The notes below the pieces were generated by a model. That model ran no database searches. It had not been told where the DNA came from and saw only the letters and a program-made list of their open reading frames with translations. From contig JBDROZ010000043.1 of assembly GCA_043809585.1 (NCBI GenBank), forward strand, positions 1 through 32,638: DNA of 32,638 bases, written 5' to 3'. Origin of the DNA: Candidatus Eiseniibacteriota bacterium (lineage in GTDB: Bacteria > Orphanbacterota > Orphanbacteria > Orphanbacterales > Orphanbacteraceae). Positions 1 through 32,638 of this stretch are shown piece after piece. Position numbers and translations under genes: made by a program. Each line of letters opens with the position of its first letter. Position 1 is the first letter of the stretch.

Positions 1-143
1 GCGGCCGTGTCGAGGGCGGGATAGAGAAGCCCCGCCTTCGCCTCCTCCTCCGTCGCCGGGCCGTCGTCGCCGCGGACGAGGAGAAAGATCACGATCACGA
101 GGGCGAGCAGGACACCGACGAGGGAGAGGGGATTCTTCGGCAT
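1..143 (-). CDS. N-terminal part of a membrane-anchored protein (probably DUF4340 family), truncated by the window edge
   Basis: ATG at 143-141 overlaps the upstream TGA (TGATG). Translation MPKNPLSLVGVLLALVIVIFLLVRGDDG... has a single N-terminal TM helix. DUF4340 is inferred only from its usual position after GldG-like genes. Confidence 0.6.
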   Translation of the reverse strand, partial: MPKNPLSLVGVLLALVIVIFLLVRGDDGPATEEEAKAGLLYPALDTA

Positions 144-1777
144 CACGCGCCCCCTCCCGACTCGGCGAGCCGTGCCTCCTCCCGGCTGTTCCGGAGCCTG
201 ATGTAGCGGACGACGCCGAAGAGAACCACGAGGAGAGGAACCCCGAAGGTGACGAGGAACTTCGCGATCGACTTCCACCGTTCCGAGACCTCCCGGATCG
301 GACGGTCGACGGCGGACCGGGAGCGGATCGCGATCAATTCGTCGCCGAGGGTGAGCCAGTCGACGGCGTTCTGGAGGAGCACCACGTTGTTCGGGAATTG
401 GCCGATCATGTCGTCCATCACCATGTTCGCGGAGCCGAAGACGACGACCTGGGTCTCCGGGCTCATCGGGACGATTCCCCGCCCATCGTCCGAGGGCGGG
501 GCGATCCCCGCGGCCTCCTCCATCCCACGGGCCGGAGGAATCTCCTTCCCCCCGAAGAAGCTGGGGAAGGTTCCGCCCGCCGCCACGGCGAGGGGGAGCT
601 TCACGGCCGGCTCCCGGGGCGCGTCGGGGAACCGCTGCTGGGGATTCAGGTCGTAGGATCCCGCCTTCGCCCAGCCGAACTCGGTGGTCGTCATCAAGGT
701 GTCCACCGTCACCGATTCGGGGAGGGTGTCCGCCGCGGCCACCGTCGACGTCCAGGGGAGGACGATGCCGGAGAGTTGGTTCACCATCGGGTTCGCTTCG
801 TTCACGTTCTCCGGCGCCACCTTCACCCAGTACGGGTAGGGCATGCTGAAGGTGATGAAGCCCTGGTTGAACGCCGCGTTCGAGTGGGACCGTGCGTCGA
901 GGGCGAGGTTCTCTCCCACGTCTACGCCCCAACTCTTCAGCATCTCCCGCATCCCGGAGAACTTCGGGTTGGCCCGGATCGAGCCCTCGGGGATGGTGAT
1001 CGCGTCGTGGAAGACGAGGAGCGCCCCCCCCCCCATGACGAACTGGTCGATCTCGAAGCAGTCCCGGTCCGAGAGGTTCACGGGCCCCACGACGACGAGG
1101 GTCCGCACCTCCGAGGGGACCTTCCTCCCCCCCGCGATATCGACCTCCGCCACTCGGTACTGCCGCTCGAGAAGCTGCTTCACGTTCGCGAGCCCCTGAT
1201 CGAGAGAAGGCGAGCCCGGTCCCCCCTTCAGCACCCCCACGGTCTTCTCCTCTTTCCGGAAGACCTTCAGGATCGCCGCGGTGAGGTCGTATTCCATGTT
1301 GCCCACGTTCTGGACCACCGGGATCACCTCGCTCCGGTCCTCGTAGAGGACGGCGATGCCGAGGTAGGCATTCGTCACCTGGGCCTTGTCCTTCTCGAAG
1401 ATCTGGAGCTGCACCTGCGGGATGCCGAGGACCCGGCACCGCTGCTCGGTCTCCGGGTCGTCCGCCGGGTCCTCCCACTCGACGAGGAGGTTCCCCTCGC
1501 CGTACGCCTGGTACTCGCCAAGCAGGTCGTTCACGTCCTGGTTCAGGGTGACCAGATAAGTGGGGAGGTCCTTCGAGAAGTAGACCTTCACGTTGACCAC
1601 GTCGTCCAAGCCCCGGAGAATGTCTTTCGTCGACCCCGAAAGCGTGTACTGGCGGTTCTCGGTCATGTCGAGGCGGAAGAACCTGTCCCGGAGGGCGAGG
1701 TTCGCCACGACCAGGATCGCGAGGGCGATCGCGACCATGAGAATCGAGTTGGCGCCCAGGGTGCTCCGGCTCTTCAC
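143..1777 (-). CDS. GldG-like ABC transporter auxiliary component (ABC_transp_aux)
   Basis: N-terminal TM helix, RLDMTENRQYTLS..T motif, EYDLT..I, 'IDQFVMGGG', 'NAVDWL..D..LI.IRSR' and a C-terminal TM helix. Follows the ABC ATPase and permease. Confidence 0.9.
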   Translation of the reverse strand: MKSRSTLGANSILMVAIALAILVVANLALRDRFFRLDMTENRQYTLSGSTKDILRGLDDVVNVKVYFSKDLPTYLVTLNQDVNDLLGEYQAYGEGNLLVEWEDPADDPETEQRCRVLGIPQVQLQIFEKDKAQVTNAYLGIAVLYEDRSEVIPVVQNVGNMEYDLTAAILKVFRKEEKTVGVLKGGPGSPSLDQGLANVKQLLERQYRVAEVDIAGGRKVPSEVRTLVVVGPVNLSDRDCFEIDQFVMGGGALLVFHDAITIPEGSIRANPKFSGMREMLKSWGVDVGENLALDARSHSNAAFNQGFITFSMPYPYWVKVAPENVNEANPMVNQLSGIVLPWTSTVAAADTLPESVTVDTLMTTTEFGWAKAGSYDLNPQQRFPDAPREPAVKLPLAVAAGGTFPSFFGGKEIPPARGMEEAAGIAPPSDDGRGIVPMSPETQVVVFGSANMVMDDMIGQFPNNVVLLQNAVDWLTLGDELIAIRSRSAVDRPIREVSERWKSIAKFLVTFGVPLLVVLFGVVRYIRLRNSREEARLAESGGGA

Positions 1778-1781
1778 GACC

Positions 1782-2498
1782 CTACTTCCACTTCCGGCTC
1801 TCGACGGACCGCACGTTCAGGTATAGGAAGAAGGCGATCACCGAGAGGTAATAGACCACGTCCCGCGAATCGACCACGCCCCGCCCGATCGAGTCGTAGT
1901 GGGCGCCCATGCCGAGGAACTTCAAGAGAGGCACGAGGACCCGCGGCGCGTTGTAGATCACGAATTCCTCGCCCACGATGAAGAGACCGAAGGTGAGGGT
2001 GATGCCGATGATGAAGGCGATGATCTGGTTCTCCGTCAGGCTCGACACGAAGAGCCCGACCGCGAGAAACGCCCCGCCGAGGAGCACGGCGCCGATGTAC
2101 CCGCCCATGATCTGGCCCCCGTCCGGATCGCCGAGAAGGGCGACCAGCACGGGGATCGAAAACGAAAGGGCGAGCGTGACGGTAAGGAAGAAGAAGCTCG
2201 CGAAGAACTTGCCGAGGACCACCTCGTGGTCCTTCACCGGGAGGGTCATGAGAAGCTCGATGGTCCCGAGCTTCTTCTCTTCCGCCCAGAGCCGCATGGT
2301 GACGGCGGGCACGAAGAAGAGGAGGAGCCAGGGGAGGATGCCGAACCAGCCCCGCATCGACGCCTGCCCGACGAGGAAGAAACCGCGGAGGTAGAGCCAC
2401 GACGAGAGGACGAGGAAGAAGGTGATGTAGATGTACGCCACCGGCGAGTCGAAGTAGCTCCGGAACTCCTTCTTCATGATGGTGCCCATGTTCGTCAC
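1782..2498 (-). CDS. ABC-2 type permease (GldF-like)
   Basis: GTG start at 2498 overlaps the ATPase TGA (GTGA). Motifs KKEFRSYFDSPVAY, TMRLWAEEKKLGTIELLMTLPV, VVLGKF, SSLTENQIIAF, GVVDSRDVVYYLS. The ORF-track extension to 2849 is spurious. Confidence 0.92.
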   Translation of the reverse strand: MTNMGTIMKKEFRSYFDSPVAYIYITFFLVLSSWLYLRGFFLVGQASMRGWFGILPWLLLFFVPAVTMRLWAEEKKLGTIELLMTLPVKDHEVVLGKFFASFFFLTVTLALSFSIPVLVALLGDPDGGQIMGGYIGAVLLGGAFLAVGLFVSSLTENQIIAFIIGITLTFGLFIVGEEFVIYNAPRVLVPLLKFLGMGAHYDSIGRGVVDSRDVVYYLSVIAFFLYLNVRSVESRKWK

Positions 2499-3439
2499 GA
2501 GCCGTCCCCCCTCGTGAGGCGGCGGAAGACGTCCTCCAGCGTCGCCGCCCGGACGCGCATCTCGGCGATCGCCCAGCTCTTCTCGACGGCGAGGCGGAAG
2601 AGCCTCTCGCCGAGGCCGGACGCCTCTTTTCCGATCACGGTGAAGACGTGAAGATCGCCGTCCCGGGTCCCCTCCGGCGAGACGGACTCGACGAAGTCCG
2701 CCGCCTCGAGGGCGGCGGCCACGTCCCCGCCCGAGGGCGCGCGCACGGAGAGGTGGACCTGTCCCGCCCCCTCGACGCGGCGGGAAAGCTCGTCCGGCGT
2801 GCCCGAGGCGATCAGGCTGCCTTCGTTGATGATGAGGACCCGCCCGCACGTCTGGGAGACCTCGGTCAGGATGTGGGTCGAGAGAATCACGGTCTTCTCC
2901 CTCCCCACCTCCAGGATCAGCTCACGGATCTCGATGATCTGGTTCGGGTCGAGCCCGCTCGTCGGCTCATCGAGAATCAGGATGTCCGGGTCATGGATCA
3001 TCGCCTGGGCGAGGCCGACCCTCTGCCGGTACCCCTTCGAGAGGTGCTGGATCACCCGTCCCACCACCTTCTCTAGGCCGCACACCTTCACCATCCGGGC
3101 GATCCGTTCCTTCGTCTCGCCTGGCGAGATTCCCCGGATCGACGCGATGAAGGTGAGGAAGTCGACGACCTCCATGTCGCCGTAGAGGGGGGCGCTCTCG
3201 GGGAGGTACCCGATCCGGCGGCGCACGGCGAGGGAATCTTCGAGGAGATCGTGACCCGCCACACGAGCCGTCCCTTCCGTGGGCGGGATGTAGCCGGTCA
3301 GGATGCGCATGGTCGTGGTCTTGCCCGCCCCGTTCGGTCCGAGGAAGCCGAGCACCTCGCCCCGGGCAACGTCGAACGAGACATCGTCCACGGCCACGGT
3401 GGCGCCGAATCGCTTCGAAATGTGACGGGCTTCGATCAC
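2495..3439 (-). CDS. ABC transporter ATP-binding protein (GldA-like)
   Basis: GTG start at 3439 (VIEARHISKRFG). Walker A GPNGAGKTT, signature LSKGYRQR, Walker B ILILDEPTSGLD, H-loop STH, C-terminal 'TLEDVF'. Confidence 0.95.
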   Translation of the reverse strand: MIEARHISKRFGATVAVDDVSFDVARGEVLGFLGPNGAGKTTTMRILTGYIPPTEGTARVAGHDLLEDSLAVRRRIGYLPESAPLYGDMEVVDFLTFIASIRGISPGETKERIARMVKVCGLEKVVGRVIQHLSKGYRQRVGLAQAMIHDPDILILDEPTSGLDPNQIIEIRELILEVGREKTVILSTHILTEVSQTCGRVLIINEGSLIASGTPDELSRRVEGAGQVHLSVRAPSGGDVAAALEAADFVESVSPEGTRDGDLHVFTVIGKEASGLGERLFRLAVEKSWAIAEMRVRAATLEDVFRRLTRGDGS

Positions 3440-3557
3440 GGTTCGCTTTCCGGTTCGTCCCAAGGCTCGGTACGGAAGGGCGACCGCCCCCCGGGCCCGC
3501 GCTCCGGCCGGGTGGCGATCCGCGCGGGTGACGAAAGATCCGCGACGCAGGCTTGAA

Positions 3558-3585
3558 AGTTTAGTCGGCCACGCGCCCATGTCAA
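3558..3585 (-). promoter_or_regulatory. sigma70-type promoter for the ABC operon
   Basis: Minus-strand TTGACA (3585-3580), 16-nt spacer, TAAACT (3563-3558). Confidence 0.6.
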
Positions 3586-3649
3586 GACCCATGTGGTGCG
3601 GGCGGGCGGAGCCCACCGATCCGATCTTACACCGGGTCCCCTGCCGAGG

Positions 3650-3678
3650 TTCCCAACCGGGGGGCGCTCCCCTATAAT
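3650..3678 (+). promoter_or_regulatory. sigma70-type promoter for the reductase operon
   Basis: TTCCCA (3650-3655), 17 nt, TATAAT (3673-3678), followed by SD GGAGGTGAT at 3697-3705. Confidence 0.55.
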
Positions 3679-3710
3679 GTGCCGGCGACCCCCCGTGGAG
3701 GTGATGGACC

Positions 3711-4922
3711 ATCGACAGATACGACGCCGTCGTGGTCGGCGCCGGGCCGGCCGGATCGATCGCTGCCCTCCGCCTCGCCGAAGCCGGGCACCGGGTGCTG
3801 CTCGCGGAGAAGAGGGAGCGGATCGGGTCCCCCGTCCGGTGCGCGGAGGCGACCGGGCCCCGGGCCGAGATCGAGCGGTTCGTCTCCGCCCATGACTCGT
3901 GGATCACGGCGCCCATCGACGGGGCGCGGCTCGTAAGCCCCGCGGGCCGGGTCTTCGAGCGCCGCTCCCCCGGGATCGGCGTCATGCTCGACCGGGAGCG
4001 GTTCGACGCCGGACTCGCGGCGGCGGCGGAGAAGGCCGGGGCGGACGTCCGGACCGGCCTCGAAGCGACGGGCCTCCTCCTCCGGGGGGACCGCGTCGAA
4101 GGGGTCCGTTTCGCGGGGAACGGGGGCGGGATCGAGATCCCCTGCCGTCTCGTGATCGGCGCCGACGGCGTCGAGTCCCTCGTCGGCCGCTGGGCCGGCC
4201 TCCCCTCGGGCTGGCGGGCGGACGAGGTCTTCAGCTGCCTCGAGGCGCGGGTGCGGAGCCGCCGGCGGCCCGCCGACGGCCTCCTCGAGTTCCGTTTCGG
4301 CCGGAAGATCGCCCCCGGCGGATACGCGTGGGCTTTCCCCCGTGGGGCCGATACATGGAACGTGGGCCTCGGAGTCGACCCGTCCATGTCGGACCGGGTG
4401 CCGGCGGTCCGCTTCTTCGAGCGCCTCATGGAGTCGTGGGACACGGAGGCGGAAGTCATCGAGACCATGGCGGGCGCGGCCTGCCGGTCCCGCTCCCTCC
4501 CGCGGATCACGGGGGACGGAATCGCTCTCGCCGGGGACGCCGCCCACCAGGGGAACCCGCTCACCGGGGGGGGCATCATGAACGCTCTCGAATCGGGGGA
4601 CCTCGCCGGCCGGACCGGCGCCGCGGCCCTCGAAGCGGGGGAATTCGCGGCGGCGGCGCTCCAGCGGTACGAGTCGGAATGGGCGGGGAGGGTGGGGAAG
4701 ATGAACGACCGGTACCTCGAGCTGGCCGATCTGATCTATCGGGAGTACGGGGACGACGATCTCGAGAGGATCTGGACCGGCCTGGAGCGCTTCTTTGAAA
4801 CGAAAGACCGGTCCGGCACCTGGGCCGCCGTCGCGCGGGGGGCGTTCTCCTTCCCCGGGGGATTCGTGAAGGCCGCCCTCCCCGTCGCGATGGGCCTTTC
4901 GAACCGGAGGTATCTCTTCTGA
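3711..4922 (+). CDS. Geranylgeranyl reductase family flavoprotein (digeranylgeranylglycerophospholipid reductase-like)
   Basis: YDAVVVGAGPAG FAD motif, IGSPVRCAE, VIGADG, PGGYAWAFP (PxxYxWxFP), LAGDAA..NPLTGGGI. The conserved N-terminus extends upstream of GTG 3732 to ATC 3711, with an in-frame TGA at 3702. Confidence 0.88.
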   Translation: MDRYDAVVVGAGPAGSIAALRLAEAGHRVLLAEKRERIGSPVRCAEATGPRAEIERFVSAHDSWITAPIDGARLVSPAGRVFERRSPGIGVMLDRERFDAGLAAAAEKAGADVRTGLEATGLLLRGDRVEGVRFAGNGGGIEIPCRLVIGADGVESLVGRWAGLPSGWRADEVFSCLEARVRSRRRPADGLLEFRFGRKIAPGGYAWAFPRGADTWNVGLGVDPSMSDRVPAVRFFERLMESWDTEAEVIETMAGAACRSRSLPRITGDGIALAGDAAHQGNPLTGGGIMNALESGDLAGRTGAAALEAGEFAAAALQRYESEWAGRVGKMNDRYLELADLIYREYGDDDLERIWTGLERFFETKDRSGTWAAVARGAFSFPGGFVKAALPVAMGLSNRRYLF

Positions 4923-5164
4923 TGCAGATGAAGATGAAGATGACGGCGGACGCCGGCAAGAAGCCGTTCCTTCGTCTCCACCGGGAGATCTGCCTCTCCT
5001 GCGCGGCGTGCGTCGCCGTCTGCGGGCCCGGGGCCCTCCTCCTCCACGGGCTCGAGCTCGCGTACGACAAGGATCGCTGCGAGCCGTGCGCCGACTGCCT
5101 CCGGGTCTGTCCGGTGATGGCCCTCGAGCCCATCCGCGGCACGTTCTACAGGGAGGCGCCGTGA
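4922..5164 (+). CDS. 2x[4Fe-4S] ferredoxin
   Basis: CLSCAACVAVC and CEPCADCLRVCP motifs. TGATG overlap with the reductase stop. Confidence 0.88.
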   Translation: MQMKMKMTADAGKKPFLRLHREICLSCAACVAVCGPGALLLHGLELAYDKDRCEPCADCLRVCPVMALEPIRGTFYREAP

Positions 5165-6648
5165 GCCGTCAAGAGGCGCTGAAGGATTGGAGCGGTTTCG
5201 CGGGGAGCCAGTACGTGGCGCGCCTCGCCATGCTCATCCGGGGAATCGTCGTCGCCCGCCTCCTCGGCCCCGAGGGGTACGGCAAGTGGCTCGCCCTCCT
5301 CCTGCTCTACGACCTCGGCGCCTACGTCCACCTCGGCATCCTGAACGGGATGGACCGGGAGATCCCCTTCTGGCTCGGGAAGAGCGACGAGAAGCGGGCG
5401 GGGGATTTCCGGGACAGCGGGTACACGGCGGTGATGGGGTTCACCACCCTCTTCCTCGTCGCCCTCGCCTTGGTGGACCTCCTCGGGTGGCGGGGCTACT
5501 CGCCCCTCACGCGATTCGCCCTTCCCATGGTCGGCGTCGCCGTGGTGCTGCAGAACCTCGCGTTCCTCCACTACAACGTTTTCCGCGCGAAGCAGCGGAT
5601 CGGCCCCATCTCCCTCGCCTGGGTGATCCAGGGGGTGGCGAACCTCGCCCTCTCGATTCCCCTGGTGATTTACTTCGGGGTGTACGGGCTCCTCACGGCG
5701 CTGGTCCTCACGAACGTGCTCACGGTCTTCTTCCTGCGGGGACGGGCGGACTGGCGCTTCTCCTTCCGTCGCCGATGGGACGAGATGAAGCGCCTCTTCA
5801 CCCGGGGCGTCCCCGTGCTCGCCTATCTTTTCGTGGAGGTTCTCCTCGCCCAGGCGGACAAGGTGGTCATCATCGCCGCCCTCAGCCGAACCGAGCTCGG
5901 GTACTACGGCATCGCCGCCGTGGTGGCGGGGCTGCTCCGGTACGTCACCTCGTCGGCGAGCTTCACCCTCTTCCCGAAGTTCATCTCCCGCTTCGGCGAG
6001 ACAGGCAAGATCGAGTCCCTCGCGCGAACGCTCCGTGAACCGACCTTCGCCTTCTCCATCTTCATCCCCGTCTTCCTCGGGCTCGTCTACCTCTGGATTC
6101 ACATCCCGGTGAAGTGGGTGCTGCCGAAGTTCATTCCCGGGGTGACGGCGATGAGGATTCTCGTGTGCGGCACCGTCTTCTTCTCCCTCGCCTCCCTCCC
6201 CTCCTACTTCCTGATCTCCGTGAACCGCACCCTCGTGGTGGTGACGGCCGGCTACGTCATCGTCGCCCTCGAGCTCGGGCTGAACTTCCTGCTCGTCCAC
6301 CTCGGGCTCGGCATCCGGGGCGTCGCCCTCGGCGCGGCGGTCTGCCAGTTTCTCTACGGCACGGTGCTGCTCGGCTGCGCGCTCCGGCTCGTGCCCGAGG
6401 GGGAGCGGAGCGTGATCCGATCGGTATTCGGCACGTACGTTCCCACTCTCTGGGTGGCGGCGGTGATCGCCCTCCTCTTCCGCTTCCTTCCGCTCCGGGA
6501 AACGACTCTCGGCGCCGACATCGGCATGGGCCTCGTCCGGGGGGCGATCCTTCTCGTGGCGACGGCCCCCCTCTGGGTCCATCTCCAGAGGAAAACCGGG
6601 GTCTTCACTCTGGCGTGGAGCACGATCCGGAAGAGGGAGGAAGTGTAG
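5161..6648 (+). CDS. Wzx/MOP-family oligosaccharide flippase
   Basis: GTG start overlaps the ferredoxin stop (GTGA). About 12-14 TM segments; ARLLGPEGYG, DK..I......ELGYYGIA, LGIRGVALG motifs. Confidence 0.88.
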   Translation: MSRQEALKDWSGFAGSQYVARLAMLIRGIVVARLLGPEGYGKWLALLLLYDLGAYVHLGILNGMDREIPFWLGKSDEKRAGDFRDSGYTAVMGFTTLFLVALALVDLLGWRGYSPLTRFALPMVGVAVVLQNLAFLHYNVFRAKQRIGPISLAWVIQGVANLALSIPLVIYFGVYGLLTALVLTNVLTVFFLRGRADWRFSFRRRWDEMKRLFTRGVPVLAYLFVEVLLAQADKVVIIAALSRTELGYYGIAAVVAGLLRYVTSSASFTLFPKFISRFGETGKIESLARTLREPTFAFSIFIPVFLGLVYLWIHIPVKWVLPKFIPGVTAMRILVCGTVFFSLASLPSYFLISVNRTLVVVTAGYVIVALELGLNFLLVHLGLGIRGVALGAAVCQFLYGTVLLGCALRLVPEGERSVIRSVFGTYVPTLWVAAVIALLFRFLPLRETTLGADIGMGLVRGAILLVATAPLWVHLQRKTGVFTLAWSTIRKREEV

Positions 6649-6698
6649 CCCGGCCCTCCAACCCCATGGGGTTTCAACGGTTCCGGCCCAGTATTCCC

Positions 6699-6727
6699 TT
6701 GCCTTTTGAATTGATCTGTGCTAATAT
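6699..6727 (+). promoter_or_regulatory. sigma70-type promoter with extended -10
   Basis: TTGCCT (6699-6704), 17 nt, TG-n-TAATAT (6719-6727). Confidence 0.6.
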
Positions 6728-6855
6728 GCTCTTTGTGATCGAGTAGTGATCGGAATCTCCCATCCGGTCCCAAGTTCCCATCGACCCTTCCCCCGGAACG
6801 GATCTCCACCCCACCGGAGGCCGCGAGGGACGGGCGAACACGAGGAGACAATTCG

Positions 6856-7593
6856 ATGAAGAGACTGCTATCGGTAACGATCGCGTGCGCCGCGTTCGCC
6901 GGCTTCGCATTCGCGGGCCCCTATTTCGTGCCGGGCGACTATTACGACTGCGGCGCGGGGACCTGGTGCTTCGACGCCAACAACGAGATGTTCGACGACG
7001 GCCTCCACGGCGACGGCGGGGTGGGCGACGGCATCTTCGGCGTCTACGTGCCGAGCAACCAAGCCGCGGGCCGGCACGAGTTCAAGTTCGCCTACAGCGA
7101 CTGGAGCAACGCGTACCATCCGAACTGCAACCTGTGGGTCTACATCGAGAACATGAACGACGTGATCCACTTCACCTATGACGTGAACGTCTACGCCGAC
7201 GGCTGGGTCCCGACGAACAACATCGTCTGGTCGGACAAGCTCTACCCGGCGGGCACCATGTTCGAGGTGATCGGCGACGCCCCGGAAACGGGCGGTTGGG
7301 CATTCGGCGTTCCCGGAGCGCTGAGCGGAACCATGTTCGAGGTCACGATCACCATCGGGACCGCCGGGGGCTACGGGTACAAGTGGCGGGCCGTGGGCGA
7401 CTGGGAAGTCCAGAACTTCGGCGGCGAGGGCGCGGTGCCGTGCGGCTTCAACGCCGGCTACGAGACGACCTTCGACAACCAGGACGTGCTCTTCCAGTTC
7501 GACACGGCCACCGGCCGTATTCGGGCCACTCCGCTCGAGCCGACCTCGACGGAGGAGGCGAGCTGGGGCTCGGTGAAGAAGCTGTTCGAGTAG
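6856..7593 (+). CDS. Secreted protein with two putative beta-sandwich carbohydrate-binding (X25-like) modules and a C-terminal SWGSVKKLFE motif
   Basis: SD GAGGAG and Sec signal peptide (..AGFAFA). DDGLHGDGGVGDGIF Ca-loop-like motif; paired 'AG-x-[HY][EG][FY]K...W' segments; Trp/Tyr-rich; upstream of an amylase. The coding region is solid but the function is inferred. Confidence 0.75.
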   Translation: MKRLLSVTIACAAFAGFAFAGPYFVPGDYYDCGAGTWCFDANNEMFDDGLHGDGGVGDGIFGVYVPSNQAAGRHEFKFAYSDWSNAYHPNCNLWVYIENMNDVIHFTYDVNVYADGWVPTNNIVWSDKLYPAGTMFEVIGDAPETGGWAFGVPGALSGTMFEVTITIGTAGGYGYKWRAVGDWEVQNFGGEGAVPCGFNAGYETTFDNQDVLFQFDTATGRIRATPLEPTSTEEASWGSVKKLFE

Positions 7594-7619
7594 TCTCGCG
7601 AGAGAATCGGTACGAACAC

Positions 7620-7647
7620 GGCGGCGGGGGATCCCCCGCCGCCTTTT
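7620..7647 (+). terminator. Intrinsic terminator
   Basis: GGCGGCGGGGG-AT-CCCCCGCCGCC stem followed by TTTT, 26 nt after the stop codon. Confidence 0.75.
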
Positions 7648-7701
7648 CGTGCATGGCAGAGCGACCCGTTCTTCCGACTCCTCCCCGCCACCCGGGAAAC
7701 T

Positions 7702-7797
7702 CGGGGACGATACTCATTACAGGCAACGGAAGAACGTTCCCGGGGACCGAATACCGGTAATCAGTATCCTGTCCCCGAATCTCTGTCCCCGAATCTC
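7702..7797. repeat. REP-like palindromic unit (GGGGAC-n3-ATAC / GTAT-n3-GTCCCC family)
   Basis: CGGGGACCGAATAC (7741-7754) inverted against GTATCCTGTCCCCG (7764-7777); extra half-site GGGGACGATAC at 7703; 14-bp tandem CTGTCCCCGAATCT x2 (7769-7796). Confidence 0.65.
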
Positions 7798-7895
7798 ACC
7801 CCGCTCATTTCAAAGCGATGAGTCCGGGACGGCTGTTGTATAATGTAGAGGTGCTTGCGTCGCTTCCCCTGCCCGACCCATCCGGAAGGAGTCCC

Positions 7896-10800
7896 GTGCG
7901 CCACCTGATTTCCGCGGCCGTCGCCGCCCTCTTTCTCGTCCCCTCCCTCTCCCCCGGCGGGACGCCGTCGCCGGAGGATTGGCGGGACCAGTCGATTTAC
8001 CAGATCATGACCGACCGGTTCTTCGACGGCGACCCCTCGAACAACGCCGTGGAGGGGAACTACGACCCGAACGACGGCTACAAGATCCACGGCGGCGATT
8101 GGGCGGGCATCGAGGCGAAACTGGACTACATCCGCGGACTCGGCATGACGGCACTCTGGATCTCGCCGGTCCAGAAGAACGCCTACGCCGACTACCACGG
8201 CTACTCGATTCAGAACTTCTACGAGATGGCCCCCCACTTCGGCGGGATGGCGGACCTCCGCTCCCTCGTCGACACGCTGCACGCCTCGGGCATGTACATG
8301 ATCCTCGACGTGATCGCGAACCACGGCGCGAATCTGATCGACTCGGCCGACCCGGACTGGCCCGCCTATCACGACCCGGGGGACTACACGCTCCGGTGGA
8401 CGAACCCGTCGAAGAGGCACGCCCCCCCCTTCGACGATCTCTCGCTCTTCCACAACCATGGGCACATCGGCGACTACAGCGACCCGGAGCAGATCCTCGG
8501 CGAGCTTTGGGGGCTCGACGACTTCGCCACCGAACTGCCCGCGGTCCGGGGCGCGCTGATCGAGGCGCACCGGTGGCTCATCGACACGGTCGACGCCGAC
8601 GGCTTCCGCATCGACACGGTGAAGCACGTGGAGCTCGACTTCTGGCAGGAGTGGGGACCGGCGATCACGGCGTACACCGACTCGATCGGGAAGGCCGGCT
8701 TCTTCCAGTTCGGCGAGATTTTCGACGGGTCGAGCTGGAAGAACGGCATCTACACGGGGACCCAGGCGGGCGGGCCTTTCGCTCTCGAGTCGACCCTTTG
8801 GTACCCGATGTTCTTCGCGTCCGGGTGGGTCTTCAAGGACGGCGGGCCGACGGAGGCCCTCGACTGGGTGTACGGCGACTCGACCTACTACGACCCGACC
8901 GCGCGGAATCGTCTCGTGAAGTTTCTGGACAACCACGACAACGCGCGCTTCATGGGATTCGGGTCCGCCGCGGACCGGGACGAGGCGAAGGCGATGGTCG
9001 CACAGGCGTGGATGTACTCCTCCCTCGGCGTCCCCTGCATCTACTACGGGTCGGAACAGGAATTCGACGGGGGCGGCGACCCGTGGGACCGGGAGGACAT
9101 GTGGGACGGGGGGTGGGACTTCGGCCCGTCCGAGGGGGACAACTTCGACCAGGCCGCCCCCCTCTACCGGCGGATCCGGCGGATGAACGAGATGCGCCGC
9201 CAGCTCCCGGCCCTCCGGCGGGGGGCGCAGCGGCGGCTCGCGGGCGCGCCCGGTCCGGGCCTCTACGCTTACGTGCGGACAATGGCGGGGGAGTCGCCGG
9301 TGGTGGTCGCCTTCAACACGAAGAAGGAGGCGGACACGCTCGCCGTCCCGACGGGCCTCCCCGCCGGAACCGCGTACGATCTTCTCTCGGAGCGTACGGT
9401 GACCGTCCTTCCGGGCGGCGCCGTCCACGTCGTCGTCGGCGGGATGTCCGCGGTGTGGCTCGCGCCGGAACCGCCCGATCCCGCCCCATGGGTGGAGCGG
9501 ACATGGCCCGCCCACGACGGCGTCTTCCCGGGGCTCCGAGGCCGGATCGAGATCGCCTTCACGGAGCCTATGGACGAAGCGTCGGTCGAATCGAACATCA
9601 CCGCCCTTCCCCCCTTCGCCTACGGCGCCTCATGGACGGGCAACACGCTCGTGCTCTTTCCGGACGCCGACCTCGCCGACCAGACGACCTACACGGTGAA
9701 GATCGGATCCCCCGCGGCGGCGGCGGACGGAGACCCCCTCGGCGCGTCGTTCACCTTCTTCTTCCGCGTCGACGGAGGGGCGGCCCCGGTCGCCGTCCCC
9801 ACCGGATACCTCGCCGCGGCGATCCCGGGGGACGACCTTAGGACCCCCCTCTCCCTCGCCGCGGACGGCGGCGGGCGGCTCTTCCTCGGCGACACGGGGT
9901 GGGACCGGATCTACCGCACCAACGACACATGGAAGGTCGAGACGGCCGTGGCCGACTCTCTCGTCAAGAGACCGAACGGGATCGCCTTTGACCGGGAGGA
10001 GGGGCTCTTCGGCGGCGACCTCCTGATCTCCGACTCGGGGGGGCTTCTCCGGGTTGCGGGGGAGGGGGACGACGGGGGACTCGTCCGGAAGATCGCCGCC
10101 TGGCCGGGCGGGGGGACGACGTGGGCCCTCGCCGTCGACCGGGCGGGCGGATTCGGCGGGAGGGCGTATGTCGGTTCCCCCTCTTCCTCCTCCCTCTACG
10201 CGGTCGACGGAAACGGAACCGTTTCGGTCTTCGCCGGCGGTCTCGGCTCGGTGACCGGCCTCGCCTTCTCCGAGGGGGGGCCCTTCGGCGAATTCCTCTA
10301 CGCCGCGGACGGGAGCGGGTCGGTCCGGCGGATCGACGCCTCGGGCGTCGTCACCACCTTCACGAACGACGGAACTCTCCTCGGCGGCGCGGCGGCCCTC
10401 GCCTTCGACGGGACCGGGCTCTTCGGCGGGGACCTCTTCGCCGTGAACCCGACCCGGCAGGAGATCGTGCGCATCGAGCCCACGGGCGCGGTCTCCTCCT
10501 TCGCCTCCGGGTTCGGGTCCCTCTCGGGCCCGGGCGGCCTCGCCTTCGCCGGGCTCGGCGATCTCTATGCCGTCGAGACGGGCGCGACGGGAAGCCCCCG
10601 GATCGTCAAGATCGCCGCCGCCGATGCGGACACGGGGGTCCCCGGCAGTGATCCGGCGCCCCCTCCGACGCACCGTTTCCTTCTGGGGGGCAACCGGCCG
10701 AACCCGTTCAACCCGGAGACGGCGATCTCCTTCGAGCTCCCGAAGCCGGGGCGGGCGCTCCTTACGATCCACGACATCCGGGGGGCCCTCATCCGCACGC

Positions 10801-10949
10801 TCGTGGACGCCGACCTCGGGGACGGCCCCCACGAGAAGACATGGGACGGCACGAACGACGAAGGGCGCGGCGCCGCCTCGGGAATCTACTTCTCGCGCCT
10901 CCGCTACAAGGGGCTGGAAGAGACGAAGCGGATGGTCCTCCTCCGGTAG
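7896..10949 (+). CDS. Secreted GH13 alpha-amylase family glycosidase with Ig-like (Big_5), beta-propeller and FlgD-Ig C-terminal domains
   Basis: Probable GTG start at 7896 after AAGGAG, with a signal peptide. IYQIMTDRF.DGD, YHGY, ILDVIANH, catalytic DGFRIDTVKH, GEIF, FLDNHD; FTEPMD..SV Ig domain; NRPNPFNPET...SGIYF..KRMVLLR C-terminal domain. Confidence 0.93.
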   Translation: MRHLISAAVAALFLVPSLSPGGTPSPEDWRDQSIYQIMTDRFFDGDPSNNAVEGNYDPNDGYKIHGGDWAGIEAKLDYIRGLGMTALWISPVQKNAYADYHGYSIQNFYEMAPHFGGMADLRSLVDTLHASGMYMILDVIANHGANLIDSADPDWPAYHDPGDYTLRWTNPSKRHAPPFDDLSLFHNHGHIGDYSDPEQILGELWGLDDFATELPAVRGALIEAHRWLIDTVDADGFRIDTVKHVELDFWQEWGPAITAYTDSIGKAGFFQFGEIFDGSSWKNGIYTGTQAGGPFALESTLWYPMFFASGWVFKDGGPTEALDWVYGDSTYYDPTARNRLVKFLDNHDNARFMGFGSAADRDEAKAMVAQAWMYSSLGVPCIYYGSEQEFDGGGDPWDREDMWDGGWDFGPSEGDNFDQAAPLYRRIRRMNEMRRQLPALRRGAQRRLAGAPGPGLYAYVRTMAGESPVVVAFNTKKEADTLAVPTGLPAGTAYDLLSERTVTVLPGGAVHVVVGGMSAVWLAPEPPDPAPWVERTWPAHDGVFPGLRGRIEIAFTEPMDEASVESNITALPPFAYGASWTGNTLVLFPDADLADQTTYTVKIGSPAAAADGDPLGASFTFFFRVDGGAAPVAVPTGYLAAAIPGDDLRTPLSLAADGGGRLFLGDTGWDRIYRTNDTWKVETAVADSLVKRPNGIAFDREEGLFGGDLLISDSGGLLRVAGEGDDGGLVRKIAAWPGGGTTWALAVDRAGGFGGRAYVGSPSSSSLYAVDGNGTVSVFAGGLGSVTGLAFSEGGPFGEFLYAADGSGSVRRIDASGVVTTFTNDGTLLGGAAALAFDGTGLFGGDLFAVNPTRQEIVRIEPTGAVSSFASGFGSLSGPGGLAFAGLGDLYAVETGATGSPRIVKIAAADADTGVPGSDPAPPPTHRFLLGGNRPNPFNPETAISFELPKPGRALLTIHDIRGALIRTLVDADLGDGPHEKTWDGTNDEGRGAASGIYFSRLRYKGLEETKRMVLLR

Positions 10950-11012
10950 GGAACGGCTAGTCAAGCCCTCTTTCCGGGCCTCGGGTGCAGGATCCGGGGC
11001 CGTTTCCTCTGG

Positions 11013-11052
11013 TTAATTATTGTTGACATTGTCCGGGCGGACCTGATATAGT
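11013..11052 (+). promoter_or_regulatory. Strong sigma70-type promoter for the Cys-repeat/radical SAM locus
   Basis: AT-rich UP-like element TTAATTATTG, perfect TTGACA (11023-11028), 18 nt, TG-n-TATAGT (11044-11052). Confidence 0.75.
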
Positions 11053-11166
11053 TTCCTGGTCGAATACATCATCGTGCTTCATCACTCGCATCCAGACGCG
11101 CCTTACGGACGATCGGGTCTTTTCTACGCTCCGACTGCCCTCCACCCCCGGACACCAGGAGGGAGC

Positions 11167-11346
11167 ATGTTTTCGCGCTCGAGACCCCGGACCGACAACT
11201 CCCTCGCGCGGGCGTCCTTCGCCATGCCGGAGGCGCAACCCCCGACCACGCATCTTCCCCATTCGATTCACGCCAATACCGGCCGGTCGCGGCCGTTCCG
11301 ATTCATGCGGCACAACGCAAATTCGACGGGAGGGCTTGTTCCATGA
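11167..11346 (+). CDS. Putative 59-aa small ORF translationally coupled to the Cys-repeat gene
   Basis: SD AGGAGG at 11157-11162, ATG at 11167, high GC3 over the first ~20 codons; its TGA overlaps the next ATG (ATGA, 11343-11346). Confidence 0.4.
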   Translation: MFSRSRPRTDNSLARASFAMPEAQPPTTHLPHSIHANTGRSRPFRFMRHNANSTGGLVP

Positions 11347-12416
11347 AGCGTCGCGGGTTTATTCGATTCCTGCCCCTCTGGGCCATCGGAGGCTCCGTGG
11401 CGATGCGGTCTCTCGCCGCGAGCCTCATCGGGCTGCTCTTCTCGAAGAAGGGAGAGTCGGCCGGGCCGGAGCACATCCGGATGATCGGCGGGGAAGATCA
11501 GAACGTCGCCTCTGAAAAGACGAAGTGCCGCTCCACGGAGATGACGGGAGAGATCCCCCACGGATGCAGCAGCCCGGAGTACATCGCGAGCGGCGACAGC
11601 TGCACCGACACGATCCAGAAGAACCTGTGCGAGAGCCCGATCCAGATCGAGAACTGCCAGACCCGGGAGCAGGCCGAGCGGTGCGTAAGCGAGAACCAGA
11701 TCAACCGGTGCTACAACACCACACAGCACAACAACTGCACGATCGAGTCGCAGTGGAACCGCTGTGAGAACCAGGCCCTGTACGATCAGTGCACCTCCAC
11801 GAAGCAGATGATGGAGAAGTGCACGACCCCGGAGCAGCACAACCTGTGCACGACGGAGCGCCAGTACAACAACTGCGAGAGCGTCGAAAATAAGAACAAG
11901 TGCAGCTCCGTCGCCCAGCTCGAACAGTGCAGCACGGACAAACAGAAGAACAACTGCAAGAGCCCCGTGCAGGTCGACAACTGTCAGAACTCCACGCAGA
12001 TCAGGAAGTGCGAGACCACCGCCCAGTGGGAACAGTGCACGAGCGCGAAGAACAAGAACATGTGCGACTCGCCCACCCAGTACAACAACTGCAGCAGCAC
12101 CGAGCACCTCGACCAGTGCTCCAACGATACGTCCAAACTGAAATGCAAGAGCACCGCGCAGATCAACAACTGCCCGAATCCGAGCCGGATCGACGAGTGC
12201 AAGAACGACACGAACGTCGGCCAGTGCACGAGCAAGAACCTGCTCAAGAAGGTCAACAAGTGCACGACTCCGGCCCTGGGCGAGTCATGCACGAACTTCA
12301 ACGCGAAGGACTCCTGCACGAGCGCAACGCAGATCATGGGATGCGTCACGGGCGTGCAGATCAAGACGATCCGGGGGAATTGCAGCAGCAGGCTGCAGAA
12401 GCAGTACTCGGGATAG
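11343..12416 (+). CDS. Twin-arginine Cys-rich repeat protein (31 Cys, 9-residue period); putative radical SAM substrate/RiPP-like precursor
   Basis: SD GGGAGG. N-terminus KRRGFI plus a hydrophobic stretch. 25 of 30 Cys-Cys spacers are exactly 8 aa; high GC3; directly upstream of an rSAM/SPASM gene. Confidence 0.85.
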   Translation: MKRRGFIRFLPLWAIGGSVAMRSLAASLIGLLFSKKGESAGPEHIRMIGGEDQNVASEKTKCRSTEMTGEIPHGCSSPEYIASGDSCTDTIQKNLCESPIQIENCQTREQAERCVSENQINRCYNTTQHNNCTIESQWNRCENQALYDQCTSTKQMMEKCTTPEQHNLCTTERQYNNCESVENKNKCSSVAQLEQCSTDKQKNNCKSPVQVDNCQNSTQIRKCETTAQWEQCTSAKNKNMCDSPTQYNNCSSTEHLDQCSNDTSKLKCKSTAQINNCPNPSRIDECKNDTNVGQCTSKNLLKKVNKCTTPALGESCTNFNAKDSCTSATQIMGCVTGVQIKTIRGNCSSRLQKQYSG

Positions 12417-12452
12417 CCGCCCCCGCCTGGCGCGGCGCGCATGAGGAGACGC

Positions 12453-13943
12453 ATGATCGAACCGGCACGACGGGAATCGGAAACCCCTCCGGTCGGGAAG
12501 GAACCCGCCGGGGGGGCGAAAGGACCCTCCCTCCATTTCTTCGAGGTCGAGGGAGCGCGCCACGTGTTCGACCCCGAGAGCGGCCGCTTCTTCCGGATCG
12601 ACGAGGCGGCGGAGCTCGCCATCCGTCTCTTCCAGGAGCGCGCCCCGGAAGAGGAGATCCGGAGACGGCTCTCGGATGCTTTTCCGCCGGGCCCGGCGGA
12701 AAGCGCGCTCCGGGAAGTGTCCGATCTCGTGGCGAAGGGACTCCTCTGCGCGAGGCGGCAAGAACCGGAAGAGAAGCCCGCGCGGGGGGCGGTCAAACCC
12801 CGCATGGTGTCGGTCACTCTCAACGTGGTCTCCTCCTGCAACCTCTCCTGCATCTACTGCTGGAACAAGGGGGGCACCTACGGGAGGACGACGCGGGAGA
12901 AGCGGATGACCGCGGAGACGGCGATCCGCGCGATCGACCTCGCGGTCCTGAACTCCTTGGAGACCGACCAGATCCTCATCGACTTTTACGGCGGAGAGCT
13001 GCTTCTTAACTTCGAGGTGCTCCGGGCCGCCATGGAGCACTGCGAGAAGATCTCGAAGGAGACGAAGCGGACCTTCTCGTACAAAGTGACGACCAACGGG
13101 ACCCTTCTGACCGAAGAGATGGTCGCCTTCTTCGACAGGATGGGCGTCTCCCTCGGGGTCAGCATCGACGGGACGAAGAAGATCCACGACCGGAACCGGC
13201 CCTTCCCTGACGGCAAGGGGACGTGGAAGGAGATCCAGAAGAACATCAGGGCGGCGGTGGAGGCGGGGAACATCCACGTCTCCGCCCGGGCGACCCTCGT
13301 CCCCCCCGACCTCGACATGGTGAAGGCGCTGAAGGGACTCTTCCGCCTCGGCTTCCGGGACACGGAGATCGAGTTCGCCTCCGAGCCGTGCGAGCTCTTC
13401 AACCCGAACGGCACGGTGAAATTCAGCGACGCCGACATCGACAGAATGAAAGAGGAGTACCTGAAGTTCGCCAAGTTCTACCTGGGCTACGCCCTTCACG
13501 GGGACGAGGCGATCGACGTGGGGATCAGCAACAACCTGACGCGGGTCCTCCACGAAAGCCACCGCTTTTCCCCCTGCGGGGCGGGGAGCAATTTCGCCTG
13601 CGTCACCGAGGAGGGGAACCTCTACCCGTGCATGGGATTCATCGGGATGCCGGGCTACAAGCTGGGAACCGTGGAGTCGGGGTTCGACATCGAGAAGCTC
13701 GAGTCCTTCCGGCACGACATGAGAACCGTGGTCTTCGAGGCGGAGGAGTGCGACGGCTGCTGGGCCCGCTACGTCTGCGCCGGCAACTGCCCCGCCAACA
13801 ACGTGCAGTACAACCAGAAGATCTTCGAGCCCCACAAGCGGAGCTGCGACTGGCTGAAGTTTCAGCTCGAGACGGCCATGTGGGTCGCGTCGGAGCTGCA
13901 GAGGAAGAAACCGGACCGGCTCGCGGGATACGAGCCGGCCTGA
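12453..13943 (+). CDS. Radical SAM/SPASM peptide maturase with an N-terminal RRE (PqqD-like) domain; CteB/QhpD/anSME-like
   Basis: CNLSCIYC (CX3CX2C), FYGGEL, TTNGTLL, VSIDG...HDRNR; SPASM C-x12-G-x4-C ... CX2CX5CX3C-x18-C; N-terminal FFEVEGARHVFDPESGRFFRIDE followed by helices. ATG 12453 has SD GAGGAG; 12441 is an alternative start. Confidence 0.93.
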   Translation: MIEPARRESETPPVGKEPAGGAKGPSLHFFEVEGARHVFDPESGRFFRIDEAAELAIRLFQERAPEEEIRRRLSDAFPPGPAESALREVSDLVAKGLLCARRQEPEEKPARGAVKPRMVSVTLNVVSSCNLSCIYCWNKGGTYGRTTREKRMTAETAIRAIDLAVLNSLETDQILIDFYGGELLLNFEVLRAAMEHCEKISKETKRTFSYKVTTNGTLLTEEMVAFFDRMGVSLGVSIDGTKKIHDRNRPFPDGKGTWKEIQKNIRAAVEAGNIHVSARATLVPPDLDMVKALKGLFRLGFRDTEIEFASEPCELFNPNGTVKFSDADIDRMKEEYLKFAKFYLGYALHGDEAIDVGISNNLTRVLHESHRFSPCGAGSNFACVTEEGNLYPCMGFIGMPGYKLGTVESGFDIEKLESFRHDMRTVVFEAEECDGCWARYVCAGNCPANNVQYNQKIFEPHKRSCDWLKFQLETAMWVASELQRKKPDRLAGYEPA

Positions 13944-14000
13944 CCGGGAACCGGGGAATAAGAGAACGGGAGCGCCCGAGGCTCCGAAGGGGTGGATGCC

Positions 14001-15911
14001 ATGAATGGGAATCGCGTAACGAACCGGAGAAGGGGCCGGGGGGAGCCCGATCCGCGGTTCCGCGGCTCTCGGCTCGGAGCCGTGCTCTTCTCGTGCGCCC
14101 TCGCGGCGGTCCTGCTCGCTCCGGGTTCCGCCCGGTGCATCGCCGATCTCACGGTGATGCAGGGCTTCCACGAGCCGATCGCGGAAGCGGGCGGAGAGTT
14201 CCTGATGGACTTCCAGGTCCTGAACCTCGGTCCCGATTCCACGTCGATCAGCGGCATCTCGAACTACGTCTTCCTCTGGGACCCGGCCCTGGAGGATCCC
14301 CTGGCTCAGCTCAGCCCCGTGACCGGCCACAATGTCCATATCTGGCGATCCCTCGCGCCGGGCGAGATCGTCCTGGTCGGCCCCTTCACGGTGACGATCC
14401 CCTGGGACACGCCGCTCGACACGGTCGTCACGGTGGCGATCGCCACGGACTGGCTCGACTTCGAGGTGGAGCCGAACGAGACGAACAACATGGTCATGTT
14501 CGACGTCCCCGTCGAACCCCTCACGATGAGTCTCGGTCCCGGGGGCGCCTCGTTTTGCGACACCCTCGGGGAACCCGGAGCGGTCCATCGATATCAATTC
14601 TCGGGTACGCCGGGGCAGATGGTCTTTGCCGAGACTTTCGGTGAAGGTCTCCAGTCCTTCCTCGATCTTTACTCCCCCTCCTCCGGGGAGGGCCTCGCGG
14701 GGGACGGCGACATCGAAGAGATCGGGGAGAGGAGCCGGATCAGCTACATCGATCTCCCCCTCCCGGAACAGTACCGCATCGCCCTCGGGGGGAGGGGTGA
14801 TGCCGGCGGTCCGTACTGCCTGCTCCTGCAGGAGGGTCTGCCCGAGCTCGAGCCGAACGACGACTTCGGTTCGGCGGGCCTCCTTCCGATCGGCCATGTG
14901 GCCTACGGGACCCTCGGCTATCCGGGGGACGCCGACTACTACATGATTCAGGCTCCGCCCGGCCGGATCGTCACGATCGACGTGGACGCCGACGAGGCGC
15001 TCGAGGCTCTTCCCGACTCGACGCTCGATCCCCAGATCGCCATCTTCGGCCCGGGCAGCGAACCGTTCGAGGTCGTCGACGACACCTACGAGTACGACCC
15101 CCACTTCTCCTTCGTCATTCCCGATCCGGGTCCTTACTTCTTCAAGATCGAGGGCCCGCCGGGAGACGGCGTGGGAGGCGGATACCCCGAACATGGTTAC
15201 GTGGTGCGGCTCCGGGACGACGGACCGGCCACCCAGGATCTCCTGGCGGAGAACGTTACGCCCGCCGGGGAACCGTGGTACATGGACTGCCCCATGCAGC
15301 TCGACTTCACGGTGACCAACGTCGGCGGGAACCGCACCTACGCCGGGGTTGTGACGGTGACGATCGTTCTCTCGAACGACCCGCTCCTCGATCCTCTCGA
15401 CACGCTCCTCGCGGTGGGCGACTTCCTCGGAGACCTGGAGGCGGGGGAGACCACGAGCCGGACCGTCTTCGTCACGGTTCCGCCCGAGTGGAACGAATCG
15501 GCGGCTTACGTCGGCATCGTCGTCGATCCGACGGAGAGCGAGGTGGAGACGGATGAGACGAACAACTCCCTCCTCGTCCCGGTCCTCATCGATCCCTCGC
15601 AGATCGGAACCGGAACAAGCGGCGCGGTTCCCTCCGTGAACGCCCTCCATCCCAACCGGCCGAACCCGTTCAATCCGGCGACGGGCATCGGCTTCTCGCT
15701 GGAGAGACCGTCGAGGGCCGTCGTGAGGATCTTCGACACGGCGGGCCGCGAGGTTCGAACCCTGGTCGACGCGGACCTCCCCGCCGGTCCCCACTCGGTC
15801 TCCTGGGACGGCAGGAACGACCGGGGCCAGGAGGTCTCCACGGGAATCTACTTCTATCGGCTGGAAGCGGGCGACTTCCGGAGCACCCACAAGATGGCGC
15901 TTCTTCGCTGA
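14001..15911 (+). CDS. Secreted multidomain protein: CARDB - PPC-like - PPC-like - CARDB - FlgD-Ig C-terminal domain
   Basis: Signal peptide (LGAVLFSCALAAVLLAPGSARC); two DL..V...E.[ND]ETNN CARDB-type motifs; ELEPNDD..A...GD.DYY PPC motif; NRPNPFNP.T...TGIYFYRL..HKMALLR C-terminus. No catalytic motif seen. Start is 14001 or 13992. Confidence 0.8.
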   Translation: MNGNRVTNRRRGRGEPDPRFRGSRLGAVLFSCALAAVLLAPGSARCIADLTVMQGFHEPIAEAGGEFLMDFQVLNLGPDSTSISGISNYVFLWDPALEDPLAQLSPVTGHNVHIWRSLAPGEIVLVGPFTVTIPWDTPLDTVVTVAIATDWLDFEVEPNETNNMVMFDVPVEPLTMSLGPGGASFCDTLGEPGAVHRYQFSGTPGQMVFAETFGEGLQSFLDLYSPSSGEGLAGDGDIEEIGERSRISYIDLPLPEQYRIALGGRGDAGGPYCLLLQEGLPELEPNDDFGSAGLLPIGHVAYGTLGYPGDADYYMIQAPPGRIVTIDVDADEALEALPDSTLDPQIAIFGPGSEPFEVVDDTYEYDPHFSFVIPDPGPYFFKIEGPPGDGVGGGYPEHGYVVRLRDDGPATQDLLAENVTPAGEPWYMDCPMQLDFTVTNVGGNRTYAGVVTVTIVLSNDPLLDPLDTLLAVGDFLGDLEAGETTSRTVFVTVPPEWNESAAYVGIVVDPTESEVETDETNNSLLVPVLIDPSQIGTGTSGAVPSVNALHPNRPNPFNPATGIGFSLERPSRAVVRIFDTAGREVRTLVDADLPAGPHSVSWDGRNDRGQEVSTGIYFYRLEAGDFRSTHKMALLR

Positions 15912-15921
15912 TCGGAAACGG

Positions 15922-16074
15922 CCATTCCGGGTTCTCTTTCCGGGGGCCTTTGGGGGACACAATACCGAATAGGTGATTCGGGGGACACAATACCGAATCG
16001 GAGTTCCGTATTGTGTCCCCCCGCCCAGGAGTTCCGTATTGTGTCCCCCCGCCCATTCCGGGTTCTCTTTCCGG
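15922..16074. repeat. Nested REP-like palindrome cluster flanked by a 22-bp direct repeat
   Basis: CCATTCCGGGTTCTCTTTCCGG at 15922-15943 and 16053-16074. GGGGGACACAATACCGAAT at 15952 and 15980. GGAGTTCCGTATTGTGTCCCCCCGCCCA in tandem at 16000 and 16028. 14-bp inverted arms GGGGGACACAATAC/GTATTGTGTCCCCC. Confidence 0.9.
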
Positions 16075-16217
16075 CCCCGGGCGCGAGTCCGGGGCCTTTT
16101 CTCGGTTCAGGGGAGGAAAGGACGATTCCGGCAGTCGAGCAAGGGGAGACCGGCGGGCTGGTTTCCCCATGACGTCCTCTCGGTCCGGGGCCGCCCCTGT
16201 CGGCCGCACTCCCCTCC

Positions 16218-16246
16218 TTGCCGGACTGGTTCCGGACCGGTACACT
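16218..16246 (+). promoter_or_regulatory. sigma70-type promoter
   Basis: TTGCCG (16218-16223), 17 nt, TACACT (16241-16246), about 40 nt before ATG 16286. Confidence 0.55.
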
Positions 16247-16285
16247 CGGTCCGATCGTCCGTCGCAGAGTGGGGGAATGTGAGTC

Positions 16286-18232
16286 ATGTTCGAGTTCATG
16301 CGGGGGAAAGAGACGCTTCTCGGGGCGGTGCTCGTCACGGCGCTCGCCCTGCTTCCCTATGCCGGCACCCTCGGCAACGATTTCGTCTGGGCGGACCAGA
16401 CGGTGATCGTCGACGGCGAGGCGATCCTGAAATCGCCGGGCGATCTCGCCCGGGTCTTCGTGAAGCCCCTCTGGTCATTCACGGGCGCGCCCGCCCCCGG
16501 GGGGGGCGGATACTACCGGCCGGTGACGGCGATTTCCTACACCATCGACCACGCGCTTTGGGGATTGAACCCGGCGGGGTATCACGCCACGAACATCCTG
16601 CTTCACGGAGCGGTCACCCTCTTTCTCTTTCTCTTCTTCGCAGGGCTCTTCCCGAAGAGCCGGGTCCCTCTCCTCGCCGGAATCCTCTTCGCCGTCCACC
16701 CGATCCATACGGAGGCGGTCGCGTGGATTTCGGGACGCACGGGGCTGCTCGCCGCCCTCGGCGTCGTCCTCTCCCTCTTCCTCTACCGGCGCCCCGGGAA
16801 CCGCCCCCTCTTTCTCGCGGGGAGTCTCGCCGCCTTCGCTCTCGGCCTCGGCGCGAAGGAGAGCGCCGCGGTCCTCCCCCTCCTGGTCCTCCTCACGGCC
16901 TGGTGGTCGAGGAAGCCGGGCCGGCGTCTTTTCGCGTGGAACCGGGAAGGGCTCTATTTCGCCCTCCTGGTTCTCTACCTCGTCGTCCGGCGGGGCGCCC
17001 TCGGCGCCTTCGGCACCGGGAACCCCGAGACCATCGAACCCCTCGTCCTCGTCCCGACCATGCTCCGGGCGCTGGGCGGCTACCTTCGTCTCCTCTTCAT
17101 CCCCTGGCCGCTCCACACGAACGACGGGATCCGCCTCTCGACGTTCGTGCTCGAACCGAAAGTTCTTCTCTCCCTCCTTTTCCTCGGGGCCTTCGTCTAC
17201 GCCGTCCTCCGGTACGGCCGGGACCGGCGGGAGACGAGGTTCGGTCTCCTCTGGATGGGGGTCGCGCTCCTCCCCTTTCTGAACGTCCTTCCCCTCCTCC
17301 ACTTCCGAGCGGAGCGACTCATCTACCTCCCATCGGCCGGATTCGTCCTCGTGGCGGCGGCCCTCCTCGACCGGTGGGGGGACCGCATCCTCGGCAAAGG
17401 GAAGCGTCTCGGCCTCACCCCGGGTGAACTGGCGACCGCCACCCTCGCCCTCCTCCTCGCCTTCGGCACCGCGGCCCGATGCCGGACCTGGAAGAACGAC
17501 TACACCCTCTTCATGGACACTCTCGCCAAGAACACCTACGCGCCGGAAGCGTGCTACATGCTCGGCGCCGAGGCCTACCGGAACGGCGCCTACCCCGAAG
17601 CGGCCCGTCTCTTCCGTGCCTCCCTCTCCCTCGAACCCGGGTGGGCGGCCTACCTCCCCGTACCGTGGGCCCTGGCGAACCTCGGGTTCGCGGAGTACAA
17701 AGGCGGCGATCCGGAGAGCGCCGAGGAGGCGTTCCGGGAGGCCCTCCGCTTCTATCCGGGGATGGAGAAGGCCTCTTTCGGCTTGGCTCTCGCCGCTTCG
17801 GCCTCCGGCCGGCACGAGGAATCGATCGAGAGCTACCAGGCGATCCTGGCGAAAAACCCGAACCACGAGGACGCGAGGTACAATCTCGCTCTCGAATATG
17901 AGAAGTCGGGCGCCTTGGCGGACGCGGAACGGGAGTACATCCGGGTCGTGCGGCAGAACCCGCGCCGGAAGGACGCCTTCATGAACTTGGGATCCCTCGT
18001 CGCCCAGTCGGGACGGTACGCGGAGGCGATGGAAGCGTATCGGGGCGCCCTCCGGGTGGCCCCGGCGGACCCCCGGGTCCACTACAACGTGGGCCTGCTC
18101 TTCGCCGTTACCGGCGAGAGAAAAGGGGCTATCGAGGCCCTCCGCACCGCCCTCGAGTTCGATCCCGGCTACGAAGAAGCGCGCCTCCTCCTCGAGGAGA
18201 TCACCGCCCCCGATTCGCTGCCGGGGGGTTGA
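16286..18232 (+). CDS. TMTC-like GT-C membrane glycosyltransferase with C-terminal TPR repeats
   Basis: YYRP, YH..N..LH, LFAVHPIHTEAVAWISGR, AKES, AERLIYLPS and W.N...LF motifs; multiple TM helices; about 6 TPR units. Confidence 0.88.
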   Translation: MFEFMRGKETLLGAVLVTALALLPYAGTLGNDFVWADQTVIVDGEAILKSPGDLARVFVKPLWSFTGAPAPGGGGYYRPVTAISYTIDHALWGLNPAGYHATNILLHGAVTLFLFLFFAGLFPKSRVPLLAGILFAVHPIHTEAVAWISGRTGLLAALGVVLSLFLYRRPGNRPLFLAGSLAAFALGLGAKESAAVLPLLVLLTAWWSRKPGRRLFAWNREGLYFALLVLYLVVRRGALGAFGTGNPETIEPLVLVPTMLRALGGYLRLLFIPWPLHTNDGIRLSTFVLEPKVLLSLLFLGAFVYAVLRYGRDRRETRFGLLWMGVALLPFLNVLPLLHFRAERLIYLPSAGFVLVAAALLDRWGDRILGKGKRLGLTPGELATATLALLLAFGTAARCRTWKNDYTLFMDTLAKNTYAPEACYMLGAEAYRNGAYPEAARLFRASLSLEPGWAAYLPVPWALANLGFAEYKGGDPESAEEAFREALRFYPGMEKASFGLALAASASGRHEESIESYQAILAKNPNHEDARYNLALEYEKSGALADAEREYIRVVRQNPRRKDAFMNLGSLVAQSGRYAEAMEAYRGALRVAPADPRVHYNVGLLFAVTGERKGAIEALRTALEFDPGYEEARLLLEEITAPDSLPGG

Positions 18233-18356
18233 AGATCTCCTTCCCCTTCCTCCCTTTTCCTTCCCCTTCCCCTCTCTTCCCTTCCTGGAAGCAGATTCGC
18301 TCGCCACCTCCAAGAAGTGGCGCTATATTGACTTCGGTAATTCGAGATCGAGAATC

Positions 18357-18436
18357 GAGACGGCGTGCCGGGCCAAGGCCAATCGCCGAGAGGAGGGTCG
18401 AGGACCCCCGCTTCAGGCACACCGTCTCTTTCTTTT
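18357..18436 (+). ncRNA. Candidate structured small RNA 1 (closing stem, two inner hairpins, U-tail)
   Basis: GAGACGGcGTGCC (18357-18369) pairs with GGCACaCCGTCTC (18416-18428), followed by TTTCTTTT. Possible promoter TCGCCA-17-TATATT (18301-18329). Strand is uncertain. Confidence 0.4.
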
Positions 18437-18467
18437 GCTGCTCTTCGATTTTTTTCTTGCGGAAGGC

Positions 18468-18496
18468 TTGTCAGACCGATACTCCCGGTCTATACT
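18468..18496 (+). promoter_or_regulatory. sigma70-type promoter with no credible downstream CDS
   Basis: TTGTCA (18468-18473), 17 nt, TATACT (18491-18496). Confidence 0.65.
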
Positions 18497-18502
18497 GAAT
18501 TC

Positions 18503-18641
18503 GCTTCGACGGGTGAGAGATCGCCTGGGAGACGACGACCTACTTCGAGAGTTCTTTCGGGCCACGCGGCGTAGGTTCGGCCCGGAACTGCAGGACTCGA
18601 GGCGAGCCGATTCGTTTTCCTCTCTCTCACCCTTCTTTATT
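18503..18641 (+). ncRNA. Candidate structured ncRNA 2 (~130-nt rod with two potential pseudoknots)
   Basis: Nested stems 18511-20/18623-32, 18527-35/18612-20 (G-U pairs on + strand), 18544-49/18596-601, 18550-54/18585-89, 18559-63/18579-83. U-rich tail; promoter directly upstream. Confidence 0.55.
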
Positions 18642-18687
18642 GGTGCCCACCGGGTCTTCTCGACGTAAGCGGATTCCTCGAAAGCAG

Positions 18688-19314
18688 TTACGTCTCTTCC
18701 TCGAACCCTCCCCGGCAGTAGATCCGGACCACCCGCCCGGCGCCCCCCTCGGCGAGGTAGTAGGCGACGTGGCGAAAGATCCGGTCGGTCCGCCGGGAAT
18801 CCGATTCGGAGAGGTATTTCTCGAAGCTCGGGGGGTTCCAGTAGGGTGCCCAGACCAGATTCCCCCCCTCCCGCCGGACCAGGCCGAAGGCCGCCACGGC
18901 GCGGAAGAACTCGAGAGGACCGAGAGGAGAGAAGAAGATCGCGAAGCTGTCCTCTCCCCAATGTTCGGGGATGAACTCGTCGAGCAGCCCGACATCGGCG
19001 AGGTGGAAGACCATGGGGGCGCTCCGCCATTCACCGTCATCCCCCTTCGATCCGAACGAGCCGGTCAAGGGGAAGCGGGCGCACTCGGCCATCTGAATCG
19101 CGTCGAAGAAGCGGCGGTCGAAGGAGCCTTCCGGGAGGACCACATACGCTCGGAGGGGCCCCTCCGTCTCCTCCCGCAGCCCGTCGATCAGAGCCGTCAG
19201 GAGTTCGGCGATCTCGCCGGGCACGGAACGGGAAGGGTCCACCGTGATCGAATGGCGCCAGAGGCGATTTTTAAGTAGTTGCTCCGTTTTCAGTTTCAGT
19301 GTCTCGGACAACAT
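18688..19314 (-). CDS. Hypothetical protein with weak DUF4123-like similarity
   Basis: Purine-rich SD, ATG start, genome-typical codon usage. 'APMVFHL', 'HWG...AIF' and 'PYWNPPSF' resemble the DUF4123 pattern by eye only. Confidence 0.7.
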   Translation of the reverse strand: MLSETLKLKTEQLLKNRLWRHSITVDPSRSVPGEIAELLTALIDGLREETEGPLRAYVVLPEGSFDRRFFDAIQMAECARFPLTGSFGSKGDDGEWRSAPMVFHLADVGLLDEFIPEHWGEDSFAIFFSPLGPLEFFRAVAAFGLVRREGGNLVWAPYWNPPSFEKYLSESDSRRTDRIFRHVAYYLAEGGAGRVVRIYCRGGFEEET

Positions 19315-19530
19315 GGTGCGACCCCCTTTCCTCTTCTGGGGGAGTTTTTTCGCCCGGCCGCTACACCCCTGTCCTTACACCCCTAATATACGTTCTTTTT
19401 CCAAACTCGGGGCGAAGCCGTCAAGAAAGGGGCGATGGTCCCCCGGTCCGAAGCCGGAGCCGGCCGGGGGATCTCACCGTCGGTATCGTAACCGGCAATG
19501 GGGAAGAAGGCGCCCGCCGGTTCGCGTGGT

Positions 19531-22500
19531 TCAGGAGCCGAAGAGCGCGGGGCATCCCCGGCGGTGACGGCAGAACTCGCAGTTTCGGTTCTCCCGGGCC
19601 GGGAACTCCCCTCCTGCTTCGATCCGGTCGTACTCCTCGAGCGCGGCGAGCGCGGCCGCTCCCTCTTCCGGAACCTCGAGGAGAAGCCCGTCCCGGGCGG
19701 CGTGCATCCACGCGCGCACCGGCCTTCCGTCGCCGGCGATACGGCCGACGGCGAGACGGTAAAGCTCGAGGGAGACCCGGTAACGATCCAGAATCTCCTC
19801 CGGCGAGGCGCGGTCGGTCTTGTAGTCGATCACCACCCACTCCCGGTCGGATCGAAGCAGAAGATCGATGATCCCCCGGAGAGGCCGTCCGGCGAGAGGG
19901 ACGCAGAAGGAGACCTCTCCTTCCGGGACCGCCCCCGACGAGAGGAGTCCCTTGATCTCGGGCAACCGGAAGAAACCTACCTTCCACGCCGCCAGTTCTT
20001 CCGGCTCCCCCTCGGAGGGCGCGGGCGCGCCATTCCAGTGCGCCTCCATGAGGCGGTGGAAGGCGGTGCCCGTCGCCGCCGCCCGCTCTCCTTCCCCCGC
20101 CGGCGCGAGGGGCGGAATCGGGAATTCCCGGGCGAGCCGGGACCGCCGGGGACACTCGAGGAGGGCTCTTACCCCCGTGACGGTCCGCCCGTCCTCGTCC
20201 GGTTCGGACGAAGGCGAGGGGGCCCGGAGCCGGCGGAGGAGAAGATCCACCGTCGCCCGGTCCCCTTCCGAAGCGTACCGGGAGGGATCGGCCGCCACCT
20301 CGGCGGGGAGAAGGGGGAACCGTTCATTGGCCCTTCCCTCCCGGGGGCCGAGCACCCGGACCGGCACATCGCCCAGCAGGGTGACGCCCGGCTCCTCCGG
20401 CAGGGGCCACGCTTCGTGGATCCGCTTCAGCCAGCCTCTCGGTCCTTTCTCGCTCCGCCCCCCCGAGAGAATCAAGTGCCGCTGGGCCCGGGTGAGCGCC
20501 ACGTAGAGGAGGCGGATCTCCTCCGCCGTCTCCCGCCGCTTCTGCTCCTCCTCGATCCGGCCGACGAGCCAGGGGCGGCCCTTCTCCCCCTCCCTCGCCC
20601 GGGCCTTCACTCCCACGCCCCACTCCTTGTGGTAGACGAACGCGGGCCTCGTCGATTGGGGGGGGCGGCCGAGATCGACGACGGCGACGAGCGGGAACTC
20701 CATCCCCTTCGCGCCGTGGATCGTGAGCAGGCGGACCGCCTCCCGCTCCGCGTCGAGGGCGGACTCCGGCTCCCGGAGTCTCGTGTACCGGAACTCCCTC
20801 AGGCGGCGGATGCTCTCCGGGAGAGAAAGGTCGGCCCTCTCCTCCAGGGCCCGGGCCCGCTCGATCAGTTTCCGGACGTTCGCCCGCTGCCGGAGGCCGT
20901 CCGGCGCGAGAAGGAGGGCGTCGACGAAGCGCGTTTCCCGGGCGAGCGCCTCCAGAAGATAGTGGGAGGGGACGCGCCCCCGGAGGTCCCGGAGGCGGCC
21001 GATGGTGTCCGCGAAACGGCGGACCCTCTCCCGCCCATCCGGGGAGAGAGGCCCGGCCGGCTTGTCCTCCCGGACAAGGTCCCAGAGGGGCTCCTTCCGC
21101 CGGACACCGCCGGGGGCGACGAGGAGGGCCAAGTCCTCGTCGCCGAGACCCGCCAGGGGGGACCGGAGCGCCGCCGCCATGAGAAGGTCTTCGTAGGGAT
21201 TCTCCATCAGGGAGAGCCCGTTCAGGAGGTCCGTCACCTCCCGCGTCTGGAAGAAACCCCGCCCCACGGCGACCGACGCGGGGACGCCCCGCATCCGGAG
21301 GCGCCGCTCGTACCGGGCGATGTCGGTTGTGCTCCGAAAGAGGAGCGCCATGTCCCTGTAGCGGATCCCATCGAGCCCCTCCTCGTGGATTTCCCGGAGG
21401 CGGCGGGCGAGGAGGTCGGCCTCTCCGTCACGGGCGGCCTCGGCATTCGGGCCGGCGGCGATGAGCAGCTCCACCGAGGGGGCTTCCTTCGGCGCGAACT
21501 CCTCTTCCTTCCCCGCCTCGAGACGCTCGTACGGGACGGACATCGCCTCGTTCTCCTTCCAGAGGGAAGGGAAGAGGGTGTTCACGAACTCGAGGATCGG
21601 CTTCCGGCTCCGGAAATTCTCCTCCAGAACGAGGCGCCCCTCGGCGGCGACCATCCGCTCCCCCATGCGGACGAAGGCGTCGACGTCCGCGTCCCGGAAG
21701 GCGTAGATCGACTGCTTCGCGTCCCCCACCGCGAGGAGTCGGCCCTGGTTCCTGAGGTTTTCCACGATGCGGAGTTGGAGCTCGTTCGTATCCTGGCACT
21801 CGTCGAGCAGGAGATATCGGTAGCGGCCGCGAACCTCCCGCCGGGGCCCCTCCTCCTCCAGAATGCGGAGCGCCGCTTCCTCCAAGTCGAGGAAGTCGGC
21901 GACGCCGGCCCGGCGCTTTTCTTCGTCGAAGGCGTCCCGGAACTCGCGGGCCATCTCGTGGAGAAGACGCCGGGGACCTTCGAGAGAGGCCTCGCCGGCG
22001 ACGGCGATCCCCGTGTCGATCGAGGCGAGGGCGGAGCGGAGGAGTTCTTTCGCGTCGTTCGCCACCCGGAGATCGACGGCGCTCTTGATGCGGCGGAGAG
22101 CCGCGATCCCCTCCGCCCCCTCCCTCTTTGCCGAGGCGAGGCTCCGGACCGCCCTCAGTTTGTCCGCCGTCTTCGCGGGCGCCCCCCCCTCGAGGAGGGC
22201 GTCGATCTCCGGCATCAATCGGTCGATCTCCATCCACACCTCTCTGAGGGGGGTGCCGAGATCGGGAACGAAGGGGACTTCCTCGAGGTCCCGGCCGGCG
22301 GTGCGCACCGCGCGGACGAGGGAGAAGAGTGGGGCGGGATCGACGCCCCCCGGCGCGGCGGCGTCCACCCGCCAGTCGAGTCGGCCGATCAAACCGAGAA
22401 GGTCCTCCGGCCTCTCTTCCCACCACCGGTCGAGAAGCAGGACCCAAATCCGCTCCTGCCACTCCCCCGCCTCGGCCGGGTCCAGGATGCCCACCGTCGG

Positions 22501-22857
22501 CTCCACGCCGGCGATCTCGCCGTACTCCCGGACGAGCCGGTAGCAGAGGGAATCGATGGTCAGGATCGGCGCGTGGGGAATCTCCCGGAGCGAATCGACG
22601 CGCCCCTCGTCCCGGAGTGTGCCGGCGATCCGCTCCCGCATCTCCGCCGCCGCCTTTTCAGTGAACGTGATGGCGAGGAGCTTGCCGACCGGCACCTCCC
22701 GCTCGAGATGAAGGTGAAGATAGCGTGCGGTGAGCACCGAGGTCTTTCCCGAACCCGCCCCGGCGGTGACCCAGAGGTCCCGGTCGCCCGCGCCGGAGGC
22801 CTCCCTCTGGCGGTCGGTCAACCTCGAGAAGTACTCCTTTTCCGCGGGGGGGTTCAT
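19531..22857 (-). CDS. addA: AddA/UvrD-like helicase with C-terminal PD-(D/E)xK nuclease
   Basis: AGAGSGKT, AITFTEKAAAEM, LLLDECQDTN, VGDAKQSIYAFR, ENFRS, LTIHGAKGMEF, LYVALTRA, GIIDLL..IDYKT. ATGA overlap with addB. Confidence 0.92.
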   Translation of the reverse strand: MNPPAEKEYFSRLTDRQREASGAGDRDLWVTAGAGSGKTSVLTARYLHLHLEREVPVGKLLAITFTEKAAAEMRERIAGTLRDEGRVDSLREIPHAPILTIDSLCYRLVREYGEIAGVEPTVGILDPAEAGEWQERIWVLLLDRWWEERPEDLLGLIGRLDWRVDAAAPGGVDPAPLFSLVRAVRTAGRDLEEVPFVPDLGTPLREVWMEIDRLMPEIDALLEGGAPAKTADKLRAVRSLASAKREGAEGIAALRRIKSAVDLRVANDAKELLRSALASIDTGIAVAGEASLEGPRRLLHEMAREFRDAFDEEKRRAGVADFLDLEEAALRILEEEGPRREVRGRYRYLLLDECQDTNELQLRIVENLRNQGRLLAVGDAKQSIYAFRDADVDAFVRMGERMVAAEGRLVLEENFRSRKPILEFVNTLFPSLWKENEAMSVPYERLEAGKEEEFAPKEAPSVELLIAAGPNAEAARDGEADLLARRLREIHEEGLDGIRYRDMALLFRSTTDIARYERRLRMRGVPASVAVGRGFFQTREVTDLLNGLSLMENPYEDLLMAAALRSPLAGLGDEDLALLVAPGGVRRKEPLWDLVREDKPAGPLSPDGRERVRRFADTIGRLRDLRGRVPSHYLLEALARETRFVDALLLAPDGLRQRANVRKLIERARALEERADLSLPESIRRLREFRYTRLREPESALDAEREAVRLLTIHGAKGMEFPLVAVVDLGRPPQSTRPAFVYHKEWGVGVKARAREGEKGRPWLVGRIEEEQKRRETAEEIRLLYVALTRAQRHLILSGGRSEKGPRGWLKRIHEAWPLPEEPGVTLLGDVPVRVLGPREGRANERFPLLPAEVAADPSRYASEGDRATVDLLLRRLRAPSPSSEPDEDGRTVTGVRALLECPRRSRLAREFPIPPLAPAGEGERAAATGTAFHRLMEAHWNGAPAPSEGEPEELAAWKVGFFRLPEIKGLLSSGAVPEGEVSFCVPLAGRPLRGIIDLLLRSDREWVVIDYKTDRASPEEILDRYRVSLELYRLAVGRIAGDGRPVRAWMHAARDGLLLEVPEEGAAALAALEEYDRIEAGGEFPARENRNCEFCRHRRGCPALFGS

Positions 22858-25850
22858 TCATCTTCCCCCGGTTCTTCCTCCCCGTCCCGAGCCGCGAGGA
22901 CGACGCGGCAAAGATCGCGGAAGGGGCAGCCGAGACGGTCGCACACTTTGTCGTCCGCCGGCTGCACCGGGAACGATCCGCCGCGGATTTCTCCCACCGT
23001 CTCGAGGGAAACCTCGACCGCCCTCTCCAAGGTCAGCCGGAAGTCTTCGCCCGAGAGGGGGAGGGCGGCGTCGATCTCGTCCTTTCCTTCCGGCACGACC
23101 CCCTCCGGGGCGAGGGACTCGTCGAAGAACCCTCCCCGGCGGGCCTTCTTGACGGCCAGGAGCAGGGCCCCCGCGGGGCGCCGGCCGAGGGCCTCCCGGA
23201 CGGCCACGGCGTAAAGGGGGAGGGCGAGACTCCGCCCGTCGGCGAGCGCCCGTTCCACGTCCCGCCGGCCCCGGGCGGACCGTTTGTAGTCGATGACGAG
23301 GGCGAGGTCTTTGGGCCCGAAGTCGATTCGGTCGATCCTTCCCCGGATCCGAACGTCCGGGGCGAGGAAGACCGGCGCCCCTTCCGCCTCGCCGAAGTCG
23401 TACTCGAACGCCTCGACCCGCCAACCCCGGTTCCTCCGGAAGGCGCGGTCCTTTTCGAGAAGGGCGGTCAGGTTCTCCCGGAGTTCGGCGAGAAGGAGGC
23501 GGTGGCCGACCCGCTCCCCGAAAGCCCCCCGGGTTTCGGCCATGATCTTCTCGACCAGTTCCTCCGCCGTCCCCTCCCCCGCTTCCACCCCCTCGAGGAC
23601 CTTGTGGGCGACCTGTCCCTCGGCGAGGGCGTCGAGCCCGAACTCGGTGCTCCCCGGGGGCTCCCGGAGGCCGAGGAGGTAATGGGCGAAGTAGCGGTAG
23701 GGGCAGGCCCGGTAATCCTCCAGTTCGGAGATGGTGAACTCTTCCCGCCCCCGCTTCCACGCCGCGAAGAGAGCCGTCTCCCCGAGCCGGACCGGCTCCT
23801 TGAAATCCCGGGGCGGGGTGGGCACGGGGTAGGAAAGGGCGAGGAGAAGACGGGCCGCGAGGCCGACGCCGGCCCGGTCCCCTTCGGCGGGATCGGACCG
23901 GGAGGCGAGATAGGGGAGGAGATCATCCGGGACCACCACCGACGACGGGTCGGTGAAGCGTTCCACCGCGCCGCCGTCCCCCGGGGAGGCCTCCCCGAAC
24001 TCCATGCGGATCTCTTGACGGAACGGGGACTCGGACGACGCCCCGCCCCCCGGATCGAAGGTGGGCGCCGTCAGGATCACCCGTTCCGTCCCCCGCGAGT
24101 AAGCCCGGCGGAAGAGGTACCGCTCCTCGTCGGCGTGGGAGGCCCGGCCCGGAACCCGGAACTGGCCCCCGGAGCCGAGCTTCTCCCGGTCCGATTCGGT
24201 CCAGAAGGCTCCGGGCTGGTAAGGGCGGGGAACCAGGCTCGACTCGAGACCCGGTAGGAAGAGGACCGGCGCCCGGAGATTCTGGCCGTGGCGGTAGTCG
24301 TCGATTCGGACACCCCCCTTCCGGCCGGCGGCGTAGGTGACGCGGGTCCGGCGGATCTCCTCCTCCACGAGGCCGAAGAAGTCCCCCCCCCGCCCTCCGG
24401 CGAGAACCGGCTCCTCTTCCGCCGCCGCGGCGATCCCTTCGAGGAGATCGGCGAGCCGCGCCACCGCCGCGCCGACCAGGGCATCTTCCTCCGGGGGGAA
24501 TGCGCCTTCCCGGAGAGAGGGCTCGATCCACTCGATCCAGAATTCACGGAGCCGCCGCGCCCCCTCCGGCGGGGACGCCCCGCGGGCCTCCCGGGCGAAA
24601 CGGAGGAGCGGCTCGATCCGCTCCGTCGCGAAACCGGGCGTCTCCGCCGCGGTCTCCTCGAGAAGGGCCTCCGCCGAACCGGACGCCGGCTTCCCCTTCC
24701 AGGCGTTCACGACCCGGTCGGCGAGATCGGCGCCGGTGTCGAACATCCGGTTTTTCAGAATCCCCTCGACCGTCTCCCGGCACACCCCCTCCCGGAGAAC
24801 CCGCACGAGGTCGAGCAGGGACCGGCCGGGTGCCGTGGCCGCCGCCTCCGCCTGGAAGCGCCCTTCGAAAGGCACGCCGGCCCGGCGGAACGCCGACTCC
24901 GCCACCCGGCGGTAGGGGGTGACGTCCCGAAAGAGAACGAGAAAGTCCCGCGGCGAACGCCCGTCCTCGGCGATGGAGCATCGGATCGTCCGGGCGACCC
25001 GGTCCATCTCCTCCCGCCGGTCGGCCCCTCCGAAAAACTCGGGGGGGGGGAGATCGTATCCCCCCGGGAGGGAAACCTCCTCCACCGAGAATCGCTCGGT
25101 GATCGCCGAGAGGGCCCGTTTCAGAGCTCCCCCCGTCCACGCATCGTCGGGATTCGGATCGGGCAGGGTGATGACCGTCTCCCCCGCCCGGCCCGCGAGG
25201 GCTCCGAGCAGTTCGAGACGGGCGGCGGAGAAGTGGTGGAACCCGTCGACGAGGAGGAGGGGGGGCGGAGGGAACGGGGCCCGTCCCGACTCGATCGCCC
25301 GGGCCGCGAGAAGGGGAAGGCGGGCGGCCGAAAGGTATCCCCGCTCCTCCTCGGCCCCGAGAAAGACGTCGAGCGTATCGGCGAGAAGATCGAGGCGCCG
25401 GTCCGGCTCGGGAAGAGCGCCGAGAAGCGCCCGGACTTCCTTCGCACCGATGCCCGCCTCCCGGAGGTCGGCGACCCAACCGAGAAAAGCGGAACGGAAC
25501 CGGGGGGACCGGACCCGGGCGCCGATCTCGCGGGGCAGGCGGTCCTCAAGGGCGAGGAGGAGGAGGGACTCCGTTTCGGGGGAGGTCAGGCCCGAGCGGG
25601 GGACGCCGAGCACCCGGGCGGCCACATCCTCGAAAGTGAGGAGCCCCGTGTCGACGAAACCCCGCTCCCCGGCGCGGGCGGCGATGCGCCGCCGGAGTTC
25701 CGCCGCCCCCCCCCGGTCCGGGAGGAGGGCGAGAACGCCCCGTCCGGGGAGGTCCCCCCCCCCGGCGAGAAACCGATCGATGATCTGTTCGGTCTTGCCC
25801 GACCCGGGCCGGCCGGTGAGAAGCAGCGGCGTCCTAGGTTCCGGAGGCAT
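22854..25850 (-). CDS. addB: AddB-like helicase-nuclease subunit with Fe-S staple PD-(D/E)xK nuclease
   Basis: GRPGSGKT, degenerate VDGF, EERYLF, SELEDYRACPYRYF, GRIDRID..IDYK, C-terminal C..LGCPFRDLC. Confidence 0.88.
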   Translation of the reverse strand: MPPEPRTPLLLTGRPGSGKTEQIIDRFLAGGGDLPGRGVLALLPDRGGAAELRRRIAARAGERGFVDTGLLTFEDVAARVLGVPRSGLTSPETESLLLLALEDRLPREIGARVRSPRFRSAFLGWVADLREAGIGAKEVRALLGALPEPDRRLDLLADTLDVFLGAEEERGYLSAARLPLLAARAIESGRAPFPPPPLLLVDGFHHFSAARLELLGALAGRAGETVITLPDPNPDDAWTGGALKRALSAITERFSVEEVSLPGGYDLPPPEFFGGADRREEMDRVARTIRCSIAEDGRSPRDFLVLFRDVTPYRRVAESAFRRAGVPFEGRFQAEAAATAPGRSLLDLVRVLREGVCRETVEGILKNRMFDTGADLADRVVNAWKGKPASGSAEALLEETAAETPGFATERIEPLLRFAREARGASPPEGARRLREFWIEWIEPSLREGAFPPEEDALVGAAVARLADLLEGIAAAAEEEPVLAGGRGGDFFGLVEEEIRRTRVTYAAGRKGGVRIDDYRHGQNLRAPVLFLPGLESSLVPRPYQPGAFWTESDREKLGSGGQFRVPGRASHADEERYLFRRAYSRGTERVILTAPTFDPGGGASSESPFRQEIRMEFGEASPGDGGAVERFTDPSSVVVPDDLLPYLASRSDPAEGDRAGVGLAARLLLALSYPVPTPPRDFKEPVRLGETALFAAWKRGREEFTISELEDYRACPYRYFAHYLLGLREPPGSTEFGLDALAEGQVAHKVLEGVEAGEGTAEELVEKIMAETRGAFGERVGHRLLLAELRENLTALLEKDRAFRRNRGWRVEAFEYDFGEAEGAPVFLAPDVRIRGRIDRIDFGPKDLALVIDYKRSARGRRDVERALADGRSLALPLYAVAVREALGRRPAGALLLAVKKARRGGFFDESLAPEGVVPEGKDEIDAALPLSGEDFRLTLERAVEVSLETVGEIRGGSFPVQPADDKVCDRLGCPFRDLCRVVLAARDGEEEPGEDE

Positions 25851-26865
25851 CGTTCTCCGACGCGCCTCGGGGAAGGCCCTTGTAGTAGCGCCGTCCGATG
25901 GCGCCGGACGCCCACAGGTCGGTGAAGAGGGAGGCGTCGTTCCGGTCGGCTGCGATCGTCTCCCGGGCGTTCGCGAGCTTGGCGTCCAGATTGTCCAGGT
26001 TGTGGAGGAAGACCGCCTCCGCCGTCGCCGGCTCGACGGGGGCGCCGAACTCCTTCACGCCGTGATGGCTGAGGATCAGGTGCAGGACGAGCCGGCGCGT
26101 CTCCTCCGGAAATGTCGGGATCCCGTCCATGATCCGCTCCGCCCGGCGCGCGCCGAGATACACGTGCCCCTGCAGGGTCCCGTCCACCGTGTACTCCTCA
26201 CCCGCCCGGCGTCCGAGCTCTTCCGTCTTCCCCACGTCGTGGAGAAGGACGCCCGCGCGCACCAGGTCTCCGTCGAGCTCCGGGTAGTGGGGCAGGAGAA
26301 GCTCCGCCGCCCGGAGGAGGGAGAGGGTGTGCTCGATCAGGCCGTGCCGGTAGGCGTGGTGGAGCCGGGTCGCCGCCGGCGCTTCGGCGAAACGGGCGAA
26401 AAACTCGGGGTCCGCGAAGAAATCCTCGATCAGCCGGCGCAGGTCGGGATCCCGGAAGGAGGCGATGGCGGCTCCGAACTCCTCTTCCATCTCTCTCCGG
26501 GACCGGGGGCTCGCTTTCTCAAAGAGCGTCGGGTCCACTTCCTCTTCTTGGGAAGCCCGGAGCTTGTCCATGATGAGCTGGAGTTTCCCCTGGAACAGAT
26601 CGACCCGGCCGGAGACGCGGATCGAGTCCCCCACCTGAAAGAGTTCCGCGAATGCGTGGATCGTGTCCCCCGCCGAGTGGCGGGGCTGGAACATGCGCGC
26701 CGTGATCGTGCCGGTCTTGTCGCCGACGTCGAGGTCGAGATAGGGATCGCCGCTGCGGGAGGTCTTCACGCTCTTCCGGAAGACCCGGTAATGCTCGGTG
26801 ACCCGGTCCCCTTCTTTGAGGGTGTCGACGAACTGTCCGCGATGGGGAAAAGCTTCTTCGCTCAT
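25834..26865 (-). CDS. yhaM: YhaM/Cbf1-family 3'-5' exonuclease (OB fold + HD domain)
   Basis: PYL.L...DKTG.I.AR OB fold; APAA..HHAY..GL.EH, LHDVGK, GHV, HLILSHHG..E.GAP, LDNLDAK. Confidence 0.92.
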   Translation of the reverse strand: MSEEAFPHRGQFVDTLKEGDRVTEHYRVFRKSVKTSRSGDPYLDLDVGDKTGTITARMFQPRHSAGDTIHAFAELFQVGDSIRVSGRVDLFQGKLQLIMDKLRASQEEEVDPTLFEKASPRSRREMEEEFGAAIASFRDPDLRRLIEDFFADPEFFARFAEAPAATRLHHAYRHGLIEHTLSLLRAAELLLPHYPELDGDLVRAGVLLHDVGKTEELGRRAGEEYTVDGTLQGHVYLGARRAERIMDGIPTFPEETRRLVLHLILSHHGVKEFGAPVEPATAEAVFLHNLDNLDAKLANARETIAADRNDASLFTDLWASGAIGRRYYKGLPRGASENDASGT

Positions 26866-26883
26866 GGCTCTCCTCGGGGTCCG

Positions 26884-26952
26884 AGTATAGGGGGGCGCGC
26901 CGGGGGGGTCAAGGCGCGGCCCGTGGACGGGGCACGCCCGATCGCCTACACT
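26884..26952. promoter_or_regulatory. Divergent sigma70-type promoters (yhaM-addBA and PIG-L gene)
   Basis: Minus strand: TTGACC (26912-26907), 17 nt, TATACT (26889-26884). Plus strand: TGGACG (26924-26929), 17 nt, TACACT (26947-26952). Confidence 0.6.
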
Positions 26953-26993
26953 GGGCCGGGTCCGGACAGAAGGCCGGACGAGCGGAGGCCATC

Positions 26994-27779
26994 GTGAGAG
27001 AAGGATGCGACATTCTCGGCGTCTTCGCCCACCCCGATGACGAGTCGTACGGACCGGGGGGCGCCCTCGCCCGCTACGCCCTCGAAGGGGCCGCCGTGGA
27101 CCTGCTCGTCTTCACCTGCGGCGAGGCGGGGAGCATCGGCGTCTCGAAGGAACTTCCCCGGGACGAGCTCTGCCGGCGGCGGCGCGGGGAACTGGGGGAG
27201 GCGTGCGAGGCCCTCGGCGTCCGGGACTACCGGATCGTCGGCCTCCCGGACGGATCCGTCGGCGATACGACCGACGAGGAAGGGGCGCGGATCGTGCTCG
27301 GGGAGATCGAGGGCCGCCGCCCCCGGATCGTGATGACCTTTCACCGGGACGGCGTGTCCGGGCACCCCGACCACCGGGCGGTCACCCGGTTCGCCCGTGA
27401 GGCGTTCCGGCGGGCGGGCGGAGGGGGACCGCGGAAGCTTTACGAATGGGCCCTTCCCGAATCGAAGGTCTCCCTCTACAAGAAGGAGCGGCGCATCTTC
27501 GCCGCGCCCGAAGGCGAGATCACGACGACCATCCGTGTGCCCGGGGAGGCCATGGACCGGAAGCTCGAAGCGATCGCGCGGCACCGGACCCAGATCGAGT
27601 TCTATCACGAGCTGGTCCGCATCTTCGGCGATTACCGGGAGGCGACGGCAAGGGAATTCTTCGTGCTCCGCGAGAGCCGCATCGGATTCGACCACCTGCC
27701 GGAAGAGGACCTCTTCGAGGGGATGGGCCCGGAGGGGACGGGCACTCCGCGATGGGGCCGGGGGAAGGAGCTCGACTGA
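26994..27779 (+). CDS. PIG-L family deacetylase (BshB/MshB-like)
   Basis: VFAHPDDES, T.GEAG, R..EL..A...LG, G.SGHPDH, K..AI..HRTQ; SD GGAGG. Confidence 0.9.
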   Translation: MREGCDILGVFAHPDDESYGPGGALARYALEGAAVDLLVFTCGEAGSIGVSKELPRDELCRRRRGELGEACEALGVRDYRIVGLPDGSVGDTTDEEGARIVLGEIEGRRPRIVMTFHRDGVSGHPDHRAVTRFAREAFRRAGGGGPRKLYEWALPESKVSLYKKERRIFAAPEGEITTTIRVPGEAMDRKLEAIARHRTQIEFYHELVRIFGDYREATAREFFVLRESRIGFDHLPEEDLFEGMGPEGTGTPRWGRGKELD

Positions 27780-27814
27780 GACGGGGGAGAGCGTGCGGAG
27801 CGGCGGGGTCCTAA

Positions 27815-28002
27815 CCTTGATCTTTCATAAAATCTCGGCTCAAAACGCTGACGCTCGCATGATAGCAGGCCATCTGCGACAGGGCGCGGCATTCACCAAT
27901 GCTCACATATCGTTGGATATGCTCTGCTTGGTGAATGCGGCGCGCTGCCGCATCTGACGCACTCTCACGCGTTTGCTCTCGAGATTTCATGAAAGATCAA
28001 GG
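27815..28002. mobile_element. 188-bp fold-back MITE-like element
   Basis: 23-bp terminal inverted repeats (CCTTGATCTTTCAT[A/G]AAATCTCG, 22/23 identical); inner 25-bp arms ending in GCATTCACCAA/TTGGTGAATGC; central CATATC/GATATG. Lower GC, non-coding, between convergent genes. Confidence 0.8.
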
Positions 28003-28063
28003 CTGATCGTCAAGTGCCCTCATGCCATGCCGGGATCGGGGAACGGAATCTCCGACCCCGTTC

Positions 28064-31000
28064 TCATTCATCGAGGACGTCGCGGTAAGAGTTCAGTTTG
28101 CCCCTTCCGCCGCTCCGCATGAGGTAGTCCCGGACCCGGGCGACGATGTCCGGGTGGCGGTCGAATTGCGCGAGAAGCCGTGCGATCGTCTGTCTCTCCT
28201 TCTCCTCGTTCCCGGCGCTCCCGTAAAACTCGGCCAGGGCGAGATAGGCGCCGAAGTGCTTCGGTGTCGTGTTGATCACCGCCGTGAGCTCCCGTTCCAC
28301 TTTCTCCGCGTGCTGCGGCTCATGAAGACGCTCCCGGGCGTGCCGGAAGACCGAGTCCGCCCGTGCCCGCGTGAAGGGGATCGCGTACTTCTCGTCGAAC
28401 TCCTCCCGTTCGATCTTCCCGAGGAGAAGCTTGTTCTCGCCGAACTCGTACTTGGCGTAGATGTGGCTCGGGTTCACGCCCACCGACCGGGAGAGCCAGT
28501 TCTGGGATTCCTCCCATTGGCCCAGGTTCTTGTACGCCATGCCGAGGAAGAAATTGATGTCCCCCTTCCGGTCCTGGAGGCGGTCCTGGTCCTTTCCGAC
28601 GAGCAGGTCCTCGAGCCCCTCCTCGTGCCGTCCGAGACCGAGCCGCGCCTTGCCCCGGAGCACGCGGACCCACGATTCCCGGAGCCCGAGACCGAGGGCC
28701 TCGTTCATGAGATTCTCGCACTCTTCGAAATCCCGGACGGCAAAGGCGTAGTCCGCGAGTTGCCGGATGAGTGCGGCGTCCTCAGGGTCGGCGGCCCGGG
28801 CGGATCGAACCACCGCCATCGCCGAGTCGATGTCGTCCGCCTCGGTCTTCAGGAAATGGGCGTACAGGCTCGCCGCCGATCCGGCGGGACGGCGATGCCA
28901 GGCGCGGTCGGCGAAGAAGAGCCCCCCCGGACCGTACCCCTCCCGCCGGAAGGCCTCCGCCACCCCCTCCTCGAAGGCGGACCGCCTCTCCTCGGTCATG
29001 CCGCCGTAGGCGAGCACCCGGCCGTAATCGAGGTGCATTCCCCGGATCGCCGCGTCGGGAAACGGATTGCCCAGTTCGAAGAAGTGGGCCTCCGAGTCGA
29101 ACTCGACATGCCCGTTCCGGTCCGTGTTCTCCCGCGCCCCGGCGGCGAAGCGGTCCGCCGTTTCTCCGTCGAGCCGGAAGAGAGGGATCAGCTCGAAAGC
29201 GGAGCGGAGGCCGGCTTTCATCAGATCCGCCTGGGCGCTCTTGTTCTTCCACGCTTCGCGGAGACCGTCCGCTTCCAGGACGAGGGGGGCGTCGCTCCCG
29301 ATCAGGATGATCGCCTCCACGGCGCCCGCCCGGAACCCGACGGCGTGGGGGAAGGCGGCCCGGAAACCGCGCACCATCGACGCCAGGTGGTCTTCTCGAA
29401 TCCCGGGCAGATCCACGGCGGTCGCGAACAGTCCCCCCGGACGGAGCTGGGAGGCGGCGAGGAGAAAGAACTCGTCCGTGCCGAGCGACGACTCCTCCCG
29501 GTCCGAAGGAGGTGGCGGCGGCACGGCGATGATGTCGTACCGGGTCTCCTCGCCGGCGAGGACCCGCCGGGGATCCCCTTCCTCGAAGATCATCCGCCCG
29601 TCCTGCCACGGCTTGTCGTTCACCCGGGAGAAATGGCGCAGCGCTTCGAAGACCGCGGGCTCCGGTTCGACACAGCGCACGCTTCGAACCTCGGAGCGGA
29701 GCATGCTCCCCGCCGTGATGCCGGCCTCCGCCCCGGCGAGAAAGACGGTCTCCGCCTCCGGGCGGTAGAGCAGGGGAAGGCGGCCGAGAAGATTGTGGAG
29801 AGGCAGACGTTCACGGTCGGTGGCGACGATCCACCCGGCCGCGGAAACGTGCCGGGTCCCCGGCGCGCCGGACACCACCACGGTCTTCCGCCGGCCGTCC
29901 CGGTAGTAGGAAGGCAGGATGGCGTAGGTGCGGAGAAACTCGTCCTCCCCCATCTCCCCGTAGAGAGGGGCGAAGCGGTAGGGGCCGCTGCCCATGACCC
30001 CTCCCTTCCACCGGGGGGGATCGGCGGCCGAGACCACGAGCCCGAAGATCAGAAGGATCGCCGCGGCGGCCCGGACCGGCGCCCGACCGACCCGGCCCCC
30101 GACGAGAAGGACGAGCCCCGCCGAGATCACGAGGATCCCCACGCCGGCGAGAAGGCCGCGGATCCCGGCGGCGCCGATCAGGCAGGGGGCCAGGGCCAGC
30201 CCGAGGATGATCCCCGGCAGAGCGGCCGCCCCCGCGGCGAGAAGGGGGATCCGTCCCCCCCGGCGGAGCGAGCGGAGAAGGAGAAGGGCGAACCCGCCGC
30301 CGAAGAGGGCCGGCGGTCCGGCGGCAAGGCACGCGATCACCCACCGGGCCCCGGCGACTCTCGAAGGATCGGCCTTGGCCCCCCGGACCAGTTCCACGAA
30401 GTAATAGGGCAGGGCGGGGGCCGCGGCGAGGGCACCGAAGAGGGAGGCGCCGAGGAGGGCCGCGAAGAGCACCGCTCCGGCCGCCGGCCTCCGCCGTCCG
30501 ATGAGAAGACCCGCAAAGCCCCCGGCGAATAGGAAAGCGGCCGTGACGGAGAGGAAGAGGGCCGCCACCCGGAAGGTCGGGCCGAGAAGAAGGTCGAACG
30601 ACCGGAGCCCGGCGAAAAGCGCCGGCGGGAGGGCCGCTCCGCCGAGGAAGAGGGCGGCGAGAACCGGCGCCGCCGGCCCTTCGCCTCCGGCGGCCTCCTC
30701 TTCATCCTCCCCCCTCTCATTATCCCCCCCCCCTTCATCCCCCCCCCTCCCCCTGAGGAGAGAGGCGAGGATGAAGAGCGCCGCGGCGAGAATCGCCGCC
30801 GGACGAAACCGGCCTTCGGGAATCAGCCACTGCCCTCCCATCGGGAATCCGACCGCCGCTCCCGCCAGTCCGGCGAGCCAGGCGCCGGTGACGCCGCGAA
30901 CGCCCGATCGTTCGATGCCGGGGAGGAAGGCGCCGAGGGAGAAACCGGCCATCACGATCAAAAGGACGTAAAGGAGGAGCGGAAAGGAGTGGCCGGGCGG

Positions 31001-31291
31001 GAAGGCGCCCACGATTTCGAAGAAGAAGGCGAGGGTGAGGGCGAGAATGATCGGACGCCCCCGGAGAACCGGCCCGAACTTCTCGAGCCGTTTCGATCGG
31101 GCGGTCAGCCACGCGCCGAGAGCTCCGGCGAGCGCGAACGCGGCCGCCGTCCACCAGCCGTCGGCAGGATAGGCGCCGACCAAGACCCGGGAGACCCTCG
31201 CCGCCGCCAGGGCGAACAGGGCCCAGGCCGCTCCGGCGGTGAACGCGCCCGAGAGCGACGTCCCGCTCCGATTCCCCCTTCGATCTTCCAC
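28064..31291 (-). CDS. Multi-pass membrane protein fused to a degenerate spermidine-synthase/methyltransferase-like domain and TPR repeats
   Basis: GTG at 31291 has SD GGAGGAG (track start TTG 31324). Many TM helices, then YYRDG...V.V, G.LPLL..P, VRCVEPEPAV, GDPR, RYDII, DEFF.....L.PGG, NTD....EF, then TPRs. Confidence 0.8.
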   Translation of the reverse strand: MEDRRGNRSGTSLSGAFTAGAAWALFALAAARVSRVLVGAYPADGWWTAAAFALAGALGAWLTARSKRLEKFGPVLRGRPIILALTLAFFFEIVGAFPPGHSFPLLLYVLLIVMAGFSLGAFLPGIERSGVRGVTGAWLAGLAGAAVGFPMGGQWLIPEGRFRPAAILAAALFILASLLRGRGGDEGGGDNERGEDEEEAAGGEGPAAPVLAALFLGGAALPPALFAGLRSFDLLLGPTFRVAALFLSVTAAFLFAGGFAGLLIGRRRPAAGAVLFAALLGASLFGALAAAPALPYYFVELVRGAKADPSRVAGARWVIACLAAGPPALFGGGFALLLLRSLRRGGRIPLLAAGAAALPGIILGLALAPCLIGAAGIRGLLAGVGILVISAGLVLLVGGRVGRAPVRAAAAILLIFGLVVSAADPPRWKGGVMGSGPYRFAPLYGEMGEDEFLRTYAILPSYYRDGRRKTVVVSGAPGTRHVSAAGWIVATDRERLPLHNLLGRLPLLYRPEAETVFLAGAEAGITAGSMLRSEVRSVRCVEPEPAVFEALRHFSRVNDKPWQDGRMIFEEGDPRRVLAGEETRYDIIAVPPPPPSDREESSLGTDEFFLLAASQLRPGGLFATAVDLPGIREDHLASMVRGFRAAFPHAVGFRAGAVEAIILIGSDAPLVLEADGLREAWKNKSAQADLMKAGLRSAFELIPLFRLDGETADRFAAGARENTDRNGHVEFDSEAHFFELGNPFPDAAIRGMHLDYGRVLAYGGMTEERRSAFEEGVAEAFRREGYGPGGLFFADRAWHRRPAGSAASLYAHFLKTEADDIDSAMAVVRSARAADPEDAALIRQLADYAFAVRDFEECENLMNEALGLGLRESWVRVLRGKARLGLGRHEEGLEDLLVGKDQDRLQDRKGDINFFLGMAYKNLGQWEESQNWLSRSVGVNPSHIYAKYEFGENKLLLGKIEREEFDEKYAIPFTRARADSVFRHARERLHEPQHAEKVERELTAVINTTPKHFGAYLALAEFYGSAGNEEKERQTIARLLAQFDRHPDIVARVRDYLMRSGGRGKLNSYRDVLDE

Positions 31292-31428
31292 GCTCTCCTC
31301 CCGCGCCGAGATGGTCCTTGCCAATTCCGACCCCGGGGACTACCATTCCCGGGGTGTTCGAGAGTGGAAGAAGAGTCTACCAAGGCGTCCGCGGGCGCTC
31401 AACATCCGCGGTAAGGGAAGCTACCGTA

Positions 31429-31884
31429 TTGAAGATCGCCGATCTCATCGACGCGCGCTCCATCACGATTGTCCCGAAGGCGAAGAAGAAGCTGGACCTG
31501 ATCAAGGACATGGTGGAGATCCTCTCCCGGACGGAGCGTTTGCTCTCGCCCAAGAGGGTCCTCGCCGACGTGATCGAGAGGGAGAAGGAGAAGGGGACCG
31601 GTCTCGAGCAGGGGGTCGCCGTGCCCCATTGCCGGAGCGAAGGGACCGAGAGTCTCGCCGCCGCTTTCGCCCTCGTGCCGGGGGGCGTCGACTTCGGCGC
31701 TCTCGACGGGGGGCCGAGCCGTTTCGTCTTCCTTCTCATCTCGCCGAAGAACGCCACGACCATGCACGTGCAGGCCCTCGCCACCATGGCCCGGGTGCTG
31801 AAGCAGGACTCCGTGCAGGAAGCGCTCCTCGCCGCGAAGACCCCGCAGGAGATCGAGAAGATCCTCACGGAGGCCCGGGTGTGA
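31429..31884 (+). CDS. PTS sugar transporter subunit IIA (PtsN/EIIA-Ntr-like)
   Basis: TTG start after AAGGGAAG; ERE...TG...GVAVPHCR phospho-His motif, GVDFGALDG.P, H...LA..AR. Confidence 0.9.
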   Translation: MKIADLIDARSITIVPKAKKKLDLIKDMVEILSRTERLLSPKRVLADVIEREKEKGTGLEQGVAVPHCRSEGTESLAAAFALVPGGVDFGALDGGPSRFVFLLISPKNATTMHVQALATMARVLKQDSVQEALLAAKTPQEIEKILTEARV

Positions 31885-32482
31885 ACCGCTACGATCCCCA
31901 TGATTTTTTTTTAGGAAGGCGAAGAGGGAAGGCCACGCCGCCCGCTCGGTCTACAAGCTCCAGGAAATCGACAAGAAGCACCGTCTGATCCGGAAGGGGG
32001 CGAAGGTGCTCGATCTCGGCTGCGCCCCCGGGTCGTGGCTCGAGTACGTCTCCCGCCGCGTGGGACCGCACGGATTCGTCCTCGGCGTAGACCTCTCCGA
32101 AGTGCGCGCCTCCCTTCCCCCCTGGGTGGAAACGATCACCGCCGACATCTACGATCTCGAACCGGAGTCCATTCTCGAGCGGTCCGGCGGCGGATTCCAC
32201 GCGGTCCTTTCCGATGCCGCCCCGAAGACAACGGGCGTTCCCTTCGCCGACCACGCCCGCTCCGTGGAGCTTTCCCGACGCACCCTCGAGATCGCCCTCC
32301 GGGTTCTCCGACCCGGCGGCGCCTGGGTGTGCAAGGTCTTCCAGGGGGAGGACCTCCCCCCCTTCCGGACGGAAGCCCGGAAGCGCTTCCGCAGGCTCGC
32401 GGAAGAGAAGCCGAGGAGCTCCCGGGACCGGAGCGTGGAGATCTTTCTGGTCGGGATCGGCCTGATTCGGGAAGAGGGCTAG
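31881..32482 (+). CDS. rlmE: 23S rRNA Um2552 methyltransferase RlmE/FtsJ, interrupted by a -1 frameshift at T9 (31904-31912)
   Basis: GTGA overlap start at 31881 (VNRYDPHDFF); continues in the -1 frame RKAKREGHAARSVYKLQEID..VLDLGCAPGSW..GVDL..LSDAAP..G....D..KVF..KP.SSR..S.E. Confidence 0.88.
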
Positions 32483-32638
32483 CCTGGACTATGCACAAAT
32501 CTCCTACTGCGATCTCGGATCGCCGCCTGCGAAGCCTCCTTTCCGTCGCCGCCTCCTCGACGTAGTGCATGACTACGCCTCCGGTGGCGGCTCGTCCAAG
32601 TCGGCTTCTCGTCAGGCGATCCGAGCCCTCGTGACGGA
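32479..32638. mobile_element. Second fold-back/MITE-like palindromic element, truncated by the window end
   Basis: Begins CTAGCCTGGA at the rlmE stop. Nested arms CTCGGATCGCC/GGCGATCCGAG, GAAGCC/GGCTTC, GTCGCCGCC/GGTGGCGGC, CGTAGT/ACTACG. Confidence 0.6.

What the first reader, a model, noticed from the sequence alone, without database searches (positions are those of the whole stretch)
11013..15911. Candidate new 'Cys-every-ninth' radical SAM protein-crosslinking system: precursor + RRE-rSAM-SPASM + secreted scaffold
Seen: a dedicated near-consensus promoter precedes three closely spaced co-oriented genes (gaps about 36 and 57 nt): a 357-aa protein with 31 periodic Cys, a radical SAM enzyme with an N-terminal RRE and 7-Cys SPASM motif, and a secreted CARDB/PPC/FlgD protein. 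Known: RRE-rSAM-SPASM enzymes of the CteB/PapB/QhpD type install Cys-to-carbon thioethers on the adjacent Cys-rich gene product, and periodic-Cys targets are described with periods of 4 (CXXX-repeat) and 5. Inference: this is a ranthipeptide/sactipeptide-like system acting on a protein-sized substrate with up to ~30 iterative crosslinks at a 9-residue period, which I do not recognise from any described family. No protease or dedicated exporter is encoded in the locus, suggesting a full-length stapled protein rather than an excised peptide.
Basis: partly seen in the sequence, partly recalled or inferred. Interest (0 to 1): 0.92.

Follow-up and report, generated by a model that had tools for sequence, protein, structure and literature searches.

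The report
Cysteine-every-ninth protein with dedicated radical-SAM stapler
A rare, unnamed gene cassette pairs a 357-residue protein carrying a cysteine at every ninth position with a peptide-crosslinking radical-SAM enzyme that most likely staples it about thirty times before export, extending a chemistry only just shown on whole proteins.

Summary
The operon has a promoter (11023-11052), three genes and a terminator (16073-16096). The genes are a 357-aa protein with 31 Cys (25 of 30 spacings are exactly 9), an RRE/radical-SAM/7-Cys-SPASM enzyme, and a secreted all-beta protein.

The enzyme falls below every NCBIfam cut-off. In a tree it forms its own clade beside the SCIFF and QhpD-like reference clades. 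All 6 of 6 foreign loci whose enzyme is at least 43% identical carry a Cys-period-9 gene directly upstream. These loci are Krumholzibacteriota-labelled MAGs, one metagenome contig and one Nitrospirota MAG. Five of the 6 also carry the third gene.

The repeat consensus is C-T-S/T-x-x-Q-I-N/D-K. A conserved leader motif (HIRMIGG) is predicted to dock on the RRE. Krumholzi-type precursors start with a twin-arginine-like signal.

Best reading: iterative Cys thioether stapling of a whole protein in the cytoplasm, followed by Tat export. The chemistry is untested, and so is the acceptor residue.

The idea is not without precedent. CrpA/CrpC (2026) and QhpC/QhpD already show radical-SAM thioethers on proteins. 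This is therefore a new family and variant, not a new kind.

The parts
11023..11052 (+). sigma-70-like promoter TTGACA-18-TATAGT with TG before the -10 hexamer
   Evidence: 11 of 12 matches; 1 site found in 10500-16500 against 0.3 expected from shuffles
11053..11342 (+). long 5' leader (about 290 nt) ending in a GGGAGGG Shine-Dalgarno sequence
   Evidence: no Rfam family; across 6 loci only the GGAGG is conserved
11343..12416 (+). precursor/substrate protein, 357 aa, 31 Cys
11343..11450 (+). twin-arginine-like signal (M-K-R-R-G-F-I-R-F, then a Gly/Ser-rich hydrophobic stretch with an internal basic residue)
   Evidence: R-R-x-F-[LIMV] read by eye in 8 of 8 Krumholzi-type N-termini. TIGR01409 scores only 14.2 bits (cut-off 16.7) in 1 of 5 tested. 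TatC is present in the genome
11472..11492 (+). leader recognition motif H-I-R-M-I-G-G (aa 44-50)
   Evidence: H44 and G49 are invariant in 7 precursors. It is the only confident precursor contact with the RRE in the complex model
11526..12413 (+). Cys-every-ninth repeat body (aa 62-357); consensus C-T-S/T-x-x-Q-I-N/D-K
12441..13943 (+). RRE / radical SAM / SPASM maturase (500 aa; the database form starts at 12453)
12837..12860 (+). CX3CX2C radical-SAM cluster motif (CNLSCIYC, aa 133-140)
13575..13847 (+). SPASM region with 7 invariant Cys (aa 379-469)
13992..15911 (+). secreted five-domain all-beta protein (CARDB-like, two PPC-like, CARDB, C-terminal FlgD_ig tag)
16073..16096 (+). intrinsic-terminator-like hairpin (10 pairs, 9 G-C) followed by a T-run

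Best explanation
The core system is two genes. One encodes a repeat protein with a Cys every ninth residue. The other encodes a dedicated RRE/radical-SAM/SPASM enzyme from the CteB/PapB/QhpD supergroup of thioether-forming maturases.

Proposed steps:
1. The enzyme's N-terminal RRE holds the substrate by a conserved leader motif (HIRMIGG, aa 44-50).
2. The catalytic domain works through the 31 units. In each unit it joins the Cys sulfur to a carbon of a nearby residue. The most likely acceptors are Gln at +5 or Asn/Asp at +7 (equivalently, -2 from the next Cys). The link is most likely at a non-alpha carbon (ranthionine-type). Each link costs 2 H.
3. No protease is encoded, so the product stays a whole, multiply stapled protein of about 300 residues.
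4. In the Krumholzi-type cassettes, including this window, the product then leaves the cytoplasm through the Tat pathway, which accepts pre-folded and crosslinked cargo.
5. Outside the cell it acts together with the co-conserved secreted Ig-like protein (gene 3).
6. The Nitrospirota version has neither a signal nor gene 3 and probably stays in the cell.

Shown here: gene structure, periodicity, strict enzyme-substrate co-occurrence, family placement and the predicted leader-RRE docking.
Inferred: the thioether chemistry, the acceptor, the number of links, Tat export and any role of gene 3.
For: 1. Co-occurrence. A period-9 Cys ORF lies directly upstream and co-oriented in all 6 of 6 foreign loci whose enzyme is >=43% identical (L002, L082-L086). 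It was found next to the enzyme in none of the other 154 loci then held. Each of four relatives' genomes has one precursor gene, and it sits next to the enzyme.
2. Enzyme class. The best NCBIfam matches are nif11-type (253 bits), SCIFF (247), PapB (245) and QhpD (237.5) maturases. The closest solved structure is CteB 5WGG (E 4e-94, full length), and all 7 SPASM Cys align with it. The family forms its own clade (23 rows, SH-aLRT 98).
3. Substrate. All repeat Cys are invariant across 7 orthologues that share only 31-41% identity. Of 187 nine-residue units, Q occupies position 6 in 114 and N or D occupies position 8 in 128. The irregular spacings (13, 12 ... 10 ... 12 ... 13) keep their places among orthologues, which argues for one defined product.
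4. Complex model. ipSAE was 0.69, 0.70 and 0.69; the best of 3 controls was 0.00. That mark was reached by 58 of 80 solved complexes and by 2 of 110 mismatched pairs. The runs agree in >=62% of contacts; the partner's pLDDT is >=43. The confident interface is RRE residues 45-57 and 81-98 (496-aa numbering) against precursor residues 43-50 and 52. A CteB-leader complex is solved, so this pass may reflect that likeness.
5. Precedent. CrpC places ranthionine links on the 28.8-kDa Cys-repeat protein CrpA (PMC13692751, sections 8, 12 and 14 read).
6. Export logic. R-R-x-F-[LIMV] is present in 8 of 8 Krumholzi-type N-termini, and the genome has tatC (213.8 bits).
7. Minimal cassette. Only these three genes are shared between the window and the related loci. 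In L086 the flanking genes are unrelated.
Against: - No chemistry has been measured.
- The acceptor is ambiguous. Neither position 6 nor position 8 is conserved as strictly as the Cys; about 10% of units carry Ala or Gly there.
- The AlphaFold2 model of the precursor is uninformative (mean pLDDT 39.9), so ring geometry cannot be checked.
- The Tat signal is not confirmed by a profile. TIGR01409 is sub-threshold in 1 of 5 and absent in 4 of 5, and Pfam TAT_signal was not found.
- RRE support from Pfam PqqD is weak (4 of 24).
- Context is known for only 7 of about 26 family enzymes. The other metagenome proteins could not be placed on contigs.
- The tree lacks PapB, nif11 and CrpC references, and relations between the clades are unresolved.
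Confidence: 0.6

Rival explanations
1. Multi-core RiPP precursor. The enzyme makes one small ring per nonapeptide unit, and an unlinked protease then cuts the chain into about 30 small cyclic peptides.
For: The units are contiguous and short, and many end in K or R (position 9 is K or R in 79 of 187 units). Repeated-core radical-SAM precursors are known, for example the poly-cyclopropylglycine peptide (PMC9062424, search listing and start of abstract only).
Against: Successive units are very different from one another, and each unit's sequence and the irregular spacings are conserved position by position among orthologues. That fits one folded product better than many equivalent cores. There is no protease or peptide exporter in the cassette or in the L086 flanks. 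An N-terminal Tat-like signal on a 357-aa chain argues for export of the whole protein.
Confidence: 0.08
2. The enzyme does act on this protein, but with another chemistry. Options are sactionine (S to alpha-carbon) links, C-C or C-O links, epimerisation, or Cys-to-formylglycine-type oxidation.
For: SPASM enzymes with RREs catalyse many reactions. Variable residues at positions 6 and 8 would matter less for alpha-carbon links. The enzyme is below the cut-off of every thioether family.
Against: The four best-scoring curated families include three thioether formers on Cys (SCIFF, PapB, QhpD). The sactipeptide (RumMC, 115 bits against 720), anSME (96 against 349.45) and cyclophane families score far lower. 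The only invariant residue of the repeat is Cys. The 7-Cys SPASM pattern aligns with that of CteB.
Confidence: 0.17
3. The repeat protein is a disulfide-laddered or metal-binding secreted structural protein (antifreeze-like solenoid or metallothionein-like). The radical-SAM neighbour modifies only a few sites, or something else.
For: Cys-ladder solenoids exist (insect antifreeze proteins, recalled). Tat cargo is often cofactor-loaded. The body is rich in T, S, N and Q.
Against: Enzyme and repeat protein co-occur in 7 of 7 known contexts across three phylum-level groups. The leader motif is predicted to dock on the RRE. The Nitrospirota homologue has no signal peptide, and stable disulfides are unlikely in a cytoplasm. 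A Cys spacing of 9 with no CxxC or His is unlike Fe-S or metallothionein sites.
Confidence: 0.1

Closest known systems
CrpA/CrpC of Methanococcus voltae (radical-SAM family TIGR04463); PMC13692751, 2026 (abstract and sections 5, 8, 12 and 14 read)
   Same: An RRE/radical-SAM/SPASM enzyme next to a protein-sized Cys-repeat substrate with a leader-like N-terminus. The product stays a protein. Ranthionine links are supported experimentally. There is no protease in the immediate cluster.
   Different: The enzyme is not a member: TIGR04463 scores 83 bits against a cut-off of 525. CrpA has a 17-residue motif repeated 10 times, with the acceptor at Cys+3; here a 9-residue unit occurs about 30 times. 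Here the host is bacterial, the N-terminus is Tat-like, and there is a conserved secreted partner instead of CrpB.
QhpD/QhpC (quinohemoprotein amine dehydrogenase gamma subunit)
   Same: A radical-SAM/SPASM enzyme with an RRE makes Cys-Asp/Glu thioethers in the cytoplasm on a polypeptide that is then exported and kept as a protein (as summarised in PMC13692751, section 5).
   Different: TIGR03906 scores 237.5 bits against a cut-off of 453. The family is a separate clade from the QhpD-like references. QhpC has only 3 links. No qhpA/B/E/F-type genes were seen here. That QhpC's export route is not Tat is recalled, not tested.
PapB/PapA (freyrasin) ranthipeptide system
   Same: Iterative thioethers on a repeated Cys motif by one enzyme; tolerant of motif variation (PMC10739248, search listing and start of abstract only).
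   Different: NF047865 scores 245 bits against a cut-off of 340. PapA is a short peptide with six CX3D motifs (recalled). There is no CX3D period here.
CteB/CteA (SCIFF), PDB 5WGG/5WHY
   Same: Closest solved structure (E 4e-94, aligned over RRE, core and SPASM; all 7 SPASM Cys aligned).
   Different: TIGR03974 scores 247 bits against a cut-off of 425. It is a separate clade from 5 true SCIFF maturases. The SCIFF substrate is a peptide of about 45 aa.
Periodic-Cys target families defined by NCBIfam: CXXX-repeat (TIGR04115) and Cys-every-fifth CefA/CefB (NF038107)
   Same: The concept of a strictly periodic Cys target paired with a radical-SAM/SPASM maturase. By protein-language features, the nearest Atlas clusters to the precursor are CXXX-repeat targets (score 0.78, a lead only).
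   Different: The enzyme scores 110.9 against 350 and 102.4 against 600. The precursor has no hit. The period is 9, not 4 or 5, and the size is that of a protein.
Unnamed sister-level group: radical-SAM/SPASM enzymes paired with short Lys/Arg-rich peptides ending in ...CRSGRVLW or ...FCRCGRVLW (Omnitrophota, Planctomycetota, Elusimicrobiota MAGs)
   Same: Highest-scoring non-family homologues (260-392 bits on the family profile; 29-34% identity).
   Different: Their substrate is a 26-53 aa peptide with one or two Cys. They form a separate clade (22 rows, SH-aLRT 100). They too are absent from NCBIfam.

Membership tests
Radical SAM / SPASM superfamily with RRE | CX3CX2C cluster motif | tested here: met
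   CNLSCIYC at aa 133-140, invariant in 24 of 24 homologues. Pfam Radical_SAM matches 24 of 24.
Radical SAM / SPASM superfamily with RRE | C-terminal SPASM Cys pattern (7 Cys, CteB-like) | tested here: met
   Seven invariant Cys align with those of CteB. The Pfam SPASM profile itself matches only 12 of 24.
Radical SAM / SPASM superfamily with RRE | N-terminal RiPP recognition element (PqqD-like winged helix) | tested here: inconclusive
   PqqD scores 19.8 bits against a cut-off of 23.4 and matches 4 of 24 members. However, the N-terminus aligns with CteB residues 5-106 and forms the modelled leader interface.
SCIFF maturase (TIGR03974, CteB/ScfB) | score over the curated cut-off | tested here: not met
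   247 bits against 425; separate clade from 5 members.
SCIFF maturase (TIGR03974, CteB/ScfB) | adjacent SCIFF peptide of about 45 aa with six Cys | tested here: not met
   The neighbour is a 357-aa protein with 31 Cys.
PapB family (NF047865) | score over the curated cut-off | tested here: not met
   245.2 bits against 340.
QhpD (TIGR03906) | score over the curated cut-off, and a qhp operon context | tested here: not met
   237.5 bits against 453. Only the three cassette genes are conserved, and no dehydrogenase subunits were seen.
nif11-like peptide maturase (TIGR04064) | score over the curated cut-off, and a Nif11-type leader on the substrate | tested here: not met
   253 bits against 518.7. 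The precursor has no Pfam or NCBIfam hit.
TIGR04463 (CrpC family, large Cys-rich targets) | score over the curated cut-off | tested here: not met
   83.1 bits against 525.
CXXX-repeat (TIGR04115) and Cys-every-fifth (NF038107) systems | enzyme over the cut-off; target period of 4 or 5 | tested here: not met
   110.9 against 350 and 102.4 against 600; the period here is 9.
Anaerobic sulfatase maturase (TIGR03942) | score over the cut-off; no RRE; sulfatase C/S-x-P-x-R target | tested here: not met
   96 bits against 349.45. An N-terminal RRE-like domain is present, and no sulfatase lies in the cassette.
Ranthipeptide / ranthionine-containing product | Cys sulfur linked to a non-alpha carbon | not testable with these tools
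   Needs MS/MS and NMR of the modified product.
Tat substrate | twin-arginine signal | tested here: inconclusive
   R-R-x-F-[LIMV] read by eye in 8 of 8 N-termini. TIGR01409 scores 14.2 bits (cut-off 16.7) in 1 of 5 and gives nothing in 4 of 5. Pfam TAT_signal was not found. tatC is present.

The most novel reading that the evidence does not exclude
Radical-SAM RiPP chemistry is used here to build a secreted structural protein rather than a small bioactive peptide. The roughly 290-residue body would be a continuous ladder of about 30 enzyme-made thioether rings, one per nonapeptide. It would be assembled in the cytoplasm and exported already crosslinked through Tat. At the cell surface it would be used together with a dedicated Ig-like partner, for example as a protease-proof rod, an adhesin or a mineral/metal-binding surface. 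That would be by far the most heavily stapled natural polypeptide known, and the first link between Tat export and RiPP-type maturation.
Probability: 0.3. Interest if true: 0.8.

Novelty: new variant of a known kind. Interest (0 to 1): 0.6.

Why it matters
If the chemistry is as inferred, this family would carry about five times more enzymatic thioethers per chain than any characterised ranthipeptide. It would add a second bacterial case, after QhpC/QhpD, and a structurally extreme one, to the very recent finding that radical-SAM 'RiPP' enzymes staple whole proteins.

The strict 9-residue register gives a clean substrate for studying how one active site processes about 30 sites: its processivity, direction and acceptor rules. 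The short modular unit could also serve as a genetically encodable staple.

The Tat-like signal offers a testable explanation of how a pre-crosslinked chain leaves the cell.

The system is rare: 6 of about 185,600 species genomes by the pattern scan, counting the window's own. It occurs only in uncultured lineages, so it would not be found by activity screens.

Tried and rejected
- Precursor structure. AlphaFold2 on the 7-row alignment gave mean pLDDT 39.9 and pTM 0.17, so no fold claim is made. The Atlas's own model (pLDDT 0.38) resembled 'ALTTAQ repeat' models at TM 0.57, but Pfam gave no such hit even at E<=10. Dropped.
- Profile search with the precursor against 1.84 billion representatives. 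It returned 155 hits at E<=0.001, and 134 of the 150 listed have a modal Cys spacing of 9. Almost all are near-perfect tandem repeats of unrelated sequence, mostly in larger proteins. Only P0044, P0047 and P0050 are true fragments. The profile is not specific, so its counts were not used.
- Word-index search with the precursor alignment found only P0044. The precursor genes seem largely uncalled in public protein sets.
- Upstream leader. No Rfam family matches, and only the Shine-Dalgarno sequence is conserved across 6 loci.
- Expression. One groundwater metatranscriptome run (contigs) holds a 206-nt piece on the enzyme gene (1 mismatch) and a 157-nt piece on gene 3 (2 mismatches), and nothing on the precursor. 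Contigs from an RNA library do not show transcription, and a part without cover says nothing. Not used as evidence.
- Fold search of gene 3 returned only strings of Ig-like domains (complement C3, alpha-2-macroglobulin, S-layer) at TM <=0.18. There is no enzyme fold and no functional clue.
- A second 'period-9' ORF in L086 (12795-13064) is out-of-frame junk.
- Literature searches found no description of a Cys-x8 repeat system. The only relevant paper was PMC13692751. Its Supplemental Data set 1, which lists radical-SAM-associated Cys-rich proteins from all domains, could not be seen and might list relatives.
- Earlier scan findings. Nothing was held for this place or sequence. A word search returned other orphan radical-SAM/Cys-peptide cassettes only.

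Full report
**What is in the window**

Window positions 11013-16100 hold one compact operon.
- A near-consensus promoter, TTGACA-18-TATAGT at 11023-11052. It is the only hit in 6 kb, where 0.3 is expected.
- About 290 nt of leader with no Rfam match.
- Three co-oriented genes at 11343-12416, 12441-13943 and 13992-15911.
- A strong terminator-like hairpin at 16073-16096.
- A second hairpin at 10977-11001 closes the upstream amylase gene.

The first product is 357 aa with 31 Cys. Of its 30 spacings, 25 are exactly 9. None of 100,000 shuffles reached 10 such spacings. GC3 of this frame is 0.908, the same as neighbouring genes, so it is a genuine native gene. Its low overall GC (0.60) comes from the N/K/Q/T/S-rich composition.

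**The enzyme**

The second product has these features:
- CX3CX2C at aa 133-140.
- Seven SPASM Cys that are invariant in 24 homologues and align one-to-one with CteB.
- An N-terminal domain that aligns with the RRE region of CteB. Pfam PqqD is only sub-threshold: 19.8 bits against 23.4, and 4 of 24 members.

Against NCBIfam it is below every curated cut-off:

| Family | Score (bits) | Cut-off (bits) |
|---|---|---|
| nif11-type | 253 | 518.7 |
| SCIFF | 247 | 425 |
| PapB | 245 | 340 |
| QhpD | 237.5 | 453 |
| CXXX-repeat | 111 | 350 |
| Cys-every-fifth CefB | 102 | 600 |
| TIGR04463 (CrpC family) | 83 | 525 |
| anSME | 96 | 349 |

Five other family members gave the same picture.

**Relatives of the enzyme**

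A search of 5.8 billion proteins found 25 proteins at >=42% identity (E<=8e-127). The next hit drops to 34% (E 1e-77). On ORFs of all stored loci, a profile of the family scores >=748 bits for members and at most 392 bits for anything else.

I built an IQ-TREE 'quick' tree of 73 rows. Its contents were:
- 17 of the 25 family proteins. I left out P0003, P0009, P0010, P0012, P0013, P0014, P0018 and P0023 as redundant or partial.
- The enzymes of 6 family loci.
- 22 of the nearest outgroup.
- 5 true SCIFF maturases.
- 5 QhpD or QhpD-like enzymes, of which only 1 is over the cut-off.
- 18 other, more distant enzymes.

The family is one clade (23 rows, SH-aLRT 98). It is separate from the SCIFF clade (100) and from the QhpD-like rows, which were not recovered with support (SH-aLRT 50). 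Relations between these clades are unresolved. No PapB, nif11 or CrpC reference sequences were available for the tree.

**Co-occurrence, the key test**

I screened all 161 loci then held for ORFs with at least 8 Cys and at least 5 equal spacings.
- Every foreign locus whose enzyme is >=43% identical (6 of 6) has a period-9 Cys ORF directly upstream and co-oriented. These are L002 (a metagenome contig), L082-L085 (two labelled Krumholzibacteriota, two 'uncultured bacterium') and L086 (Nitrospirota).
- None of the other loci has one beside the enzyme.
- The orthologues carry 31-45 Cys, with 24-38 spacings of 9.
- Four relatives' genomes each hold a single precursor gene, next to the enzyme. So does the window's own genome.
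- Gene 3 has a full-length orthologue (34.8-38.0% identity) immediately downstream in 5 of 6 loci. It is absent from L086.
- Nothing else is shared between the window and these loci. The flanks of L086 are unrelated housekeeping genes.

The core is therefore two genes, plus gene 3 in the Krumholzi-type cassette.

**Distribution**

The system is rare and patchy.
- 5 loci plus the window's genome among the 185,579 species genomes scanned by pattern.
- 4 of 208 genomes in the phylum of L082.
- 1 of 401 sampled genomes at family level in the phylum of L086.
- 1 of 10 in the window's own phylum, and that one is the window's own genome.

The 10 versus 208 genome counts imply that the window's genome and L082 belong to different GTDB phyla. 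Yet the window's enzyme nests inside the Krumholzi-type subclade. That is compatible with lateral transfer, which I did not test.

**Anatomy of the substrate**

Across 187 nine-residue units from 7 proteins, the consensus is C-T-S/T-x-x-Q-I-N/D-K:
- Q at position 6 in 114 units.
- N or D at position 8 in 128 units.
- S or T at position 3 in 116 units.

All repeat Cys are invariant across orthologues that share only 31-41% identity. The only other invariant residues in the repeats are four Q6, two T2 and one S3. The irregular spacings sit at the same places in all Krumholzi-type proteins. This argues for one defined product, not a freely expanding array. L086 shows a weak five-unit super-repeat.

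At the N-terminus, 8 of 8 Krumholzi-type sequences begin with x-R-R-x-F-[LIMV]-[RG], followed by a Gly/Ser-rich hydrophobic stretch with an internal basic residue. In 4 of these 8 (L082-L085) an A-x-A-like site follows; the window's own sequence has no clear one. By eye this is a twin-arginine signal. The TIGR01409 profile, however, is sub-threshold in 1 of 5 and silent in 4 of 5, so I rate it likely, not shown. The genome does encode TatC. L086 has no hydrophobic N-terminus.

Downstream of the signal lies the motif H-[IVM]-x-[ML]-[IV]-G, which is HIRMIGG (aa 44-50) in the window.

**Enzyme-substrate docking**

I modelled the enzyme (alignment of 24 rows) with precursor residues 1-135 (alignment of 7 rows).
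- ipSAE was 0.69, 0.70 and 0.69. The best of 3 controls was 0.00.
- That mark was reached by 58 of 80 solved complexes and by 2 of 110 mismatched pairs.
- The runs agree in >=62% of contacts. The partner's pLDDT is >=43.
- The confident interface is enzyme residues 45-57 and 81-98 (RRE, 496-aa numbering) plus 476-490, against precursor residues 43-50 and 52. That is exactly the conserved motif.

Leader-RRE complexes of this class are solved (CteB), so the pass may reflect that likeness. It supports binding but does not show it.

**Gene 3**

- It has a Sec-type signal and five beta-sandwich domains (AlphaFold2 mean pLDDT 68.4).
- Pfam finds CARDB and FlgD_ig.
- The two middle domains carry an EPNDD...PGDVDYY motif that I recognise from memory as PPC-like.
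- The fold search gave only strings of Ig-like domains, with no enzyme fold.
- Its C-terminal FlgD_ig domain occurs at 147 places in this genome, including the upstream amylase. It is therefore a generic sorting tag.
- Its first ~530 residues have no paralogue in the genome.

Its role is unknown. Synteny alone links it to the system.

**Mechanism proposed**

1. The RRE grips the leader motif.
2. The radical-SAM core abstracts a hydrogen from a residue in each unit, and the unit's Cys sulfur closes a thioether. I expect the sulfur to bind the open iron of auxiliary cluster I as in CteB; this detail is recalled.
3. This is repeated up to about 31 times.
4. The candidate acceptors are Q at +5 or N/D at +7 (equivalently, -2 from the next Cys). 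CrpC shows that the acceptor's position can matter more than its identity: its acceptors at Cys+3 include M, D and V/L (PMC13692751, section 12).
5. Export of a pre-crosslinked chain fits Tat rather than Sec.

All of these steps are inference.

**Comparison with what is known, and novelty**

The concept of a radical-SAM thioether on a protein kept whole is already established. QhpC/QhpD has three links. Since September 2026 there is also CrpA/CrpC: a 28.8-kDa protein with a 17-residue motif repeated 10 times and ranthionine links (PMC13692751).

The system here fails the membership test of every curated family I could test. It differs in:
- enzyme clade;
- repeat unit (9 residues, about 30 copies);
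- the Tat-like signal;
- the conserved secreted partner.

My literature searches found no description of it. I could not see the supplementary list of Cys-rich proteins in PMC13692751. Other orphan radical-SAM/Cys-peptide cassettes are common in this scan, which tempers the surprise.

Verdict: real, conserved and undescribed. It is a new variant of a known kind, with interest 0.6.

Noticed in passing
L003-L009, L087-L138 (e.g. L087:1831-1908, L097:5890-5970, L109:5823-5930): The nearest non-family radical-SAM/SPASM enzymes (29-34% identity) sit directly downstream of a 26-53 aa Lys/Arg-rich peptide. Its C-terminus is almost invariant: '...KKLSRYCRSGRVLW' or 'M(I/V)RLLNR...YRAAFCRCGRVLW'. Of the 189 stored loci, 47 carry it, across Omnitrophota, Planctomycetota and Elusimicrobiota MAGs. 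The 3 peptides tried gave no NCBIfam hit. In the tree, 22 of these enzymes form one clade (SH-aLRT 100). This looks like an undescribed, widespread modified-peptide system.
   Followed up: partly
whole genome of the window (e.g. window 10710-10889 and 15684-15869): A FlgD_ig-type C-terminal domain ending in ...G(I/V)YFxR...LLR occurs at 147 places in this 4.2-Mb genome, mostly at the ends of large ORFs. It is evidently the lineage's general sorting tag for secreted or surface proteins.
   Followed up: partly
window 11053-11342: There are about 290 nt between the near-consensus promoter and the precursor start codon. The stretch has no Rfam family and no conservation across six loci apart from the Shine-Dalgarno sequence. 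What this long leader does is unexplained.
   Followed up: partly
window 11343-12416 and orthologues: The precursor genes seem to be missed by public gene calling. The 5.8-billion-protein index returned the window's enzyme but not its precursor, and only one frameshifted 213-aa fragment of a relative.
   Followed up: partly
L014:29-490: An ORF with 18 Cys, 14 of them spaced by 4 (CXXX-repeat-like), lies about 5 kb upstream of a distant radical-SAM homologue on a metagenome contig.
   Followed up: no
window 7818-10949: A 1043-aa secreted alpha-amylase with a Big_5 domain, a Gly-rich beta-propeller-like region and the same C-terminal tag sits just upstream. It is not part of the cassette in other genomes.
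   Followed up: partly

Follow-up and report, generated by a model that had tools for sequence, protein, structure and literature searches.

The gene at 11343..12416 (+ strand) encodes a 357-residue protein with 31 Cys that is read here as a protein-scale, ranthipeptide-like (RiPP-like) substrate carrying about one thioether per repeat (probability about 0.6). It lies in the window, which is the whole 32,638-nucleotide stretch of Candidatus Eiseniibacteriota contig JBDROZ010000043.1 that was analyzed. This precursor gene is followed by a gene for a radical SAM-SPASM enzyme with a predicted RRE (12441-13943), which is called the maturase below, and by a gene for a secreted beta-sandwich protein (13992-15911). 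From the repeat grammar of the precursor and its conservation, the gene order, the co-occurrence of precursor and enzyme, and the family resemblance of the enzyme, we infer crosslink formation, crosslink number, acceptor, export, and function.

The precursor gene and its cassette

The Cys-repeat core of the precursor (11526..12413, +) spans residues 62-357 and comprises 296 residues in approximately 31 units. The codon of the first Cys, C62, starts at 11526, and that of the last, C347, ends at 12383. The protein is very polar (GRAVY -1.0), with almost no hydrophobic core residues. The precursor matched no family in Pfam or NCBIfam, with none from NCBIfam even at E <= 10, and a literature search found no description of the precursor/enzyme family.

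The upstream alpha-amylase gene (7818-10949) ends in a terminator-like hairpin at 10977..11001 (+; 10 pairs, 7 GC; pattern match only). A candidate sigma-70-like promoter at 11023..11052 (+) consists of TTGACA, an 18-nt spacer, and TATAGT, with a TG before the second hexamer. Its 11 of 12 hexamer matches are likewise a pattern match only, and it is the sole site that a consensus scan found in 10900-16400, where shuffles average 0.5. The Shine-Dalgarno sequence GGGAGGG (11328..11334, +) stands 8 nt before the ATG, and a GGAGG-like Shine-Dalgarno block is all that aligns among the five upstream regions compared. For a riboswitch or leader RNA in the 5′ region of approximately 290 nt, Rfam gave only a chance-level match (E 0.58). 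A second terminator-like hairpin lies 3′ of the third gene at 16073..16096 (+; 10 pairs, 9 GC, then a T-run; pattern match only). The cassette contains no protease or exporter gene, and no further conserved candidate peptide gene was seen in it.

The N-terminal segment of the precursor (residues 1-34; 11343..11444, +) combines an RR-x-F-[IL] motif with a hydrophobic stretch and is a putative export signal or membrane anchor. R3, R4, F6, P11, L12, W13, I15, and G16 are invariant, and the hydropathy window is positive from approximately residue 9 to 33. The segment appears Tat-like by its motif only: the Tat-signal profiles PF10518 and TIGR01409 gave no match at E <= 10 on four to six N-termini, and a genome-wide PF10518 scan at the same threshold returned 11 other places, with the precursor N-terminus not among them. 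The genome encodes TatC (PF00902, 213.8 bits) on contig C72.

A putative leader recognition motif, P-E-H-I-R-M-I-G-G (residues 42-50; 11466..11492, +), in which H44, I48, and G49 are invariant, is predicted to dock on the RRE of the maturase. In the co-fold, residues 42-50 of the precursor contact residues 49-61 and 85-96 of the enzyme, within the PqqD/RRE region, with a score of 0.79 against 0.44 for the best control. The co-fold mark is reached by 116 of 157 solved complexes versus 2 of 215 mismatched pairs; the runs share at least 53% of contacts, and partner pLDDT is at least 36. A CteB-leader complex has already been solved (5WGG), so the docking pass may reflect likeness to that structure.

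The third cassette gene (13992..15911, +) encodes a signal peptide, a CARDB domain, a beta-sandwich, a PPC domain, a second CARDB domain, and a FlgD_ig/Por_Secre_tail-like C-terminal domain, as assigned with Pfam. Its AF2 model is all-beta (pLDDT 60.8) and retrieves generic Ig/MG domain strings only in Foldseek. Full-length homologs were seen in the same cassettes only. A role as leader protease was rejected, since neither Pfam nor the fold revealed a catalytic domain.

Orthologs and co-occurrence

Precursor orthologs are present at four other loci, L002, L003, L004, and L012, at 36-42% identity. Across the five orthologs, each of the 31 Cys columns is conserved without exception and the irregular spacers always fall at the same places; two of the five carry one extra, non-conserved Cys for a total of 32. 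The first-pass annotation had taken the odd Cys count to rule out full intramolecular disulfide pairing. The count holds for the 31 invariant columns, but the argument is weak because two of the five orthologs have 32 Cys. The order precursor, radical SAM enzyme, beta-sandwich protein recurs at L002, L003, and L004, and L012 has the precursor followed by the radical SAM gene; the genes flanking the cassette differ among loci.

Of the 10 genomes from the window’s phylum, only the one that contains the window has the precursor and the radical SAM enzyme. Among 208 genomes from the L002 phylum, four carry the precursor, and the same four carry the enzyme at E <= 1e-50. The 218 genomes searched, from two phyla, thus include five with both precursor and enzyme and none with one alone. 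A metagenome scan added nothing new, and the proteins at L005 and L006 are those of L003 and L004. Eight of the 12 phmmer matches (P0002, P0003, P0005, P0006, P0007, P0008, P0011, and P0012) were rejected as compositional look-alikes, mostly eukaryote-like simple repeats, and P0001, P0004, and P0010 come from genuine family members but are fragments, either truncated or frame-broken. The remaining match, P0009, is a separate 9-residue Cys-repeat protein.

The maturase

The maturase (12441..13943, +) is a 500-residue enzyme, read as RRE-radical SAM-SPASM, that matches PF04055 with an E-value of 3.1e-15. Its CxxxCxxC radical-SAM cluster motif (12837..12860, +), formed by C133, C137, and C140, aligns to the CteB motif and is invariant in the four orthologs. 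The SPASM half (13389..13847, +) contains eight invariant Cys: C317, C379, C397, C437, C440, C446, C450, and C469. Seven of these align with CteB Cys, and C317 stands opposite a CteB Val in the alignment read by hand. Pfam SPASM gave no match in the window maturase at E <= 0.01, and PF13186 is precomputed for some of its homologs. The PqqD match that marks the putative RRE, at residues 42-98 (E 0.001, 19.8 bits), falls below the 23.4 cut-off, and this region aligns to the CteB N-terminal domain.

CteB (5WGG/5WHY), the thioether synthase of the SCIFF peptide CteA (thermocellin), is the best solved relative of the maturase (E 2.1e-60 over residues 31-484), in an alignment that covers RRE, radical SAM, and SPASM regions; anSME is the second best (E 1.5e-13). 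The top NCBIfam models are nif11 rSAM (253 bits), SCIFF maturase (TIGR03974; 247 bits, cut-off 425), PapB (245.2 bits, cut-off 340), and QhpD (237.5 bits, cut-off 453), so that three of the four are thioether-forming families, and the maturase does not reach the curated cut-off of any thioether family in NCBIfam. We know of no established chemistry for the nif11-type maturase of the top model. In the clade of the enzyme, approximately 19 clusters share at least 56% identity and six more share 42-47%, after which identity falls to 34%; on these identities, the maturase would form a clade of its own.

Six CteB positions described as being in catalytic proximity, F112, F152, T186, S210, H363, and Q364 (PMC10288494, as far as available), were mapped onto the maturase by hand from the alignment. 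T217 and S241 are identical, W141 and Y183 are other aromatics, and M398 and G399 differ, which leaves four of the six positions unlike CteB.

The repeat grammar

Cys spacings in the precursor run 13, 12, 9x7, 10, 9x15, 12, 9x3, and 13, which gives 25 regular nine-residue units. The hand count of 31 Cys and 25 regular units in the first-pass annotation proved exact on the ORF at 11343-12416, and its description of the positions around each Cys was reproduced on recount. The residue at Cys+2 is Ser (15), Thr (7), Asn (7), or Asp (1) in 30 of 31 cases, irregular spacers included, with a single Ile at C132. Of the 25 regular units, 16 have Gln at Cys+5, as do 19 of all 31 Cys contexts, and Cys+7, earlier called mostly N/D/E, is N/D/E in 21 of 25 (N11 E5 D5). 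When the non-Cys residues of the repeat region were permuted with the Cys fixed, none of 20,000 shuffles reached the observed count at +2 (30; shuffle mean 12.4), +5 (16; shuffle mean 2.6), or +7 (21; shuffle mean 6.1).

The same grammar is present in the four orthologs. Among 124 regular units pooled from five proteins (the precursor and its four orthologs), S/T/N/D is found at +2 in 111 (S60 T28 N18 D5), Gln at +5 in 73, and N/D/E at +7 in 90, including N43 and D34. Position +3 holds D/E in 41 units and P in 15, and position +4 is led by E (24) and A (23), with D/E in 27. Asp and Glu are common at +3 and +4, yet none of the 124 regular units has either of them at +5, although their background frequency is 15%.

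Over all 155 Cys contexts, S/T/N/D stands at +2 in 135 (87%), N/D/E at -2 in 108 (70%), and Gln at +5 in 93. Among the 30 contexts that are irregular or terminal, S/T/N/D is kept at +2 in 23 and Gln at +5 in 18, and N/D/E is found at +7 in 5; where spacing is irregular, N/D/E tracks the next Cys at -2, not +7. Only +2 and +5 stay with their own Cys through the irregular and terminal units. The unit therefore appears to read best as [NDE]-x-C-x-[STND]-x-x-Q-h. The first Cys has T/L/Y/M/A at -2 in the five orthologs and the last has G/K/K/K/K, neither including N/D/E, and the last keeps +2 and +5. The residue class matches in all five orthologs in 15 of 31 columns at +2, 12 at -2, and 6 at +5 (Gln), and besides Cys no position matches its class in every unit. 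Occupancies at +2, -2, and +5 vary independently, in counts that match independence, with no compensation between the acceptor candidates.

Mean unit similarity by lag reveals no super-period of 18 or 27 residues that would hint at a solenoid, and neighboring units are the least alike of all lags. Tandem Repeats Finder detects no DNA-level tandem repeat, which suggests that the pattern is maintained by selection on the protein. AF2, run on the precursor with a four-row alignment, draws short helices through the repeats at a pLDDT of 33.8 and a pTM of 0.14, so no Cys-Cys or Cys-neighbor distance in the model is trustworthy. An Atlas model of the precursor (pLDDT 0.38) and its “ALTTAQ/HEAT” structural neighbors were set aside for low confidence.

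The acceptor of the sulfur

The first-pass annotation had proposed that the grammar marks the crosslink acceptor, at either +2 or +5, or else reflects a helix-capping box. The adjacent CteB-like enzyme and its strict co-occurrence with the precursor give good support to the Cys as donors for crosslinks made by an enzyme and not as a set of disulfides; the support that the grammar lends to an acceptor is indirect. The choice of +2 or +5 overlooked N/D/E at -2 and gives the leading role at +2 to Ser, for which we know of no precedent as a side-chain or ranthionine acceptor. As a matter of chemical inference, sulfur on Ser C-beta would form a labile hemithioacetal. In favor of +2 and +5 are the own-Cys register kept in irregular and terminal units (23/30 and 18/30) and the offsets of the CteB product. 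According to the available part of a review (PMC8326336), this product has a Cys32-Thr34 link (i+2, C-gamma) in vivo and a Cys32-Thr37 link (i+5) in vitro. The two CteA offsets are those of the two conserved downstream positions here, where Ser and Gln dominate instead of Thr. Cys+2 (S/T/N/D) is thus put forward tentatively as the acceptor, and Gln at Cys+5 is quite unlikely to be it. A thioether at the C-gamma of Gln(+5) would be akin to the link that QhpD makes at Glu C-gamma.

N/D/E two residues before the Cys could be the acceptor in the same system, with three-residue rings at C-beta or C-gamma and with S/T at +2 and Gln at +5 playing a structural part only. These [NDE]-x-C rings would follow the manner of NxxcB (Asn-x-x-Cys) or of PapB and QhpD (Asp/Glu). 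It is on Asn, Asp, and Glu that C-beta or C-gamma thioethers have been demonstrated, as described for NxxcA Cys23-Asn20, freyrasin Cys-Asp, and QhpC Cys-Asp/Glu (PMC8326336; PMC13692751, both in part), and PapB is described as tolerating 0-6 intervening residues in both orientations (PMC9413430, in part). N/D/E fills -2 in 108 of 155 contexts and regains its register after irregular spacers, for example with a Glu that is invariant ahead of Cys11. Neither the first nor the last Cys, however, has N/D/E at -2 in any of the five orthologs, and occupancy is 70% against 87% at +2. D/E at +3 (41/124) and +4 (27/124) would compete if the enzyme were carboxylate-directed with loose spacing, and the maturase falls below the cut-offs of the PapB and QhpD models. 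An acceptor at -2 is accordingly considered somewhat unlikely, and much the same doubt attaches to a system with no fixed acceptor position or with a different chemistry.

S/T/N/D at +2, D/E/P at +3, and N/D at +7 agree with the classical preferences for helix N-cap, N1, and C-cap positions, so the grammar may be structural. If it were purely architectural, each unit would be a one-turn helix or tight turn with an N-cap at +2, a capping-box partner in Gln at +5, and a C-cap at +7; the enzyme would link the nearest carbon or only a few sites, and the motif would not reveal the acceptor. By helical geometry, nine residues make 2.5 alpha-helical turns, which would face Gln(-4) and S/T(-7) to the next Cys. 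The AF2 model does show short helices in the repeats, yet a pLDDT of 33.8 gives them no weight. The modified motifs of CrpA end variably (CAGM, CAVD, and CPLV; PMC13692751, in part), so a repeat grammar need not mark the acceptor, and the predicted fold of CrpA is also at odds with its crosslinks in that account. The classical capping-box partner is Glu, however, and at +5 D/E occurs in 0 of 124 units against 73 with Gln; on these counts, the absence of Asp and Glu goes beyond what helix capping alone would explain. The super-period of 18 or 27 residues possible in a solenoid is absent as well. A grammar of architecture alone is considered somewhat unlikely.

The Cys of an exported protein could also form disulfides or serve as metal, sulfide, or Fe-S ligands, in which case the radical SAM enzyme would act on another substrate or perform another reaction, such as epimerization, C-C linkage, or Cys/Ser oxidation as in anSME. 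The two orthologs with an even count of 32 Cys would suit this explanation, as would the placement of the enzyme below all family cut-offs with anSME as its second-best solved relative. Cys-rich proteins beside radical SAM enzymes are also often metal-related, and the Crp genes are described, in the available part of the account, as responding to pyrite. The conserved Cys number 31, however, which is odd, and metal or cluster sites do not usually take the form of a lone Cys every nine residues with no CxxC or CxC pair. The enzyme is far closer to CteB, PapB, and QhpD than to anSME, at 208 versus 53.5 bits in the PDB and 245-253 versus 96 bits in NCBIfam. It co-occurs strictly with the precursor, whose own conserved motif is the one hit by the predicted RRE docking, no rival conserved peptide gene was seen in the cassette, and the upstream regions do not align. 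Cys in a role other than thioether donor is thus regarded as very unlikely.

Comparison with known systems

CrpA/CrpC (2026) and QhpC/QhpD are, by analogy, the closest precedents for the proposed ranthipeptide-like system. CrpC of Methanococcus voltae puts thioethers, probably ranthionines, on CrpA, a 28.8-kDa Cys-repeat protein (PMC13692751, in part). As described there, the two systems share a large Cys-repeat protein, an N-terminal recognition region, and an adjacent RRE-rSAM-SPASM enzyme, and fold prediction is unreliable for both repeat regions. The resemblance is one of design rather than of sequence family: CrpC belongs to TIGR04463 (cut-off 525), on which the maturase here reaches just 83.1 bits. 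The CrpA motif is 17 residues long, repeats 10 times, and contains C-x-x-Q/D, whereas the precursor here has approximately 25 regular nine-residue units with one Cys each. Crp is archaeal, includes the paralog CrpB, and has no RR/hydrophobic N-terminus reported in the available part of that source, while the third gene here is a different one.

QhpD crosslinks QhpC of quinohemoprotein amine dehydrogenase (PMC7876137, in part) and resembles the maturase in combining radical SAM/SPASM with an RRE, which in the maturase is predicted. QhpC, on the same partial account, bears a leader, receives several intra-protein thioethers from Cys to side chains that substitute for a normal fold, and ends up outside the cytoplasm. 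Unlike the 357-residue precursor, it is a protein of approximately 9 kDa with three crosslinks to Asp/Glu, and it depends on a protease (QhpE) and an ABC exporter (QhpF); its gene lies in the qhpABCDEFG operon. A Pfam scan of the window ORFs returned none of the qhp operon genes (dehydrogenase subunits, QhpE, QhpF).

The peptide systems are more distant in size. SCIFF precursors have approximately 45 residues, six Cys, and one mapped crosslink, compared with 357 residues and 31 Cys here. PapA/PapB and NxxcA/NxxcB share with the present proposal a single radical SAM enzyme that makes repeated small thioether rings; freyrasin has six C-x3-D rings, and NxxcA is linked at Asn C-beta (PMC8326336, in part). 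Both freyrasin and NxxcA are short peptides with dedicated processing and export, unlike the precursor, and the C-x3-D spacing is not matched here, where D/E stands at Cys+4 in only 27 of 124 units. CXXX-repeat proteins (TIGR04115, PF27846) and CefB (NF038107) also place Cys at a fixed period beside a SPASM maturase, with periods of 4 and 5 rather than 9; the maturase scores 110.9 and 102.4 bits on those models, and no characterization of either was found in print. A language-model look-up puts PF27846 clusters first for the precursor (0.78; a lead only).

Proposed pathway and significance

The precursor would consist of the export or anchor segment (residues 1-34), the leader motif H-I-R-M-I-G (residues 44-49), and the core. 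In the proposed pathway, the RRE of the maturase holds the leader motif in the cytoplasm and the enzyme would then work along the core, unit by unit. A 5′-deoxyadenosyl radical would take a hydrogen from a residue near each Cys, and the Cys sulfur would join that carbon to form a thioether, giving approximately one small ring per nine-residue repeat. The stapled polar chain would be exported after crosslinking and would probably act outside the cytoplasm with the co-conserved beta-sandwich surface protein.

It can be speculated, at low odds, that the product is a natural stapled polymer in which approximately 31 consecutive thioether rings replace the hydrophobic core. Such a chain would form a rigid rod, polar throughout and proof against proteases, that is already crosslinked when exported, and its acceptor, Ser(+2) or Gln(+5), would be new to ranthionines. 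If this were true, the crosslink chemistry would be new, and so would the way in which the protein fold is built.

To our knowledge, there are very few worked examples of enzyme-made thioethers on whole proteins, namely QhpC and, since 2026, CrpA. The precursor would add a much more regular and extreme case: its 31 Cys are invariant, its repeat is nine residues long, and its maturase belongs to a separate clade. Such regularity brings the acceptor question within easy reach of experiment, and a leader with two or three repeats should suffice as a minimal substrate. With no protease or exporter in the cassette and an export-like segment of its own, the precursor offers a test of how a crosslinked chain exits the cytoplasm. 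The maturase could serve as a tool for placing consecutive staples on a designed protein. If the ranthipeptide-like reading is true, the cassette would be a rare case of a peptide natural-product pathway scaled up to a whole protein.

Precursor repeat and its orthologues

The precursor is a 357-residue protein encoded at 11343-12416 on the forward strand. Its 31 cysteines extend from C62 to C347 (11526-12383, first base of the C62 codon to last base of the C347 codon) at spacings of 13, 12, 9 (seven times), 10, 9 (fifteen times), 12, 9 (three times), and 13 residues, giving 25 regular nine-residue units. The first-pass annotation described a grammar for these units by offset from each Cys, and a recount reproduces each of its hand counts exactly. 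Position +2 holds Ser (15), Thr (7), Asn (7), Asp (1), or Ile (1); of the 25 regular units, 16 have Gln at +5, as do 19 of all 31 Cys contexts; and +7, described as mostly Asn, Asp, or Glu, is so in 21 of 25. When every residue of the repeat region other than Cys was permuted and Cys stayed in place, none of 20,000 rounds attained any of the observed counts (shuffle means 12.4 at +2, 2.6 at +5, and 6.1 at +7).

The repeat region is extremely polar (GRAVY −1.02), and its 296 residues include 33 Asn, 32 Thr, 31 Cys, 30 Ser, and 28 Gln but 2 Trp and 1 Phe. Tandem Repeats Finder detects no DNA-level repeat in the gene; the periodicity is therefore old and maintained at the protein level, and recent expansion or an assembly artefact is excluded as its source. 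Within the regular run (11601-12224), similarity is lowest between adjacent units (mean BLOSUM score per position 0.32 at lag 1 versus 0.40-0.68 at lags 2-9), a pattern that would be consistent with recombination or misregistration between neighbours being selected against.

No Pfam or NCBIfam model matches the precursor. A word-indexed search of 5.8 billion proteins returned one relative, the 213-residue protein P0001, which leaves the family alignment after about residue 163; this early divergence could reflect an assembly frameshift or a truly broken gene. The P0001 genome is the closest relative, with an enzyme 84% identical and a third protein 77% identical to those of the window (P0014, P0021). 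Of the 12 matches from a full HMMER search of 1.84 billion representatives, P0001, P0004, and P0010 are fragments of true relatives, eight were set aside as compositional look-alikes, and P0009 is a different nine-residue Cys-repeat protein. P0009 (686 residues, on a short contig) carries about 30 C-terminal units of C-x-S-x-x-x-P-x-N; it is unrelated to the precursor, yet has the same period and likewise Ser at Cys+2. P0009 falls in no Pfam family and may represent a second family of nine-residue Cys-repeat proteins.

With the enzyme as query, three loci were recovered in species genomes, each with a full-length precursor orthologue just upstream of the enzyme gene. Scanning metagenomes recovered two of these orthologues again and nothing further, and the fifth orthologue came from a search of genomes across a phylum. 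In this last locus (L012), the start-codon column reads ATC (L012:1190-1192) and the closest common start codon in frame, GTG, lies 57 nt upstream, so the gene may use an unusual start codon or encode a longer N-terminus.

The orthologues share only 36-42% identity with the window precursor. All 31 Cys columns are invariant across the five, the irregular spacers fall at the same places, and two orthologues carry one additional, non-conserved Cys (total 32). Among the 124 regular units pooled from the five proteins, +2 is Ser (60), Thr (28), Asn (18), or Asp (5) in 111; +3 is Asp/Glu in 41 and Pro in 15; and +4 is Glu in 24 and Ala in 23. Position +5 is Gln (73), His (10), Arg (9), Lys (9), or Ala (9), and +6 is hydrophobic in 71 and Lys/Arg in 31, with Asp/Glu at neither. 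Position +7 is Asn (43), Asp (34), or Glu (13) in 90, and +8 is Lys/Arg in 38 and Asn in 23. The repeat shows no super-period of 18 or 27 residues.

Register is read best from the irregular and terminal contexts, in which the next spacer is not nine or the array ends (six contexts in five proteins, 30 cells). Here, +2 fits in 23 cells, +5 is Gln in 18, and +7 is Asn, Asp, or Glu in only 5, while in 17 cells one of these three residues stands two positions ahead of the following Cys. This defines the unit as [NDE]-x-C-x-[STND]-x-x-Q-h, with insertions after the h.

Putative maturation enzyme

The enzyme gene (12441-13943, 500 residues) follows the precursor gene after a 24-nt gap. Its product contains a radical SAM core (PF04055, 3.1e-15), a weak PqqD/RRE match at residues 42-98, and eight invariant cysteines in its C-terminal half. 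Its best NCBIfam matches are the nif11-type maturase (253 bits), the SCIFF thioether maturase (247 bits), PapB (245.2 bits), and QhpD (237.5 bits), and all four scores lie well below the curated cut-offs. Among solved structures, it is most similar to CteB, the ranthisynthase of the SCIFF peptide (PDB 5WGG/5WHY; residues 31-484, E 2.1e-60), followed by anSME (E 1.5e-13). Its relatives fall into 19 clusters with at least 56% identity and six with 42-47%, after which identity falls to 34%; the enzyme clade is discrete and uncharacterised.

In the SPASM half, C317 (13389-13391) aligns by eye to a Val of CteB and lies within two columns of an anSME Cys. The first auxiliary cluster of CteB is reportedly not fully protein-ligated; judged from this alignment, that of the enzyme may be, unlike CteB.

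Predicted leader and N-terminal segment

The precursor N-terminus appears to consist of three parts: residues 1-34, a predicted recognition motif at 42-50, and the core from residue 62. Co-folding of the enzyme with precursor residues 1-104 scores 0.79 against 0.44 for the best control; of solved complexes 116 of 157 reach this mark, and of mismatched pairs 2 of 215 do. The PDB contains a CteB-leader complex, and this result may therefore reflect likeness rather than independent evidence. Contact agreement in the runs was at least 53% and partner pLDDT at least 36. The confident predicted interface places precursor 42-50 (P-E-H-I-R-M-I-G-G) on enzyme residues 49-61 and 85-96, within the RRE region, and H44, I48, and G49 of the motif are invariant.

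Residues 1-34 contain an invariant R-R-x-F, an invariant P-L-W-x-I-G, and a hydrophobic stretch. In motif alone they resemble a twin-arginine (Tat) signal, and they may serve for export or as an anchor. The window's genome encodes TatC; both Tat-signal profiles fail on the precursor N-terminus, and PF10518 matches 11 other places in the genome.

Cassette and distribution

The third gene (13992-15911) encodes a signal peptide followed by successive beta-sandwich domains, namely CARDB, PPC, CARDB, and, at the C-terminus, one that is FlgD_ig/Por_Secre_tail-like. Neither Pfam nor fold comparison detects a catalytic domain in it, and its full-length relatives were seen only in the same cassettes. 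The upstream alpha-amylase (7818-10949) ends in a similar domain, as do several weak matches from other uncultured lineages; the domain looks like a lineage-wide C-terminal sorting tag.

By consensus match only, terminator-like hairpins lie at 10977-11001 and 16073-16096 and a promoter-like site at 11023-11052 (11 of 12 hexamer positions). If the promoter call is right, about 290 nt (11053-11342) separate it from the start codon, a long leader in which Rfam finds no match. The sole conserved upstream DNA across the five loci is a GGAGG-type ribosome-binding site. The flanking genes, among them those for the alpha-amylase, a TPR protein, an AddAB-like pair, and components of ABC transport, differ from locus to locus and have no relation to the cassette, and no protease or exporter gene lies within it. 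The AddA/AddB-like pair (19531-25850, reverse strand; UvrD-helicase with PD-(D/E)XK, and PD-(D/E)XK with ADDB_N) is an ordinary helicase-nuclease.

The enzyme occurs in one of ten searched species genomes of the window's phylum, the window's own, and the precursor is absent from the other nine, searched within a 61-genome set. In the phylum of L002, one of the three loci recovered with the enzyme (labelled Candidatus Krumholzibacteriota), 4 of 208 genomes carry the precursor, and exactly the same four carry the enzyme (E ≤ 1e-50). By this matched presence and absence, precursor and enzyme are strictly linked in both phyla, where the pair is rare and sporadic, and incomplete genomes may conceal more copies.

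Candidate crosslink acceptors

According to a review (PMC8326336), CteB links Cys32 to Thr34 (i+2, C-gamma) on co-expression and Cys32 to Thr37 (i+5) in vitro, the same two offsets conserved downstream of the precursor Cys. Of all 155 Cys contexts, 135 have Ser, Thr, Asn, or Asp at +2, 108 have Asn, Asp, or Glu at −2, and 93 have Gln at +5. If all cysteines are alike, +2 and +5 are the sole positions open to every one of them; Asn, Asp, or Glu at −2 is missing before the first and the last Cys in five of five proteins. The residue at +2 is the leading candidate, held tentatively. Half of the +2 residues are Ser, which has no precedent as a side-chain acceptor, and on chemical grounds sulfur on Ser C-beta would give a hemithioacetal. 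An alpha-carbon (sactionine) link would sidestep this difficulty, but it is the ranthisynthase group that the enzyme resembles. An acceptor at −2 is somewhat unlikely, even though Asn, Asp, and Glu are the residues for which C-beta or C-gamma links are proven (PMC8326336, PMC13692751), and PapB accepts spacings of 0-6 in either orientation (PMC9413430).

Gln at +5 is an improbable acceptor. The first-pass annotation had also offered a helix-capping box, and the residue classes do match: Ser, Thr, Asn, or Asp followed by Asp, Glu, or Pro, with Asn or Asp near the unit end, can also be read as a one-turn helix with its N-cap, N1, and C-cap residues. However, Asp/Glu is absent at +5 against a 15% background, though frequent at +3 and +4, which is not as a capping box predicts and marks Gln as specially selected. 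A variable acceptor, or a different chemistry, is about as probable as −2. No non-Cys position of the repeat unit is invariant, −2, +2, and +5 vary independently of one another, and modified CrpA motifs terminate in varied residues (PMC13692751). Of the six CteB "catalytic proximity" positions described in PMC10288494 and mapped by hand, the enzyme has the identical residue at two, a different aromatic at two, and a differing residue at the remaining two. With a pLDDT of 33.8, the AF2 model calculated for the precursor is unusable.

Relation to known systems and proposed mechanism

The nearest systems are CrpA/CrpC and QhpC/QhpD by design and CteB/SCIFF by enzyme sequence. The precursor-enzyme pair lies outside all three families; every maturase cut-off is missed and no precursor model matches the substrate; the qhp gene context is also absent around the precursor. 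Its new features are a nine-residue single-Cys unit that recurs at fixed positions about 25-31 times, the clade to which the enzyme belongs, an export-like segment that the precursor itself carries ahead of the leader motif, and the third gene. No description of the precursor family was found in the literature searched, and the supplements of the Crp paper (PMC13692751) contain neither "Krumholzi" nor "Eisenbacteri".

The anatomy, conservation, and linkage of the pair and its family likeness are shown, whereas we infer that crosslinks form, how many there are and where, that the chain is exported, and what it does; we give the overall mechanism a probability of roughly 60%. The enzyme RRE would bind the H-I-R-M-I-G motif of the precursor, and the enzyme would then work through the core unit by unit, installing about one thioether ring per nine residues. 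These rings would provide the structure of a chain nearly devoid of hydrophobic residues. The crosslinked chain would exit the cytoplasm by way of its own N-terminal segment and, probably in partnership with the beta-sandwich protein conserved alongside it, act at the envelope or surface.
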